Source: a virus. Taken from it: a stretch of 64,000 nucleotides of DNA. Position 1 is the stretch's first letter, and each line of letters starts with the position of its first letter. The notes below the pieces were generated by a model. That model made no database searches, was not told the origin of the DNA, and saw only the letters and a program-made list of their open reading frames with translations. Position numbers and translations under genes: made by a program. Where the stretch lies: the IMG/VR virus record IMGVR_UViG_3300045988_051021; one strand, written 5' to 3'. Positions 1-64,000 of this stretch are shown here, piece by piece.

Positions 1-19
1 CTATAAAAGTTATTCACGT

Positions 20-445
20 ATGACAACAACTGATGCGAGTTTGTTAGCATATGTGAAGAGTCTATTCCCTTTCGATACAGATAGAATACAATCTATCTCT
101 AGGGAAGATGGTAAACTATTTGTAGCCACTGACGATGATAAGCGTTATATACTAAAGCTAGTTGAACTACCTCCTATTGTAGCTAGTGTTAATATGGGTG
201 AGCACCAAACCTTATTCTATATTAACCCAGAAACTAAGGAACCAGTGTATAGGAATAAGACTACATATGAAACCGAGAAAGAAGCTATTCATGCTGCTAT
301 GTTTATCAATGTGCAGGATAAGACTATACATAAAAGGCAGGCTTATAAGTGTAGCGTATGTCATAAGTGGCACGTAGGTAGAGGAAAGACTACACTCACA
401 GATGAGGATAAAAGAAAACTTAAAATTAAGCATAACATTCGATGA
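20..445 (+). CDS. hypothetical protein (C-terminal CxxC..H zinc-ribbon-like patch)
   Basis: 141-aa ATG ORF; stop overlaps next start (ATGA at 442); YKCSVCHKWH near C-terminus; no family recognised. Confidence 0.55.
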   Translation: MTTTDASLLAYVKSLFPFDTDRIQSISREDGKLFVATDDDKRYILKLVELPPIVASVNMGEHQTLFYINPETKEPVYRNKTTYETEKEAIHAAMFINVQDKTIHKRQAYKCSVCHKWHVGRGKTTLTDEDKRKLKIKHNIR

Positions 446-660
446 CAACTTACCTACTCCCATGTTATGGGGATGGTCATTGCTGGATTGAGAAGGTGCG
501 TGCAAGGAACTTCTCTGATGCTCAGCAGAAGTTTATTAATGCTTTTACAGAAGATTATGAGGATATTGATATTCCATCCGATTGGGAAGATTTAATCACT
601 ATTCTAAACACTCAAGCAGATATAGTAATTGGAAACATCTATGACATAGAGGAATTCTAA
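442..660 (+). CDS. hypothetical protein
   Basis: 72-aa ORF coupled to upstream gene by ATGA overlap; no motif recognised. Confidence 0.5.
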   Translation: MTTYLLPCYGDGHCWIEKVRARNFSDAQQKFINAFTEDYEDIDIPSDWEDLITILNTQADIVIGNIYDIEEF

Positions 661-681
661 GTCATTAAAAGGAGATTAACA

Positions 682-1194
682 ATGAACATAGGTTTAAGAA
701 TAGGGCTTGATATTGACGATTGTCTTGCAGACTTTTGGGGAGCATATTGTAAGTATTTTGATACAGACAATAACCCTAAAATGTTAAAAGACTATATCAT
801 AACACGTAATGTACAGCAGATTTTAAGTAAAGACAGAGATTTTTGGTTGAACCTTGAAGTTAAGAATAGACCTGACTTCATACCTGAATTGTACTGCACT
901 AAGCGAGTAAACAATAAAGCATGGACTAAGGAATGGCTAAGACGTAATGGGTTCCCTGACAGACCAGTCTATCAAATGACTTATCAGCAGGGTAATAAGG
1001 CTGATATGATTAAAGGTAGGGTGGATATTTTTATTGATGATTCACTGTCCAATGTGCTAAAGTGTCAGAGTTCTGGATTACCAGCACTATTGTTCCACAC
1101 AGAGAAGACAGTAGACTTTCCTATGTTCAAAGTATTCTCACTAAATAAGGATGAGATAATTGACTCATATCTGTTTATGAAGAAGTATGCATAG
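682..1194 (+). CDS. HAD-superfamily 5'(3')-deoxyribonucleotidase-like protein (NT5C-like)
   Basis: N-terminal IGLDIDDCLADF (DxDxx HAD motif I as in NT5C family), later KEWLRRNGF and DIFIDDSLSN (motif IV-like). Confidence 0.65.
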   Translation: MNIGLRIGLDIDDCLADFWGAYCKYFDTDNNPKMLKDYIITRNVQQILSKDRDFWLNLEVKNRPDFIPELYCTKRVNNKAWTKEWLRRNGFPDRPVYQMTYQQGNKADMIKGRVDIFIDDSLSNVLKCQSSGLPALLFHTEKTVDFPMFKVFSLNKDEIIDSYLFMKKYA

Positions 1195-2206
1195 AAATGT
1201 TAAACTGATTCCACTCTTTGACACTATACAACTCATTGAGATGAGTGACGAAGAATACTTTAGTGAAAAGTGGGCAGGATATATAAGCAACTCAACGCTT
1301 GCATTAATTAATCCAGCTCAAGACGGAAGTCCACAGATTTATAAGGAAGGACTAAGTAAACACCCTAAGTATTTTGACTCTCTTGTGTTTGGCTCAGCAG
1401 TCCATGAATTAGTACTACAGCCAGGAGAATTTAAAGTAGCTGACAATGTTAATAGACCTACCGCTAAGATGGGAGCTATGGCAGATGAACTATACAAGAC
1501 ATTCCTTAGTAATAAGGGTGTTGTATCAGATGATGATATTATAGCTGCATCTAACAAAATCGACTACTATAAAGGCAAAATGGATAGTATTAAGATTGAG
1601 AATGTTAAGGACAAATGCATTAACTATTGGTGGGACAGAAGGGATTGGGAATCTGAGCATAATAACTCAGAGATTGAGCCAATCTATCTAGACCCTAAGT
1701 CAAGAGAGAAGTTACAGCTTTGTTTAGCATCTGTTGAGGCTAATAAAGAGGTACAGGATTTATTACATCCAAAAGGAGTATTCGAGGAGCCTATCTCCAT
1801 GAATGAAGCAGCTCTATTTATGGATGTGAAGGCTGAACATGAGGGTAAGGAGACAATCCTTAAACTTAAAGGTAAGCTAGATAATTTCACCATTGATATT
1901 GAAACTAATGAAGTAGTTCTTAATGACCTTAAGACTACTGGGCATTGGTTGATTGACTTTGGTGATTCATTTAAGAAATACCATTACAATAGACAGATGG
2001 CAATGTATGCGTGGATGCTACGTTCTTACGTACAGAAGCAGTACAATATAAAGCCTTCTAGTCTGATGGCGAATATGCTATTAGTATGCACTGTTCCAGA
2101 TTATAGAGCTGGAGTATTTAGGGTAACTAATGGTGAGATTCGTAAAGGTTTCTTAGAATTTAAAGATTTGCTGCAGAGAGTAGCATACTGCGAACTATAT
2201 GACTGA
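1187..2206 (+). CDS. PD-(D/E)XK (RecB/Cas4-like) nuclease
   Basis: GKLDNFTID...VVLNDLKTTG (D..(D/E)xK, nt ~1880-1939) followed by YNRQMAMYAW (QxxxY), the RecB-family nuclease signature. Confidence 0.6.
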   Translation: MHRNVKLIPLFDTIQLIEMSDEEYFSEKWAGYISNSTLALINPAQDGSPQIYKEGLSKHPKYFDSLVFGSAVHELVLQPGEFKVADNVNRPTAKMGAMADELYKTFLSNKGVVSDDDIIAASNKIDYYKGKMDSIKIENVKDKCINYWWDRRDWESEHNNSEIEPIYLDPKSREKLQLCLASVEANKEVQDLLHPKGVFEEPISMNEAALFMDVKAEHEGKETILKLKGKLDNFTIDIETNEVVLNDLKTTGHWLIDFGDSFKKYHYNRQMAMYAWMLRSYVQKQYNIKPSSLMANMLLVCTVPDYRAGVFRVTNGEIRKGFLEFKDLLQRVAYCELYD

Positions 2207-2567
2207 ATCTTTTCTTATGGAAGCATGGGAACCATCTTACCAAGACCTTGAAAATTATTACAGAGAATATTATAGTTTAGGTAACTTAAATTGTGATATT
2301 GGGAGCAAGTTTGCACTCATATCCCTTATTTGTTTCCTTACTAAGCAAGCAAGGATTAAGAATCCCGATGCAACTTGTTATCTCGTAATAATGAAGATTA
2401 TTGATGGAGAGGAGTCACAACATGACTTAAAATTCATTAGAGGGTTATCTGTTGTCTGTACAGACATGATGAAGCACTGTAATGAGTTCCTAACCTTTGA
2501 TATGAAATCATCTAAGGAAATGGTTAAGAAGATTAAGGAAATTCTACATACTTATTTACCTTTCTAA
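2199..2567 (+). CDS. hypothetical protein
   Basis: 122-aa ORF, overlapping start with upstream gene; no motif recognised. Confidence 0.55.
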   Translation: MTESFLMEAWEPSYQDLENYYREYYSLGNLNCDIGSKFALISLICFLTKQARIKNPDATCYLVIMKIIDGEESQHDLKFIRGLSVVCTDMMKHCNEFLTFDMKSSKEMVKKIKEILHTYLPF

Positions 2568-2818
2568 TGGCTGAAGAAGTAAGAATATCTTGGGGCGATA
2601 AGGTTGCTAAGAGGTATGAATCAAATCAGAGGATTGTTGAGATTTTATCCGAGTTGGTGGAGAAGTTTCCCCAATGGAGGTTCCAACAAATCTTACAGAA
2701 TGTAGATATTGCGTCCAGGAATGGAGAGGATTTGTTCTACGAAGAGAGTTATGACACTCTAACTACAATGACCAATAATGCAACAGTTAGGTCAATTTTA
2801 TCTCATACTGCCAATTAA
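2567..2818 (+). CDS. hypothetical protein
   Basis: 83-aa ORF, TAATG coupling to upstream gene. Confidence 0.55.
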   Translation: MAEEVRISWGDKVAKRYESNQRIVEILSELVEKFPQWRFQQILQNVDIASRNGEDLFYEESYDTLTTMTNNATVRSILSHTAN

Positions 2819-2837
2819 CACTTTTTAAGTCAAACTG

Positions 2838-2871
2838 ATTGTTGGGATAAAAGAAATGTAGTATCTTTGTA
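2838..2871 (+). promoter_or_regulatory. Bacteroides-type promoter, distal copy (aTTG -33 / TATCTTTG -7)
   Basis: TATCTTTG at 2862-2869 matches TAnnTTTG; TTG 20 nt upstream; 14-nt box GTAGTATCTTTGTA (2858-2871) repeated exactly at 2957-2970. Confidence 0.5.
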
Positions 2872-2936
2872 TCACGATTTCCGAAGGAAGTATAGAGATG
2901 ATAATTCAAATTTTAGATTATTTAATACTAAGACTA

Positions 2937-2970
2937 CTTGGTCAATCCGATTTAAAGTAGTATCTTTGTA
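2937..2970 (+). promoter_or_regulatory. Bacteroides-type promoter, proximal copy (cTTG -33 / TATCTTTG -7)
   Basis: TATCTTTG at 2961-2968; CTTG ending 20 nt upstream; second copy of GTAGTATCTTTGTA; 57 nt upstream of the ATG at 3027. Confidence 0.55.
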
Positions 2971-3026
2971 CTATAGAAAGTTACAAGATTAGACGTATGA
3001 AATAATGTTTAAACAATTTTTGAATT

Positions 3027-3560
3027 ATGCAAGCAATGAATTTTAAGAAAGTAGAAGTAAAAGGTTTCACTAAACAAGAAGCTATCGCAGAAGCACCATT
3101 CCAAGTAATCCGTGACGCAACTCAGGCATGGAAGACTGCTGGTAAACCAATCGCTGAGAAAGCGTTGAAAGAGTTCTGTGCAGAGTATCTAGCAAAGCAC
3201 ACTAAGTATGCTGCTGGTATTGGTTGTTCTATCACATTTGAAGCAGGTTCTGCTGATACACGTGAGCGTCCTTATACCGTAAAGGATATTAAGAACGAGA
3301 AGGGTAAGAGAAAGTATAAAACTGGTTACCAAGGTATTAACCCTGCAACTGGTGAAATTCTATTCACTAACTTCGAGACAAAGAACAAAGCTAAGGAAGT
3401 AGCCAAAGAGTTGTACACTAAGAAAGATTACAAAGGCGACATCTTCTGCAAGTACATCAAGGATGTAGTTGAGGGTGAAGTTGGCGCATTTGAAGTTAAG
3501 TACACTCCATCTAAGAGTGCTAAACAAGGAACTTACATCTGCTTTGGAGTTGAAGCCTAA
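3027..3560 (+). CDS. hypothetical, probably very highly expressed protein (Lys-rich, 177 aa)
   Basis: Monocistronic unit: tandem promoters upstream and a strong hairpin-T8 terminator downstream; codon choice differs visibly from neighbours (cgt, ggt, gct, ttc, atc, aag preferred); no family recognised. Confidence 0.8.
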   Translation: MQAMNFKKVEVKGFTKQEAIAEAPFQVIRDATQAWKTAGKPIAEKALKEFCAEYLAKHTKYAAGIGCSITFEAGSADTRERPYTVKDIKNEKGKRKYKTGYQGINPATGEILFTNFETKNKAKEVAKELYTKKDYKGDIFCKYIKDVVEGEVGAFEVKYTPSKSAKQGTYICFGVEA

Positions 3561-3585
3561 TAGACTTCTACAACTTTAAATATCA

Positions 3586-3628
3586 AAGGGATTATCTTAT
3601 GAGAATAAGGTAGTCCCTTATTTTTTTT
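3586..3628 (+). terminator. rho-independent terminator
   Basis: AAGGGATTATCTTA (3586-3599) pairs with TAAGGTAGTCCCTT (3606-3619): 14 bp including 2 G-U; 6-nt loop; followed by A + T8 (3621-3628). Confidence 0.8.
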
Positions 3629-3700
3629 GTAATAGATTGCTAACTATCAAGATGCTGTATTTTAAAGGCGTAACTGCTATCTAATTTTAAACATCTAACG

Positions 3701-5299
3701 ATGAAGGAACAAACTATTATTAAACTTACAAATCACCTTAAAACGGTAATTGCAGATAACATCAGCATGAATGCTTATTCTGAGAAGATAGGTCTACCTA
3801 CCAGCTACTTCTGTATGAAGAGGAAAGCTGTAGAACAAGCTAAAGAAGCTGGAACAATCTCTGATGAGGATTATAATATCATTATGGATTTGTTTAAGCA
3901 AATTGATGCTAGACCTAGACTTAGGGCTACTAAGAAAGAACCCACTCCAGATTTATTCGGAAATGAAGCTGTCTTTAGTGACTCTGAATTAGATTCGGAT
4001 GATACATCTAAGGTTACTATTGAAAGGGATGAAGAAGGCAAAATAGTTAAATATCTGTTCACTATCTATGTAAGAGATAAGCAACCCATATTAGGCTCAT
4101 TCAATAGGGATGAGATGAATATGGTCTATAGGTTGTATTCTAACTATGGTAGTGGCATTACTCAGAGGGAAGTATCCCGATTCTTCCCAGATTATTCTCT
4201 CGCTGACTTTAAGAGAATACTTAGAGCATTTAGCATTACTAAGGCATCAGCTCCCTTTGCTCCTCATGTTATTGAAGAGAATGATAAGGATAAGCTGTTA
4301 GAAATGCAGTTTAGAGAGAAAGAGAATGACTTCCTAAGAAGTTATGAAGCTGAGAAGATTAAACATACAGAGTCTCAGCTTAGAAGATATATGAAAGAGA
4401 ATCAAGACCTCAAAGAACAGCTCCAGGATATGTCTGGAATGTTGGAAGGTATTGATGTGTCAAATCTGCCTAAATTTGTTCCTACTGTAAAAGGTAGAGA
4501 AGATAGAGATTTGATTATTTGGTTATCTGATATGCATATTGGTGCATCTGTGTCTGGATATTCTATCTATGCTAATGATTATGACCAAGAGGAAGTTGAA
4601 GCTAGACTTAGTAAGTTGGTAGACCAGTTAAAGAGAGAATCTTTAATGTTTGGTAACTTCACTAACATAATTGTGTGTAATCTAGGAGATTCCTTAGATG
4701 GATATGATGGTCAAACTACAAGAGGTGGTCATCAACTAGCTCAGAATATGAACAATAAGGAACAGTTAAAGTGCTTTATAGAAGTAATGACTAAGTTTAT
4801 GACTTCTATAGTAGAAGAGCTACCTTGTGGTGGCTTATCGTATTACTGTGTAGGAGAATCTAACCATGATGGAGATTTTGGATATTCTGCTAATATTGCA
4901 CTTCAATATATCTTACAAAGTATGGATATTGAAGCTACAATCTTTGAGAAGTTCATAGGTGAGTTCACGTTAGGAACTACTACCTATATTCTGTGTCATG
5001 GTAAGGATAACAAGGATATGTTCAAGAACTTACCTCTTACATTAGATGTCAAGACAGAGAACTTTATCAATGAGTATATTGACAACAAAGGAATTAAAGG
5101 CAATGTAGTCTTCGTAAAGGGAGATTTACATCAGTCCGCAACCACCTATGGCAGAAGGTTTACTTATAAATCAGTAGGCTCTTTATTTGGTAGTTCAGAA
5201 TGGATTCACAAGAACTTCGGTAACACACCAGCTGCTTGTGATTATTCTATTGTAGATGAGAATGGTAATATGTTGGATGGTAGAATCGTACTACAATGA
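3701..5299 (+). CDS. multidomain protein with C-terminal calcineurin-like metallophosphoesterase (SbcD/Mre11-like) domain
   Basis: LSDMHIG, NLGDSLDG, GESNHDG, CHGKD, GDLHQ in the order of metallophosphoesterase motifs I-V; N-terminal HTH-like region and a coiled-coil middle. Confidence 0.6.
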   Translation: MKEQTIIKLTNHLKTVIADNISMNAYSEKIGLPTSYFCMKRKAVEQAKEAGTISDEDYNIIMDLFKQIDARPRLRATKKEPTPDLFGNEAVFSDSELDSDDTSKVTIERDEEGKIVKYLFTIYVRDKQPILGSFNRDEMNMVYRLYSNYGSGITQREVSRFFPDYSLADFKRILRAFSITKASAPFAPHVIEENDKDKLLEMQFREKENDFLRSYEAEKIKHTESQLRRYMKENQDLKEQLQDMSGMLEGIDVSNLPKFVPTVKGREDRDLIIWLSDMHIGASVSGYSIYANDYDQEEVEARLSKLVDQLKRESLMFGNFTNIIVCNLGDSLDGYDGQTTRGGHQLAQNMNNKEQLKCFIEVMTKFMTSIVEELPCGGLSYYCVGESNHDGDFGYSANIALQYILQSMDIEATIFEKFIGEFTLGTTTYILCHGKDNKDMFKNLPLTLDVKTENFINEYIDNKGIKGNVVFVKGDLHQSATTYGRRFTYKSVGSLFGSSEWIHKNFGNTPAACDYSIVDENGNMLDGRIVLQ

Positions 5300-5877
5300 C
5301 AATAAAAGCAATTATTGAAATGATGGATAAATTGGGATTCTCTAATACAGCTAAGCATAGAGTATCTTATGATTTATTAGAATCTTCCATGTATATCCCA
5401 GTAGATAGGGAGGGAAGTCCGCTGAGTAAAGTGCTAGATATGGTAAACATTGAGGAAATATTGAAAAGCACACCATTGGACAGTTATGAAAGAATTTCCC
5501 CTTCCATATTATCAGGAATTGTAAACAAATTTGCTAAATACCAGTTACTAAACGCTGATAATGTAAAAATAGGTCTTGTTATACACTATAAGGGAGGCAG
5601 AACTTTAGCTTTGTACCTAAATGATTCAATCAAGACTAACTTTGAATATTGGCAAAGTGAGGGTATTAAGATAGCTGAAAAATTGAAGAAACTTACAGGC
5701 AATGTTTGGGAAATCCATGTATATCCTTGTGGAGGGAATTGGTACACTGTTGCCTATCTAGGTGAAACTCTTTTAGGTGTATCTAAATATCCAGCAGAGG
5801 CATTTCCCGATAATATTAGATGTGTGCAATATAAGGAGATTGTTGATTATAATAGTGAGACATACATTCTTGAATAG
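5296..5877 (+). CDS. hypothetical protein
   Basis: 193-aa ORF, ATGA coupling to upstream gene. Confidence 0.6.
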   Translation: MTIKAIIEMMDKLGFSNTAKHRVSYDLLESSMYIPVDREGSPLSKVLDMVNIEEILKSTPLDSYERISPSILSGIVNKFAKYQLLNADNVKIGLVIHYKGGRTLALYLNDSIKTNFEYWQSEGIKIAEKLKKLTGNVWEIHVYPCGGNWYTVAYLGETLLGVSKYPAEAFPDNIRCVQYKEIVDYNSETYILE

Positions 5878-5879
5878 TT

Positions 5880-6518
5880 ATGGAAATATACTGTATAAGA
5901 ATGGAGTTTCCTACTAGGTTGAGCACTGCTATAGTATTTTCGAGAGATATACTCCAACGAGTGCTAGATAAATATGAGGAGGAATGTACTATTTGGGTGG
6001 ACTATATCAAAGTTAATTCAATAGACTCTGTTATATACAATTCTGGGGAATTTGGAGAAATAAAGTTATTTCAAGAAGGCGATAGGTATATACAATGGGA
6101 ACCCTATATTGGGGAAGAAGTTGAGCAGTTTATGGAATATGATGGGGAATTGCTTAATACACCCATCTTGAATCCTAGAAACCCGTCGTTGATAGAGGAT
6201 TTAAAATCTAGTGGGTTTAGAGAAGGAACTGTAGTAATAAAGTCCAGACATATCAAATATGAAGATGGTAATGTTGTAGATATGTCAATTACAACAGATA
6301 GTGTCCTAGACATAAAGGAAGAGCTAATCAAGCTGAAAGAAGATAACATTAGGAGGGCTAAAGAAATGTATGCTAAGACTAAACGTGTTCCAAAAAATGC
6401 AATTCCAGTTACATATAACGGAACTCACTATCGTTCTAAAGCAGAATGTATGGCTTGTGAGGATATCTCATCCTTCCAACTAGAGAGATACCTAAAGAAT
6501 ATTGACACGAAGAAATAA
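5880..6518 (+). CDS. hypothetical protein
   Basis: 212-aa ORF; C-terminal YNGTHYRSKAECMA resembles short NUMOD/IENR-like DNA-binding modules (weak). Confidence 0.55.
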   Translation: MEIYCIRMEFPTRLSTAIVFSRDILQRVLDKYEEECTIWVDYIKVNSIDSVIYNSGEFGEIKLFQEGDRYIQWEPYIGEEVEQFMEYDGELLNTPILNPRNPSLIEDLKSSGFREGTVVIKSRHIKYEDGNVVDMSITTDSVLDIKEELIKLKEDNIRRAKEMYAKTKRVPKNAIPVTYNGTHYRSKAECMACEDISSFQLERYLKNIDTKK

Positions 6519-6519
6519 T

Positions 6520-7299
6520 ATGGAAATAACATTAGACGAATTACTAAGAGGTAAGGCAACTAGAATTAAAGACAGAGATTACTTTCCAACTGAGGCTTAT
6601 ACAGAGCCATTCTTGGAAACTATGTCCAAATTTACTTCTGATTTCAGGGTGCAAGTTAAACTCCCTGACCAAATCACCAGAACTATTACTGGTGAGTATA
6701 ACACAGATGATGTAACCTATAATAGAGTTCTCATTGAGGCAGTATTGCCAGATGAATATGCGTGGGATAACCATGATGAAGTAATTGGCTTCTTATATGG
6801 ACTAGATGTTCGTAAGCCGATATGTAAGATGTATAGAGGTGGTCTTAATAGAGCGTGTACCAATTTATGTGTATTTGACCCTTCGTTCATCAATATACAG
6901 GAATTAGAGCCTGAGAAGGCTATAAACTATAAACCAGTTAAGAATCTGATGGAACAAACATCTGATTTGAAACTATGGTTGAAAACTCTCCACGATACAG
7001 AGTGGGAGAGAACAGTTCCAACTATCGAGTCTAATTTAGGTAAGTGGATGCGTAATGCAATTTCACAATCTTGTGACTTAGGCTATGGTAAAGTGAAGTT
7101 GGGAACTAAAGAAGTCATTGACGCTTATAAATCATTGTTTGTGGACACTAAGTCCAAGTATTATGTTAAGGAAGATGAAGATGTCAATATGTTTAAGGTT
7201 TATAATGCATTTACTGAGCTAATCAGCAATGATGGTGGTAAAGATATCATCAATAAGGCAGAGAAGACCTTATTACTACGTACAATCTTAGACTTTTAA
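6520..7299 (+). CDS. hypothetical protein, DUF932-like (weak)
   Basis: The track start 6502 is TTG; the first ATG is at 6520, one nt after the upstream stop; GGLNRACTNLCVFD resembles the conserved C-x-N core of DUF932 phage/plasmid proteins. Confidence 0.5.
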   Translation: MEITLDELLRGKATRIKDRDYFPTEAYTEPFLETMSKFTSDFRVQVKLPDQITRTITGEYNTDDVTYNRVLIEAVLPDEYAWDNHDEVIGFLYGLDVRKPICKMYRGGLNRACTNLCVFDPSFINIQELEPEKAINYKPVKNLMEQTSDLKLWLKTLHDTEWERTVPTIESNLGKWMRNAISQSCDLGYGKVKLGTKEVIDAYKSLFVDTKSKYYVKEDEDVNMFKVYNAFTELISNDGGKDIINKAEKTLLLRTILDF

Positions 7300-7306
7300 T
7301 TAATTA

Positions 7307-9373
7307 ATGCTAGTAGTAAAACGAAACAAGACAGTACAGCCCTTTGACTGGGGTAAGATTGACTTAGCAATCACTAAAGCATTCCATGCTGTTAATGAAC
7401 CTATTGACATGGATATTCTTAGTGATGTAAAAGATGAATTATACTTTAACAACATTATCTCTGTAGAAGAGATTCAAGACCAAATAGAGAAGGCTCTTAT
7501 GGCTTGTGATTATTATAATGTTGCTAAAGCATTTATCTTATATAGGCAGAAACAAGCTGAACTTAGAACCTTAACAAGCAAGAAACAGTTTATTAAGGAC
7601 TATGCTAAGGCTAGTAATGCCGCAACAGGTAGTAAATATGATTCTAATGCTAATGTTACTGAAAAGAACATTGTAACTCTTAATGGTGAACTCTTCAAGG
7701 GTGATATTATTAAGGTTAATCGTACCATACTTACCGATAAGATTAGAGAAATGTATGGCGAGGATTTAGCTAAGGAGTATATCCAGATGCTAGAATCACA
7801 CGTATTATATAAACATGATGAGACTAGTATTATGCCATATTGTGTGGCTATTACTATGTACCCATTTCTGTTGGAAGGTTTGCAGCCTATTGGAGGTTTG
7901 TCTGCCAAACCTAAGAACTTAGACTCATTCTGTGGAATGTTTGTAAATCTAGTATTTGCAATTAGTTCACAGTTTGCAGGTGCAGTAGCTACTGGTGAGT
8001 TCCTAATGTATTTCGATTACTTTGCTCGTAAAGAGTGGGGTGATGATTACTGGAAACGCCCAGAAGAGATGGTTGATAAGCACAGAAACATTGATAAGAC
8101 GTTAGAGCAGAAGTTCCAGCAGATTGTATATTCAATCAATCAGCCAGCAGCAGCTCGTAACTTCCAATCAGTATTCTGGAATATCAGCTACTTTGATAAG
8201 TATTACTTTGAAGGCTTATTCGGAGAATTTGTATTCCCCGATGGAACTAAGCCAATATGGGATTCATTAAACTGGTTACAGAAGAAATTCATGAGTTGGT
8301 TTAATGATGAGCGTACTAAATGTATCTTAACATTTCCTGTTGAAACTGTAGCTCTATTAACTGATGGTGAGGATATTCGTGATAAGGAATGGGCCGACTT
8401 TACAGCAGAAATGTATAGTAAAGGTCATTCATTCTTCACTTATACTTCCGATAGTGCTGACTCATTATCTTCTTGTTGTAGATTGCGCAATGAAGTTAGT
8501 GATAATCAATTCTCCTATTCATTAGGTGCTGGAGGTATTGCTACTGGTAGTAAGTCAGTAATGACTTTAAACATCAACAGGCTAGTGCAGGATGCAGTTA
8601 ATAAGGGATATGATATGATTGATTATCTACGCTCTCAGGTTCAGAAAGTTCATAAATTCCAAACAGCATATAATGAATTGCTAAAGGATTATCTAAAGGA
8701 TGGTCTACTAACAGTTTATACTGCTGGATTTATTAATCTGAAGAAGCAATACCTAACTGTAGGTGTTAATGGTGTTATTGAAGCTGCCGAGTTCTTAGGA
8801 ATTGAGGTGAGTGACAATGATACCTACAGAGAGTTTATGCAATCCATTCTAAAGACCATCAGTGATGAGAATAGGAAGGCTAAGACCAAAGAACTTATGT
8901 TTAATACTGAGTTCGTTCCTGCTGAGAATCTAGGAGTTAAGCACGCTAACTGGGATAGGAAAGATGGTTACTTTGTACCTAGAGATTGCTATAATAGCTA
9001 TTTCTATGCAGTAGAAGATACATCACTAACTATCTTTGATAAGTTCAAACTTCATGGTAAAGAGTATGTAAAGTATTTGGATGGAGGAAGTGCATTGCAC
9101 ATGAATCTTGAAGAGCATCTTACTAAAGACCAATATAGAAACCTATTAAAGGTTGCAGCTACTAATGGTACTAATTACTTTACCTTTAATATCCCAAATA
9201 CTATCTGTAATGATTGCGGACACATAGATAAGAGATACTTGCATGAGTGTCCTAAGTGTGGAAGCAAGAATATAGACTATGCTACTAGGATTATTGGGTA
9301 TCTAAAGAGAATTAGTAACTTTAGTGAAGCTAGACAGAAAGAAGCTAGTAAACGTTATTACTATAAACAATAA
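7307..9373 (+). CDS. nrdD: anaerobic ribonucleoside-triphosphate reductase, class III
   Basis: N-terminal ATP-cone (VVKRNKTVQPFDWGKI); C-terminal Zn site CNDCGH..CPKCGS; glycyl-radical motif TRIIGYL; length 688 aa. Confidence 0.95.
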   Translation: MLVVKRNKTVQPFDWGKIDLAITKAFHAVNEPIDMDILSDVKDELYFNNIISVEEIQDQIEKALMACDYYNVAKAFILYRQKQAELRTLTSKKQFIKDYAKASNAATGSKYDSNANVTEKNIVTLNGELFKGDIIKVNRTILTDKIREMYGEDLAKEYIQMLESHVLYKHDETSIMPYCVAITMYPFLLEGLQPIGGLSAKPKNLDSFCGMFVNLVFAISSQFAGAVATGEFLMYFDYFARKEWGDDYWKRPEEMVDKHRNIDKTLEQKFQQIVYSINQPAAARNFQSVFWNISYFDKYYFEGLFGEFVFPDGTKPIWDSLNWLQKKFMSWFNDERTKCILTFPVETVALLTDGEDIRDKEWADFTAEMYSKGHSFFTYTSDSADSLSSCCRLRNEVSDNQFSYSLGAGGIATGSKSVMTLNINRLVQDAVNKGYDMIDYLRSQVQKVHKFQTAYNELLKDYLKDGLLTVYTAGFINLKKQYLTVGVNGVIEAAEFLGIEVSDNDTYREFMQSILKTISDENRKAKTKELMFNTEFVPAENLGVKHANWDRKDGYFVPRDCYNSYFYAVEDTSLTIFDKFKLHGKEYVKYLDGGSALHMNLEEHLTKDQYRNLLKVAATNGTNYFTFNIPNTICNDCGHIDKRYLHECPKCGSKNIDYATRIIGYLKRISNFSEARQKEASKRYYYKQ

Positions 9374-9378
9374 GAATC

Positions 9379-9588
9379 ATGGTTCTATTTCAAATCATAT
9401 TTATTGCTATCCTGCTTCTAGAAATAGGGGTAGGACTAGCAGTAAAGTACAACTACAATGGTCTCCAAGATAAGTTAGTATCTATGTTCATACGTATGGA
9501 CATTGAACATTACATTAGGTATCAGTTCCCAGATAAGTGGGTATTGCAGATGGTATTCTTACTAATCTTGTTCTTACTATGCATCTGA
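9379..9588 (+). CDS. small hydrophobic protein (two predicted TM segments)
   Basis: 69-aa ORF filling the nrdD-nrdG gap; hydrophobic N- and C-terminal stretches; its TGA overlaps the ATG at 9588 (TGATG). Confidence 0.4.
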   Translation: MVLFQIIFIAILLLEIGVGLAVKYNYNGLQDKLVSMFIRMDIEHYIRYQFPDKWVLQMVFLLILFLLCI

Positions 9589-10085
9589 TGCTGAAGTATG
9601 TTAATTATGATATAGTCTTCCAGGAGATACCAAATGAAACTACACTTGCTATTAACATCTCAAACTGCCCTTGTCATTGTAAGGGCTGTCATAGTTCTTA
9701 CTTGGCAGAGGATATTGGAGAACTTTTAACCGAAAGGGAGTTGGAGAAACTCATTAGAGAGAATAAAGGAATCACTTGTATCTCTTTCATGGGTGGAGAT
9801 TCAGACCCAGAGGAAATAAATAGACTAGCACAGCATGTGCCATATTGCTATGGTGGAGAGGAACTCCTAATAGCCTGGTATAGTGGTAGACAGGAGTTAT
9901 CTAAGGATATTGATATTAAGAACTTTAACTTTATAAAGTTAGGCCCTTATATTGAAGAATTAGGTGGCTTAAAGAGTCCCACAACTAACCAAAGAATGTA
10001 TGAGGTTAAAATGAGTAGAGAGTTAGATGAAGATGGTAATCCTGTTTATGGTCTGGAAGATATTACAAACTTATTCTGGAAATGA
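9588..10085 (+). CDS. nrdG: anaerobic RNR activating protein (radical SAM)
   Basis: CPCHCKGC = CxxxCxxC radical-SAM cluster motif, then ISFMGGDS; adjacent to nrdD. The track start 9537 is GTG; ATG candidates are 9579 and 9588. Confidence 0.85.
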   Translation: MLKYVNYDIVFQEIPNETTLAINISNCPCHCKGCHSSYLAEDIGELLTERELEKLIRENKGITCISFMGGDSDPEEINRLAQHVPYCYGGEELLIAWYSGRQELSKDIDIKNFNFIKLGPYIEELGGLKSPTTNQRMYEVKMSRELDEDGNPVYGLEDITNLFWK

Positions 10086-11503
10086 ACATTAAACTACCCT
10101 TTAATGGGTATTCGTCAAGGAGGATAGGAGAACCTAAAAGACCTCGCATTACTCTGGCGGAGGAGCAGATAAAGGCTTTAGAGAGAATGAAAGACTTTCT
10201 AAATACAGAGGAGCCAGTACTAGTATTACAAGGTTATGCTGGTACTGGTAAAACCTCTATCCTTAATGAGTATATTCAATTCTTAAGGTCTAATAGAGAA
10301 GATTTCATATTATGTGCTCCTACACATAAAGCTAAGTTAGTAGTGGAGGAGGTTACTGGTGAAGAGGCAATGACTGTTCATAAGCTGTTATCCCTTGCTC
10401 CTAACATAGAGATATTTGAATTAGACTACAAAGATTTAAAATTCCAATGTAATGGCTTTGGTGAAATACCTGATAACGGTATTGTGATTATAGATGAAGC
10501 ATCTATGATTAATGATGAAATATACAAGTTACTACTTGATATGTGTAATCAATATGGAACTAAGTTACTATTCATTGGAGATAAGGCTCAAATACAGCCT
10601 GTGTGTAGTAAGAGTACAAGTTTAGTATTTAATTGCCCAAACATTATTACACTAACTCAAATTCATAGACAAGCTGATACTAATGGACTATTGCCGTTAT
10701 TATCAAGACTAAGAGAGAGACCCATGCGGAGATTTGAACCTATCAAAGCCCCCGAAGGGTCTTTAATTATATGTGACCAAGCCAAAGATTTTATGGTCAG
10801 GAGTGCTGGCTTCTTTAAGCAAGCTATTAAGAAGCAGGACGTTAACGAAGTAAAGCTTATAGCATATACTAATGCTAGAGTACAAGGATTCAATCAATGT
10901 ATGAGGAAGCTGCTTTGGGAGGATAATGTAGCCAATGAGTATAATCAGTTCGAGTTCTTGACTGGTTATGAGAACTTTGAGTATAATAGTACTCAGTTTT
11001 ACAATTCTTTGGACTATATAATAGTGGATACTCCTAAGAGGGTAGAAAGGCATATTCCACATTTTATGAGGATGCCTGGGTATGAGCTTGAACTATATGA
11101 TACAGTGTATAAGAAGTTATTAACTGTATTTATATTAGAAAGAGACATCAACAAAGACTATATAGACAGCCTTGCTGCTACAATAGAGAATTTTAGAATA
11201 TCTGCTATTGAGGCTAAGAGAAATGGTAACCGTACCAGGTCTACATTCTTATGGAAGAAGTACTTTGAAATGATTAAGAGCTTCGCTACTCCTAGAGATA
11301 TAATGTGGGATAATAGGGTTATTAAAAAGAAGACATTCGACTATGGGTATGCATCAACTATTCATAAGATTCAAGGAAGCTCTCTTGGAACAGTGTTCAT
11401 TGATATGGCAAACGTTCTTGTTTGTAAGAATGTTGACGAGATTAGGCAGATGCAATATGTATCATTGTCAAGAACTAAAACAGATGCTTATATATTAGTA
11501 TAA
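10082..11503 (+). CDS. SF1 DNA helicase (RecD/Dda/Pif1-like)
   Basis: Walker A GYAGTGKTS; motif II IIDEASM; motif III GDKAQIQPV; motif V STIHKIQGSS; motif VI YVSLSRTKTDAYIL. Confidence 0.9.
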   Translation: MNIKLPFNGYSSRRIGEPKRPRITLAEEQIKALERMKDFLNTEEPVLVLQGYAGTGKTSILNEYIQFLRSNREDFILCAPTHKAKLVVEEVTGEEAMTVHKLLSLAPNIEIFELDYKDLKFQCNGFGEIPDNGIVIIDEASMINDEIYKLLLDMCNQYGTKLLFIGDKAQIQPVCSKSTSLVFNCPNIITLTQIHRQADTNGLLPLLSRLRERPMRRFEPIKAPEGSLIICDQAKDFMVRSAGFFKQAIKKQDVNEVKLIAYTNARVQGFNQCMRKLLWEDNVANEYNQFEFLTGYENFEYNSTQFYNSLDYIIVDTPKRVERHIPHFMRMPGYELELYDTVYKKLLTVFILERDINKDYIDSLAATIENFRISAIEAKRNGNRTRSTFLWKKYFEMIKSFATPRDIMWDNRVIKKKTFDYGYASTIHKIQGSSLGTVFIDMANVLVCKNVDEIRQMQYVSLSRTKTDAYILV

Positions 11504-11514
11504 TCCGACTAAAC

Positions 11515-11796
11515 ATGACTGTAAAAATAATCTATAGTGAGGCTTGTATGCCCTTTAAGAATAAAATAGTGGCATATATCTGGGAGAAATTTCCTAAGAT
11601 AGAAGTTGAAACTTACGATGAACTACATTACAAGGATAAGAAGAAGGCTATTATGATTAAAGCATCATGTGGTACTAGGTTAGTTCCTTTCGTTGCTGTC
11701 TATGATAACAACAAAGAACTAATCAAAGCTTTTTATTCCGAAGTGGGAGATTGTACAGCGGATAACATTATTAAATATTTGAATGAGGTTCAGTGA
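11515..11796 (+). CDS. hypothetical protein (possible thioredoxin/glutaredoxin-like fold, monothiol)
   Basis: 93 aa; pattern VKIIYSEACMPF ... LVPFVAVYD resembles the NrdH/glutaredoxin layout, but only one Cys sits in the active-site position. Confidence 0.45.
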   Translation: MTVKIIYSEACMPFKNKIVAYIWEKFPKIEVETYDELHYKDKKKAIMIKASCGTRLVPFVAVYDNNKELIKAFYSEVGDCTADNIIKYLNEVQ

Positions 11797-12190
11797 AGCA
11801 ATAATGTGGGGAGATAGTTTTATACAGACTACTCTTAAACACAGAGAAGCAAGCCTTAAAGACTTTGTGAGAGTAGGGGGAAACCCTGAACTCCATAGAG
11901 CTTTGAAAGACTCTAAAGTCGGCTATATTAAGATTACTAAAGTCTCTAGTAATGGAGGGTATTTATCCACGGGTGAATCTGAGGAAGGCATTACCGCTGC
12001 ATTTGGAGAAGGTCTTAGTCTTTACATAGCTGACGTAGAACAGTGGTATAGAACATCTGTAATCCAGAAGATTTACTGGGATAAAGGTGAGTTTACCACA
12101 CTAAATTCAAGATACAAATTCGAATTTGAAGAGATTGATTATCACCCTATTCTTGAAGAAATAAAGAATGAAAGTACAAGTAATAAATAA
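11783..12190 (+). CDS. hypothetical protein
   Basis: 135-aa ATG ORF; alternative ATG at 11804. Confidence 0.55.
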
Positions 12191-12677
12191 ATCTCAATGG
12201 GAACTCCCAAAGTATGAAACCTTATTCTCTGCTGGCATGGATGTCAGAGGAGATTTCAGTAGGATTAAACTAGTAGATAGTAAACCAGAGAAGTTCTTCT
12301 TTGATGCTGATGCTGTTGGTATATTAGAAGGCAAGGTTAAGACTATTGAAATTAAACCTGGAGGTAGATGTCTAATCCCTACTGGTCTATTTGTAGCTAT
12401 TCCACAAGGATATGAGTTGCAATGTAGAATGAGAAGTGGAGTAGCATTAAAGATGGGACTTACTCTTACTAATGGAATTGGTACTATTGATGCTGATTAC
12501 AGAGGTGAGATAGGTATCATCTTAACTAATACATCTAATACTCCTGTTCGCATTAATGATGGTGAGAGACTAATGCAATTAGTTCTTGCTAAGCATGAGG
12601 TAGCTGAATGGGAAGAAGTAGAAGTACTTCCAGAAACAGATAGGGGTGAAGGTGGATTTGGTCATACTGGTAAGTAA
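12168..12677 (+). CDS. dut: dUTP diphosphatase (trimeric dUTPase)
   Basis: The five dUTPase motifs in order: [44 protein letters not shown]. Confidence 0.95.
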
Positions 12678-12898
12678 TGGGAGCAATAGACCCTATCATA
12701 GGTTACAGTCAGAAGATTACAGAGCTTACATCTAAGATTAAGCAATGTGATGATGACGTAGAGGACGCTTATGCTGTAATAGAGAATCTAAAGCAGCATA
12801 AAGCTGACTTAATCAAGGAAAGAGATACTATTATTACTGTTCTTAAAGAGTTCTTATCTCAACCAATATCTATGGCTGAGTTAGACGATGATATGTAA
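12677..12898 (+). CDS. hypothetical coiled-coil protein
   Basis: 73-aa ORF, TAATG coupled on both sides. Confidence 0.5.
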   Translation: MGAIDPIIGYSQKITELTSKIKQCDDDVEDAYAVIENLKQHKADLIKERDTIITVLKEFLSQPISMAELDDDM

Positions 12899-14100
12899 TG
12901 GATATTCTAGTTAGTAAAGACAATAAGGGTAAAATCAGAGTTGTTGAGATTGACTATGAATGGGATGATTCGAGAAGAGGCTTTGTAATAAGAAGACGTA
13001 CTTATCAATATGCTGGTAAAGTATCAGTTCAGCCAGAAATCTGGATATTTACAGGTAAGGCTAAGCGAACTGTTACTGAGCAAGTTAAATTGGAGTATGC
13101 TTCCCATTTGAAGAAGTATCAAGATAAAGGATATAAGCTATTACCATCTAACATCAATATTGATGATAGTAAGGCAGTAGCTGATTTCGTCCAAGAACAG
13201 ATGGGCGAAGGTGTTTCTGACTCTAATGGGTTTAAGAAGCATATGTTGGCTAAACAAGCTGACAAAGTTGCAACCAGTGTATTCGATAAGATTAAGTACT
13301 GGTGGGGAAGTAGGAAGATAGATGGGGTTAGATGCTCCTTCTACTGGAAGGACGGAGAAGTCAGAACTGCCTCTAGAGGTGGTGGTGATTATGATGCTTC
13401 TACTTCCTTTATGCGCCACAATCCCAAACTAATTCAATTCTTTGAAGACCATCCTGATATTGTTTTAGACGGTGAACTATATGAACATGGTAAATCTCTA
13501 CAACAAATTAGTGGAGCTGCAAGATTAGAGAAGGATACAGCTGGAATGGATTGGCTAGAATATTATATCTATGATGTAATGGATAGTTCTAAGACATTTG
13601 AAGAGAGGCTGGAGACTCTTCACGATATTGCTAATGAGTTGGGCTTAAGCTTCAATCCTGAAAGGACTTGGGCTGAAGGTGACTTAAAGTTCCAAATGGT
13701 TCCACAAGAGAAGGTTGTGGGTTGGGCTAATATACAAAAACTACATGACAAGTATGTAGGTGAAGGCTTTGAAGGTATAGTTATTCGTGACCCATCTAAG
13801 GTATATAACTTTGGTGGAAGAACTAATGCTATGATTAAAGTCAAAATGTATAAAGATGCTGAATTTAAAATTGTTGGTTATGAAGATGGTCTACGTCCAG
13901 AAGACATGGTATTCGTATGTGAGACTGAATTAGGTATTAAGTTTGAAGCTAAACCTATGGGTCCACGTGAATTAAAATGGGAATACCTTGACAGAATGGA
14001 TGAAATCATTGGTAAGATGGCTACTGTAAAGTATTTCTATCTTAGTGATGAAGGATGTCCTCTACAACCAGTTCTAAAATGTATTAGGGATTATGAGTAA
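12898..14100 (+). CDS. ATP-dependent DNA ligase with ~130-aa N-terminal extension
   Basis: Motif I RKIDGVR (KxDG), motif III LDGELY, motif IV EGIVIRDP, motif V AMIKVKM; C-terminal OB-like region. Confidence 0.9.
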   Translation: MDILVSKDNKGKIRVVEIDYEWDDSRRGFVIRRRTYQYAGKVSVQPEIWIFTGKAKRTVTEQVKLEYASHLKKYQDKGYKLLPSNINIDDSKAVADFVQEQMGEGVSDSNGFKKHMLAKQADKVATSVFDKIKYWWGSRKIDGVRCSFYWKDGEVRTASRGGGDYDASTSFMRHNPKLIQFFEDHPDIVLDGELYEHGKSLQQISGAARLEKDTAGMDWLEYYIYDVMDSSKTFEERLETLHDIANELGLSFNPERTWAEGDLKFQMVPQEKVVGWANIQKLHDKYVGEGFEGIVIRDPSKVYNFGGRTNAMIKVKMYKDAEFKIVGYEDGLRPEDMVFVCETELGIKFEAKPMGPRELKWEYLDRMDEIIGKMATVKYFYLSDEGCPLQPVLKCIRDYE

Positions 14101-14338
14101 CTATAAAGTACCATATCGTTATGACGTTCATTGGGGTTACATTAATGAGAGTATTGAGCTTAATCCTAGAGATTATCTCGATTGCAATGATGAGTGTGAC
14201 CTAAATGATTCAGTTTATGATGATATACGGGATAGCTTCAGTGTCGGAGACTTAGAGATAGACCAGGCAGAAATGGACTTTAGTCTGCCTAAAGAATTTA
14301 TTGATGAGTGGAGGAGACTTAAAGGCTATGAAATATGA
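14093..14338 (+). CDS. hypothetical acidic protein
   Basis: 81 aa, strongly Asp/Glu-rich; ATGA-type overlap with the ligase gene. Confidence 0.5.
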   Translation: MSNYKVPYRYDVHWGYINESIELNPRDYLDCNDECDLNDSVYDDIRDSFSVGDLEIDQAEMDFSLPKEFIDEWRRLKGYEI

Positions 14339-14630
14339 TATTCCTAGTAAGGTTAGAATAGCTAATCACTGGTATAAAGTAATACTATGCGATTTTATAG
14401 ATAATGGAGATACTTTTGGTTCTCATTGCAATTTAAAGCTTGAAATCAAAGTAGCAGAATGTATGAAGACTGATGAAGGAGAAGTAATTAATCTTACAGA
14501 AGAACAGATTAAGAACTCATTCTGGCATGAGGTATTCCATGCATTTAACTATTACTATAATAAGCAAGATGAGTCGTTAGCACAAACATTCGCCAACTTT
14601 ATGCGTGAATTTGAACTTACACGAGAATGA
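14328..14630 (+). CDS. small HExxH-motif protein (putative zincin-like)
   Basis: FWHEVFHAF contains HEVFH; the track start 14301 is TTG; ATG options are 14304 and 14328. Confidence 0.4.
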   Translation: MKYDIPSKVRIANHWYKVILCDFIDNGDTFGSHCNLKLEIKVAECMKTDEGEVINLTEEQIKNSFWHEVFHAFNYYYNKQDESLAQTFANFMREFELTRE

Positions 14631-14878
14631 ATTATATTGTAGTTTTTAGAAGGGGAGGGATTTTAATGTCCCTCTTCTTTGCTTACAGGGACGAGTCTAA
14701 TGTTGCCTATAAGGAAGGTACATTGATTCGTAATGTAGATGATGTTATAGAAGTAATGGATGAATATTTCTCTCCTGACAATAGTGAGTATGTAATAAGG
14801 GAAACCTTTTTAGATTCAAACACATTTAGGGAGGATAATAAGGACATTACTGAGAATTTAAGGAGGTTTTTACGTTGA
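14627..14878 (+). CDS. hypothetical protein
   Basis: 83-aa ORF, ATGA coupling. Confidence 0.5.
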   Translation: MNYIVVFRRGGILMSLFFAYRDESNVAYKEGTLIRNVDDVIEVMDEYFSPDNSEYVIRETFLDSNTFREDNKDITENLRRFLR

Positions 14879-15183
14879 AGAAAGTAACATTCCTTAAATT
14901 ACTGAGCCTTATATCGAATGTAGGTAAGGACACAGAGAAGTTAGAAGAACTTGGCATTGATGTATGTGAGAGTACATTAGTTAACGGTATGTGTGAATTA
15001 TTTGACACGGTTATGGAAGATGCTTATGGTCAAGGAGGTCTTGAGTGGGTTCAATGGTGGGTCTATGAGAAGTCACGTAACCCAGAACTCAAAGCATTTG
15101 AGACTGATGAGTATGGCAACGATGTTGAAATAATTCATAATGTTGACGAACTGTATGAATATCTTGAAGAACATTATAGCTGA
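14875..15183 (+). CDS. hypothetical protein
   Basis: 102-aa ORF; only a TTG start is available near the upstream stop (TTGA overlap). Confidence 0.45.
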   Translation: MKKVTFLKLLSLISNVGKDTEKLEELGIDVCESTLVNGMCELFDTVMEDAYGQGGLEWVQWWVYEKSRNPELKAFETDEYGNDVEIIHNVDELYEYLEEHYS

Positions 15184-15236
15184 GACTACATTCAGCAAAA
15201 CCTAATAAAGTTTCACTTATAAAACTTAAAGCAACA

Positions 15237-15446
15237 ATGGAATTAACACAATTTGATTTTGGAAAGGCATTGTCCTTTCTAAAGAGTGGTCTAAAAGTGA
15301 CTAATCCGAGAGGTAATATCCTCTTTATGGAGGATGGTAAGGTATATTGTATTCCTAAATCTCAATATCCTAAAGGTAAGAGAGAGGAAGTGAAACTTTA
15401 CTGGGATGCTATTCTTCGTGAAGATTGGAGGCTATTTCAAGAATAG
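15237..15446 (+). CDS. small DUF2829-like protein (Tad2-like candidate)
   Basis: N-terminus FDFGKALSFLKSGLKV and C-terminus WDAILREDWRLF resemble both ends of DUF2829 as I recall it (FGeAlealkxGkkv ... LlaeDWei); shorter than typical members. Confidence 0.4.
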   Translation: MELTQFDFGKALSFLKSGLKVTNPRGNILFMEDGKVYCIPKSQYPKGKREEVKLYWDAILREDWRLFQE

Positions 15447-15511
15447 TCCTGCCATCTATAGATTACCTAATACAAAGATTATTAAGTATGGGTTTTCTAA
15501 ACTTGCTTTAA

Positions 15512-16897
15512 ATGCAATTAACTCAATCACCAAAATTTAACAGAAATTATGCTGCGAAGATTGTAGAGATTAAGGATTTTATTAAACATCCTAATCCAAA
15601 GTGTGAGAGATTAAAATGTTGTACAATTGATGGTTATTCTATTGCCGTAAGTATTGACACCAATCCTGGTACATATGTTTACTTCCCTATAGAATGTGCT
15701 ATTGATGATAGGTTCCTATCCGCCAATAATCTCTTTAGAGATAAGGTTAAGAATGTTGATAAAGGACAAGCTGGATTCTTTGAAGATAACTGTAGGGTGA
15801 AGATAATCAAACTACAAGGCTATCCTTCAGAAGGATTCATTACTCCGATTACCTACCTATATAACTGGCTTACCTTAATTGGGAAGAATAATGAGGTGGT
15901 ACATAAGGTTATTCCTGGCGCCGAGTTTGACTCTGTAGATGGAGAAATCCTATGCAGGAAGTATGTTCCTAAGACTACTTACACTCCTGGTCAACCTAAA
16001 GAAGGTGGCAAGGTTAGGAAGAAACTTAATAGAGTAAAGAAAGTAATTGATACTCAATTTAGGTTTCATTATGACACTACTCTTATTAAGAAGTGTCCGT
16101 CAGTCATTCATCCCAATGACATTATAAGCATCACTGCTAAGGTTCATGGAACCTCTGGTATATCTGCTTATGTGTTATGCGAAAGACCTAAGAAGTGGTA
16201 TGAGAAAGTATTTGAGTTTCTAACTCGTAAGGAGATAGATGACACTCGATATGATTATCTGTGGTCTTCAAGGTCTGTAGTTAAGAATCCATATTACAAT
16301 GAAACTACCAGTGGCGGCTTCTATGGAGTGGATGTATGGAAGTATGCTGATGATGTTATTAGACCTCATCTACAGAAAGGAATGACAGCTTACTACGAGA
16401 TAGTAGGTTATCTGCCAAATGGTAGCGCAATTCAAAAGTTAGGTGGTAAAGCATTTGATTATGGATTTGAACCTCCTAAAAGTGTTGAGGAATACAAGTA
16501 TGGAGAGAACTTTGGAGTACAAATCTATCGTTTAACCTATACTAATCCTGATGGACGTGTATATGAGTTTAGTGCTCGTCAAGTACAACAATGGTGTACT
16601 AAAGAAGGCTTGAAGCCTGTAGAAGAATATTACTATGGCTATGCTAAAGACTTATATCCAGAACTGTCTCTGACTGAGCACTGGAATGAGAACTTCCTAC
16701 AGAGGTTAGCTAGTGATAAGAATTTCTTCATGGAGTGTGAATCTCCAACTTGTAATAACAAAGTTCCTCATGAGGGAATTGTTATTAAGATTGAGAACTC
16801 TCTATCCGAAGCTTATAAGCTGAAGTGTATTAAATTCTTGGAAGGAGAATCTAAATCGCTGGATAAGGGTGAAGTGGACATTGAAACTGAATCATAA
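15512..16897 (+). CDS. RNA ligase (Rnl2/Rnl5-like nucleotidyltransferase) with N-terminal extra domain
   Basis: Motif I AKVHGTS (nt 16139-16156; compare T4 Rnl2 EKIHGTN), motif III YYEIVGY, motif IV HEGIVIKI, motif V YKLKCIKF. Confidence 0.7.
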   Translation: MQLTQSPKFNRNYAAKIVEIKDFIKHPNPKCERLKCCTIDGYSIAVSIDTNPGTYVYFPIECAIDDRFLSANNLFRDKVKNVDKGQAGFFEDNCRVKIIKLQGYPSEGFITPITYLYNWLTLIGKNNEVVHKVIPGAEFDSVDGEILCRKYVPKTTYTPGQPKEGGKVRKKLNRVKKVIDTQFRFHYDTTLIKKCPSVIHPNDIISITAKVHGTSGISAYVLCERPKKWYEKVFEFLTRKEIDDTRYDYLWSSRSVVKNPYYNETTSGGFYGVDVWKYADDVIRPHLQKGMTAYYEIVGYLPNGSAIQKLGGKAFDYGFEPPKSVEEYKYGENFGVQIYRLTYTNPDGRVYEFSARQVQQWCTKEGLKPVEEYYYGYAKDLYPELSLTEHWNENFLQRLASDKNFFMECESPTCNNKVPHEGIVIKIENSLSEAYKLKCIKFLEGESKSLDKGEVDIETES

Positions 16898-16922
16898 AGT
16901 GAAATTTAAGCTTGAATATGTA

Positions 16923-17114
16923 ATGGAAGTGGATGATTTTGAATTGCTAGAGTTAGTCAATGACTATCAAGAGCGTTCTGATGAACCCACTTTCAATACA
17001 TTAGACGACATTCCAGAGGCTTTAATAATTGAAGCCTTAGATGAAGCTAATTATATAGAAGATGAAATTAATTACTATATGATGATTGAAGACTTAAAAA
17101 TTTCTAAATTATGA
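16923..17114 (+). CDS. hypothetical acidic protein
   Basis: The track start 16869 is GTG inside the RNA ligase gene; the first ATG is at 16923; very acidic sequence. Confidence 0.45.
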   Translation: MEVDDFELLELVNDYQERSDEPTFNTLDDIPEALIIEALDEANYIEDEINYYMMIEDLKISKL

Positions 17115-17425
17115 AAAGGTTTCTAATTCATGTTTCTACATATTGGTGTGGAATGGATAGTACATTCAGAGCAGTTGCTGAATCGGAGATAGAGTTATGG
17201 GATTTAGCCGAACAATTAGCTTATGACAACTTTCAGAGTTACGGCTGTGAGAGTGACATAGCTGAGGAAGAAGGTTATGACCCTAATGAAATGACTGATG
17301 AGGATTGGGATGAATTGTGGAGTAGGGTAGATGAAACTGCCTACTATGACTTTACTATAGAAGAATGTGAAGATGATGATGAATGGAATGAGTACAGTGG
17401 AGAAATCTATGGGAAGGACAGTTGA
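17111..17425 (+). CDS. hypothetical highly acidic protein
   Basis: 104 aa with long Asp/Glu runs (EECEDDDEWNE); ATGA coupling. Confidence 0.55.
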   Translation: MKRFLIHVSTYWCGMDSTFRAVAESEIELWDLAEQLAYDNFQSYGCESDIAEEEGYDPNEMTDEDWDELWSRVDETAYYDFTIEECEDDDEWNEYSGEIYGKDS

Positions 17426-17672
17426 TATAACTACTCTTCCTAACCATATCAACAATGAACACGTCCATATCTTTAGATGGCTAGATGGTTGTGGCTGGAC
17501 TATCAAATGTGGTAATATCCACATTGAATCTAGTAATATTGAGGATGCTATTATGGACTTCCTTAAATTTACTAGTGAGCTAGACATAGTACATGAGCAT
17601 AGGGGATATGGATTAGTAGGAAAGGTGGGAGTATTCCACAAAACTATTGATAATCATGGGTATTTCTATTGA
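17409..17672 (+). CDS. hypothetical protein
   Basis: Fills an otherwise 220-nt gap; upstream ATGs (from 17367) lie inside the previous gene. Confidence 0.45.
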   Translation: MGRTVDITTLPNHINNEHVHIFRWLDGCGWTIKCGNIHIESSNIEDAIMDFLKFTSELDIVHEHRGYGLVGKVGVFHKTIDNHGYFY

Positions 17673-17673
17673 A

Positions 17674-18429
17674 ATGTTTAAGTTTTATGAAGTAGGTGGT
17701 AAGATTAGAGATGAACTCTTAGGTCTTACTAATAAGGATGTTGATTACGTAGCTGTGCCTACTGAGGCGTGTTATAGTAGTATTCATCCTCGTGAGTCTC
17801 AACCCTCTCCTGCCAGACTAGTATTTCAGGCACTAAAGAGTTATTTAGAAGAACAGAAATTTGAAATCTTCTTAGTAACTCCAGACTGCTATACAATCCG
17901 AGCTAAATTCCCAGAGGGCTATAAGTATCAAGGAGTAGCTGACTTTGTAATGGCTAGAAAGGAAGTAGGATATATTCCTAATACCAGAACTCCAATAGTT
18001 GAACCAGGTAATCTCTATGATGATTTATCACGTAGAGACTTTACTGTCAATGCTTTAGCTAAAGACCCTGATACTGGAGAAATAATTGATTATTTCGGAG
18101 GTCTTGAAGATATTAAGAAGAGACTTCTTAGGACTCCATTACCTCCTATTGTAACTTTCGATGATGACCCTTTAAGGATTCTCAGAGGTATAAGGTTCTC
18201 TATTACCAAGAGACTACGGGTATCTGAAGATATGTGGCAGGCTATGAAGGCTTATGACTATTTCGACAAAATGCCAGTAGTATCTGAGGAGAGAATAAGG
18301 GAAGAGCTGACAAAGTGCTTTAAGTATAACTCATCTTTAACTCTAGGGTGGTTATCTGAACTTGCTGATTTAAGAGATTACATTTTTAAGAACACTAATT
18401 TATGGCTTAAGCCAACTAGTGAGAAATAG
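17674..18429 (+). CDS. tRNA nucleotidyltransferase (CCA-adding enzyme / poly(A) polymerase family), minimal form
   Basis: VGGKIRDELLG..DVDYV (GGxxRD + DxD, nt 17695-), RRDFTVNAL, DDPLRILRGIRF. About 250 aa, so the usual long tRNA-binding tail is absent. The track start 17647 is TTG; ATGs are at 17656 and 17674. Confidence 0.8.
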   Translation: MFKFYEVGGKIRDELLGLTNKDVDYVAVPTEACYSSIHPRESQPSPARLVFQALKSYLEEQKFEIFLVTPDCYTIRAKFPEGYKYQGVADFVMARKEVGYIPNTRTPIVEPGNLYDDLSRRDFTVNALAKDPDTGEIIDYFGGLEDIKKRLLRTPLPPIVTFDDDPLRILRGIRFSITKRLRVSEDMWQAMKAYDYFDKMPVVSEERIREELTKCFKYNSSLTLGWLSELADLRDYIFKNTNLWLKPTSEK

Positions 18430-19349
18430 TGGAAACTAAGGAACTAATTATCTGTAGAGGTATTCAAGGCTCAGGTAAATCTACTTGGGCTAAGCAATGG
18501 TGTCACGAAGACCCAGAGAATAGAATTAGATTCAATAACGATGACATTCGTAATATGTTAGGTGACTATTGGGTTCCCAACAGAGAAAAGGTTGTTACTG
18601 CAACATATAACACTGTACTAGCTTATAGTATGGAGAAAGGTTATAACATTGTAGTAGACAATATGAATCTAAATCCAAAGACCTGTGCAGAATTGGAGAA
18701 AATGGTTAAAGATTTTAACGAGAATTATACTTATGATTGGAAGTATGAGGTTGAATATAAAGACTTCTTTATTCCAGTTGATGAGTGTATTCGTCGTGAT
18801 GCTATGAGACCTAATCCCATTGGTGAGAAGGTTATCAAAGCAACTTGGAGAAGATACAGAGATTTTATTATCCGAGAAGACATTAACAATATGCTAAAGA
18901 GAGCACCTAAACACGTAGACGGAGGACGTCCTGTCATATTAGTTGATATGGATGCTACTTTATGCCTAAATACATCAGGTAGACCTTATTATGGAGAAGG
19001 TGCAGCTGAGGGTATGCTGGATGATGTAGCCATAGAAGGAACTTGTGCTCTTGTTAGGCGTATGTACGAGAAGTGCAAAGTCTTTATCGTTACTGGTAGA
19101 GAAGGCACTCCAGAGATTATAGCAGCTACTAAGAAATGGTTGGCTATGCACGATGTTGCTGTGGATGAATTATTCTTTAGACCAGTTAAGGATTATAGTC
19201 CTGGGGCTGATTGTAAGAAGAAAATCTATAAAGATAATATCGAGGGTAAGTATAATGTTCAATTTGTTCTTGAAGACAATTATAAATGTGTCAAGATGTG
19301 GAGAGAACAAGGCTTACTATGTCTACAACCTAATGAAGGAAAATTCTAA
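18429..19349 (+). CDS. pnkp: polynucleotide 5'-kinase / 3'-phosphatase (T4 Pnkp/PseT-like)
   Basis: GTG start (TAGTG overlap); N-terminal P-loop GIQGSGKSTWA (18459-); C-terminal HAD phosphatase VDMDATL (DxDxT, 18945-18959); collinear with T4 Pnkp along its full length as I recall it. Confidence 0.9.
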   Translation: METKELIICRGIQGSGKSTWAKQWCHEDPENRIRFNNDDIRNMLGDYWVPNREKVVTATYNTVLAYSMEKGYNIVVDNMNLNPKTCAELEKMVKDFNENYTYDWKYEVEYKDFFIPVDECIRRDAMRPNPIGEKVIKATWRRYRDFIIREDINNMLKRAPKHVDGGRPVILVDMDATLCLNTSGRPYYGEGAAEGMLDDVAIEGTCALVRRMYEKCKVFIVTGREGTPEIIAATKKWLAMHDVAVDELFFRPVKDYSPGADCKKKIYKDNIEGKYNVQFVLEDNYKCVKMWREQGLLCLQPNEGKF

Positions 19350-19594
19350 TGAGTATTATACAAGAAATTCAGAACTTGCATCTAAAAAGAGTTGATGTAA
19401 GTAAAGTAGAGAACAAGGGAGACCATAGTCTTATCTATATCACAGGAGGCTTTAATGGTACTGGTGAGTGGGATTTCTACTTGCAACAGATGCAGGAAAT
19501 AGTCAAGGTCACAAATGGCTGGATTGTTAGTTTAAAAAATGATTGTTTAGATGACATATGGTATCTTGTTATAGGAACTACTAAACCATGCTAG
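19349..19594 (+). CDS. hypothetical protein
   Basis: 81-aa ORF, TAATG coupling. Confidence 0.5.
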   Translation: MSIIQEIQNLHLKRVDVSKVENKGDHSLIYITGGFNGTGEWDFYLQQMQEIVKVTNGWIVSLKNDCLDDIWYLVIGTTKPC

Positions 19595-19749
19595 TAGGAC
19601 AATTAATTGAAATCCTCAAGCAATTTGACCAAGATAGAGAAGTTATGATTCATACTCTAAGTGGTCAGAATGCTGAAGTTAAAGGATATTTCCCTAAAGA
19701 TGATGAATATTTTTATCTAACAGACTTGGATGTAGTTCCAAGAGACTAA
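19588..19749 (+). CDS. hypothetical small protein (53 aa, below ORF-track cutoff)
   Basis: ATG at 19588 overlaps the upstream stop (ATGCTAG); read by hand as MLVGQLIEILKQFDQDREVMIH...; fills an otherwise empty 158-nt gap. Confidence 0.35.
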   Translation: MLVGQLIEILKQFDQDREVMIHTLSGQNAEVKGYFPKDDEYFYLTDLDVVPRD

Positions 19750-19752
19750 CTT

Positions 19753-20085
19753 ATGGATGATATTAAAAAGAGGTTTCTAACCAATACTGATGAAACTGGA
19801 AGATTTATTGTTAAGTCCTTAACTACTGGTAAGACATATTATGTTGAACCAGTAGGCAACGGACACCCCGCTGATTGGGGTGATATTAACCCTGCTACTA
19901 AGAAGGTAGAGGGAGATTATGGTCAGAAATATACTGGCTGTGTATCTGAGAAGGAATCATTAATAACTCCTGAGAATGGTTTCAAACTTATTGAAACTCT
20001 TGAAGCCGGTATGAGTCCGCTTAGTGCAATATATCAAAGAGATTTGGAATATGAGAAACTAATGAACAAATCAAATGAAATTTAA
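19753..20085 (+). CDS. hypothetical protein
   Basis: 110-aa ORF. Confidence 0.55.
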   Translation: MDDIKKRFLTNTDETGRFIVKSLTTGKTYYVEPVGNGHPADWGDINPATKKVEGDYGQKYTGCVSEKESLITPENGFKLIETLEAGMSPLSAIYQRDLEYEKLMNKSNEI

Positions 20086-20614
20086 GGGTGACATTATCAT
20101 AACAGACCCATGTTATATAATCAAAGATAACTCTGACGATTGGGATAAGTGTGGTTGGGGTGAGAATATGGGAATATTAGGTTTTACAACCTATATCTCT
20201 GAATATACTCTTTGTGGAGATTGGAGTTGTTCTACTTGGTCTACACCCCGTAAGGATGTGGAAGCACAGTTGGAGGAGCTTAATACTCTGGGAAGAGCAA
20301 GATGGGAACTTATGAAGCAGTATGGAAAAGACTCAGTTCAAGCTAAAATATACAATGATAAGATAGCCGATGCATCTTTAAATGTTGAGAGGGTTGGACA
20401 CTTCTCTGCTGATACTGGTATGGTGGCTGTGTTGCTATTGGACGAAGTATTGAAATATAATCCCGACTTCGATTATCATATTAACAGAGAGTGGACTACT
20501 ACACTAATCAAAGACTTTGATGGTGAAGTGAACTACTATGTTGATAGTGAAGATGATGCTCGCATCATCGGAGTAGGTAATATTAACTTCTTTACTTCAC
20601 AGGTTGGAATATGA
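20075..20614 (+). CDS. hypothetical protein
   Basis: 179-aa ORF. Confidence 0.55.
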   Translation: MKFKGDIIITDPCYIIKDNSDDWDKCGWGENMGILGFTTYISEYTLCGDWSCSTWSTPRKDVEAQLEELNTLGRARWELMKQYGKDSVQAKIYNDKIADASLNVERVGHFSADTGMVAVLLLDEVLKYNPDFDYHINREWTTTLIKDFDGEVNYYVDSEDDARIIGVGNINFFTSQVGI

Positions 20615-20961
20615 CAGAGCGAGAATTTCACTTAGCCAGAAAGCCATTCTATATTGATACCGATACTTTATTGGTAAAATTCCCTACCCAGAAACACATG
20701 GATGTATCTCATGCTAAATGGCTTAGCGAGATTGGTTATCCATTCTCACATACTATTAGGGGATACTATATGAAGACTGACAATGATGAGTATCTTATGT
20801 TATACTGGAATGATTATGAAATTCCCAATGTTGTAACTGCACTCTTTACTTACCTATTTGAATACTTCCCAACTGTCAAATGGATAGGTTTAGGATGCCA
20901 CAAGGGCAAGGTAGGGGAAATATGGAAACCTAAGTTAGTAATAACCAAACCAGATTATTAA
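20611..20961 (+). CDS. hypothetical protein
   Basis: 116-aa ORF, ATGA coupling. Confidence 0.55.
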   Translation: MTEREFHLARKPFYIDTDTLLVKFPTQKHMDVSHAKWLSEIGYPFSHTIRGYYMKTDNDEYLMLYWNDYEIPNVVTALFTYLFEYFPTVKWIGLGCHKGKVGEIWKPKLVITKPDY

Positions 20962-20970
20962 ACTGATATA

Positions 20971-21729
20971 ATGTATAAATTCAATGGAGGAAATGGCGCT
21001 GTAGTCTGTGATGGATGTAGTGTCATTATGGAACAGAATATTCCATTTGATAAGTATCGTAAGGAGCATAGTGGTTATGACTTCTGCGAGCAATGCCTAA
21101 GTAATCTTACTATAGTGGATAACTTTGATATGATTGAGAATATCTTGGAATTTAATAACCAAGATGAGTTCTACTTTCTACAGATTATCCAACGTAAGAA
21201 AGATGGCAATGTAACTCAAATTGGAAACAATGGTTATAGAACTATTAAGACTTACTATATCTTTAGTAAAGACCAGTTCTTAACCAAGAAAGAGAAGATT
21301 AAGGAACTATGCCTCAAGAATAATGCCAGAGCATATATCCATCTTAATAGAAGGAATGCTCAAGAAGTAGCATTGGCTTCAATCCAGCAATATGCCAAAT
21401 TAGTCTCAGAAGGTAACTCTTATCAGGGTTATAGAGTATGGGATAGTGCGTGTGGTGGAAATAGAGCTAGAGGCTATAAACCATTGTGGGTAGTTGATGT
21501 AGACTCCAAAGACCCAGAATATTTAAAGACAGTTATTGAACTAGTCAATGAATGTAGGGGTGCTGAGGAGAATAAGGTAAGGTATCAAATTCCTACACTA
21601 CATGGTTATCATCTAATAACTATTGGATTCGATGTTCAACAGTTCAGCCAAAAGCTGGCTATTAAGAACATGGACCCGATTGATATTCAGAAGGATAATC
21701 CTACTTTGTTGTATTATGCAACTGTTTAA
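20971..21729 (+). CDS. hypothetical protein; possible small AEP-type primase (Zn-ribbon + DxD / GxH / D motifs)
   Basis: N-terminal CDGC..CEQC; LWVVDVD (DxD), ~35 aa later PTLHGYHLIT (sxGxH-like), ~25 aa later IDIQKD; sits just upstream of the DNA polymerase. Confidence 0.35.
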   Translation: MYKFNGGNGAVVCDGCSVIMEQNIPFDKYRKEHSGYDFCEQCLSNLTIVDNFDMIENILEFNNQDEFYFLQIIQRKKDGNVTQIGNNGYRTIKTYYIFSKDQFLTKKEKIKELCLKNNARAYIHLNRRNAQEVALASIQQYAKLVSEGNSYQGYRVWDSACGGNRARGYKPLWVVDVDSKDPEYLKTVIELVNECRGAEENKVRYQIPTLHGYHLITIGFDVQQFSQKLAIKNMDPIDIQKDNPTLLYYATV

Positions 21730-21787
21730 GGCTTAGAAATAAGTGCTGTATTAGATTACTCGTTAGGATTTATAAAAGCAAAACACA

Positions 21788-22012
21788 ATGAGTAATTTAC
21801 CGTTAGGGGCTGAGAATGACCCTTTTGCTCCTTACAATGTTAAGGAAGAAACGTTTAAATTTGATTTAGGTGTTAAGGGTATTGCATGGTATGAGTACTA
21901 TGGTTTCCTGGACACAGATGAAGCTAGAGAAGACATCAAACAACGTCTTGTTGCAGCTTTATCACAGCTTGGAGATATTGATATTAAGGATGTAGACATA
22001 TCTATATATTAA
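21788..22012 (+). CDS. hypothetical protein
   Basis: 74-aa ORF, TAATG coupled to the polymerase gene. Confidence 0.5.
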   Translation: MSNLPLGAENDPFAPYNVKEETFKFDLGVKGIAWYEYYGFLDTDEAREDIKQRLVAALSQLGDIDIKDVDISIY

Positions 22013-24180
22013 TGATATATTTAGTAACCAAGCAGCAGTCTCTCTGGACATCTGACAGATATAAAGTCATTAGTGCAGAAGAGGCTTTAGAATTATTAGC
22101 ACCTCTCAGCGTAGTAGAGCTGGATACTGAAACTATGGGTTTGGACCCGTATACTAAGGAACTGTTAACCGTTCAACTTGGTTGTGCAGAATTTCAAGTA
22201 GTTATTGACTGTACATCTGTGGATATACACCTGTTTAAGGAGTATATGGAAAATCCTCAAAGAATGTTCTTGGGCTGGAATATCAAGTTTGACTTGAAGT
22301 TCCTATACCATCAAAGAATTGTTCCATTAAGGGTTTATGATGGTTATCTAGCCGAGAAGCTATTATGGTTAGGCTATCCAGCAGGTATGCATGAGATGAG
22401 CTTGAAGGCTGCCAGTATCAATTATCTAGGAGTAGATATGGATAAGTCTGTACGAGGTAAGATTATACAGACTGGATTAACGGAAGATGTTATTGTATAT
22501 GCTGCTGGTGATGTCTCTTATCTGGGTAAGATTAGAGATAAGCAACTTGAACAACTCGAAGCTAAAGGCTTATTAAAGGCTATTGACTTTGAGAATGAGT
22601 TTGTTAAGTGTTTAGCATATATAGAATATTGTGGGGCTAAGTTAGACGTAGGTAAGTGGAGAATTAAAATGACTACCGACCTTAATAACCTTGAGAGATA
22701 TGAAGCAGAGCTAAATGATTGGGTAGAGCGTTATTGCCATGAATATGGTGATAAGGGTTATACTATCAATCAAGTTATCCACATTGATAAATGGTATAAG
22801 ACAGAGGATGCACTCAAAGAAGAGAGAGCTAAATTACCTCTTAATGCTGTTAGAGCACCAGAGTTTGATTCTACTGGAGCGAGTCATGACAATGAAGCTT
22901 ATGTCATTAAGCAAACTGGTAACTATTGTTCTGTAAATATACAAGGTGATTTGTTCAATGGATTTGACACTAAGCCAAGATGTCATATAAATTGGACTAG
23001 CTCCCAGCAAGTAATCCCGTTATTTGAGGAATTGGGATTAAACCTTAAAGTATTGGATAAGAAGACTAAGCACTACAAGAAGTCTGTGGATATTAAAGTG
23101 GTAGAACCACAGGCATCTAAAAGTCCTTTGATTCCAATATACATAAAGTATAAGAAAGCTGCAATCATTGTTAATACCTTTGGTCAGAAGTTCTTAAACT
23201 TGATTAATCCTGTAACTGGTAGAATCCATGCCAATTTCAACCAGTTAGGAACTGATACTGGAAGGTTAAGTTCAACAGAACCTAATCTACAGAATTTACC
23301 ACATGATGCTCAAACTAGAGCTTGCTTCGTATCTGATAAGGGGAATAGATGGATTTCTGCTGACTATAGTGGTCAAGAATCTTATCTAATGGCATCTATG
23401 GCTAACGACGAAGCTATGTTGGATGAACTTATTAATGGTAGTGGAGACTTACATAGTCTAACCGCTAAGATGGTATTCCAACAAATTCCAAGAGATATGC
23501 CCCTAAAGGATATTAAGAAGAATTTTAAAGACCTAAGACAAGAAGCTAAGGGTTATGAGTTCTGTTTCAATTATGGTGGTCAAGACAGTACCTTAATAAG
23601 GAACTATGGTCTTGATGCTAAAAGAGCTAAGGAAATCTATGAGAATTATATGTCTGGTTTTGCTGGATTGAAGAGGTATCAAGATTTCAGAAGAGTAGAT
23701 GTGATGCGTAAAGGTTATATCTTATTAAGTAAGATTACTGGGCATAAGGCATATATCTATGATTATGATGAACTTAAAAGGCAGATGGGAAAGCAAGATG
23801 ACCCTGATTTCTGGGCATATTATAGAGAAATGAAGCAGGAGAATCCTGAGTGCGATACAGTACAAGGTGTCAGGCGGTTAGCCAGACGTAAAGCTGAGTC
23901 TGAGAAGCAATCTATTAATTACCCGATTCAGGCTGCTGGTGCATTGTGTTTTAAGTTAGCATCTATAAAGCTATTCAACTGGTTATTGAAGAATGACTTG
24001 TTATTCAAGGTTAAGTATTGTATTCCAGTACATGATGAAATTAACCTTGAAGCTCCAGATGAAATTTCAGAAGAAGTTGCAGATATATTAGTTAAGTGCA
24101 TGGTAAGTGCGGGTAAACCATTCTGTACAAGAGCACATTTAGGTGCTGATGTGGAGATTGGAGACCATTGGATTCATTAA
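22012..24180 (+). CDS. family A DNA polymerase with 3'-5' exonuclease domain
   Basis: Exo I VELDTET, Exo II WNIKFDLKFL, Exo III YAAGDVSYL; Pol motif A ISADYSGQESYL, motif B RQEAKGYEFCFNYGG, motif C IPVHDEI. Confidence 0.95.
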   Translation: MIYLVTKQQSLWTSDRYKVISAEEALELLAPLSVVELDTETMGLDPYTKELLTVQLGCAEFQVVIDCTSVDIHLFKEYMENPQRMFLGWNIKFDLKFLYHQRIVPLRVYDGYLAEKLLWLGYPAGMHEMSLKAASINYLGVDMDKSVRGKIIQTGLTEDVIVYAAGDVSYLGKIRDKQLEQLEAKGLLKAIDFENEFVKCLAYIEYCGAKLDVGKWRIKMTTDLNNLERYEAELNDWVERYCHEYGDKGYTINQVIHIDKWYKTEDALKEERAKLPLNAVRAPEFDSTGASHDNEAYVIKQTGNYCSVNIQGDLFNGFDTKPRCHINWTSSQQVIPLFEELGLNLKVLDKKTKHYKKSVDIKVVEPQASKSPLIPIYIKYKKAAIIVNTFGQKFLNLINPVTGRIHANFNQLGTDTGRLSSTEPNLQNLPHDAQTRACFVSDKGNRWISADYSGQESYLMASMANDEAMLDELINGSGDLHSLTAKMVFQQIPRDMPLKDIKKNFKDLRQEAKGYEFCFNYGGQDSTLIRNYGLDAKRAKEIYENYMSGFAGLKRYQDFRRVDVMRKGYILLSKITGHKAYIYDYDELKRQMGKQDDPDFWAYYREMKQENPECDTVQGVRRLARRKAESEKQSINYPIQAAGALCFKLASIKLFNWLLKNDLLFKVKYCIPVHDEINLEAPDEISEEVADILVKCMVSAGKPFCTRAHLGADVEIGDHWIH

Positions 24181-24181
24181 T

Positions 24182-24403
24182 ATGGGTAAGTATATAGACT
24201 TGTGTACAGTAATTGATGTAGAGCCTGAAGTATCTCAGGTTCTAGGTCTTATTGAAGATGAAGACCTCTTAAGTGAGTTCTGGCAGAGAATGGATGAAGA
24301 TTTCTTTAGAGTCTTCGTTGAAGATTACTGTAAGGATAGTGATATTCGTATCATAAAGAAGATAATTGATGAGGTGTGTCAAGAAGAATCTAAAGAGGAT
24401 TGA
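24182..24403 (+). CDS. hypothetical acidic protein
   Basis: First ATG after the polymerase stop; 73 aa. Confidence 0.5.
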   Translation: MGKYIDLCTVIDVEPEVSQVLGLIEDEDLLSEFWQRMDEDFFRVFVEDYCKDSDIRIIKKIIDEVCQEESKED

Positions 24404-24930
24404 TGCACACTGAGATAGAAAGAAAATTCATAGTTACTGACAGTACTTTTAAACAGAGTGCTGTCAGAATTATGGATATTCGTCAGGGATATGTAGGAAC
24501 TTCTAGCAATGGAGAAGCTAGGGTATCTATAAGAGATGAGAAAGCATGGGTTATCATAAAGTCCAACGGATGTTTAGCAAGATTGGAGTATGAAATTCCA
24601 ATTCCTAAAAAGGATGCAGAGGAATTGCTCTCATTTACTTGCGACAGAGTAATCCATAAAACTCGTTATATTATTCCATGTGAGGATAGTATGCTTAAAT
24701 GGGAAGTTGATGAGTTTCATGGTGAGGATGAAGGATTAATCATTGCTGAGATAGAGTTACCACGCAAGGATATGCCATTTGAAAAACCTCAATGGCTTGG
24801 TAAAGAAGTAACACAAGATACTACTTATTATAACTCTACACTCTCTAAGACATCCTGGAAAGCTATTCAGAAGTCATATGCTGAAGCTAAAGCTTGGGAG
24901 GATTGGAGGGATTCATTAGTAAAAGGATGA
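24403..24930 (+). CDS. CYTH-domain triphosphate tunnel metalloenzyme (NeuTTM-like inorganic triphosphatase)
   Basis: TEIERKFIV (ExExK), RQGYV, IKSNGCLARLEYE, HKTRY, WEVDEFHG...IAEIEL, PQWLGKEVTQDTTYYN. Collinear with Nitrosomonas NeuTTM-type proteins as I recall them. Confidence 0.85.
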   Translation: MHTEIERKFIVTDSTFKQSAVRIMDIRQGYVGTSSNGEARVSIRDEKAWVIIKSNGCLARLEYEIPIPKKDAEELLSFTCDRVIHKTRYIIPCEDSMLKWEVDEFHGEDEGLIIAEIELPRKDMPFEKPQWLGKEVTQDTTYYNSTLSKTSWKAIQKSYAEAKAWEDWRDSLVKG

Positions 24931-25202
24931 AGTATAGGAAGAAACCAGTTATCATTGAAGCTATACAGTTTGAAGATAATTCAGACCGTATTATAGAAAT
25001 TCATGAGTTTATGGGAGGTGATACTATAAGAGTAAACTACGAAGATAAGGATAATCCTTATCTGAAGATTGAGACTCTTGAAGGTATAATGAAAGCCTCT
25101 GTTGGAGATTATATCATTAAAGGAGTGAATGGGGAGTTCTATCCTTGCAAGCCAGATATATTTGAGAAAACTTATGAAAGAGTAATTGATGAGGCTGATT
25201 AA
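24927..25202 (+). CDS. hypothetical protein (common phage small beta-rich family)
   Basis: ATGA overlap with the CYTH gene; KKPVIIEAIQF ... GDYIIKG..GEFYPCKPDIFEKTYE. Confidence 0.55.
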   Translation: MKYRKKPVIIEAIQFEDNSDRIIEIHEFMGGDTIRVNYEDKDNPYLKIETLEGIMKASVGDYIIKGVNGEFYPCKPDIFEKTYERVIDEAD

Positions 25203-25617
25203 ACCATCATTTGAAATAATTGAACAAAAGCCTGGAATAGATGGGCTGTTACAACATATAGAAAGATGTGGTAGAACTTGTTATAAGTCAGAAGACAAAA
25301 TAACAGAAGATAGTGCAGAGAAATTTGTCAATATGCTTGTAAATCGTGGTCATACTGCAATGGTAGAACATGGTACTGTATACCTGACACTTGGTATGCC
25401 TGATAGGTGGGCATATTTTAAGTATTGTACTAACAAATATTCTGAAGCTATTAGTGAGGGTGAGGCTGAAAAAGGTACATGGGTTGGTTATGTAACTACC
25501 AATTACAGAGTGCTATTGCAGAATGATTGGTTAGATGATTTGCAGTATTTAACAGAGCCTACTAAGCATATTAGAAAAGTTACTGTTAAGTTTGTATGTG
25601 ATAGAGGAGTATCCCAT
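25189..25617 (+). CDS. thyX: FAD-dependent thymidylate synthase ThyX, exon 1
   Basis: HIERCGRTCYKS, GHTAMVEHGTVYL. The reading frame leaves ThyX-like sequence right after ..CDRGVSH (codon CAT 25615-25617) and hits a stop at 25633-25635. Confidence 0.85.
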
Positions 25618-25709
25618 AAGAAATTTGTGGCTTAATACAGTAATGTATTGAGAAAACCCAATGAATTGCTGGAAAGCTAAATTTATTAGGTTATTTAAAA
25701 ATTTATTAC

Positions 25710-25719
25710 TATATTTGTA
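25710..25719 (+). promoter_or_regulatory. possible internal promoter for the intron ORF (TATATTTGTA)
   Basis: Same TAT(A/C)TTTGTA box as at 2861/2961/36619; 27 nt upstream of the ATG at 25746; no clear -33 TTTG. Confidence 0.3.
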
Positions 25720-25745
25720 CTATAATAAATTTAATAGTTATAGTT

Positions 25746-26501
25746 ATGAAAATAGGTGATAAATTTAATGATTGGACTGTTATTGATGATAAATCAATAA
25801 ATCGGAATGGGGCTACCATGTATTTATGTAAATGTAAATGTGGTAAAGAGCAGTATGTTCAAAGCTCAGGTTTAAAGTTGGGAAAAAGTAAAATGTGTAA
25901 AGAGTGTAGTAGTTTAGCCAGAAGAGCTAAGATTGATATAGGCAAAAAATATAAATCCTATACTGTAATATCTGGGCCACATAGACGAAACTCCCAATTA
26001 GTATATTTAGTAAGATGTGAATGCGGAAGTGAACATTATATGCCGGCTTCTCAAATACTAGATCCAAACAAGTACTTTAAGTGCAAAAGATGTGCTTCTG
26101 GTAATATAGTATCTGGATTTAGGGAAGGATTTTTAAACACCTTTAAAAGGAGTGCAGAATCTAGAGGAATATTTTACTCAGAAGGCCTTACGCCAGAATA
26201 TTTGTATAAGTTATTAGAATCTCAAAATTTTAGATGTGCTTTATCAGGATATAAATTACTTCCGAATGATACTCTTGATGACACTAAACAAAATTTGGAC
26301 CTATCTTTAGATAGAATAGATTCTAGTAAAGGTTACGAAATAGGAAATGTTCAATGGGTTACTAAATATGTTAACTGGGCTAAGAATGATTTATCTCAAG
26401 AAGATTTTATTAATTTATGTATTGCAGTTGCTAATAAACATGCTAATCAGCAGCCAAGCCAACCTTTAACAAAGTTGGAAGGTTCAGAGACTAACAGTTG
26501 A
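25746..26501 (+). CDS. intron-encoded HNH-type (His-Me finger) homing endonuclease
   Basis: Two repeated Zn-ribbon modules (YLCKCKCGKEQYV / YLVRCECGSEHYM, each followed by a CxxC); C-terminal LSLDRIDSSKGYEIGNVQWVTKYVNWAKN is typical of the phage HNH family that has DRID in place of DHID. Confidence 0.8.
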   Translation: MKIGDKFNDWTVIDDKSINRNGATMYLCKCKCGKEQYVQSSGLKLGKSKMCKECSSLARRAKIDIGKKYKSYTVISGPHRRNSQLVYLVRCECGSEHYMPASQILDPNKYFKCKRCASGNIVSGFREGFLNTFKRSAESRGIFYSEGLTPEYLYKLLESQNFRCALSGYKLLPNDTLDDTKQNLDLSLDRIDSSKGYEIGNVQWVTKYVNWAKNDLSQEDFINLCIAVANKHANQQPSQPLTKLEGSETNS

Positions 26502-26690
26502 AACTATGAATTATATAGAAGAATATAAAAAATGTATCAATAATTTTGATTATTGGTTAGAACATTATGTTAAGTTTATAGAATATAATACTGACACGAG
26601 TGTTGGGCATCCTGTAAAGGATGATGATATAGTCCGATACTCCTTGGAAATGAGGAGAGTTAAGGATAAAGAGCCTTAACATAACAAATG

Positions 26691-27206
26691 GAATTTGTAA
26701 GACATAGAGTGTTTAGTTTTGCTCAGGAGAGTACTAGATACTGTAACTATAGTAAGGATAAGTTTGGTAAGGAATGTACATTCATTATTCCTTCTTGGTT
26801 AGATGTTCCAGAAGGGGAAGCATACTTCCACGATGGTATAAACTTTAGAGTTGGGGCTAATGAAGAAGATATATTTGGAGAATCTGTAAATCCAAGGGCT
26901 TGGACTAGGAGCAACGATTGGAAAGAGGTTGATTCATTCTTACGTGCTTTAGAAGTCGCTGAAAACCAATACTTTGATTTACTAAACTTAGGGTGGATTG
27001 CACAACAAGCTAGAGCAGTTCTTCCTAATAGTTTAAAGACTGAGTTAATTATGACTGGTACTATTGAGCAATGGGAAGGATTCTTTAAACTGAGGTGCGC
27101 AAAGGATGCTCATCCTCAAGCTAGGGAGTTGGCAGTACCTCTGTATGAAGAGTTCGTCAAACGAGGATATATTACTGCACGAATATCTAAGGAGATATTA
27201 TGCTAA
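26691..27206 (+). CDS. thyX: FAD-dependent thymidylate synthase ThyX, exon 2
   Basis: Begins EFVRHRVFSFAQESTRY, the ThyX signature RHRxxSxxxxSxR; the in-frame ATG at 26688 is an intron-end artefact of ORF calling. Confidence 0.85.
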   Translation, partial: EFVRHRVFSFAQESTRYCNYSKDKFGKECTFIIPSWLDVPEGEAYFHDGINFRVGANEEDIFGESVNPRAWTRSNDWKEVDSFLRALEVAENQYFDLLNLGWIAQQARAVLPNSLKTELIMTGTIEQWEGFFKLRCAKDAHPQARELAVPLYEEFVKRGYITARISKEILC

Positions 27207-27358
27207 CAATACAAGTACTAATAGAGTATCCAGACCCAATGGATAACTGTCTACCTCCTCAAATCTACATCAGAGAATGGAGAGAGGTAGAAATTACTCC
27301 AGAAGAATGGTACAGAGTACTTGCTAATCCTATTGGACACCATTATTACAGAGTATAA
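27200..27358 (+). CDS. hypothetical small protein (52 aa, below ORF-track cutoff)
   Basis: ATG at 27200 overlaps the thyX end; read by hand as MLTIQVLIEYPDPMDNCLPPQIYIREWREVEITPEEWYRVLANPIGHHYYRV; fills a gap. Confidence 0.3.
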   Translation: MLTIQVLIEYPDPMDNCLPPQIYIREWREVEITPEEWYRVLANPIGHHYYRV

Positions 27359-27362
27359 CATT

Positions 27363-27602
27363 ATGAAAATTAATTACACATCTGGATGTATCTGCGATAG
27401 TTTAACTATTGACGGTAAAGAATCCGCTGATTTATCTCCGAAAGTTATTAAAGATGCTATAGTAAAGGCATTGGAGAAGATTGACGATATGGCAACTCTT
27501 CAAGACATCTTGACAACTGTAGCTGAGACTGGAGAGTATGAAGATTTGGGACATTGTGAACAGTGCGGAGATTGGATAACCTCCTATACTCTTGAAATTT
27601 GA
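27363..27602 (+). CDS. hypothetical protein
   Basis: The track start 27321 is TTG; the first ATG is at 27363 (MKINYTSG...); C-terminal CEQCGDW. Confidence 0.5.
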   Translation: MKINYTSGCICDSLTIDGKESADLSPKVIKDAIVKALEKIDDMATLQDILTTVAETGEYEDLGHCEQCGDWITSYTLEI

Positions 27603-27603
27603 T

Positions 27604-28290
27604 ATGAAGGCTGAGGAGTACTTTGGTGACTGGATTGATGTTATTGATAAAGAGGAATTACGAAGAGTAGTAACTTGGGTCAATAAGATTAATTCAGCTA
27701 ATCTGTGTCCTTCTCCTAAGAACATCTTTAGAGCATTTAGGGCTTGCTCATTTAAGGACTGCAAGGTGGTCTTTCTTGGGCAAGACCCTTACCCTCAAAG
27801 AGGAGTAGCTACTGGAATACTGTTTGGTAATTCAGAGGATACTTCTGAGGAGTATCTATCTCCTTCACTTAAAGTAGTTAAAGAGGCAGCTATTAATTAT
27901 GAAATTCCCCATAACCTTATAGAGTTTGACAATACGTTAGAGTCTTGGGCTGAGCAGGGAATATTAATGATTAATACAGCCCTTACTTGTGAGGTAGGCA
28001 GAGTTGGAGCACACTTTGATATATGGAAACCATTTGTATCTAAGTTGATTCACAACATGAGCTATAAAGATGGAGGTATGATTTATGTTTTATTTGGCAG
28101 CCAAGCTGGGTTATTTAAGAATGATATAGTGAATAGCTTAAAGACAATCGAAGTATATCATCCAGCATATTATGCTAGGACTGGTAAGAAGATGCCTAGT
28201 AGTGTATTTACTGACATCAATCAGGCGTTGAAGCAGCAGTATAACTATCAAATAGAATTTTATAAGGAGACGGAATATGGAACGTGCTAA
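27604..28290 (+). CDS. uracil-DNA glycosylase, family-1-like variant
   Basis: VVFLGQDPYPQRGVATGILFGN (GQDPY water-activating loop) and C-terminal YHPAYYA in the position of HPSPLS. The track start 27592 is TTG; ATG is at 27604. Confidence 0.8.
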   Translation: MKAEEYFGDWIDVIDKEELRRVVTWVNKINSANLCPSPKNIFRAFRACSFKDCKVVFLGQDPYPQRGVATGILFGNSEDTSEEYLSPSLKVVKEAAINYEIPHNLIEFDNTLESWAEQGILMINTALTCEVGRVGAHFDIWKPFVSKLIHNMSYKDGGMIYVLFGSQAGLFKNDIVNSLKTIEVYHPAYYARTGKKMPSSVFTDINQALKQQYNYQIEFYKETEYGTC

Positions 28291-28483
28291 TAGAAAATCA
28301 GTAAATGATAATTTACGCAAGTATGACCATTTAGCTAAGAAGGATGACTTTATTGAAGTTACTGAATGGACTAATGGTGAAGGTTGGGATATTACTATAA
28401 ATGATAGGGTAATCCCACTAACTCGTGGTGAATTGGATGCTATTGATTATCTAACTAAAGGTTTAGATTATGATAACGATTAA
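28277..28483 (+). CDS. hypothetical protein
   Basis: 68-aa ORF. Confidence 0.5.
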   Translation: MERANRKSVNDNLRKYDHLAKKDDFIEVTEWTNGEGWDITINDRVIPLTRGELDAIDYLTKGLDYDND

Positions 28484-28495
28484 TAATTGTAAAAG

Positions 28496-29146
28496 ATGAA
28501 AGAACAGAAGTTTGAATTTAGTGCTAAGAACACTTTCTTTACCTCTGACACTCACTTTGGTCATGCTAATATCATAAGATTGTGCAATAGACCATTTAAG
28601 GATGTTGAGGAAATGAATGAAAAGTTAGTTGAGAACTGGAATAGAGTAGTCCCAGAGGATGGTACAGTCTTCCACTTAGGAGATTTTGCCTTTGGTGGAA
28701 GTGCTCTATGGAACAGCATCATCCCTCGTCTGAATGGACAAATCTACTTGATTATAGGTAATCATGATAGAAAGAATCTAAGACAGGGTTATATGGATAA
28801 GTTTGTTGGGGTGTTACCACAAATGCAAATCCAGATAGAGAAGAGAAGTATCTATTTGAATCATTACCCATTCCTGTGCTATGGTGGTTCATATCGTAAC
28901 GATGCTGATGCTGTATGGCAGTTATTCGGTCATGTTCACTCTGGTCCGACTAGTTCTGGATTGGATTGTGATAGGTTAGTTCATCTATTCCCCTATCAAT
29001 ATGATGTAGGTGTAGATAACAACAACTATACTCCAATCTCTTGGACTGAGGTAAAGGAGAAGATTCAGCACCAAATAGATGAAGGAGTAGAGAAATCTGT
29101 TAAGGAACACACCATTCCTGACGAAGTGTATAAACTAAGTGACTAA
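28496..29146 (+). CDS. calcineurin-like metallophosphoesterase
   Basis: TSDTHFGH, HLGDF, GNHD, GHVH in canonical order. Confidence 0.8.
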   Translation: MKEQKFEFSAKNTFFTSDTHFGHANIIRLCNRPFKDVEEMNEKLVENWNRVVPEDGTVFHLGDFAFGGSALWNSIIPRLNGQIYLIIGNHDRKNLRQGYMDKFVGVLPQMQIQIEKRSIYLNHYPFLCYGGSYRNDADAVWQLFGHVHSGPTSSGLDCDRLVHLFPYQYDVGVDNNNYTPISWTEVKEKIQHQIDEGVEKSVKEHTIPDEVYKLSD

Positions 29147-29357
29147 AATATCTTTAGAAATTGACGGACGAGTATTCTCTATGGAGTTGCCTTATAATGA
29201 TGCAACTGCTGAGGAGCTAATTAAAGGATTCTGTACTCTAATGCATGGACAAACGTTTCTTATTTGCACCATCAAAGATGCCTTAAGAGATGCTGCTCAG
29301 GACTATAGAGAGGACATAGAATTAGGTTATGAACCCGAATACTCTAAGGAAGATTAA
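29139..29357 (+). CDS. hypothetical protein
   Basis: 72-aa ORF with GTG start overlapping the upstream stop. Confidence 0.45.
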   Translation: MTKISLEIDGRVFSMELPYNDATAEELIKGFCTLMHGQTFLICTIKDALRDAAQDYREDIELGYEPEYSKED

Positions 29358-29652
29358 AAGGTTAGAAGCTGGTGAATCATTCATTACCAGTGAACCAGGT
29401 AACTCAATGCTTCCATTATATAAAAGTAATGAGAAGCATTTGGTTACTCCTATTAAATGGGAAGATTGTAAAGTGGGTGATGTAGTATTCTGTAAAGTAA
29501 GAGGTTCATGTGTAACTCACAAGGTCTATGCAGTAGACAATGAGAAAGGTTGCTTAATAGGCAACAACAAGGGACACATGAATGGCTGGACTAAGAATGT
29601 CTATGGACTTGCCCACAAAATTGACCAATCACTAAAAACAAAGAAAGTTTGA
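29329..29652 (+). CDS. S24/S26-like peptidase-fold protein (weak)
   Basis: EPGNSMLPLY (GxSMxP Ser-nucleophile motif), VGDVVFCKV, THKVYAV (possible Lys base). Confidence 0.4.
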   Translation: MNPNTLRKIKRLEAGESFITSEPGNSMLPLYKSNEKHLVTPIKWEDCKVGDVVFCKVRGSCVTHKVYAVDNEKGCLIGNNKGHMNGWTKNVYGLAHKIDQSLKTKKV

Positions 29653-30344
29653 AAATTTGTGTAACATCTGACTTGCATGGTATTCTACCTAAGATAGAAG
29701 AACCTTGTGAAGTTGTACTGATATGTGGAGACATCATGCCGCTGCGTATGCAGAGGAACATTCCTCAAAGTGAAAAATGGTTAAAGACTACATTTGCTGA
29801 GTGGGTTAATAATCTCCCTTGTGAATCAGTTATCATGGTAGGAGGTAATCATGACTTCGCCTTAGCTAATATGTATAGGCAACCTCTAAAGATTAACTCA
29901 ATATTGAGTAATCCTACTAATGGTAAACTTGAGTTATTAGATAATGAAGCAACATCTGTTGTTAGTAAGGATGGTAAGGTATATGATATATGGGGAACTC
30001 CCTATTGTAAAATCTTCGGTAACTGGGCATATATGTATGAACCAGAGACCTTGATTAAAGCGTATGAATCTATGCCTCAGCATTGTGATATTGTTATATC
30101 TCACGATGCACCTAAGCTATGTGGTTTAGGTGTTATTCACCAGAGATTTGACAGAGAGGATGCTGGTAATCCTTGGTTAGCTGATGAAATGCTTCGTAAA
30201 CATCCTAGATATACATTCTGTGGACATATTCATAGTGGTGAGCATGAATTGCAAACCCTTGACGATATGAAGATGGCTAATGTATCTTTAGTAGATGAAA
30301 CTTACACTGAAACTTTTAAACCTTTATACCTCGATGTCGAATAA
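29649..30344 (+). CDS. calcineurin-like metallophosphoesterase
   Basis: TSDLHG, ICGDI, GGNHD, SHDAP, CGHIH; TTG start (TTGA overlap). Confidence 0.75.
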   Translation: MKICVTSDLHGILPKIEEPCEVVLICGDIMPLRMQRNIPQSEKWLKTTFAEWVNNLPCESVIMVGGNHDFALANMYRQPLKINSILSNPTNGKLELLDNEATSVVSKDGKVYDIWGTPYCKIFGNWAYMYEPETLIKAYESMPQHCDIVISHDAPKLCGLGVIHQRFDREDAGNPWLADEMLRKHPRYTFCGHIHSGEHELQTLDDMKMANVSLVDETYTETFKPLYLDVE

Positions 30345-30543
30345 TAAAGTTGTAGTACAAGGAGGAGTTGGATTCCCTGGATTGTTGTTTATAGTACTGT
30401 TAGTTTGTAAACTATTTGGTGCTAACATAACATGGTTCTGGGTATTTGCTCCATTATGGATTCCACTTGCATTAATAGCAGGATTCTTTGTTGTATCAAT
30501 TCTAATTGCAATACTTGTAGCATGGAAAAGAAAACTACTTTAG
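30334..30543 (+). CDS. small membrane protein (two TM segments)
   Basis: 69 aa from the ATG at 30334; FPGLLFIVLLVCKLF and WIPLALIAGFFVVSILIAILVAW hydrophobic stretches. Confidence 0.5.
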   Translation: MSNNKVVVQGGVGFPGLLFIVLLVCKLFGANITWFWVFAPLWIPLALIAGFFVVSILIAILVAWKRKLL

Positions 30544-31106
30544 TAGTTGTGGACTTCCAGTATGACTTCTGTCTACTGGGAGCACCACTCTACGTTCCTG
30601 GGTCTGATAAGGCTCTGTGGAACATTTCTCATTTAATTGAGAATAAGAAAGTTGATAGAGTGATATTCACTGCTGATTGGCATCTAGCTAACCACTGTTC
30701 ATTTAAAAGGAATGGTGGTGAATGGAACGACCATTGTATGCAGTTCTCTAAAGGAGCAGCTATACATGATTTGTTATTGTATGGTTGTGTGGGTGCTGGT
30801 ATACCTTATGAAGTACTCACTAAAGGAACTTTATCCAGTTCTGAAGAATACGGGGTTAAGGTAGCTCCTGCTACTATAAGGGTTAACTATCATACTATCT
30901 ATAGCCATTCTATGGGTATTGATATTAACCCAGACGAGCAGGTAGTGGTATGTGGATTAGCAGGTGATTATTGTGTTCTTGAAACCTTAAAGAACCTGGA
31001 ACCAATCAAACCTATGGTATATCTTGATGGTATAGCATCTCTGGATGGTGGCATAAAATTAACTGATTATATCGAAAGTAATAACACAAGATTATTTGAA
31101 CTATGA
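30522..31106 (+). CDS. pncA: nicotinamidase (isochorismatase family, PncA-like)
   Basis: LVVVDFQYDFC (catalytic Asp), FTADWHLANHCSF + WNDHC (metal site; compare E. coli QDWHPANHGSF / WPDHC), TKG (Lys), VCGLAGDYCV (catalytic Cys). The N-terminal extension in the track is the other frame of the membrane gene. Confidence 0.9.
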   Translation: MEKKTTLVVVDFQYDFCLLGAPLYVPGSDKALWNISHLIENKKVDRVIFTADWHLANHCSFKRNGGEWNDHCMQFSKGAAIHDLLLYGCVGAGIPYEVLTKGTLSSSEEYGVKVAPATIRVNYHTIYSHSMGIDINPDEQVVVCGLAGDYCVLETLKNLEPIKPMVYLDGIASLDGGIKLTDYIESNNTRLFEL

Positions 31107-32266
31107 TTGTAAAATCAATCCTTGATACGGACTTGTATAAGTTTACAACTTCGTATGCTTACATGAAACTATTCCCTCATGCAATAGGGACGTTTGAGTT
31201 CTTTGATAGGGACAACACAGAGTACACAGAAGAGTTTGTTCAACAATTATGGATAGAAATATCTAACTTCTGTTCTCTAAAATTAACTCACGATGAACAA
31301 GACTATATGACGACACATTGTCGTTTCATTCCTCCCATGTATTGGGAATGGTTAAGTGGAATTAGACTCAGTGCTGGTAAGGTGCAGATATGGTTAGATG
31401 AAGATAAGCATCTCCATATTAAAGCTACTGATTACCTTTACAGAGTTACCCTGTATGAAGTACCAATCTTAGCAATAGTATCAGAGCTTCGTAATAGAAT
31501 GCTTAATAATACTATCAATATGACAGATGTTCTTATTAGACTAGAGCCTAAAATAGTTCTATCTAATCAGAATCAAATGTTCTTCTCAGAATTTGGTACT
31601 CGTAGACGCTATTCATATAATGTCCAGGAAGCTATAGTAAAGAGCTTGAAAGATAGTGCAACCTATTGTACTGGCACTTCTAACTGTTACTTGGCAATGA
31701 AGTATGATATGCCTATGATGGGAACACACCCTCATGAGTGGTTTATGTTCCACGGTGCTATATATGGCTATAAACAAGCCAATTATATGGCATTGGAAGA
31801 CTGGGTAAGTGTATATGATGGCGATTTGGGTATTGCATTAAGTGATACTTATACTTCTGCTGTGTTCTTTAAGAATCTGTCTCGTAAGCAAGCAAAGCTG
31901 TTTGACGGTGTACGTCAAGATAGTGGAGATGAATTTAAGTTTGTAACAAGTGCTATTGCACGTTATAAAGAACTTGGAATTGACCCTACTACTAAGACAA
32001 TTATCTTTAGTAATGCCCTTACATTTGAGAAGGCTCTTGAAGTCCGAGAATATTGTAGAGGGCGTATCCGTTGTGCATTTGGTATTGGAACCAACCTCAC
32101 TAATGATACTGGACATAAACCCTCCAATATTGTTATGAAATTGACCTCTTGCCAAATGAATAAAAATCAACCTGTATTTAACTGTGTGAAACTGTCTGAT
32201 GATTTGGGTAAGCACACTGGTCTGGAACAAGAAGTGGAACATTGTATGAATGAACTAGGATTATGA
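31103..32266 (+). CDS. pncB: nicotinate phosphoribosyltransferase (PncB-like)
   Basis: ILDTDLYKFT, FSEFGTRRR, MMGTHPHEWF (phospho-His region; compare E. coli GTQAHEWF), GVRQDSGD, FGIGTNLT. At 387 aa it has PncB size rather than NAMPT size. Confidence 0.9.
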   Translation: MIVKSILDTDLYKFTTSYAYMKLFPHAIGTFEFFDRDNTEYTEEFVQQLWIEISNFCSLKLTHDEQDYMTTHCRFIPPMYWEWLSGIRLSAGKVQIWLDEDKHLHIKATDYLYRVTLYEVPILAIVSELRNRMLNNTINMTDVLIRLEPKIVLSNQNQMFFSEFGTRRRYSYNVQEAIVKSLKDSATYCTGTSNCYLAMKYDMPMMGTHPHEWFMFHGAIYGYKQANYMALEDWVSVYDGDLGIALSDTYTSAVFFKNLSRKQAKLFDGVRQDSGDEFKFVTSAIARYKELGIDPTTKTIIFSNALTFEKALEVREYCRGRIRCAFGIGTNLTNDTGHKPSNIVMKLTSCQMNKNQPVFNCVKLSDDLGKHTGLEQEVEHCMNELGL

Positions 32267-33147
32267 AAGAGTTAAATTATGAAAGAGTATTCAATATTCT
32301 CGTCAAAGAGACATCGAATTATATTACTAGGAATCGTCTTAATGCTATGGTTCTTGGGATTAGTGGTGGTATTGATTCAACTGTAGTGGCAGCTATCTGC
32401 CATGAAGTGAGTAAACAAACTGGCATTCCTCTAATAGGTAGAAGTCTACCTATTAAGAACAAGAATGACGAGTTTAGTGTATCGAAGTTAGTAGGAAATG
32501 CCTTCTGTGATGATTTTAAGGTAGTAAATCTTAGTTATATGTGCCAGCATGTAATCCAGGCTATTTATGATGGTGAAGGTACTCTTGGTACTCCTATCTC
32601 TAAGGGCAATATTCAGGCTAGACTTAGAATGATTTATCTCTACAATCTAGCAGGAATCAATAGAGGCTTAGTAATGGATACTGATAACCTTACTGAACAT
32701 AATCTCGGATTCTGGACTATTCATGGTGATGTAGGTGACTTTGACCCAATTCAAGGTCTATGGAAGACTGAAGTGTATGAATTAGCTAAGTGGCTAATAG
32801 GGTATTACTATGAGTGTGGGATAAAGAAAGAAGTGGATGCAGATGGCGCTAGGAAGATTTGTGATATGTGTGAGGCTATTAAAAAGTCAATGTCTCTTAC
32901 TCCTACTGATGGTCTTGGTATTAGTAATAGTGACTTAGACCAAATAGGAGCTAAGAGTTATTATGACGTTGATAGAGTATTACAGACTCTTACTTGTAAG
33001 GCTTCTCCAGAGAATAATAAACTACAAGACGAATTAACCGCTGAACTTGGTCCAGATGTTGTAGGTAAGATTACTGAACGGCGCTTCAAATCTAGGTTCA
33101 AGAGATTAGTTAGTCCTATCATAGTGCCAAGGGAAATGTATGATTGA
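32263..33147 (+). CDS. nadE: NH3-dependent NAD+ synthetase
   Basis: PP-loop VLGISGGIDST (SGGxDS at 32362-32379); 294 aa with no glutaminase domain. Confidence 0.9.
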   Translation: MKELNYERVFNILVKETSNYITRNRLNAMVLGISGGIDSTVVAAICHEVSKQTGIPLIGRSLPIKNKNDEFSVSKLVGNAFCDDFKVVNLSYMCQHVIQAIYDGEGTLGTPISKGNIQARLRMIYLYNLAGINRGLVMDTDNLTEHNLGFWTIHGDVGDFDPIQGLWKTEVYELAKWLIGYYYECGIKKEVDADGARKICDMCEAIKKSMSLTPTDGLGISNSDLDQIGAKSYYDVDRVLQTLTCKASPENNKLQDELTAELGPDVVGKITERRFKSRFKRLVSPIIVPREMYD

Positions 33148-33259
33148 CTTCTTAGAGCTAATTCTAGAATTAGTAAATGTTAAATCACGTAATGAGCTAG
33201 TAGCTCTGCTTGTTATAGGCGGAGTACTAGCCATTATCTATTATTTGTTTCTTATATGA
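33140..33259 (+). CDS. possible 39-aa single-TM peptide (below ORF-track cutoff)
   Basis: Read by hand as MIDFLELILELVNVKSRNELVALLVIGGVLAIIYYLFLI; ATG overlaps the nadE end and its TGA overlaps the next ATG (ATGA). Confidence 0.3.
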   Translation: MIDFLELILELVNVKSRNELVALLVIGGVLAIIYYLFLI

Positions 33260-33507
33260 AATTATATTATTTATTTTTGTTAGTAATGTTCCTTCTAATG
33301 GGTTGTACCAATTCATCTAACATTAGTGGTCCAGATGTTATAGGGACATCTAAGATGTATGGAGATGTGCATAGATACACCATTGATGAGCATGAGTATA
33401 TAAAAATGGGTAATGGCTTTACACACTCTGGTACTTGTAAGAAGTGCAAGAAGGAGTTGGAAAGCACCATCCGTAAAATAGTTAAGGAGGAACATTCACA
33501 ATGGTAG
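33256..33507 (+). CDS. putative lipoprotein
   Basis: Signal peptide with lipobox: MKLYYLFLLVMFLLMGC (L-M-G-C). Confidence 0.6.
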   Translation: MKLYYLFLLVMFLLMGCTNSSNISGPDVIGTSKMYGDVHRYTIDEHEYIKMGNGFTHSGTCKKCKKELESTIRKIVKEEHSQW

Positions 33508-34061
33508 GAGTATTCTTTGGGTCTTTTGACCCACCCCATATTGGTCATGTTAATATTGTCACAGCTGCACTTAATTCTGGTATTGTTGACAAGGTTATAG
33601 TAGTTCCAGCATATAAGAGTGTATGGAAGAATACTGAAACTAAGTGGGAGTATAGACTCACTATGGCTAAGGAAACCTTTGATAACATTCCTGGAGTAGT
33701 TGTGGATGGTATTGAATATCGTATCGCTAATGGAGAACCATTGCCTACTTATAAGACTATTGAAGCAATAAAAGAGATTTACGGTGAGTTTACTATCGTA
33801 ACATCTGCTGAGACTTATAAGGAGATTCCAAGGTGGCAGCATGGTGAAGAGATACTAAAGGACAATAAGTTCTTAGTAGTAGATGTAGCACACTTTAATA
33901 GTGAGGATATTCCACATGATGAAGTGAAAGTTATCTATGCTCCTGATATTACAATATGCTCTACAGCTATCAGAAAGTGGGTTGATGATGGTAGAATTAT
34001 ATTACCATTTGTAACAGATGAAGTAAATTCAATAATTAGAAAGCTTGGGTTATACAAATGA
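33501..34061 (+). CDS. nadD: nicotinate/nicotinamide mononucleotide adenylyltransferase (NadD-type)
   Basis: GSFDPPHIGH (GxFxPxHxGH, 33519-33548) and ICSTAIRKWV (ISSTxIR). Confidence 0.9.
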   Translation: MVGVFFGSFDPPHIGHVNIVTAALNSGIVDKVIVVPAYKSVWKNTETKWEYRLTMAKETFDNIPGVVVDGIEYRIANGEPLPTYKTIEAIKEIYGEFTIVTSAETYKEIPRWQHGEEILKDNKFLVVDVAHFNSEDIPHDEVKVIYAPDITICSTAIRKWVDDGRIILPFVTDEVNSIIRKLGLYK

Positions 34062-34591
34062 GTCAAATCTATGTTTCAGGTCCTTGGTCTTTTGCTTCTG
34101 GAGTACAGCAAGTAGTTAAGAGTATAAAGGCTAAATCTAAGGGAGATAAGGTAGTTTATAGTGAGAAAGGAACTGAATACCAGTTCTCTAAACTAGAACA
34201 ATCCGACTATGTCGTATTCGTGTTAGATGGATTTGCATGGCAACAGAGGTTAGAAAGTATTTCTAAGGGAATGCTCTCAGAACTTATATGGTGTATTAAT
34301 CATAGAGTACCAATGTTCTTAGCTTACAAATCAGCTAATGAGTTAGGCATATATGCAACTGAAATAGATGACAATTTAACCTTTAAGGGGATTGCAGGCA
34401 CTGCTGACAACTTCTACCAGATTATAAACAATCAGTTTGGGACTATTGTAGCTCCAAATGATACTCCTGGGTTTGTTCTGAGTCACCAAGACACAGTATT
34501 AGGGAGTGATTGTGTATATTTGAAGGGGGAGTGGATAGCTGACCCATTAGATTTCCTTAATGTTGAACAACCAAAGAGTTACTTTTATTAA
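34058..34591 (+). CDS. hypothetical protein inside the NAD cluster (weak nucleoside 2-deoxyribosyltransferase-like pattern)
   Basis: IYVSGPWS ... SDYVVFVLDG ... SKGMLSELIWCINHRVPMFLAY loosely follows the NDT/Rcl-like Rossmann pattern (IYxAGP ... D-hhh ... GTxxE..A...gkPv); not robust. Confidence 0.5.
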   Translation: MSQIYVSGPWSFASGVQQVVKSIKAKSKGDKVVYSEKGTEYQFSKLEQSDYVVFVLDGFAWQQRLESISKGMLSELIWCINHRVPMFLAYKSANELGIYATEIDDNLTFKGIAGTADNFYQIINNQFGTIVAPNDTPGFVLSHQDTVLGSDCVYLKGEWIADPLDFLNVEQPKSYFY

Positions 34592-34592
34592 T

Positions 34593-35135
34593 ATGAAGAA
34601 TTTTCCTTTATTAGACGAGAATGGTAAGGAATGGTGGATTAGCCGTTCTATTGCTGTAACAGGGTGTATATTTACATTCCTAAATGGTAAGTGGTGTGTA
34701 TTAGCCAATAAGAGAGGTGAAGGCACTCCCGACTTCCAGGGAATGTGGAATATGCCATGTGGTTACTTAGACTTTGATGAAACTACAGCACAAGCTGTAA
34801 TCAGAGAAGTCTATGAAGAGACTGGTATTAAAGTGAACCCAGACCACTTGCACTTCTGGAAGTTTAATGATTCCCCAACTCAGAATAGACAGAATGTGTC
34901 ATTTAGATACTATGCTCTAGTTGACGCACAGCCAGGTAATATCAGTGTAGGCACTGGTAATGACAGGGGAGGTGAAGAGGATGAAGTGGAAGCTATAGGA
35001 TGGATTCCAGTAGACTCTATTGATAAATATCAGTGGGCATTTGGTCACGATGAAATCATTAAGGAGTTTACTGAGTGGATGCACCTAGAAGATGGAGATT
35101 TGGATATGCAAGACATAGACTTAGACCCAGTATGA
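34593..35135 (+). CDS. Nudix hydrolase
   Basis: Canonical Nudix box GYLDFDETTAQAVIREVYEETGI (34761-34829); the ATG at 34593 directly follows the upstream stop. Confidence 0.9.
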   Translation: MKNFPLLDENGKEWWISRSIAVTGCIFTFLNGKWCVLANKRGEGTPDFQGMWNMPCGYLDFDETTAQAVIREVYEETGIKVNPDHLHFWKFNDSPTQNRQNVSFRYYALVDAQPGNISVGTGNDRGGEEDEVEAIGWIPVDSIDKYQWAFGHDEIIKEFTEWMHLEDGDLDMQDIDLDPV

Positions 35136-35248
35136 CATACTTTATAAGTGGACATAGAGACTTAACATGGGGTTTGAGTGATGCGGATGTTGAACAAGCA
35201 ATACATATTCTAAATGATGCCAATACAGCCACTAAGGCACATCTATAA
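35132..35248 (+). CDS. possible 38-aa ORF
   Basis: ATGA overlap with the Nudix stop; MTYFISGHRDLTWGLSDADVEQAIHILNDANTATKAHL; see findings. Confidence 0.25.
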   Translation: MTYFISGHRDLTWGLSDADVEQAIHILNDANTATKAHL

Positions 35249-35399
35249 TGACCCTTCGTTAGATAGAGAACTTCTATTGAGGAAGCTAGCATCTCTTAGA
35301 CTAAAGAGTATGATTAGTATTGAAGAATATGAGTATTTAAGACATTTAATAAGAAAGGAGAACGAGAATGCTCAGAGAGCAAATGGATGCACTTATTAA
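35214..35399 (+). CDS. possible 61-aa ORF
   Basis: Helical-looking sequence (DRELLLRKLASLRLKSMISIEEYEYLRHLIRKENE); different frame from 35132 and overlaps the next gene by 32 nt. Confidence 0.3.
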   Translation: MMPIQPLRHIYNDPSLDRELLLRKLASLRLKSMISIEEYEYLRHLIRKENENAQRANGCTY

Positions 35400-35853
35400 G
35401 CAGTCTATGCTTGATAAGAATGTAAAGAGGACAGAGGTGTTAAGAGCTATTAAGAATGAGTTCTTAGTGTATCAAACTGCTAAAGGTGCTAAGCCTTTAG
35501 ATGATGCAGCCGAGTTTACTATTCTTCGTAAGATGGTAAAGCAAAGATTGGATAGTAGAGACCAATATCTGGAAGGTGGAAGGAAAGACCTAGCTGATAA
35601 TGAATCTAAAGAGATTCTAGTGCTTGAGTCTTTCCTTCCTCGACAAGCCACGGTTGAGGATGTCAATAAAGCAGTCGCAGAAATATGTAAGGAGAGAGGC
35701 TGGTATATTCCAGAGGAAGACTACGGAGAAGGCGCAATCTCCCCACAAATCCCGAAAAAGTCTATGGGAGAGGTTATTAAATTGGTCAAGACACAGCTTA
35801 ATAATGTAGATGGTAAATTACTGGCAGACACTGTTAAAACATATCTAGTATGA
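35368..35853 (+). CDS. GatB/YqeY-domain protein
   Basis: LREQMDALIKQSMLDKN..EVLRAIKNEF...ILRKMVKQRLDSRDQYLEGGRKDLADNESKEILVLESFLP is collinear with the YqeY family pattern. Confidence 0.8.
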   Translation: MLREQMDALIKQSMLDKNVKRTEVLRAIKNEFLVYQTAKGAKPLDDAAEFTILRKMVKQRLDSRDQYLEGGRKDLADNESKEILVLESFLPRQATVEDVNKAVAEICKERGWYIPEEDYGEGAISPQIPKKSMGEVIKLVKTQLNNVDGKLLADTVKTYLV

Positions 35854-36290
35854 AAGCGTATATAGGAAACGTAGACTGGGCAGACGAAGGAGATGTATTC
35901 TTCTTTAGCGTAGAAAGTGAAGAGAATCTAAAAGCAATGAAGGACTTAATAGATATTCTCGTAGAGCTTGATTTATTCTACTCAACAGAGATGTATTGGG
36001 GAACCAATGAATACTTTGACTTCGGGGCAGATGACTTCCTGGAATTTATTAATGAAGCTAAGGATATATCTGAAGAAGAATTAGCTACACTTAATAAATT
36101 CAAAATATCTGGGTTTGACATTTTTGAAAGAATGTCAGATAAACTACATGACCTAATTTGGGACTTGGATTATGATATTTCGCAGGAAGATTTAGATAGA
36201 ATCAAACCTCTCTATATTAAGCTGTATGACCAGAAGAGTTGGGAGGATATTCAAAAATGGTTTGACAATAAGAGGGAACATGACGATTAA
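35850..36290 (+). CDS. hypothetical acidic protein
   Basis: 146-aa ORF, ATGA coupling, Asp/Glu-rich. Confidence 0.6.
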   Translation: MKAYIGNVDWADEGDVFFFSVESEENLKAMKDLIDILVELDLFYSTEMYWGTNEYFDFGADDFLEFINEAKDISEEELATLNKFKISGFDIFERMSDKLHDLIWDLDYDISQEDLDRIKPLYIKLYDQKSWEDIQKWFDNKREHDD

Positions 36291-36528
36291 AGAAATTGTA
36301 ACCTTAAAGGGTCTAGCTAGGTTTAGTCATGCTATAGCAGGAACTCTATACTACAAAATTGAAACAGATGATGCAACTGTAGAGTTTCCTATTGACATGA
36401 ACGATAAGGATGATGTGGGTACAACCACATTTGTAGCTTCCTATAAACCCATTACATTGATGAGGTACATAAGAAAGGCTATAGAGAATGGAACCTTAAT
36501 TAAGGTTGATAAATCTAAGTTGAAATAA
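36280..36528 (+). CDS. hypothetical protein
   Basis: The ATG at 36280 overlaps the upstream stop; 82 aa; last gene before the 137-nt AT-rich gap. Confidence 0.5.
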   Translation: MTIKEIVTLKGLARFSHAIAGTLYYKIETDDATVEFPIDMNDKDDVGTTTFVASYKPITLMRYIRKAIENGTLIKVDKSKLK

Positions 36529-36594
36529 TTGTGCTATATAATAATTAACTAATATATCTAACTCTACTCGAATTTCATAAAATTCATAGTTTAA

Positions 36595-36628
36595 TTTGGT
36601 AATACTGCTTATAATGCCTATATTTGTA
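36595..36628 (+). promoter_or_regulatory. Bacteroides-type promoter of the virion-protein block (TTTG -33 / TATATTTG -7)
   Basis: TTTG 36595-36598, 20-nt spacer, TATATTTGTA 36619-36628; 38 nt upstream of the ATG at 36666. Confidence 0.6.
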
Positions 36629-36665
36629 GAAATTAAGTGGTTAAACTGTTTAAACGTATTAATTT

Positions 36666-36980
36666 ATGAAAATCGAAGAGAAATTTAGAAAATTCCAACA
36701 AGGTGGTGCTGCACCTCAGCCAGGAGCTGAACAAGCAGGAGGAGCACCAGCTGAGGGAGCACCGGCAGAAGGTGGTGCACCTGCTGAGGGTGGACAAGAC
36801 CCAATGGCACAGATTTTACAAGTAGCTGCTCAGGCAGTTCAGACACAGAATTGTGAAGCTGCGATGGCTGTGTGTCAAGCCCTAATGCAAATCGCTCAAG
36901 GTGGTGCTGCTCAGGAACAAGCTCCTCAAGAGGAACCAACTTTTGCAAGGAAAGGTGCTAGACTAGTAAGAGTAAGATAA
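36666..36980 (+). CDS. small low-complexity Ala/Gly/Gln/Pro-rich protein (probable virion or cargo component)
   Basis: 104 aa; three degenerate 15-nt repeats encode APAEG (36744-36791); locally GC-richer than its surroundings; own promoter and terminator; N-terminal ...KFQQGG motif. Confidence 0.7.
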   Translation: MKIEEKFRKFQQGGAAPQPGAEQAGGAPAEGAPAEGGAPAEGGQDPMAQILQVAAQAVQTQNCEAAMAVCQALMQIAQGGAAQEQAPQEEPTFARKGARLVRVR

Positions 36981-36999
36981 TTAGTCAACAAGGTAAGAA

Positions 37000-37030
37000 G
37001 GGGCGTATATTAATTATATGCTCCTTTTTT
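37000..37030 (+). terminator. rho-independent terminator/attenuator
   Basis: GGGGCGTATA (37000-37009) pairs with TATATGCTCC (37015-37024): 10 bp including 2 G-U; 5-nt loop; T6 (37025-37030); only 14 nt before the next ATG. Confidence 0.65.
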
Positions 37031-37044
37031 ATTATACATAGTAT

Positions 37045-40000
37045 ATGTCACAAGTAATAAGGAAATATAACTCTGGAGGTCAAACTGATAAGCCTAAGCT
37101 TCTAAGTGTGAAGGGCTTGGGGGATTTCAATCAGGATGATTTAATAAAAAGAGGATACAGAGATGTAGATGAATATGCTTCATCTGAAGGGTTGGGAAAT
37201 ACTGCCGCAGCTGATTTTAGAAACGCTGTACAATATATGCTTGAGGGGATTAGTAATGGCACTATGACTATGGATGCTATGGGTAACTTTCAAGATGCAA
37301 CGGGTCAAAAGTCAAGTACAGGTGAGCTAGATAGAAAGAAGTTTCTAGGAATAAAGACAGGGGTTAAGAATACTGAGAACAATGCTTACGGTCTAGCTGC
37401 TGATTACCTATATAACATCATTAAAGGTTCCCCTCAGTATAAACAACCAGAAGTAAAGAAGGAAAGATTTAACGCTAATAAACTCATGGAAGATGCCATT
37501 TCAAGAGAATGGTATGGAGGTAACGCCATAGATTATAATAATTGGTTCCGTAATAGAACAGAACAAGACCGCAACGCTCTAATGGGTAGAATTTGGGATA
37601 GTGCTGATTATAACCAAATATTTCAATCCCATGACTGGTCTGGAACTAATATAAGGAGTGCAGAAGATTTAGCTGCTCTTGGTAGAGCATATGGTGCGGC
37701 TATTACTAATAACAAACTAGACAATGACGATTATAATACCTTTGCTGCGTTAGGCGGTACTGGTTTAGACAAATTCATAAGACCTACTCAACAAGCAACT
37801 ACCCCACAATCATCTACAGTTGAAGGACAGCAAGGTAAAGTTGATACAAGCTGGACTAACTCAGAATATGATAGGACAGTTGATGATAAAGGTAAATATC
37901 ACATATACAAGAAAGGAACCAATGAAGAGGTAAGTGGAATACTTCCTGGTAATGTATTCAAAGGTGTTGGAAATAGATATGCTTTTGATGGTAATATCTA
38001 CGACGATTCCAACCTACCAGAGCAATATAGACAGGATATTACTAGAGCAAGACAAGCCCAACTCGGTGAATATACAAGTCTTACAGATAATAATCCCTTT
38101 ACTAAGATGCTAAAGGGTCAGGGTTATAATTATATCACTAATTTATCTCAGTTTGCGTCTGGTGTAGGTAATAATGTCTTATACGGAGCATATTCCAATC
38201 CTTCTGACGTGAATGGTAAGATGGGTTTCTACCTAAAGAATCCTACTACTGGTAAGACAACTAGAGGTTCAGTGGAACTTAACAAATCACTAGGTGAATA
38301 CCAATTTATCGGAGAGGATGGTAATGTTATAAATCTAGGAGCATATAACCCTAACGGAGCAAGAGAAAGACAGGGAGTTAAGTTCGTAGACTATACTGAT
38401 ACTTCTAAGGCTAATTGGGAGAATCTATTCAATACATGGATGCAGGACCCAGACTTGTCGAATCCAGCTAGTGAGGCATACCGAATGGTGCAAAACACTT
38501 TGAGTAAGTGGATTGACTCAAAACAATCCCCATTTGTAAAATATGGTAAGGATTATAAATGGGCTGTTGGGGACAATGACATGAATGTTGCAAGAAACAA
38601 CGATGGTACACTATCATGGTATTTCAATAATAAAGTTGAAAGTGAGGATGAATCTAGCAATGAGCTACGGAGGCTGTTAAGTATCCCAACCGCTGAGAGA
38701 AGTAGAGAAATAAATGACAGAATATTAAAGTTACAAGGATACAAAAAAGGTGGTGTAATAAGTGCCCAACTAGGTACTAAGTTTATAGAAGACACTACCC
38801 CACTAAAAGTAAGTGCAGTACAACCTGATGCTGAACAGATTGAAAGGAATACTAAAGCTAGACAATCATTTACTGGTAGGTCCAATGTATCACTAGGTAA
38901 CAATAAGGATATAACTGATGCAGGTGGTGTTATAAAAACATCCGATAAAGTTAGGCTTGGTGCGGCTATGGCAGACCTAGCTAGTATTGGTTTAGGATTC
39001 GTTCCTGGAGCTAATTTAGCCTCTGCAGGAGTGGGAGTTGGTGCTTCTCTCGCCGAGTTTGGGGCTGATTTAGCTAGTGATGGACCTCAATGGGGTGACC
39101 TTGGTAGACTTGGAGTGAATTTAGGAATGGATGCCCTATCCTTGATTCCTGTTGGGAAGACATTAAAGGCTACTAAAGCTTTAGGTAAAATAAAGAAGTC
39201 AATTCCAGTACTTATGACTCTTATTAATACTACTCCTTATCTTGACCCAGCAATAAGGTCAGAGTATAGTAAGACACTATCAAAGCTTACTAAAGGCGAT
39301 ATAAAGAGCCTGAATACTGGAGACTTTAAGAACCTCTCTGCTATTGCTAGTACTGTATTAATGGGTAAGAATTTAGCCCAATCTCACAGAGGTTGGTGGA
39401 ACTCTTCAACTACTCCTTCGGGTAAAAGACGGGTTACAGCTATGATTGATGGTAAGCAACAAACACTAGAGGTAGACGATGCGTTCTTCCAGAATACTAA
39501 AGGTAAGAATCAGGTAGCAGAACTTAAGACTAAGTTTGCTGAACAATATAACAAAGCTAATAAACTTGAGGGAGATAAGGCTATAAAGCCCGAAAGTGTG
39601 TCCGTAGACACTAAATACTTTGGAAGAAGGCCTCAGTCTGAAGAGGTTGAGGGAACAAAAACTGATGGTAATTGGTTCTCTAACAGCTTAATTGGTAAGC
39701 ACATAGCTGGTTATAGAGACCCGTCTGTAGTAAGAGGTAGTGAGAATATTCCATTCTCCGATGCTTGGTTCTTAAAGAAGGGTTCAACTAAGCCAAAGTC
39801 TGTGGTTCAGTCTAAATCAATAAATGAAACTGCCGATGCAGTATCTTCTATGATAGGAGCACTTCATACAGCATCAAAATTTAGGCAAGCCCCATTAGCT
39901 CTACCAGCTCCTGGACAAGTAACTCCATCTAATAGAGTATTCTATATGGGTTCAGGTAAACCTAAGGCTCCCAAAGATGTAACTAATCCATCTAATCTTA

Positions 40001-42141
40001 AAAAGCCAGGAAGCTATACTGATAGGGCTGTTCCAGTAGGGGGTACTCCAGTACAATCTCCTAATGCTAATGCAGTTAGAACAGTTAATGTTATCAACTC
40101 TATATTAGAGCCATTTGTTCCTAAATCTAAGAACTTACCTGCTGTTATTCCTGCATCAAGAAATGCTCAAAAGGTAGTAGCTTCTCAAACTATACAGCCT
40201 AGTCAAAGATTGGACCAGTTCATTGAGGGACAAATCCCAGGCGGAAGACAATTTGGTAGACAGAGAGCTAAGACTGAGAAGGAATATAGGGATGTATTCC
40301 ATCCTGCAGCTGAACGAGAGTATAATCAAGTTTGGGATGAGGCTATTAAAAACAGAAAGGACTTTGGGTATGAAGAAGTATCTCCTAAGAGAAGTCCATA
40401 TACCCCACCAACCCCTACTGAAGTATATGTAGAACCTAAAGGAGCTATAAAAGACCCTAATGCAAGGTATCTATGGGAACTTATCAATAAGAAGTCTAGT
40501 ACTTCACATATTAAGAGAGATAACCTACCCCACAAAGGCAAATCAAAAAAGAAGAAAACTTCAAAGGATGATAGGGTTACTAAGAAGGCTGAAGGAGGAT
40601 TAATACAATTCTTACAAGGTGGTAACACTGTAGGTAGAATTAAAGCTAAAGATATGTCTAGTTGGAATAGGTCTAAAGCTCTATCTGGGTATGACTTTGG
40701 GGCAGATGCTGATAGATGGAAATCTCAGTACACAGGCTCAGACGATTGGAGGCAAGCTTATGCAGCAGCATTTAATGGTGGCGAAGATATTTATGACCAA
40801 CTAACATCTATGACTGGTAATTATTTCGGAGGCAACTATAATTACTCAGTGCAAGACCCATTAGCTAAACACAGACAGGTTACTTTTAGGGGTACTAATC
40901 AAGGTTTTGATGATTTAATCAGAAAGGGTATCGTAGGTTATGGTACTACAGAAGGTAATTCTGGGTTTGATGTGTATGCTGGAGATAGAACTGGCAATAG
41001 AACTCTTGGAAGGGGTATGTCAGCTGAGGATGTTTCCCGCTTTAATGAACAGTTAAGGACAAGAGGTTTAGAGCTTTATGACAAAGGTGATGGTGGATAC
41101 AGACTAAGGTTACTTCAAGACCCTACTAATGAGCTTGGGGAAGTTGTAGTTACAGCTCCTAGAGTTTCAAATACATCTAACCCATCTAGCATTAAACGTA
41201 CACCAGGTAATACCAAAAAGGGTCTAAAACTTAATGTAGCACCGGAGGAAGTGTTAGCTTTAGGTAGAATGGTAGGAGGTTTAGCCGCGAATAATAGAGC
41301 TGCTAGAATCTATAAAGAAGGGTTAAAGCCTACTCTATTAGACACATTTGAGAATACTGTTCCACTGCAAGGCAATTTCCAAGCAGTGACTAATGCTGAA
41401 CAACAAGCAGGCAATTTAGAATCTGTGGCTGCAAGACCTAGAACTTCTGATGCTTCATTGCAATTAGCTGGAGAATTAGAGGCTAGTGGTAGAGCAGGTC
41501 AGGCTAGATTCCAAGGTGGTCTACAAGATGCAGAAATGTTCTATAAGACTAGGATGTTAGGGCAGCAAGAATCCGATGCAGCTAAAGCAAGAAGGGTAGA
41601 AGTTGCCAATAGAAATAGGGCTTCAATGAATGCTATAGATGCAGCTAAAAAGCAAATTGATGCTGGAAGAGTAACTGCAAACTATCAGCAGGTTATTGCT
41701 CCTTACCTAGCTGGCGTAGAGAATAGATTTAGACAAACTAAAGCTATGAGAGACCAACTAGCATTAGAATCTTATTTGAATGAAGCTAATTCAAATTATA
41801 ATACTAGTGCCGCTAAGATTATGGAAGACTATAAAGACGACCCAATAGGTGCTCAGAGAGAACTATCTAAGCTACAGAAAGGATTACAGTCTGATATGTT
41901 AAAGAAGAGAAGTTCACTAATAAGTACCCCTTGGTTAGTTCAGTTTAGTGGAAAAGGTTCTAAATTATCCTATGCTGAGAGGGCTATGCTTCAAAGAGCT
42001 AAGGACTTTAATAAAAGATTATCTGATGATAATAAACAGTTTCACAAAGATGTAATGGAATCTAAGAGGGAACATAATAAGATGATAACAAATATGTCAG
42101 CCCTCACTGCTGCACTTATAAAGAAAGGAATGCAACTATGA
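37045..42141 (+). CDS. giant virion-associated/ejected protein (1698 aa)
   Basis: Uninterrupted 5.1-kb ORF; Gly/Ala-rich hydrophobic segment (AAMADLASIGLGFVPGANLASAGVGVGASLAEFG); C-terminal coiled-coil-like region; N-terminal ..KYNSGG motif; no enzymatic motif recognised. Confidence 0.8.
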   Translation: MSQVIRKYNSGGQTDKPKLLSVKGLGDFNQDDLIKRGYRDVDEYASSEGLGNTAAADFRNAVQYMLEGISNGTMTMDAMGNFQDATGQKSSTGELDRKKFLGIKTGVKNTENNAYGLAADYLYNIIKGSPQYKQPEVKKERFNANKLMEDAISREWYGGNAIDYNNWFRNRTEQDRNALMGRIWDSADYNQIFQSHDWSGTNIRSAEDLAALGRAYGAAITNNKLDNDDYNTFAALGGTGLDKFIRPTQQATTPQSSTVEGQQGKVDTSWTNSEYDRTVDDKGKYHIYKKGTNEEVSGILPGNVFKGVGNRYAFDGNIYDDSNLPEQYRQDITRARQAQLGEYTSLTDNNPFTKMLKGQGYNYITNLSQFASGVGNNVLYGAYSNPSDVNGKMGFYLKNPTTGKTTRGSVELNKSLGEYQFIGEDGNVINLGAYNPNGARERQGVKFVDYTDTSKANWENLFNTWMQDPDLSNPASEAYRMVQNTLSKWIDSKQSPFVKYGKDYKWAVGDNDMNVARNNDGTLSWYFNNKVESEDESSNELRRLLSIPTAERSREINDRILKLQGYKKGGVISAQLGTKFIEDTTPLKVSAVQPDAEQIERNTKARQSFTGRSNVSLGNNKDITDAGGVIKTSDKVRLGAAMADLASIGLGFVPGANLASAGVGVGASLAEFGADLASDGPQWGDLGRLGVNLGMDALSLIPVGKTLKATKALGKIKKSIPVLMTLINTTPYLDPAIRSEYSKTLSKLTKGDIKSLNTGDFKNLSAIASTVLMGKNLAQSHRGWWNSSTTPSGKRRVTAMIDGKQQTLEVDDAFFQNTKGKNQVAELKTKFAEQYNKANKLEGDKAIKPESVSVDTKYFGRRPQSEEVEGTKTDGNWFSNSLIGKHIAGYRDPSVVRGSENIPFSDAWFLKKGSTKPKSVVQSKSINETADAVSSMIGALHTASKFRQAPLALPAPGQVTPSNRVFYMGSGKPKAPKDVTNPSNLKKPGSYTDRAVPVGGTPVQSPNANAVRTVNVINSILEPFVPKSKNLPAVIPASRNAQKVVASQTIQPSQRLDQFIEGQIPGGRQFGRQRAKTEKEYRDVFHPAAEREYNQVWDEAIKNRKDFGYEEVSPKRSPYTPPTPTEVYVEPKGAIKDPNARYLWELINKKSSTSHIKRDNLPHKGKSKKKKTSKDDRVTKKAEGGLIQFLQGGNTVGRIKAKDMSSWNRSKALSGYDFGADADRWKSQYTGSDDWRQAYAAAFNGGEDIYDQLTSMTGNYFGGNYNYSVQDPLAKHRQVTFRGTNQGFDDLIRKGIVGYGTTEGNSGFDVYAGDRTGNRTLGRGMSAEDVSRFNEQLRTRGLELYDKGDGGYRLRLLQDPTNELGEVVVTAPRVSNTSNPSSIKRTPGNTKKGLKLNVAPEEVLALGRMVGGLAANNRAARIYKEGLKPTLLDTFENTVPLQGNFQAVTNAEQQAGNLESVAARPRTSDASLQLAGELEASGRAGQARFQGGLQDAEMFYKTRMLGQQESDAAKARRVEVANRNRASMNAIDAAKKQIDAGRVTANYQQVIAPYLAGVENRFRQTKAMRDQLALESYLNEANSNYNTSAAKIMEDYKDDPIGAQRELSKLQKGLQSDMLKKRSSLISTPWLVQFSGKGSKLSYAERAMLQRAKDFNKRLSDDNKQFHKDVMESKREHNKMITNMSALTAALIKKGMQL

Positions 42142-43976
42142 AATTAACCTATAAGCTACAACAAGGCGGGGGAATGCCCGCCTTCGTTAGCTACACCAAT
42201 GTACCTCAACCACAAGTAGCTGCTCCTTATTCATCCACATCCTCCAGCCAAGGTGAGCCAGACGGTTCTGTTGGATTATTGGATAAGAATATGGTAAAGT
42301 TTTTGTATGAGAATGGCATACCGAGTGATGTGGAAGCATTCGTAGAAACTTCTGGTATATTCTCGGATAGTATATACAAGAATCCGTTTAGTAATAATGC
42401 TACTGTACAATATAAGACTATATTAAAGATGCTCCCAAGAATAAAGGCGGAGAATGAAAGATTTAAGAATGCTATGACCCAGGCTGACAAAAATGGAGGG
42501 CTTGGCGAGATTGCTGTAACTGACGGAGGTCATGTAATTACAGTTGATGCTGAGGGTAAACTACAGAAGAAATCACTAAATGATGTTGACCTTAACTCAG
42601 AACAGATTTTGACTAATTCAGAGCTGGCTAATTATCGTGCTAATAGTATAAATGCCGCTTTTAATACTGACCTTACGAGCATTATAGGTAATGCAGTAGG
42701 TATCCCTAAGATAACCGAATATATACAATCTGTAGTTAATAAGTTAGGAACTACTTCAATGTCAAGGGAGGGATATGTAGGTCAGCAATCTGGCAGAATA
42801 TTAAAAGGAATGGAGTATTTAGCTGCCTTACAGCCTAGTAGAGAGGACCTATCTGGAATGTCTGTAGATGGACTTTATAAAATGTCCAGCATGGATAAAT
42901 CCCAGCAAGCTCAGGCTAATCAGGCATTAGGCTATCTATTAACCTCTCTACCTAAGAATATGAGAACTGTTCTTCAAGCTAAGGCAGCTATGTATTTAGG
43001 AGATAACTCTGCGGAAGGTGTTAAAAAATTATTAATGTCTCTAACCCAATCGGCATTAAGTGGAGAACATACCTTAAAACTTGATTTACAAGAGAAGATG
43101 GATGCTAGCGGGAAGGCTAAAACATCAGGTAGTGGTAGGGATAATAACATTACAGACCCTGCCAAAGCATTCCTACTTGGGCTAGGAGAGGTTAAAAACC
43201 ATAAAATTAATAATGGAAATTCGTATAGTTTAAATCTACCAGGCAATAGTGCACCATTAGTTGATACTTCTGGTAAAACTATAGGAAGTGCTACATTAGA
43301 GGATGCTGCAAGGAGTACATTCTCTGGAGTTCTAGACTTTAAGAATGCTACGATGGGGGGTCAGTTATTAAACTCATCTCAGAGAAGTAGAGTTGCTATA
43401 GATGGCTCTAATGTAGTTGCAGTTGACCTTCCTGTTGACACACAAGCATTACAATCTGGGGTGCTTAAGCCCGATATTGATTCATTAAAGAGATTAGAGT
43501 TGGCTGAGAATGAGATTAGAGAAGGAGATATAAAGGATGAAGCTCAGAAAAATGAAATCTATGCTAAGTATAAATTGCCATATAAGTACATTAATGGACA
43601 AATAAATACCAATGCCTATGGAAGATTCGCCGTATTAGATGCCTCAGCAGATGAGTCTGCATTCGTAGAAGACCCAACAATGGATGATACTCTTAGTGAA
43701 GTAACTGACATTAATGAAAGGGAAAGTATAGAGAGAATATTAAAGGCTGCTGATGCATCATTTAAGATGAGTCAGCCTGGCATATTCTCCAGTGGTAATA
43801 ATGTATACTCTGGTTCTGTGTATATACCAGTAAGACAGAATCTTATTAATGCTTCACTTGGCTCTGGGCACTATCCTACGATACAAGGTAATGATGCTAT
43901 GGATATAGAAGCTAAAGAACAACAGAAGCAACGATTGCAAACTTACGTGCCAAGTCCCTCACTATCTACACTATAA
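42138..43976 (+). CDS. virion-block protein (612 aa)
   Basis: ATGA coupling to the upstream giant gene; N-terminal MKLTYKLQQGGG motif. Confidence 0.75.
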   Translation: MKLTYKLQQGGGMPAFVSYTNVPQPQVAAPYSSTSSSQGEPDGSVGLLDKNMVKFLYENGIPSDVEAFVETSGIFSDSIYKNPFSNNATVQYKTILKMLPRIKAENERFKNAMTQADKNGGLGEIAVTDGGHVITVDAEGKLQKKSLNDVDLNSEQILTNSELANYRANSINAAFNTDLTSIIGNAVGIPKITEYIQSVVNKLGTTSMSREGYVGQQSGRILKGMEYLAALQPSREDLSGMSVDGLYKMSSMDKSQQAQANQALGYLLTSLPKNMRTVLQAKAAMYLGDNSAEGVKKLLMSLTQSALSGEHTLKLDLQEKMDASGKAKTSGSGRDNNITDPAKAFLLGLGEVKNHKINNGNSYSLNLPGNSAPLVDTSGKTIGSATLEDAARSTFSGVLDFKNATMGGQLLNSSQRSRVAIDGSNVVAVDLPVDTQALQSGVLKPDIDSLKRLELAENEIREGDIKDEAQKNEIYAKYKLPYKYINGQINTNAYGRFAVLDASADESAFVEDPTMDDTLSEVTDINERESIERILKAADASFKMSQPGIFSSGNNVYSGSVYIPVRQNLINASLGSGHYPTIQGNDAMDIEAKEQQKQRLQTYVPSPSLSTL

Positions 43977-43987
43977 AATCTAGTAAT

Positions 43988-46900
43988 ATGACAAATACAA
44001 AGGAAAATGATTGGCTGTTAAATAGAGTGTCTAATCCTACCTTTTCTATCTCTGATTTTAAGGCAATAGGATTAGATGCCACTAACACTTCATTAGCAGA
44101 TGCAAGTGTTTATAAGAACATTCCCCAAATTCAAGATAATCCTGCATTTCAAACTGATGGTAAATTTGATGAAGCTAAGTTTGATAATGTATATAAATAC
44201 ATGGCTGAGACTTATAATCAATTGGCTGATGAATCCTACCAAGAAGATATTTTAAGTCAGGCTACATTCCATAGAGATAATATATTCGCTGAACCTGAGC
44301 AAAGAAGGAAGGGTCCAGATATTTATCTGTCCAGAGAAGTTAACCCATTAAGGCAGACAAGGGGTATTAGAAGATTAAATCTATTAGACGCTCCTACTAT
44401 GTCAGCTGATGAGGCTGCCCAAACTCAGAAAGTATTAGCTAACCCTATGAGTGTAGCTAATGGAGCTAATCCAGTATGGCATGATTCCCCTAATGATTCA
44501 TTCTGGACTGACTTCTGGGATACTAGAGTTATGGCTCAATGGGATGAAGATGGGGAGCATATTGACCCAGTAACCAAAGAGAAGGTTCAACATAAGAAGG
44601 GGGAATTGAAACTAAACGAGAATGGTACATATTATTATGAGAACCTAGACGGTAGAGATGTGTATGGAAGACGAGTTCTTTCAAAGTTAAATACTCTAAC
44701 CACAGATGGTTCTGCAATCAATAAATATGACTTCTTTGACTCAGACGGACTCGATAAAAGTGTTGTTGGCTCCTTAGCCCGTAACGCTGTCTCAATCCTT
44801 CCTATGTTCATTCCTGGGATAAGTCCTTGGTATATAGGTGCTGGTATTGCCTTAGAAACCACTAAGATTTTAGCTACTCTGGGTAAAGTATTCTCTGGCA
44901 GTGATAATAAGTTTCTATCGGCTGTAGAAGGATTTACTAAGTCCTTAGAACCTACAACTTCTGAGTATGGTCAGAATAACGCATGGTCTATGGAGAACTT
45001 CATTAATCTGGCTGGTGATGTATTCAAGCAAATGTATGAGCAGAGGTGGATATTTAAATACGCACCTGCCCTATTTAAGGGGGAGAATATGGCTACCGAG
45101 GCTGCCCAAATGAAAAAGCTAGAAGAGTTTCAAGCTAAATATGTAAACCTTGATAGCTATCTAAAAGCTAAAGTAGCAACTCCAAAGGCTGGAGATTTAA
45201 GATACTTTGAAGAATTAAAAGCAGTCAATACATTTAAAGCTCAGAATGACCTAGAGAACTACATGAAGGGCTACAACAAGATAGGAGAACTTCTATCTAA
45301 GGCTTACATGACTAGTATTACAGTTCAAGATGCTTATGGTGAAGCTAAGGAACAGGGTGCTAACGACCTAGAAGCTGCATTACTTACATTAGGATATGCT
45401 GCAGGAGAATATGCTATTATTAATAGTAGGTTAGGAGAATGGGTACTTCCTGAACTTAGGATGGATAAGGAGCAGATGAAGCAGGTAGTCAAAACTTTGA
45501 CAGAAGGTTCAAGAAAGACTATTGATAACGGCTCTAAAGTCCAAAAAGTTGAGTGGATGAAAAAGATATTCAAGCTCGGAAAGGATGTTGCTCAAGCTAA
45601 CTACTCTGTGGGTAAAAGTGGACTTAAAGCTACTGCCGCCAATGCTCTTGGGGAAGGTATAGAGGAAGTATCTGAAGAGGTTATGTATGACTTCGCTAAA
45701 TCAGTTACCAATCTAGGAATGTGGTTAGCTGGTAGTGATACACAGCCACTACAAGCATGGGACAATATGTTCGACAGATATGGTATGTCATTCGTAGGAG
45801 GTATGCTAGGTGGTGCTATGTTTGATGCTTTACCTAACCTTAGAGAAGCTAGGCAGCTTGGTCAGATGAATAATGAGCAAGCTATGCAACAACTAGTATA
45901 TATGGCTAGAAATGGTAAGATGGGCGATTTCCTAAAGATGGTAGACAAGATGGAATTAGGTAATAAGTACTTATCTGCCACTAAACTTGTAGACGGAGTA
46001 GGCGGAAGAAAGGTATGGGCACAAGGTACTGATACTGATAACCAAGACCTAGCTGCTAAATCTGAGGTTAGGAGAATAGCTAAGTTTGTTACTAATACCT
46101 TATCAGCACAAGGTGCAACCATTAGTGATGATGCATTCCTAGACACACAAACTCTCAATGATTTAAGATTCTCAGCCCTTAAGAACAGTAGTGTAGCTGC
46201 AAGCTACTTACAGGACTATAACAGTGTTTGTGAGAAGATTGTAACTTTAACTAATCAACTTAACGGACTGGGTGGAACCCAAGAGCGTATGGATAATGGT
46301 GGACCTACCGACGCTCAGGTAAAGGAGAATGGAGATGAATCTACTAAGACTGAGAGAAGTAGAATAGAAGGTGAATTAAAGGCAGCAATAGAGAGAAAGG
46401 AGGCATATATGAAAGGAGATTTAGCTCCCCGGCTCATCTATGATGCTCTATTTGAGATGTCAACTGCTGTTAGTAGTGCCTACTTAGCCCCAACTCTTAT
46501 ACAGTATGCTGAGAACAAAACTGGTAAAAAGGTAACTGACATTCCTAAGAATGAATTAGAGGAAATATCAAAAGAGTATGATGGATGGAAGAATTCAGGA
46601 TTCAAAGATGCAGTACGTACTGCTGCCTCAATTCATAAATCAATAGCTAAGGTTGTTGCACCTTTATTCCAAAACCACAGTCTAAAGTACTACGAGAGTC
46701 TTGATGAAAACTTACACTCTACTTTAAGTATCTTACAGACCGGACTAAATAGGTATGTCAAGCATCTTAATGAGAACAAGGACTCTGAATCCTTTGTAGA
46801 AGATATGGCTGAGTTCAATATACACTCATCAACGGGTATTATTGATTCTCTGTTAGCCACTTTAGGTTCTGAATCAGAGAAGGCAACATTTATTGACATA

Positions 46901-49900
46901 ATAAATACTCCAATAACTGAAGATTATACGATGGAGGTTCAATCTGAGCAATATAACAAGTTTGTTAGTAAATTCTTAACATCACATATAGATGCTATTG
47001 TTAAGCCTATTGTGAACCAAGGTTATATTAATCCAGAATTGAAAAGAGTATTAAACGGCACTTTAGATTCTGCATACTGGTATTTCATTAACCAGGCGGA
47101 AATGTATGGAGATGATGCAAGCTATATAGAGGCAACCAAGATAGAAGATGCTAAAGCTCAAATTGATAAGTTGCAGCATTCTAATATCATTGAACTTTTA
47201 GACCAATTCTCATTAAGTACTACTGATTCTGACGTAAAGGTATCTAATATTCTTAAAGAAACTGATGCTTCGTTAAGGGAGCATATGGATGATTTGTCCA
47301 ACTTTAACCTAAATAATGAGAGACTTGGCCAGATTACTGAAGCTCTTTCAGTGATTAATATATTTAAGGCTCAATTACTTAGTGCTAGGGTAGACAACGC
47401 TGATTTATCTAATCTTTATGGTATGAATACTACTATAAACGAATTAGATTCAGAGGCTAATCTAGCAGAATTACAGTCTAATGTGGCTGATGCAATGATG
47501 CAGGACCTAGAAGGTATTGAGTTACGTCTTAAAACCTTCCAAAAGATAATAGCTGCAAATAATGCTCAGAAGTTAGGAGAACAAACAAGAACCGCAAATA
47601 ATAAGAATATACTTATCTATGACAGAATAAAGAGCTTTATTCTTAACATTCCTAATGATTGGGCAGGTAAAGCTGAGTTTGAGGGGACAGTAAGCAGTCT
47701 AAGTAAACTCGAAGAAATATCAGCTGCCAAGAAGATAAGCCTTAATAGGGAGGAAAGGTTTCAGGTAGAATCAGAGATGGTAAAACTTGATGATGCTATA
47801 TATAACTTCTTTGAAGCTAATAGTGATAAGGTTAATGACCCAGAAGCACTGTCTAAGCTTATTAGCGTAGACAACTTTGGCTTAATTACTATAAGTGATG
47901 ATGTAGAATCATTAAGTTCCAAGTCAACTAATATAGACGATAATGCAGTGGTTTGGTATATTGCCTCTAGAGCTGCTGTTAAGGCATCTGACTTCTATGG
48001 AGAATATAGGTCTATTATTAGTGATAAGATTGCTCCTATACCTACTCAAGAGTTAGCTACTTATTTGGGATATGCTTCAATTCTTAACGGAGGTATGATT
48101 GATAAGTTCTGTGATGCTGTAAATACCTCCCTAAAGAACTATGCAGCATCTATGACTGATTCTGAGTGGAAATATGCCCCAGGCATCATTAGAGAATTGG
48201 TACTTGACTCTTCAGTTGCTCCAAGATTCTCTAGAGTAACTTTTATTGAGGGTATTCCTGGAAGTGGTAAGACTACTGGCGTATTTAATAACCTTATAGT
48301 ACTTCTAAAGAAATACCATCCAGAAGTTTTGAAAAGTGTTTGGATTGGTCATGCCACTGAAGATAGTGCTAAGGGCTTAAAAGCCGATTTAAATCTTGAT
48401 TCTGCTACCACTTTGGATAGAGAACATCTTATGAAGAGGGTAACCCAGGAATGGAAAGACTTCAAAGATTATCCTCAGAAATCATCTAAAGAAGTAGACC
48501 CATCTTCCGAGGAAGATATTCCAGTGTCTATAATTGATGATGGAGATATATATTTTGACGATAACTTTATTACTAGGTCAAACTTCAAGATAAATGAAAT
48601 CTCGGAAGCTCCATCTCTAATCCTTATTGATGAGGTGTCAAGATACACTGTAGTTGATATGGATTTAGTTAATAGATTTGCACAGAAGTATGGAATTCCA
48701 GTTATTGTGGCTGGGGACTTTGACCAAAGTAAAGCTATTGGAAGGCATCTTATCGACTATAAAGGGAAGAATGTTAGAAATACAATACAGTTAGCTCGCC
48801 GTAACTTTATAAGGTGTCCTAAACTGGGAGTATCTATGAGGTCTAACAACCAGCAAGTAACAATTAATATCAATAACCTTAAGAGTATCCTACCAAAACT
48901 AAGGAGTAATAACTACGATTCAGATGTGTCAATGCATTACTATCAGGATGATTCTGGGTTGTTTGGAACTAAGGTTTATAATATAAATGACCTGAGAAAT
49001 TCTGCACCGTATAGTATAGAGCTGGTAAAGAAAGACATTGACCTAATGATTAATAGTATGAATCCAGATGAAAAGATTGGATTTATCTATTATGATACTG
49101 ATACTGAGATATATAAATTACTTTCTAGTGCTACTTATAAGGATAGAGTAGACTTTAAACAAGGTAACTCTTCACAAGGACTTGAAGGTAAGTATTATAT
49201 AATTGACGATTCAGCTGGTTTAGAGAACGAGGAATATTGGGACGACCTTTATACTGGAATCTCTAGAGCAATACAGGGTAGCATTGTTCTTCACACTAAG
49301 GATAGCTATAAGACTAACAATTCGAATCTATTAAATTCTATCCAAGACCCTTCTACTAGTGTTAGTGAACTGTCCAAAGATGGAATCAAGACATTCTCTT
49401 CTGAAAGGAGGGATATGTTAGATAAACTTCCCTTAGATAATAAACCTACTAAATTGGTTAAGAGGGAAAAGGATGCCACTATTCCTTCTGTAACCGTAGT
49501 ACCTGAAGCTGGACTGACTTCTGAGGTAGTAACGACTGTAACGGATGATGGAACTAAGAAGCAGGTCATTATTACTAACAATGGACTTCCCACTGAGGCT
49601 GATATAAAGGATAAGACCCTTGCTTCTAGCGAAGATACAACCCCACCTCCAGTACCTACAACTGGAACTAATCACGTTTCCAGCACTAAAACTGAATCTG
49701 TTCTTGACTTATTAATGTACACATTCCCCACATTTGAGTCAGGAACTTCATTTGATAAGGATGGAAACCTGATAGTAACCCCAGAGAATAGTAAAAGGTT
49801 AGATAGCTACTTCGGTTTGAATAAGTTACCTGGAGTAAAAAACAAAGAAACATTTGATAAGACCATAGGTAACTTAAGGAGTGTTATATTCAATACAGCT

Positions 49901-52057
49901 GATAAGGGAGAGCTTACCAGGAAGATAAAGGCAATTCTAGGTCTCGGAGATGATGTGTATTGTACATTTGCATTTAAGAGTTCTGCAAGTACGTTCAATA
50001 ACGCAGAATGGGGAAGATTTAGAAAGGATACAGGTTCAGAATCTTTAAGCTACATATTCTCTGAGGATGAAGAAAGTAAGAATATTAAGCTAAAGACACT
50101 ATCTATCATTATAGGGGAAGGCACTAATGATATGTTAGAGCTACCTTTAGCTATATTACCTAACCCTCTAACTGTATTTAAGAATGACAAATTCAAGGCA
50201 ATAAAAGAGGAATATAATGAGATTTCTAGAAGGAATCCTAGTGCTCCTATGTTTGATAAGTTTAATGAACTTATTAAATTTATTCAAGCTAATCCGTCTA
50301 TTGAAGGAGGAAATGCCTTAGTTAACTTCTTAAAGGTATATACCTTTAACTCTAATGGTGTATTTTACATGGAGGATGCAAATTGGACATTGGCTAATAA
50401 TCTTAAATCTCAAGGACCGACAATTACTAATGCTCTTAAGGGTTCTGATTATGAATACAATGACCATTTGAAATATGATGGTAAATGGATAACCCTTGAT
50501 GAATTATCAAAGGTTCCTGGCACTTCTATTTCTAAGGTAAAATTATCTCCTAAGGGAGTTTACTCATTTGGAAATAAAACCGTAAACTTTGCCAAGCCTG
50601 GACACCCATTTGTACTTGTTAGTAATGATATAATGCTTAGTGGTGCAGAATTGGAGAATTACTACTATAGACAATTAGAGGATAGTTCTTTGGAGAAGAA
50701 GGTGAAGTTAGTTTATGTTGTTCCTCCTAAAGCATCAGTTAAGGAGTATTTTGATAATCTACTAAGCATTGTTTCTGGAGATAAGAACTCTATTAAGAGG
50801 ATAGGTAATGACTTCACGGCCTATAGGATTATAAAAATATTATCAGCTCAACCTGGCTATGAGACAAGTGACCTAAACTACAATACTACTGCATACGATG
50901 GTATAATGAAGTTGGTAGGTAAACTTGATAGCGCAGAGGGAGATGTTAAAGCCCAAATGGAAATCCTTAATGGTCCTGTTGATATTAAAGGACTAAATAG
51001 AAACATTACTGCTAGACAAGCCCTTCAAAACTATCTATTAGGTTCGGTATATCCTCCAAACGCAGATAATACTAGTAGAATATTTAAGGAACTTAATTTA
51101 CGTTCTATAGAACATATATTAGGTCAAAATAAGATTGATGGAATATTCTACAATATACAATATAGTAAGTCTTCTACAGACACTATTGCTCTAGATGCAG
51201 TTTATGATACAGGTAACTACTCTATTGATAATAATCCATTTATGGTTAATGGTAAGATAGATAGCCCTTCGTTCTATGGTAACGTAAACCCATTACTAGA
51301 AACAATAGTCAACAAGATGACTAACAATGGTAACTTTAAAGGTAGTAGAGACAATAATAGGTATTTAGCTGGAAACTCTCGTATAGGAGTAACCCCTAAG
51401 CCTACAGCTGATACTATCTTTAGGTCAATGAACATCAAGGCATCTGCTTCAGTTATGTCAGAAATGGATGTAGATACTCTACAAACACTGTCTAAGGAGC
51501 AGGTTTTAGATGCATATAGAAAGACAAATCATCTAGTAATACCTATTGGTTCTGACGTCTATATAAGTACTAAACCATCTAACCTTGATGTGTCTAACTC
51601 TGTCATTTCAGATATTTCCCAATTAAGTTTAAATATTCACAAATTTACCTTAACTTTGGGGAATGAAATCTTTAATGCAGAGCTAAACCTGAATAACAAT
51701 GAGATTACTCTAATAAAACAGACAAGTGCTCCTACTGGGACTCAACTTGCTGTATTCTCGGTAAGCTCATTACAGGAAGTAGCCGAATATAAGAACATCC
51801 TTAGCGTATTTAACTTTGCTACACTTGGTAAGGTGCAATCTGCGAAGGGTGTGGAGGCATTTAATAAGGAAGTTAATGCTATGAGAGCAACTTCTAAAAT
51901 GATAAAAAGGATGAGTGAGGAGATTGACCAATTCGAAGGTTCTCAGAAGGATATGCTTCAGAATTTGGTAAATTTCTTACAATCTAAGCAAGATGAAAAG
52001 GCTCGTCTAAACACTACTGACAATTCATGTCCAATAACTATAAAAATTAAATTATAA
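43988..52057 (+). CDS. giant virion-associated/ejected protein (2689 aa) with embedded SF1 helicase-like ATPase core
   Basis: Uninterrupted 8.1-kb ORF; hydrophobic segments near the N-terminus. Residues ~1405-1770 carry SF1 motifs I GIPGSGKTT (48251-48277), II LILIDEV (DE at 48629-48634), III VAGDFDQS, IV LGVSMRSN, V GNSSQGLEGKYYII, VI LYTGISRAIQGSIVL. Confidence 0.85.
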   Translation: MTNTKENDWLLNRVSNPTFSISDFKAIGLDATNTSLADASVYKNIPQIQDNPAFQTDGKFDEAKFDNVYKYMAETYNQLADESYQEDILSQATFHRDNIFAEPEQRRKGPDIYLSREVNPLRQTRGIRRLNLLDAPTMSADEAAQTQKVLANPMSVANGANPVWHDSPNDSFWTDFWDTRVMAQWDEDGEHIDPVTKEKVQHKKGELKLNENGTYYYENLDGRDVYGRRVLSKLNTLTTDGSAINKYDFFDSDGLDKSVVGSLARNAVSILPMFIPGISPWYIGAGIALETTKILATLGKVFSGSDNKFLSAVEGFTKSLEPTTSEYGQNNAWSMENFINLAGDVFKQMYEQRWIFKYAPALFKGENMATEAAQMKKLEEFQAKYVNLDSYLKAKVATPKAGDLRYFEELKAVNTFKAQNDLENYMKGYNKIGELLSKAYMTSITVQDAYGEAKEQGANDLEAALLTLGYAAGEYAIINSRLGEWVLPELRMDKEQMKQVVKTLTEGSRKTIDNGSKVQKVEWMKKIFKLGKDVAQANYSVGKSGLKATAANALGEGIEEVSEEVMYDFAKSVTNLGMWLAGSDTQPLQAWDNMFDRYGMSFVGGMLGGAMFDALPNLREARQLGQMNNEQAMQQLVYMARNGKMGDFLKMVDKMELGNKYLSATKLVDGVGGRKVWAQGTDTDNQDLAAKSEVRRIAKFVTNTLSAQGATISDDAFLDTQTLNDLRFSALKNSSVAASYLQDYNSVCEKIVTLTNQLNGLGGTQERMDNGGPTDAQVKENGDESTKTERSRIEGELKAAIERKEAYMKGDLAPRLIYDALFEMSTAVSSAYLAPTLIQYAENKTGKKVTDIPKNELEEISKEYDGWKNSGFKDAVRTAASIHKSIAKVVAPLFQNHSLKYYESLDENLHSTLSILQTGLNRYVKHLNENKDSESFVEDMAEFNIHSSTGIIDSLLATLGSESEKATFIDIINTPITEDYTMEVQSEQYNKFVSKFLTSHIDAIVKPIVNQGYINPELKRVLNGTLDSAYWYFINQAEMYGDDASYIEATKIEDAKAQIDKLQHSNIIELLDQFSLSTTDSDVKVSNILKETDASLREHMDDLSNFNLNNERLGQITEALSVINIFKAQLLSARVDNADLSNLYGMNTTINELDSEANLAELQSNVADAMMQDLEGIELRLKTFQKIIAANNAQKLGEQTRTANNKNILIYDRIKSFILNIPNDWAGKAEFEGTVSSLSKLEEISAAKKISLNREERFQVESEMVKLDDAIYNFFEANSDKVNDPEALSKLISVDNFGLITISDDVESLSSKSTNIDDNAVVWYIASRAAVKASDFYGEYRSIISDKIAPIPTQELATYLGYASILNGGMIDKFCDAVNTSLKNYAASMTDSEWKYAPGIIRELVLDSSVAPRFSRVTFIEGIPGSGKTTGVFNNLIVLLKKYHPEVLKSVWIGHATEDSAKGLKADLNLDSATTLDREHLMKRVTQEWKDFKDYPQKSSKEVDPSSEEDIPVSIIDDGDIYFDDNFITRSNFKINEISEAPSLILIDEVSRYTVVDMDLVNRFAQKYGIPVIVAGDFDQSKAIGRHLIDYKGKNVRNTIQLARRNFIRCPKLGVSMRSNNQQVTININNLKSILPKLRSNNYDSDVSMHYYQDDSGLFGTKVYNINDLRNSAPYSIELVKKDIDLMINSMNPDEKIGFIYYDTDTEIYKLLSSATYKDRVDFKQGNSSQGLEGKYYIIDDSAGLENEEYWDDLYTGISRAIQGSIVLHTKDSYKTNNSNLLNSIQDPSTSVSELSKDGIKTFSSERRDMLDKLPLDNKPTKLVKREKDATIPSVTVVPEAGLTSEVVTTVTDDGTKKQVIITNNGLPTEADIKDKTLASSEDTTPPPVPTTGTNHVSSTKTESVLDLLMYTFPTFESGTSFDKDGNLIVTPENSKRLDSYFGLNKLPGVKNKETFDKTIGNLRSVIFNTADKGELTRKIKAILGLGDDVYCTFAFKSSASTFNNAEWGRFRKDTGSESLSYIFSEDEESKNIKLKTLSIIIGEGTNDMLELPLAILPNPLTVFKNDKFKAIKEEYNEISRRNPSAPMFDKFNELIKFIQANPSIEGGNALVNFLKVYTFNSNGVFYMEDANWTLANNLKSQGPTITNALKGSDYEYNDHLKYDGKWITLDELSKVPGTSISKVKLSPKGVYSFGNKTVNFAKPGHPFVLVSNDIMLSGAELENYYYRQLEDSSLEKKVKLVYVVPPKASVKEYFDNLLSIVSGDKNSIKRIGNDFTAYRIIKILSAQPGYETSDLNYNTTAYDGIMKLVGKLDSAEGDVKAQMEILNGPVDIKGLNRNITARQALQNYLLGSVYPPNADNTSRIFKELNLRSIEHILGQNKIDGIFYNIQYSKSSTDTIALDAVYDTGNYSIDNNPFMVNGKIDSPSFYGNVNPLLETIVNKMTNNGNFKGSRDNNRYLAGNSRIGVTPKPTADTIFRSMNIKASASVMSEMDVDTLQTLSKEQVLDAYRKTNHLVIPIGSDVYISTKPSNLDVSNSVISDISQLSLNIHKFTLTLGNEIFNAELNLNNNEITLIKQTSAPTGTQLAVFSVSSLQEVAEYKNILSVFNFATLGKVQSAKGVEAFNKEVNAMRATSKMIKRMSEEIDQFEGSQKDMLQNLVNFLQSKQDEKARLNTTDNSCPITIKIKL

Positions 52058-52059
52058 TC

Positions 52060-55000
52060 ATGGGTAAATGTAAATTTAACAAGAATGACTCTAACTTAGA
52101 CTTACAGGATGTATTACAAGACACACTGGAAGAAATCTGGGAAGAGAAAGACGAATTTAGTAGAAAGGCGATGTTTATTAATAGTCTGAAAGAGATAGGA
52201 GAGGGGTACGATATTACGTCCCTCTCCGACCTTGCAGATTTTATTGATGCATTCGTTATGGAGGTTGCTCCAGTATTGCATGATATAGTTCCAACCAACA
52301 TGACCACCTATCTTTCCGGTCAAAGTAGTAACATTGATGATACTGCTGAAGAGAATCCTACCAAGTTGGATGCTTTGGATGACCCTGAAGGTAACGCTGA
52401 TGCAAAACAAAGGATTAGAGGATTTATAGTAACTAATTATGGTACTGCAACTGAAATTGCCTCAGCAATGGAAGCTAGTGTTACTGATAATATAGTTAAG
52501 TGTTTTCTTGTGGATAGAGAGGCTGGTAAGGTGATTAAGACTGAGCATGAAATTAATGAAGCCTTAAGGAATTATCAAGAAACTCTATTGCAAGATGTAG
52601 TTGGTTATCTAAAGGATGCATATTCTAAACTTCCATCAGAAGATGTACAGGACACTCTAGAGAAGCTGTCTAACCTTACTATGTGGAAGGATGGAGTATA
52701 TCTAAATGCCGTAGGAGAGTTAAATGCTGTAGGAGAAAGATTCCTCCATCATTCACACTTTACCGCTGATGAACTTAGAAAGATATATTCTAGGAATAGA
52801 ATTATTGACAAGAAGTTTATTAAGGCATATAATAGTTTAGTTATTTTAAATCACTTTGATGATTTACTTAGCTCTAAATTAGGGAAAGTCTTAAAGATTA
52901 ATGAGAACTATCCTAAGTATAGTGCAGAGGATAGATATTCTCTTATAAGTACAGGAGCCAACAATAGTAGGAATTGGGGAGATAAGGAGAAAGATGTAAA
53001 TATGAATGACCATGTGTCGGACATAACTAAGCTATTAGTTGAGACTTCTCCTATATACACTTGGGGAAATAGTACTCCGATTGCAGATAAGAAGGTTAAA
53101 CTAGACGCATTTAACTATATTATATCTAAAATCAAGAGTTTAACTAACTCTCCTGATATTCACAATTCTTCTCTTACATTTGATGGGATGTTCTTCCTTA
53201 AATATCCTCAGTTTGAACATTTGCGTTCTTCCATTGAAGGTAAATCTTTCTATACATTATTATCCTCAGCTAGCACAGGTAACGTGCTTGAGAACTATCA
53301 TGCACTATTTGAATTGTTGTGTGATGACTCATTCTTTAACAGCAACTATGAGCTACTTAGAGGGTTTAGAAGTATAGAAAAGAACTTAGTTTATTCATTG
53401 AGGCAAGGAATCTTTAGTAGTGATGCACACTCCTTATTTGGAATTTATAAGAATAATGTTCTTGATACTAACTACTACTCCTTTATCTGCCAATTAGTGG
53501 CAACTGCTAGTCCTCTTGATTTTGTGCAATATAGAGTTAATGAGGATGGGGATATAGTTAGAGCAACTTTGAGGGATAATCTTAACAGGCAATTAAGGAA
53601 TCAACTTGAAAGAAGTATTTCATCTGCGTTGAGCGTTACAGCTCCTACTAAGTATGAATCAATGATTGCTAAGTATAATCCTAGATATGAGGAAGATAAG
53701 GTTACAGACCCCAAGGAAGGTGTGAAGACTATTTCTGTATTTAGATTCCATATACCAGACTTGAATGTGTCTATTCAATTCAATCCAAAAGCGAAGAGGT
53801 CTAATGCCTTCTCTATATCAAGAGACGGTAAAGCATTAGTTTCATTTAACGGTGAGGAAGATTGGAATAAGGCTCTTCAATTCTTCAAGGAATTCTTATA
53901 TTTAGACTTTGTTTCTGATGGACCATTAGTTGAAAGCTATCTTGCATTAAAGACGAAGAATGGTAACATTCAATATGATGCAGCAATTAGTGACCTACTT
54001 CAACTTAGTACTAGCATATTCTTTAACTCTTACTTCTCTCATAACTTGGTTCCTAAAGAAACAAGTACACAGGAGTTTAGAAGAAAGCAAGAGGAGGTAT
54101 TTGGAACTGAGAACCTAACCTCTATAAAAAGAGGGGCTAAGGATATTGGTGTTCTACTTCCTAGCTATGTACCAGTAATGGAGGATTTAGCTGCTGCCTA
54201 TGCTATGACTACAGATGCTTATGTTAGTGGTATAAACAGGGACGGAGAAGGTCGTGCATTATCTGGAGTTGCTATGTCAATGCTTGGTACTAACTACAGA
54301 AGTCAGTGGACAAATCAGTGTATGAATATGAATTCCGCTACTAATGGATTATCCCTTCTGAATAATACATTCTTGCATAGAGGAATGGTGGTATCGAGAG
54401 AGTATAAAGGTAGGACTGATAGTAAGAAGCATATTGATTTTAATATGTCAGAATCCTTCTATACTGCATTTGTAAGTAATTATTTATGTAATATTGCTGG
54501 AAATACAGATGCTGCTTTCTTACCTTCTGTTATCTCAGATAAGTCTACTTTGTTCCACATGGTTGAAAATCTGAACGCCCTCAGCCCTCTAGGTAAACCC
54601 TTCAATAAATTAACTAAAGATGAGACCATAGCTATTATTAATAAAGAGCTTGGGGATTGTTATGCAAAGATAATAAACTCCATAACCTTTGAATGGGAGA
54701 GATTAAACTCTGCCCTTAAGAGCATAGACAGTTCTTTAGTGTTCAACAACCCGACTCAATATCCCTTATTAGCAAGTAAGGGAATAATTCCTGTATTTAA
54801 TCCTATGACTAATTTCGCAGAAGTGAATACCGTTTATGGAAATGATTCTAGGAAGGTACTTGAAGAAGTATTAAGGGTTTATCAGAATGTGGTTAGAGGT
54901 CCAGAATTGGAGATTAAAGACGAGGTATCATTCCAGGGAGGTAAAACTCTTTCATTTAACAGAACACTAATATCCCTTACTAATAGGTTTAATCCTGAGT

Positions 55001-58000
55001 ATTTTACTAGGGCTGGACTTAATGTGGAAGAGGTATTTGGCAAGTTAACCAATAGTGACGACTTCTGGAGAATTAAGGAGGTAGAACTATTAACTGACTT
55101 ACTTGATAATGATTTTACAATTGAAACTACTGATGAGAGAGGTAATGCACTTACCACTCCCGAAGTAGCCTACCTAGCTAAGAATAAAGATTGGATAAAA
55201 TTCTCTACTAAGCGGGTAATATTAGCTAAGTATACTAACTTTGGTAAAACTTTTGATATTACTAAATGGTCTGACCTATATTCTATTGGAGGTTACACTG
55301 AGAATGGAATATCTTATAATTGGGGAAGTCCCGGATTTAGTTTCTCTAAGTTCCTAGAACTTAGAGGTGGTGAGTTACAACTTCATCCTGACTTAGCTAG
55401 ATTTAATGTAATAGATTATCTTCTTAGTCAAGAGTATGTTCTAACTACTGTAGGTACTCATGCTAATCATCCCGCGAAGAAAGCCACAGCTAGTCCTAAT
55501 GATTTAGTTGAGGAGGCTGCAAGGTACATTGCTCAGCATAAGAGAAATGTATCAGACACAGCTGCTAAGCAGGTTATGAGCCAAGGCTTAATAAACGGAA
55601 TATTACCTGAGTATACTATTGCCGTTATCGAGGATGATACTGCTCCTACCTATAATCCTATGGGAGACCATGATGAGCATGGGGTTAAACAATATGATGG
55701 TAGTACATTTGCATCTCCTGAAACAACGTATTTGGAGAATAACTCTCTTGGTGGGGCTAAAGTAGGTGCTGATAAGAAACCTTTTGTGCATTTTTATAAA
55801 GAAGGAAGTGCTACTGGAGGTATTATCAAAACTGCCACATTCGCCCTTACTAACTATACCATGAGTAACAGCAAATTCCTACAAAGGATGGTTAAGAAGA
55901 TGTGGAGTAAGAATTGGGAATTCGAAGGAGTATTATTTAATGATAATGTGCTTGTAGATTTCCAAGGCAATCCTATATCTTACGAAGACGTTTACTATAA
56001 GGGAACAGATGGTAAATTCTACATGATTAATAGTATCACCTATATGCCAGAGGATGGTACATATATGATAATTAAGTCAGAAGTAGAGCCTGATGGTACT
56101 ATAGTGAAACAACTCCCTGCTGAGATTACTCCCAAACCAGGGGAAGCTCCTAGGGTTACGAACAGTGGAATTACACTCTATCCTGTTACAAACAACTTTG
56201 GTTTATTTCAAATGTTTGGCGGTTGGAGGTCTTATTCACAATCTGAAGATGGGTTAATTCCGTCTGAGGTCTCAGTAAGAAATGTAGTCAAAGCTGTTAA
56301 CGGTGTGGGGATTAAACTGAAGGACTCAGTTGTCTCCCAATCGGATGTGTATCAACCTCTAAAATGGTCTTCTATTCAGTATGTAGTAACCGCTGGTGCT
56401 ATTAAGCAAGGGGCAGCTAACGTAAACCTGAAACATGCTTATTTTGATGATAACCCATACTTGACAATGAAGTTTAGAACTGATGATATTGGTATTCAGT
56501 TAGATGCAGAGCATACTGCTGATGAATCTACTTTATCAATTATGACTCAAGTAATCAATGCTTTGGCTTCGAGGGGTTATACTACAGAACAAGCTGGAGA
56601 AGTTTATGAGGCTATGTTTGCACTATCAGAAGCCGGAATCAATGACTATGTTGAAGGATTTGAACAGTATGTAGACACTAAAGATGCATCCAAGTTCAAG
56701 GATGCAATCATATCTACTATAGTTAAATCTATCCAGAATAGTACAAGTAGGGACGGCAATCTAATGCAAGCTGTTATGGATACTCTAATAGAAGATTCTA
56801 GGGCGGGTAAGTTAATAACCTATAAGAATGTAGAAGGTACAATTCCATATAGTAATCCTAGTGTTTTTAATGGAATCTTCTCTTCTATTTCTGCCACACT
56901 TACTAAGGCGGCTATTAGACTTAAATTTAATGGTAGCCTTGCAGTGTTAAATCCCTCTCATAAGATTTGGAAGTTATATGGAGATAGAATGTATGACTCT
57001 TTTAATAATGATGAAGAAATTCAAAAGTTACAAGAATTATACAATTCTAAACCTATAACTAACTTATCTGAACTGAAGCTTGGTAGGTACTATACAATTA
57101 CGGTAGATGGGATTACCAGTACTGAGTTTATAGAAACGCCTCAACAATATTGGGATTTGGAAAGCAGGCTAGCTGACAAAGACTTCCGTATAGTTGAAAA
57201 CATTACTGCTGGTAGAGATTTAGCCTCATATAATTTCACATTTAGAGATGTTCAGGGCAACCTTTATAATATGTGGGATTTAGATGTAGTTAAATCACTA
57301 TACACTACTGTTGACCCTCAAGAGAAGATACTGCTAAGAAGAGAACTCCAAAATGCTCTTGGAGCAGTAAGTAACGGCAAACTAGATACTGTAGTCATTA
57401 ACGGGGTGGTAGTACAAGTTGACAAGTCTTCTCTTCAAACTCAACCATTTGAGTTAATAATGCCTAAAATCTATGCAAGTAGATTTGGATTGAAGAGGGG
57501 GGATAGTCTATCTACCATCAAGAATGATGATACGTTCTTCCTAAAGAGAATGCTATCTAACTGGGAAAGTAAGGTTAGTGATACTGATTTTGATATTGAA
57601 TTGAAGAGGCTAAACGGCAAACACGTATACTTAGTTGATAAGAGAGTTTATAAGAACACTCGTCTAACTCCTATAGAAATTGAGACTAGATGGGATGGGG
57701 CTAAACTTTACAGAGTTAATAGCTCTGGAGAGAAGCTGCACAGACTGTCTGATGAATCTGATAGGGTATATGTGGATGCTAATGGTAATGAGATAATTGT
57801 TACCAACAACACTCAATTCTATATTGATTCTTTCAACTATCATACTATCAGAGTATCTAATAGTGCTGCCACAAGTGAAGAAGTTAGTAAGATTATTCAA
57901 CCTATACTGGATTCTAGAGCCAAAGTAGCTAGCAGATTTGCTAAATATATAGGTAAGAGTAACCCTACTGACATTATAACTTATGTAAACAGGCTATATT

Positions 58001-61000
58001 CTGAGAGTATTGATAAATTGAGAACTAATCCTAGAGCTAAAATTGAAGACCCAAACATTGATGCTATAAGAGATGCTGCTGCAGAATTGCATACATCTTT
58101 TATTAAATCTTTGGATGTCTTAGCTGCTCGTATCCCTGCTCAGTCTATGCAATCATTCATGCCAATGAGGGTAGTAGGATTTGATGAAACGGACACAAAC
58201 TCCGCCTATGTAAATTATTTCCAGTTCTGGTTACAAGGTTCTGACTTGGATATTGACAAGGTTTCCTTATTAGGTCATTCATTTGACAGAACAGGTAAAT
58301 ATGTTGGATGGAGTCCCTACTTTAATTTAAGTTCTCAGAATGCTCTAGCCGAATCTGAGAAACTTCCATTCCCTACAAATAAAGAGCTAGAATTAGTTGA
58401 AGCTGATGATACATCATTAACTAATTGGGCGCATGATTTTGTAGGTTCAGGTAAATTGTTTAACTTTAACGGTTCAGAAGTAGTATTTCTACCAGAATAT
58501 GACTTGGACAATTCTTTAGGTTCGGTACAATCTCTATCGAATTTCTTAAGAATGGTTAAGAGGAATGGTGGTAAGCTATATATTCCTAAAGGTTCTAATC
58601 TTCCATTTGATAAAATCAAGGAACTGATTGACCGACATAACTTATATGTAAGGAACTCTAGCAATCCCGAAGATATGATTAAGAATTTCATATCCTCTTA
58701 TATGTTTAAGATTAGTGATAATCCTATTAACTTAATGCAGTCACAATCATCTATTGATGATGCTGTAGCTCTGTTAAAGGATATAGCTAAAGGGTCAACA
58801 GAAGGTCAGAGAACTCTACAATTTACTCCAGGTAATGTAGTAAATAAGTATGAGTCCATGTATGACTTTCAATCTGGTAAGAAGAATGTTGGTATAGTTG
58901 CATCTGCCATTAAGGTATTTGATGGTCTAACTTACTACAATAATGCCACATTAAATAGTAATAACCCAATAAAACAATATGGTCTACTATTTAATAGGGC
59001 TATTTGCGGTAGTAGATTTAGATTGCTAGCTAATTCATATACTGATAGTCCTGAATCCATAAGTAATCTTGAAGTATTAGATGCATTACGAAGTGTGGAC
59101 AATGATACAGATGCTAAGCTAGTATTCTCAGCATTGATGTCAGCTGCAACTGATAATGCTAAAGACCCGATATTGGCTAAAATCAATGCCGGACCTAATA
59201 TGATGGGATTATATACTTACGGTACAGCAATTGGAATTCCTCTTAAGGATTTAGCTGGAGCTATGATGTCCAGAACTGCTCGTATACTCTCTAAGCTCAT
59301 GGATTCTAATGTATTTAATAGAAAGGCTGGTATGTCAATTACTAGTGCTATTAGATATATTGAGAATGGTCCAAGTATTGGGGAGTTAGACCCAGAATTT
59401 GTTTCTATACTAAAGAGTGAGTTTGGGTCTGGGACAGATGCATCTGATTTTGTAATAGGTAAAATGCTACAATATAGGCTCTCCGACCTATCTAAAGGTC
59501 ATGAATTGATTGATAGTTTAAGAAAGAGAATCAAGTCTATGGATGTATCTATGAACAAAGTCTCAATGTATAAATTCTTAGAAGAGTTATCTGATTATAT
59601 CAGGTTTGTTAATACGATAAACAATGACATTATCACTAACTCAGAAGGGGTTCAATACAGAGTTATTGATTCAATCAAACAGCTAGTCCAAGGTGCATCT
59701 GAAATGGGTAGATTGAGAGGTATCTATGCCCTCAATCAAGGTCTCTCTAATAGTGTTGAAGACTCCCTTAAATTTATTGATAAGTTCGAAGGAATCTTTG
59801 AAGATAGAATTAAGGAAATATCAGCTGAAGAGAAAGAGGGTACTGTAATGGTTGACGGAATGATTATGAAGGTTTCTGATGTTATAGCAAAGCTAAGAAA
59901 TCTAACTAATAATACTGACAATCCATATAGAATCTCCTTTAGTAAATTTATGTCTGATGAGGAATATAGAAGCACTTTAATCTCTCTGTATGGAGGATTA
60001 AAGCACTCCTTCAACGTATTGGATGCAGCATGGTCTGTACCTCACTATAGAGGGTATTTGAAAGCCTTCCATATGGATGTAGAAAGCAAGTATATGGTTA
60101 TGTCCAAGTATAGAATGATGAGGGATTTAGGTCCTAGAATTATTAAGGGCGGTGGATTCTACAGTAGTAAAGAAAGGTCTAATGTTTATAAGAAGTTACA
60201 GTCATTCTGTGACATGACTCTTAGGAACACTTGGATGAAAACTTCTGAGAAGGTAATTACAATCCCAGCTGGTGTTACTATTATGAATAGTATTGGTAAC
60301 ACATTTACTACTCAAGGTAATACTCCTATTATGTTAGGAACAAGATGGGGTAATGAGTCATTTAAAATGTGGATGGATTCTGTGGTAATTCCTGAATTAA
60401 AGGATATAGAACCTAATGAATTTATTCAATCTTTAAGTCCAATTAGATTAGATAGAACCCTTAGTGGTAACGCTGCATTCGTATATTCTTTGCCAACTAA
60501 TATGTTACCAAAGACTGGTTCGGAGGTAGAGCGTTTTAATAGGTATAAGAGAGCCTTTAACCAATTGCAAGGTGCTCCAACATATCAAGGGTATCCATTG
60601 ACAGACCTGTTCTTCTATTATAATCTAATAAACTTTAATAACACTGTATCTCAAAGTTCTTTAACTACTATCTTTGAGGATATTATCAGAACAAAATCCT
60701 CTCCATTAATAGAGGAGTTTCATAAGTTTACGTCTGTACTTGATTCTAACTCAATGTTAGTTGAGGGGGTAGACTTCACTTATGACGAAGCTCTAAAATG
60801 GTGTGCTCCTATTGAAGATACTAACTATTCATCTAAGTATTATGTTAGAAGCTATGATGATTCTAATATGAGATATCACTTATTTGTTAGGAAGTCTAAT
60901 TCAATGGATAGCCAAGAGGTAGATGGAGATTTTGAATATGATTCTGATTATATGGATTTTGTATCTGATGATTATGACAGTGGGGATATGGGAGGTTATC

Positions 61001-61338
61001 AATATGGACCAAACCTAGAGGATTATACAAGAGTTATTGAGAATACTAACTACACTAATCCTTGGGATGTTGCGGATATATATAATGACCATAACATAAG
61101 AATTGACTCAAACTCTGTGATTAATCTTGATGTTGATAGGAATCTAAAATCTATAAGCTATAGGGGTAAAACTTATAGTAGAGAGACTTTAGTTAAACTG
61201 GCTGAATCCTTAGGTGGTTCTGAATCAGACTTAGATGTACCTTATGTAACTAGAGTTGTTGATGGTATGAATGTTAAAACTGTTGATAGTCTACAATATT
61301 CTGCAATCATAGCTCAATTATTAGACAATCCTTGTTAA
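52060..61338 (+). CDS. giant virion protein (3092 aa), candidate crAss-type virion-packaged two-barrel RNA polymerase
   Basis: Uninterrupted 9.3-kb ORF; FWLQGSDLDIDKVSLLG contains DxDxD (DLDID, nt 58243-58257, residues 2062-2066), the metal-binding signature of double-psi beta-barrel RNAPs reported for crAss-like phage virion RNAPs; gene position is at the end of a giant-protein block. Confidence 0.7.
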   Translation: MGKCKFNKNDSNLDLQDVLQDTLEEIWEEKDEFSRKAMFINSLKEIGEGYDITSLSDLADFIDAFVMEVAPVLHDIVPTNMTTYLSGQSSNIDDTAEENPTKLDALDDPEGNADAKQRIRGFIVTNYGTATEIASAMEASVTDNIVKCFLVDREAGKVIKTEHEINEALRNYQETLLQDVVGYLKDAYSKLPSEDVQDTLEKLSNLTMWKDGVYLNAVGELNAVGERFLHHSHFTADELRKIYSRNRIIDKKFIKAYNSLVILNHFDDLLSSKLGKVLKINENYPKYSAEDRYSLISTGANNSRNWGDKEKDVNMNDHVSDITKLLVETSPIYTWGNSTPIADKKVKLDAFNYIISKIKSLTNSPDIHNSSLTFDGMFFLKYPQFEHLRSSIEGKSFYTLLSSASTGNVLENYHALFELLCDDSFFNSNYELLRGFRSIEKNLVYSLRQGIFSSDAHSLFGIYKNNVLDTNYYSFICQLVATASPLDFVQYRVNEDGDIVRATLRDNLNRQLRNQLERSISSALSVTAPTKYESMIAKYNPRYEEDKVTDPKEGVKTISVFRFHIPDLNVSIQFNPKAKRSNAFSISRDGKALVSFNGEEDWNKALQFFKEFLYLDFVSDGPLVESYLALKTKNGNIQYDAAISDLLQLSTSIFFNSYFSHNLVPKETSTQEFRRKQEEVFGTENLTSIKRGAKDIGVLLPSYVPVMEDLAAAYAMTTDAYVSGINRDGEGRALSGVAMSMLGTNYRSQWTNQCMNMNSATNGLSLLNNTFLHRGMVVSREYKGRTDSKKHIDFNMSESFYTAFVSNYLCNIAGNTDAAFLPSVISDKSTLFHMVENLNALSPLGKPFNKLTKDETIAIINKELGDCYAKIINSITFEWERLNSALKSIDSSLVFNNPTQYPLLASKGIIPVFNPMTNFAEVNTVYGNDSRKVLEEVLRVYQNVVRGPELEIKDEVSFQGGKTLSFNRTLISLTNRFNPEYFTRAGLNVEEVFGKLTNSDDFWRIKEVELLTDLLDNDFTIETTDERGNALTTPEVAYLAKNKDWIKFSTKRVILAKYTNFGKTFDITKWSDLYSIGGYTENGISYNWGSPGFSFSKFLELRGGELQLHPDLARFNVIDYLLSQEYVLTTVGTHANHPAKKATASPNDLVEEAARYIAQHKRNVSDTAAKQVMSQGLINGILPEYTIAVIEDDTAPTYNPMGDHDEHGVKQYDGSTFASPETTYLENNSLGGAKVGADKKPFVHFYKEGSATGGIIKTATFALTNYTMSNSKFLQRMVKKMWSKNWEFEGVLFNDNVLVDFQGNPISYEDVYYKGTDGKFYMINSITYMPEDGTYMIIKSEVEPDGTIVKQLPAEITPKPGEAPRVTNSGITLYPVTNNFGLFQMFGGWRSYSQSEDGLIPSEVSVRNVVKAVNGVGIKLKDSVVSQSDVYQPLKWSSIQYVVTAGAIKQGAANVNLKHAYFDDNPYLTMKFRTDDIGIQLDAEHTADESTLSIMTQVINALASRGYTTEQAGEVYEAMFALSEAGINDYVEGFEQYVDTKDASKFKDAIISTIVKSIQNSTSRDGNLMQAVMDTLIEDSRAGKLITYKNVEGTIPYSNPSVFNGIFSSISATLTKAAIRLKFNGSLAVLNPSHKIWKLYGDRMYDSFNNDEEIQKLQELYNSKPITNLSELKLGRYYTITVDGITSTEFIETPQQYWDLESRLADKDFRIVENITAGRDLASYNFTFRDVQGNLYNMWDLDVVKSLYTTVDPQEKILLRRELQNALGAVSNGKLDTVVINGVVVQVDKSSLQTQPFELIMPKIYASRFGLKRGDSLSTIKNDDTFFLKRMLSNWESKVSDTDFDIELKRLNGKHVYLVDKRVYKNTRLTPIEIETRWDGAKLYRVNSSGEKLHRLSDESDRVYVDANGNEIIVTNNTQFYIDSFNYHTIRVSNSAATSEEVSKIIQPILDSRAKVASRFAKYIGKSNPTDIITYVNRLYSESIDKLRTNPRAKIEDPNIDAIRDAAAELHTSFIKSLDVLAARIPAQSMQSFMPMRVVGFDETDTNSAYVNYFQFWLQGSDLDIDKVSLLGHSFDRTGKYVGWSPYFNLSSQNALAESEKLPFPTNKELELVEADDTSLTNWAHDFVGSGKLFNFNGSEVVFLPEYDLDNSLGSVQSLSNFLRMVKRNGGKLYIPKGSNLPFDKIKELIDRHNLYVRNSSNPEDMIKNFISSYMFKISDNPINLMQSQSSIDDAVALLKDIAKGSTEGQRTLQFTPGNVVNKYESMYDFQSGKKNVGIVASAIKVFDGLTYYNNATLNSNNPIKQYGLLFNRAICGSRFRLLANSYTDSPESISNLEVLDALRSVDNDTDAKLVFSALMSAATDNAKDPILAKINAGPNMMGLYTYGTAIGIPLKDLAGAMMSRTARILSKLMDSNVFNRKAGMSITSAIRYIENGPSIGELDPEFVSILKSEFGSGTDASDFVIGKMLQYRLSDLSKGHELIDSLRKRIKSMDVSMNKVSMYKFLEELSDYIRFVNTINNDIITNSEGVQYRVIDSIKQLVQGASEMGRLRGIYALNQGLSNSVEDSLKFIDKFEGIFEDRIKEISAEEKEGTVMVDGMIMKVSDVIAKLRNLTNNTDNPYRISFSKFMSDEEYRSTLISLYGGLKHSFNVLDAAWSVPHYRGYLKAFHMDVESKYMVMSKYRMMRDLGPRIIKGGGFYSSKERSNVYKKLQSFCDMTLRNTWMKTSEKVITIPAGVTIMNSIGNTFTTQGNTPIMLGTRWGNESFKMWMDSVVIPELKDIEPNEFIQSLSPIRLDRTLSGNAAFVYSLPTNMLPKTGSEVERFNRYKRAFNQLQGAPTYQGYPLTDLFFYYNLINFNNTVSQSSLTTIFEDIIRTKSSPLIEEFHKFTSVLDSNSMLVEGVDFTYDEALKWCAPIEDTNYSSKYYVRSYDDSNMRYHLFVRKSNSMDSQEVDGDFEYDSDYMDFVSDDYDSGDMGGYQYGPNLEDYTRVIENTNYTNPWDVADIYNDHNIRIDSNSVINLDVDRNLKSISYRGKTYSRETLVKLAESLGGSESDLDVPYVTRVVDGMNVKTVDSLQYSAIIAQLLDNPC

Positions 61339-61342
61339 TTTT

Positions 61343-62428
61343 ATGGCAGTATGTCTTAATAAAAATTCAGTAGAGTACCAGACATTGTTAAAGATGTCTG
61401 GGCTCTCTGGATTTAAATTTAATGCTTTTGTATCTACATTTGTAGATAAATTTGGTAGGTATCCAGAGCTTGATGAGATACCTGGAGCTGACTCTAGACC
61501 TTACTTAAATAGTTCTTTGTCAGTAAAAACAGTAGATGATACAAGCTTTGTAAAGAATGATAAGATATTCTCTCAAACAGGAACAACAGATGTTAAAGAA
61601 GCTAATATTAGAATAAACAATACGTATAGGGACTTAGAAGTGGAACTAACTCCCTCTAGTGAAGTTTCAACTATACAAGTTAAAAAGCGTCCTAATAAGT
61701 GGGACAATGTATATGAAGGGGGAATAATCATAGATGATTCTACATCTCCTTCTAGAAATGTTGGGGTTTTCAATAGCATATTAGAGAAGCTAGCAAATTT
61801 ATATGGAATTAACTTCATTGGTATCACTAATGGAGAATTGTCTTCAGAACAATGGAATGGAATAGTGGATGATGCTAAAACAACTAATGCTTTCATCTAT
61901 AATGGAGATATATACATCAATATGGATAATTCTAGTATTGATGCTCCGCTACATGAAATGCTACATCTATTCTTAGGCTCAATTAGGTACAGCGACCCCC
62001 AGCTATACTTCTCAATGGTAGAAGCCATGAATGAACTACCTAATAGGTCAATGTTAGCCAGAGACTATAAGAATAGAACAGATTCAGACATAAATGAAGA
62101 ACTACTAGTATCAGAGTTCTCAAAATATATAACAGGACAGAGAAGCGTTATTGATAAGTTACCAGCTAATGTGTTACATAAAACATTCTATAATATGAAC
62201 AGAGTACTTGACTCCGTATTATTTGGTAAACAAAGTGTAACTACTATGAATCCAAAAGACCTATTTAACTCTTCTTTAGTAAAGCTATCAGAATACTTAG
62301 GCTCGGCATTAACAAACAACCAATACTCTGGGACCCTTAATGTTAAGTCTGCTGAGGTTCATAGAGTACTAGCTAATGTTAAATCAGATTTGATGAAAAG
62401 TAAAGACCTAAAAGAATTTTGTGGATAA
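61343..62428 (+). CDS. HExxH-motif protein (putative zincin metallopeptidase)
   Basis: APLHEMLHLFLG (HEMLH at 61952-61966); immediately downstream of the RNAP-like gene. Confidence 0.55.
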   Translation: MAVCLNKNSVEYQTLLKMSGLSGFKFNAFVSTFVDKFGRYPELDEIPGADSRPYLNSSLSVKTVDDTSFVKNDKIFSQTGTTDVKEANIRINNTYRDLEVELTPSSEVSTIQVKKRPNKWDNVYEGGIIIDDSTSPSRNVGVFNSILEKLANLYGINFIGITNGELSSEQWNGIVDDAKTTNAFIYNGDIYINMDNSSIDAPLHEMLHLFLGSIRYSDPQLYFSMVEAMNELPNRSMLARDYKNRTDSDINEELLVSEFSKYITGQRSVIDKLPANVLHKTFYNMNRVLDSVLFGKQSVTTMNPKDLFNSSLVKLSEYLGSALTNNQYSGTLNVKSAEVHRVLANVKSDLMKSKDLKEFCG

Positions 62429-64000
62429 TGGGGTGCATATATGATTACAAAGGACATATCTTCCAATCTGAGTTAGAGTTAGATGACTTCTTACTTGAAA
62501 GAAGGCATTTAGTATCTAAGTATGGGGACATTGTATTTGCCAAGAGTAATAGAGCTATTCAAACTTATGATTCTATAATGAATCTAAAGATGGATACTGA
62601 AGCCCTTAAGGCAAATAAGACTATCTCTGAAACGGAAGATGGTAAGAATGATATTGAAAACATTAATGTGTCTAGTAATGGATATATTGGTGTTAATAAG
62701 TTTCTACAAGGTCTGAGAAACCTAGACGGGGATTTATTATTCCCAGAATTTAGACCTGAGAACTATTGGAAAGAGATTAGACCAAGATGGGCTGGAGGTA
62801 ACTTTGATAAAGAAGAAGCTGCTGCCATATTTGGAGAGGGGGCTGAAACTAGACCCATAGTAAGTGATGAGGAATTTGCCAGAGCTAGGGAGGTTATTGA
62901 GAATAAATGGAAGACTCAGGGTAAAATAGGTACTGAACTTCATAAAGCAATGCAGAAGTATTTCAGTGAATCCAAGAGTGGAAGGAATATACGAGAGTCA
63001 GATGATAACTTCTTAATTAACACATATTTCCCATCAATCCTAGACACTAATTTAGTTCCTAGCAAAGTTATTGCTGAAACTGTTAAATACTGCCGAGACC
63101 TAGAGAAGTCCTTACAAAGGGAGTTAGGTGAAGACTTAATATACCTCCCAGAAGTGGCAGTCTCTGGAGTTACCTCACAAATAAATGAATCAGGCAATCC
63201 TAACAAGCTGTTAGGAGTTATTGACTTATTAGTAATTGATAAAAGGGGAAACGTTCATATTATTGACTACAAGACATCACCTAAACCTTATATAGGTACA
63301 GCCTCTGAAACTGGTTACGATTCCGCCAAGATTCTGACCTTTAAGTACCAGCTGGGTGTATATGAACGTTTATTAAGAAAGTATGGAATAAATACTAGTG
63401 GTTCTAAACTATTTGTAGCCCCAATCCAGCTATCTGATTTTAAAAGAGAAGGAGATGATTGGACTTACAGTGGTATAAAGGAATACTCCGGTCATGTTGA
63501 AGATTTAACTCAAGATATTAAGACCAATATTAATATTCAAGAGAACCTTGATGAATTCCTTCCAGCACCGTTTGTCACTAAAGCTACAACGGAAAACCTA
63601 CTCCAAACTGTAACCAGTGTAATGTCAAAGTGGTTCCCTAAATATGATAGCGTTCCAGGAGAAATCACGGATGATATGGTGGCTGAAACCATAAAAGAAG
63701 GAAAGGGTGACAAACCAAACCCAGAAACAGGTAAGTATGTATACTCTCCAAAAGGCAATGGGTATCCTCTTAGGGCAGACACGTACGAGGAGTTATTCAT
63801 AATGGTAAAGAGAAAGATGAATAGCGATGCTAATCGAAAAATAAACACCACTCAAGTTATTAAGGAGGGTCTAATAAAAGCTATAGAGGATGAAAATCCT
63901 TACTATGAGTTTACTAGGGCACAGATTCCTGATAATCCTAAAGGTGTAAATGGTTGGTTCCAAAGAAGGATGTCTAGATATTGTAATTCTAACTGGGAAG
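62428..64000 (+). CDS. PD-(D/E)XK (RecB-family) nuclease-domain protein, 3'-truncated by window end (absent from ORF track)
   Basis: The ATG at 62428 overlaps the upstream TAA (TAATG). I read the frame by hand as open to nt 64000 (>524 codons). GTELHKAM, GVIDLLVIDKRGNVHIIDYKTS (D..DxK, 63223-63273), YQLGVYERLL (QxxxY). Confidence 0.7.
   Translation, partial: MGCIYDYKGHIFQSELELDDFLLERRHLVSKYGDIVFAKSNRAIQTYDSIMNLKMDTEALKANKTISETEDGKNDIENINVSSNGYIGVNKFLQGLRNLDGDLLFPEFRPENYWKEIRPRWAGGNFDKEEAAAIFGEGAETRPIVSDEEFARAREVIENKWKTQGKIGTELHKAMQKYFSESKSGRNIRESDDNFLINTYFPSILDTNLVPSKVIAETVKYCRDLEKSLQRELGEDLIYLPEVAVSGVTSQINESGNPNKLLGVIDLLVIDKRGNVHIIDYKTSPKPYIGTASETGYDSAKILTFKYQLGVYERLLRKYGINTSGSKLFVAPIQLSDFKREGDDWTYSGIKEYSGHVEDLTQDIKTNINIQENLDEFLPAPFVTKATTENLLQTVTSVMSKWFPKYDSVPGEITDDMVAETIKEGKGDKPNPETGKYVYSPKGNGYPLRADTYEELFIMVKRKMNSDANRKINTTQVIKEGLIKAIEDENPYYEFTRAQIPDNPKGVNGWFQRRMSRYCNSNWE

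Follow-up and report, generated by a model that had tools for sequence, protein, structure and literature searches.

Phage systems for NAD+ salvage

In experiments, salvage enzymes of the NARP2 and NARP3 pathways overcame NAD+-depleting defences (10.1101/2024.02.11.579819; PMC13464706), and NARP3, consisting of PnuC and NadR, is the third validated phage NAD+ pathway (PMC13464706). Clusters of pncB-nadD-nadE termed 'Preiss-Handler' (e.g., Kuafu_71) were described from annotation in 2024 in jumbo phages of the gut whose hosts are Bacteroidota, along with explicit speculation on a role against NAD+ depletion (PMC11662467). Neither biochemical nor genetic tests of a deamidating phage pathway were found in the literature.

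The locus reported here has a PncA-led four-enzyme set, which resides in a crAss-like operon. By family identity, the window (the whole stretch of DNA analysed, 64,000 nt) is confirmed to encode, in one phage operon, a complete set of enzymes predicted to convert nicotinamide to NAD+ by the deamidating route. Homologues for every step of Nam -> NA -> NaMN -> NaAD -> NAD+ and a Nudix hydrolase were recovered by profile and PDB matches, as the original prediction had it. The accompanying proposal, a 'third, mechanistically distinct solution', is not supported as worded, Preiss-Handler clusters being already on record for jumbo phages (PMC11662467) and NARP3 now taking third place (PMC13464706). 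The novelty is smaller than was claimed, as similar gene sets were already predicted in gut jumbo phages.

Genomic context and gene order

The salvage cluster (30334-35135, + strand; Table 1) belongs to a gut phage assigned to Crassvirales, as had been guessed, by a PolA 50-56% identical to those of cr111_1, IAS virus and crAss001. All cluster ORFs were confirmed on the + strand at the predicted coordinates, and the predicted translational coupling agrees with the gene borders. Overlaps of the ATGA type join PncA to PncB (31103-31106), PncB to NadE (32263-32266) and NadD to the 177-aa protein (34058-34061); the lipoprotein and NadD ORFs share 7 nt, and 1 nt separates the stop codon of the 177-aa protein from the Nudix ATG. 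Since the genes are translationally coupled, their products should be made together during infection, a timing of operon expression that we infer. Phage genes are present on both flanks in one co-directional block, and the cluster is located in the replication and nucleotide-metabolism block of the crAss-like phage. The window additionally encodes ThyX, NrdD/G and dUTPase, as well as RNA ligase, CCA-adding enzyme and PNKP.

Table 1 Features of the salvage cluster and its immediate neighbours
Feature	Coordinates	Strand	Basis
Calcineurin-type metallophosphoesterase, MPPED2-like	29649..30344	+	PF00149 2.5e-10; PDB MPPED2 3rl4 2e-8
Small two-helix membrane protein	30334..30543	+	phrog_1374 (unknown function) 1.3e-12
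PncA-like nicotinamidase	30522..31106	+	PF00857 33 bits; PDB 3r2j 9e-17
PncB nicotinate phosphoribosyltransferase	31103..32266	+	TIGR01514 411 bits; NF003704 434 bits
NadE, single-domain NH3-dependent-type NAD+ synthetase	32263..33147	+	TIGR00552 120 bits; PF02540 4e-36
Small putative lipoprotein, CxxC motif	33256..33507	+	lipobox-like LLMGC in translation
NadD-type nicotinate-mononucleotide adenylyltransferase	33501..34061	+	PF01467 2e-12; PDB 2h29 5e-12
Conserved 177-aa protein, Rossmannoid N-terminal domain	34058..34591	+	AF2, Foldseek, family alignment
Nudix hydrolase, canonical box	34593..35135	+	PF00293 1.2e-16; PDB 2qjt, 3gz5/3gz8
Deletion remnant, 'FISGHRD'/HAD_SAK_2 in-frame fusion	35132..35248	+	blastn vs L007
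YqeY/GatB-like protein	35368..35853	+	PF09424 9e-28

Enzymes of the predicted pathway

All motifs quoted in the original prediction were found in the translations, and profile searches with catalytic-residue mapping placed the ORFs in the named families. PncB scores above its NCBIfam cutoffs (269.55 for TIGR01514 and 379 for NF003704) and matches the P. gingivalis NAPRTase 2im5 at 1e-119 in the PDB comparison, with GTHPHEW intact. NadE also exceeds its TIGR00552 cutoff (63.65); it consists of one domain, without a glutaminase domain, its best PDB matches are NH3-dependent synthetases (3p52, 6.5e-21), and SGGIDS is invariant across phage lineages. For NadD, the seven best NCBIfam matches are all NadD-type models, headed by TIGR00482 (90.9 bits, below the cutoff of 112.45), and all named PDB matches are NadD structures, 2h29 being the best; HxGH and (I/C)STxIR are kept across phage lineages. 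NadD-type is a family assignment, and preference for NaMN over NMN is not readable from sequence.

PncA is the weakest family call among the enzymes. Its PF00857 score is above the cutoff of 27, with a match that spans the N-terminal half only, and it reaches 51.6 bits against the nicotinamidase equivalog NF008623, far below the cutoff of 174. All six PDB matches, among them 3r2j, 1ilw (3e-14), 2h0r, 3pl1 and 2wt9, are nicotinamidases or pyrazinamidases, with which the motifs VVDfQyDF, aDWH, W..HC, tKG and CG.AgDyCV align. The catalytic D/K/C and metal-binding D-x-H...H-C positions are kept across phage lineages at 31-45% identity.

In the proposed pathway PncA would deamidate nicotinamide to nicotinate and NH3, PncB would join nicotinate and PRPP to yield NaMN, NadD, with its presumed specificity, would adenylate NaMN to NaAD with ATP, and the single-domain NadE would form NAD+ from NaAD, ATP and free NH3. 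The NH3 from the PncA step would stoichiometrically equal that used by NadE. The predicted route is the entry step of the pyridine-nucleotide cycle plus the Preiss-Handler route. It is costly, consuming PRPP and up to three ATP; PRPP-consuming NARP2 was reported to be wasteful and toxic.

Nudix hydrolase and accessory genes

NCBIfam matches of the Nudix protein include NadM-Nudix and NtrR models, and its PDB matches (2qjt is NadM) extend over residues 19-156. Most sequence matches are generic (NudJ, MutT, decapping enzymes); over its full length the protein resembles Nudix domains of the NadM/NrtR type, which bind ADP-ribose. All lineages keep the Nudix box and, 16 residues behind it, a Pro; both also occur in the protein of Atu_ph07 annotated as ADP-ribose pyrophosphatase. 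Its probable substrate is ADP-ribose or a derivative, and it might conceivably, as the original prediction suggested, feed PRPP supply from ADP-ribose.

In the remnant that follows, codons 1-13 of a 'FISGHRD' gene (125 aa) run in frame into the final codons of a gene for a HAD_SAK_2 phosphatase: 911 bp (L007 12076-12986) are missing in the window at an ATGGG microhomology, as revealed by blastn against L007. Both genes are intact in L007 and L014 (HAD_SAK_2 match 2e-28). In relatives, HAD_SAK_2, a 'Swiss-army-knife RNA repair' HAD, is encoded downstream of Nudix, and L001/L029 have it as a fusion with YqeY; the YqeY/GatB-like gene, whose product is probably RNA-related rather than NAD-related, is the downstream syntenic neighbour in all lineages. 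As next neighbours of Nudix on this side in relatives, HAD_SAK_2 and YqeY suggest a link with RNA repair and not with NAD.

The original prediction suspected a system larger than the enzymes it named, and indeed the 177-aa protein is conserved, and NADAR, ATPases and a DprA-like protein occur in addition in the clusters of relatives. The 177-aa protein is always placed between NadD and Nudix, in the distant L134-L136 as well, and its family (247 representatives) has invariant Y41, G71, E75 and Y99. No Pfam model exists for this family; Nuc_deoxyrib_tr is matched below threshold in 11 of 20 homologues. The AF2 model has a pLDDT of ~80 for residues 1-125, followed by a variable, disordered C-terminal tail ending in SYFY. 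Foldseek matches comprise the NDT 7o62 (probability 0.99), DNPH1 and the SARM1 TIR domain, and an NDT was matched in BFVD at 3.8e-4. The modelled N-terminal ~125 aa are thus probably a Rossmannoid domain of the nucleoside 2-deoxyribosyltransferase/TIR class (DrHyd-like), and a nucleotide N-glycoside is the protein's probable ligand or substrate.

The metallophosphoesterase immediately precedes the cluster in all sub-lineages and in L136, at 33-99% identity; it matches the PADLOC candidate PDC-S10 (3.6e-32) and may be outside the NAD pathway. The membrane protein upstream of PncA (alternative start at 30295), which has no Pfam or NCBIfam match, is kept at 37-99% identity, and L136 has an 85-aa ORF in that position. 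The putative lipoprotein MKLYYLFLLVMFLLMGC has a lipobox-like L-M-G-C and no family match in Pfam, NCBIfam or phrog; it is non-core, occurring only in some relatives and absent from several lineages. This call, like that of two transmembrane helices in the membrane protein, was judged from sequence only.

Conservation, origin and loss of the cluster

A survey of co-occurrence identified the order MPE-TM-PncA-PncB-NadE-NadD-unknown-Nudix-YqeY in ~35 IMG/VR contigs from 4-5 sub-lineages, and also in MT835470 and the distant phage L136, neighbouring genes being as little as 31-55% identical; catalytic motifs of the cluster enzymes are kept at this divergence. E-values to 1e-130 together with synteny in ~35 independent viral contigs exclude chance. 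In the L136 lineage a NADAR domain, which processes ADP-ribose, is inserted inside the cluster, reinforcing its NAD/ADPR theme. Group-2 phages carry PncA-PncB beside a CCA-adding enzyme and YqeY, and PncA is retained alongside PncB in every lineage, group 2 and L136 included.

The closest cellular homologues of PncB are from Bacteroides, Phocaeicola and Parabacteroides (60-68% identity), and 79 of 80 bacterial pncB loci are without PncA, NadE, NadD or Nudix within 6 kb. A Bacteroidaceae-derived PncB and a pncB that is unclustered in bacteria argue that the complete pathway was assembled and kept in phages, where the operon is a resident of long standing. This likeness to Bacteroidaceae PncB could also come from contaminating bacterial DNA, or from host DNA that was captured by chance not long ago and is functionless in the phage. 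Synteny conserved among phages all but rules out such an origin, against which also stand intact ORFs and catalytic motifs in several sub-lineages, phage genes on either side, a gene arrangement that bacterial loci lack, and a GC content (0.36-0.41) ameliorated to that of the phage (0.364) vs 0.43-0.46 in host loci.

The cluster is absent from the cultured crAss phages closest by PolA, and natural microhomology deletions removed the salvage genes from some wild genomes, which makes it dispensable; the deletion variant L053 lost the four enzymes and kept Nudix and YqeY.

Proposed role and alternative explanations

Host NADase effectors (Sir2, TIR, SEFIR and similar) would split NAD+ into nicotinamide and ADP-ribose, and the operon would restore the pool by turning nicotinamide into NAD+ under phage control, in addition to what the enzymes of the Bacteroidales host provide. 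Alternatively, it may serve general auxiliary metabolism, boosting NAD(P) for large-phage replication and nucleotide metabolism (e.g., for NAD(P)H-using ThyX) or complementing hosts whose salvage is poor, with no specific link to NADase immunity. This is the main reading for NAD-jumbo phages, whose pathways and those of their hosts are called complementary (PMC11662467); the nucleotide-metabolism genes around the cluster would suit it, and salvage of the NARP2 type yields surplus NAD+ even where no defence system is present. We consider it rather unlikely: entry at nicotinamide through PncA, the Nudix protein and the NADAR of L136 fit the breakdown products of NAD+, frequent natural loss suggests a conditional and not a constant benefit, and the search of the window for phage enzymes that consume NAD+ came up empty (NAD-dependent ligase, ART, Sir2 and Macro enzymes, which would create a special NAD+ demand, are all missing from it). 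Moreover, with the closest cellular PncB coming from the presumed host lineage, hosts do not obviously lack the pathway. The PncB of that lineage also counts against the favoured reading, since the phage genes would be redundant unless flux is limiting. Were PncA some other isochorismatase-family hydrolase, or did NadD use NMN, the set would reduce to mere nicotinate (niacin) salvage like the jumbo-phage pncB-nadD-nadE. The equivalog scores of PncA and NadD and the half-length Pfam match of PncA leave room for this, which nevertheless appears improbable given the uniform identity of the PDB relatives of PncA, its aligned and conserved triad and metal ligands, its overlap with the PncB start codon and its constant retention with PncB.

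It is possible, if doubtful, that the NAD module comprises PncA-PncB-NadE-NadD only, with a Nudix that does not recycle ADP-ribose and that belongs, with 'FISGHRD', HAD_SAK_2, YqeY and the phosphoesterase(s), to an adjoining toolkit for RNA repair or degradation of nucleotide signals. The HAD_SAK_2 neighbourhood and its YqeY fusion, the RNA ligase, CCA-adding enzyme and PNKP of the window, the generic Nudix matches, the gene content of L053 and the group-2 arrangement all speak for this division. It is opposed by the NadD-unknown-Nudix order, kept with overlapping or abutting codons even in L134-L136, by the full-length likeness of the Nudix protein to NadM/NrtR domains, and by Atu_ph07, which groups a PncA-like gene, the annotated ADP-ribose pyrophosphatase and PncB within ~5 kb.

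The cluster is an accessory trait, and its absence from those cultured phages and its deletions are what is usually seen for genes that pay off only under certain conditions. Given the cost of the route, the deletions would fit a general metabolic role, or a balance of cost and benefit, equally well. Overall, we favour, with some confidence, a complete deamidating salvage operon resident in phages, whose likeliest benefit would be to hold NAD+ up in infection, notably under NADase immunity, and which would possibly act as a counter-defence against NAD+-destroying immunity of the host.

Layout of the cluster and the four salvage enzymes

The original prediction described a contiguous, translationally coupled + strand cluster, and the ORFs recovered at these positions agree with it on both counts: all are co-directional, and ATGA stop/start overlaps join PncA to PncB, PncB to NadE, and NadD to the gene for a 177-aa protein. 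The lipoprotein-like ORF and NadD share 7 nt, the ATG of the Nudix gene lies one base past the stop of the 177-aa gene, and the 108 nt between NadE and the lipoprotein-like ORF are the sole sizeable gap in the cluster. Sigma-70 promoter sites between 28000 and 37200 occurred at chance level (34 vs 35.6 expected; Bacteroides and phage promoters lie outside the model), terminator-like sites in the same interval were uninformative (5 vs 3.4 expected), and an Rfam scan of the whole window at the gathering threshold returned no riboswitch, intron or other RNA family.

Features of the NAD cluster and of other parts of the window
Feature	Position	Strand	Basis
RNA ligase	15512-16897
CCA-adding/PolyA_pol-head nucleotidyltransferase	17647-18429
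PNKP kinase-phosphatase	18429-19349
CYTH protein	24400-24930
Apparently split ThyX, two parts with HNH/endonuclease VII-like ORF between them	25186-25635, 25746-26501, 26688-27206
Metallophosphoesterase, calcineurin-type	29649-30344
Small membrane protein	30295/30334-30543	+	ORF, 69-82 aa
PncA-like	30522-31106	+	ORF and profile matches
PncB	31103-32266	+	ORF and profile matches
NadE	32263-33147	+	ORF and profile matches
Small lipoprotein-like ORF	33256-33507	+	ORF
NadD	33501-34061	+	ORF and profile matches
177-aa protein	34058-34591	+	ORF
Nudix	34593-35135	+	ORF and profile match
38-codon fusion remnant	35132-35248
YqeY/GatB-like	35368-35853
Low-complexity ORF, 104 aa	36666-36980

Profile searches (Pfam, NCBIfam) agree with the families originally named for PncB, NadE, NadD and the Nudix hydrolase, the weakest assignment being PncA. 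PncB, which carries PF17767 (NAPRTase_N) and PF04095, passed both the equivalog model TIGR01514 (411 bits, cutoff 269.55) and NF003704 (434, cutoff 379), aligns to the Porphyromonas gingivalis NAPRTase 2im5 (1e-119) and has an intact phosphohistidine motif, GTHPHEW. NadE (294 aa) passed TIGR00552 (120 bits, cutoff 63.65), contains the PP-loop SGGIDS and consists of one NAD_synthase domain with no N-terminal nitrilase/glutaminase domain. Its top PDB matches are NH3-dependent synthetases; we assign it to this type and predict that it uses free ammonia.

The adenylyltransferase matches PF01467, and its best seven NCBIfam models are all of the NadD type, yet it scores under their cutoffs (90.9 bits for TIGR00482, cutoff 112.45). 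The motifs GSFDPPHIGH (HxGH) and ICSTAIR (ISSTxIR) are present and kept in all lineages, and every named PDB match is a NadD structure. NadM models gave 0.008-0.009 and NadR models 1e-5 to 2e-3, the latter over the NadD N-terminus only. Judged by its sequence, the enzyme is closest to NadD, not to NadM, NadR or CoaD; as a candidate NaMN adenylyltransferase it may prefer NaMN to NMN.

PncA passes the Pfam isochorismatase model (33 bits, cutoff 27) and falls under the nicotinamidase equivalog cutoff of NF008623 (51.6 bits vs 174). Its six PDB relatives are nicotinamidases without exception (3r2j, 9e-17; 1ilw, 3e-14). The proposed catalytic Asp, Lys and Cys, found in VVDFQYDF, LTKG and GLAGDYCV, align with those of 3r2j and 1ilw, and the proposed metal site (ADWH and WNDHC, Asp-x-His...His) is likewise present, aligned and kept across lineages; the triad persists in phage lineages at 31-45% identity. 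Because comparison with solved structures aligns triad and metal ligands with nicotinamidases, most of the doubt over PncA is gone, and we regard it as a divergent nicotinamidase-family member with predicted activity.

By the established chemistry of these enzyme families, PncA would deamidate nicotinamide to nicotinate, PncB would turn nicotinate and PRPP into NaMN in an ATP-stimulated reaction, NadD would turn NaMN and ATP into NaAD, and NadE would turn NaAD, ATP and NH3 into NAD+. Since NadE is of the single-domain NH3 type, ammonia released by PncA could feed it stoichiometrically. Co-translation from one phage transcript would add a flux from nicotinamide to NAD+ under phage control.

Nudix hydrolase, small proteins and upstream phosphoesterase

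The canonical Nudix box (GX5EX7REUXEEXGU) expected in the last enzyme reads GYLDFDETTAQAVIREVYEETGI in translation and is kept in all lineages. The protein matches PF00293 (1.2e-16) and resembles NadM-Nudix and NrtR/NtrR domains. This resemblance and a Pro 16 residues past the box, conserved in all lineages, which we take to be an ADPRase marker, hint indirectly at a putative ADP-ribose pyrophosphatase. The protein also matches PADLOC PDC-S07 (3e-11), and the metallophosphoesterase upstream of the cluster, which is MPPED2-like (2e-8), matches the PADLOC 'phage defence candidate' PDC-S10 (3.6e-32); relatives of both are therefore enriched near defence islands. A cyclic-nucleotide or ADPR-derived signal is one possible substrate of the phosphoesterase. 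We considered this phosphoesterase as the ADPR-1''-phosphate phosphatase of aRES/NARP1-AP and rejected it, since that phosphatase is a Macro-domain protein and the cluster neighbour is a calcineurin-type enzyme. The small membrane protein (two transmembrane segments) belongs to phrog_1374, keeps its synteny throughout and had no similarity to PnuC in Pfam and PHROG searches. The lipoprotein-like ORF is absent from several lineages and is non-core.

The 177-aa protein

In nearly all lineages, the distant loci L134-L136 among them, the 177-aa protein is encoded between NadD and Nudix; it is conserved and truly part of the cluster. In the predicted structure, residues ~1-125 form a domain of alternating strands and helices (α/β; pLDDT about 80), followed by ~50 variable, disordered residues ending invariably in SYFY. 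PF05014 (Nuc_deoxyrib_tr) was matched below threshold (E about 0.01) in 11 of 20 homologues. A Foldseek search of the PDB with the model gave nothing at E<1e-3; its matches were the deoxyribosyltransferase 7o62 and DNPH1 (prob 0.96-0.99) and the SARM1 TIR domain, with low rmsd. In BFVD, viral deoxyribosyltransferases were among the top matches (3.8e-4). A deep profile search yielded a family of 247 representatives, and Y41, G71, E75 and Y99 do not vary across an alignment of 50 diverse members. The family profile retrieved no sequence-level PDB relative, and these 50 members matched no Pfam family; support for DrHyd/NDT therefore comes from fold similarity and from matches below threshold, three weak lines that agree with one another. 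DrHyd is a branch of the TIR-DrHyd-SLOG Rossmannoids (PMC9503650). A nucleoside 2-deoxyribosyltransferase/TIR-class (DrHyd-like) fold is probable for the modelled N-terminal domain, and the protein may hydrolyse N-glycosides or bind molecules derived from NMN, NAD or ADPR. Distant family members (P0133, P0163 and P0176) have phage-like neighbourhoods with no NAD genes, so that context does not reveal the general function of the family.

The phage carrier

Upstream of the cluster, the window encodes exonuclease, NrdD/NrdG, Dda-like helicase, dUTPase, ATP-dependent DNA ligase, RNA ligase, CCA-adding enzyme, PNKP, family-A DNA polymerase, CYTH protein, ThyX, UDG and two metallophosphoesterases; downstream are giant ORFs of 1698, 612, 2689 and 3092 aa. 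Its polymerase shares 46-56% identity with those of cr111_1, IAS virus, crAss001 and the PhiCrAssBcn phages of Bacteroides. Judged within this 64-kb window by the replication genes and the giant downstream ORFs, the carrier is crAss-like, as had been guessed. It appears to be non-jumbo: related cluster-bearing contigs measure 87-190 kb, many of them about 185-190 kb, and none exceeds the 200 kb that defines jumbo phages. Many independent assemblies (among them L005, L013-L015, L027 and L034) stop at about 185-190 kb, some twofold longer than genomes of the crAss001 type despite the crAss001-like polymerase, which reflects either an unusually large crAss-like lineage or concatemer assemblies. 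A predicted host in the Bacteroidales/Bacteroides lineage rests on the hosts of relatives and the affinity of PncB. PncB itself is missing from the crAss relatives closest by polymerase (cr111_1, IAS virus, crAss001, PhiCrAssBcn) and was found in 13 of 50,697 deposited phage records.

Two further features of the window were recorded. ThyX appears to be split into an N-terminal part (Thy1 profile 11-63) and a C-terminal part (73-187), encoded by separate ORFs on either side of a 251-aa HNH/endonuclease VII-like ORF. The arrangement suggests insertion of a homing endonuclease or an intron; Rfam at the gathering threshold detected no group I/II intron there. The ORF directly preceding that of the 1698-aa giant protein is of low complexity, being rich in Ala, Gly, Gln, Pro and Glu with GGAPAEG repeats, and is overlapped by a long antisense ORF.

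Conservation and assembly of the operon

Among 49 viral loci in IMG/VR with a PncB relative, about 35, on contigs of 87-190 kb from four or five sub-lineages, keep one gene order: phosphoesterase, transmembrane protein, PncA, PncB, NadE, (lipoprotein), NadD, 177-aa protein, Nudix and, further on, YqeY. One locus, L028, has no NadD, 177-aa protein or Nudix. PncB is 72-99% identical among syntenic loci, and PncA, NadD, NadE and Nudix fall to 31-55%. The order is retained even in the more distant phage contig L136, where identity to the window is 65% for PncB, 52% for Nudix, 47% for NadE, 41% for PncA, 37% for NadD and 32% for the 177-aa protein. Survival of the catalytic motifs of all enzymes across this divergence indicates purifying selection on what would be their activity. 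In L018-L021, L032 and L051, PncB is 86-89% identical to that of the window, but NadD is 32%, Nudix 42-43% and PncA 45-46% identical, which suggests either that lineages recently exchanged pncB or that distant homologues took the place of the other genes.

The nearest cellular PncBs, which an alignment-based rescan of genome contigs recovered after an exact-peptide-word scan had given nothing, are those of Bacteroides, Phocaeicola and Parabacteroides (60-68%), then of Alistipes (55-59%); judging from these identities, the phage PncB clearly derives from a Bacteroidaceae lineage. Of 80 bacterial pncB loci, 79 lack every other cluster gene within 6 kb. The GC content of the cluster (0.36-0.41) equals that of the phage (0.364), and that of Bacteroides loci is 0.43-0.46. 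Synteny, retained motifs, phage-like GC and the solitary bacterial pncB together show that phages built the operon out of genes acquired one by one and have long kept it; viral synteny, GC and solitary pncB also rule out a contaminant, a misassembly or the recent capture of a block. Partial versions of the module exist as well. In group 2, another phage lineage, whose contigs run from about 10 to 412 kb and include several short fragments, PncA and PncB are accompanied only by a CCA-adding enzyme, YqeY and in some cases Nudix, and neither NadE nor NadD occurs nearby.

Deletions, insertions and remodelling

Homologues of the 177-aa protein from public assemblies, gathered from a large protein database, include many independent deletion products (P0078, P0084, P0087, P0090, P0092-P0098 and P0112), either chimeric ORFs or internal deletions of the 177-aa protein. 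In the chimeras, the N-terminus of PncA, NadD or NadE runs on in frame into the 177-aa C-terminus, or the 177-aa N-terminus into YqeY; for P0112, an apparent fusion to the PncB N-terminus was deduced from a Pfam match. Their junctions lie at microhomologies of 2-3 residues (about 5-6 nt), and the bias to in-frame junctions may mirror detection by protein search. At the DNA level, the 74.7-kb scaffold L053 confirms such an event: the segment equivalent to window 30800-34392, from mid-PncA to the middle of the 177-aa gene, is missing, with the junction (4440-4445) at a GC(T/A)GG microhomology and with Nudix and YqeY kept.

The window itself has undergone a 911-bp deletion at an ATGGG microhomology (the missing part corresponds to 12076-12986 of the related locus L007), which left the 38-codon fusion remnant, whose ATG overlaps the Nudix stop. 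Two genes that relatives carry 3' of Nudix were lost: one for a 125-aa 'FISGHRD...GDxxGxD' protein (weak phrog_289 match), presumably SLOG/DUF2493-like, and one for a HAD_SAK_2 phosphatase. The chimeras and the L053 and 911-bp deletions show the cluster region to be a dispensable accessory island that has been reshaped and lost again and again in natural populations.

Sister lineages insert different genes into the cluster, which makes it a hotspot for NAD/ADPR-themed accessory genes. L136 has an ADP-ribose-processing NADAR domain (2751-3251; PADLOC PDC-M42C, 5e-31) between PncB and NadE, and inserted genes elsewhere encode an ABC-type ATPase (L014, 9155-9847), an AAA ATPase (L001, 10152-11255) and a DprA-like protein (phrog_768; L018, 10282-10884). 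In two lineages the HAD_SAK_2 phosphatase, a 'Swiss-army-knife RNA repair' HAD enzyme, is fused to YqeY (L001, 14132-15037; L029, 12831-13763), the two being separate genes in other lineages; the fusion implies a functional tie of YqeY to RNA-end processing.

Comparison with known systems

The proposal that the cluster represents a third, mechanistically distinct phage route to NAD+ has been overtaken by the description of Preiss-Handler clusters in jumbo phages (PMC11662467) and by the validation of NARP3. In the former study (Microbiome 2024), 174 gut NAD-jumbo phages were annotated with complete NAD+ pathways, among them the Bacteroidota phages Kuafu_71 and Kuafu_19 with pncB-nadD-nadE 'Preiss-Handler' clusters; the work was purely bioinformatic, and counter-defence against NAD+ depletion was raised there as speculation (PMC11662467). 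Like Kuafu_71, the phage studied here is a gut phage with a predicted Bacteroidota host and clustered PncB, NadD and NadE. Unlike the NAD-jumbo clusters, this one has a crAss-like carrier, whose PolA is 50-56% identical to that of crAss001 and its relatives, with related contigs (87-190 kb) below 200 kb. Furthermore, coupling of PncA to PncB would make nicotinamide, not nicotinate, the point of entry, and the Nudix and DrHyd-like proteins are conserved here, a distinction from Kuafu_71 drawn from published gene content.

A looser version of the gene set is seen in Atu_ph07 (L003, 181824-199035), where a PncA-like 'hypothetical protein' (26%), an annotated ADP-ribose pyrophosphatase (27% to Nudix) and PncB lie within about 5 kb and NadE about 90 kb from PncB. 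Atu_ph07/Phosso and the huge phages LR756500-511 share PncB and NadE with the cluster at identities of 27-43%, but in dispersed positions; no NadD of the cluster type was found in them. In deposited phages, the pairing of PncB with NadE is confined to a few huge/jumbo phages and this lineage, and the cluster-type NadD joins them only in MT835470, an unannotated relative with a syntenic cluster. Bacterial pyridine nucleotide cycling (Preiss-Handler salvage) uses the same four families with the same predicted chemistry, but its genes are scattered, whereas the cluster is one coupled viral operon, which also encodes accessory proteins specific to phages and whose NadE is small and single-domain.

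NARP2, the Nampt and Nmnat pair NadV/NatV of Vibrio phage KVP40, overcomes NADase defences (10.1101/2024.02.11.579819). It too relies on cellular salvage chemistry starting from nicotinamide and PRPP, and NatV likewise has a NadM-type Nudix domain, but its amidated route takes two steps via NMN, whereas the predicted route of the cluster takes four deamidated steps via NA, NaMN and NaAD and would need NadE, ammonia and more ATP. The cluster contains no pair of Nampt/NadV and NadM/NatV; its phosphoribosyltransferase is a NAPRTase by equivalog models, the match to phage Nampt (phrog_448) being weak (4e-12). NARP1 (Adps and Namat) and NARP1-AP (with the Macro phosphatase Adpp) are also phage operons that rebuild NAD+ from NADase products, as predicted here, but NARP1 uses ADPR-PP chemistry not found in cells, and Pfam, NCBIfam and PHROG searches revealed no Prs-like Adps, Namat or Macro protein in any cluster ORF. 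The validated NARP3, a PnuC-like transporter and a NadR-like enzyme, restores NAD+ from a phage gene pair and counters Sir2-HerA (Sci Adv 2026, PMC13464706). Both NARP3 and the cluster include a membrane protein, but NARP3 imports nicotinamide riboside and uses a NadR kinase/adenylyltransferase, and the cluster has neither PnuC nor NadR.

PncA, PncB, NadD and NadE in phages go unmentioned in the NARP1/2 paper, the NARP3 paper and a pan-viral NAD survey, and our literature search turned up neither experiments on a deamidating phage route nor any 'NARP4'. New here are the crAss-like, apparently non-jumbo carrier; the compact, coupled four-enzyme operon with predicted entry at nicotinamide; its conserved putative partners, namely the DrHyd-like protein, Nudix and lineage-specific NADAR; the evidence for assembly within phages; and the natural deletion variants.

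Proposed function

We consider it somewhat probable that the cluster as a whole is a deamidating NAD+ salvage operon for which counter-defence against NADase effectors is the likeliest selective reason. Plain metabolic boosting, put forward for the NAD-jumbo phages, is the main rival. Counter-defence is favoured because nicotinamide, the entry to the pathway, is the product of NADases; because NAD/ADPR-themed genes (Nudix, and NADAR in L136) accompany it; because no NAD+-consuming phage enzyme was found within the window; because the cluster behaves as a conditionally useful accessory; and because the salvage enzymes of NARP2 and NARP3 defeat NADase defences in other phages. Another, partly compatible reading takes Nudix and the downstream genes for part of a phage RNA-repair toolkit and not for NAD recycling. 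The window does encode an RNA-repair set (RNA ligase, CCA-adding enzyme, PNKP and CYTH protein) that probably mends tRNA cut by host anticodon nucleases, and in group-2 phages the CCA-adding enzyme directly adjoins PncA-PncB.

A more specific form of the counter-defence reading, which we offer tentatively and hold to be the less probable of the two statements, is that six proteins (PncA, PncB, NadE, NadD, DrHyd-like and Nudix, with NADAR in some lineages) constitute a fourth NAD+ reconstitution pathway, proper to the crAss lineage. The module would rebuild NAD+ by the deamidated route from nicotinamide freed by Bacteroidales NADase effectors, PncA ammonia would be reused in NadE, and the DrHyd-like and Nudix proteins would dispose of or recycle ADP-ribose-derived products or immune signals.

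Implications

Reconstitution of NAD+ by phages is a newly recognised and broad form of immune evasion, and the validated pathways NARP1, NARP2 and NARP3 all work without Preiss-Handler chemistry. At about 4.8 kb, the operon is a compact, well-conserved and easily cloned test case for the deamidated route, and metagenomes already offer isogenic pairs for comparison in the form of its natural deletion variants. Judging by the conserved DrHyd-like protein and by what sister lineages insert (NADAR, SLOG/DprA-like and ATPase genes), ADP-ribose handling seems to involve further accessory steps that await exploration. CrAss-like phages dominate the human gut, and their counter-defence repertoire is almost unknown; a fourth-pathway module, if true, would be a counter-defence repeatedly gained and lost in the most abundant phage order of the human gut. 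Were the operon merely metabolic, it would still show that non-jumbo phages can hold an entire four-step cofactor pathway.
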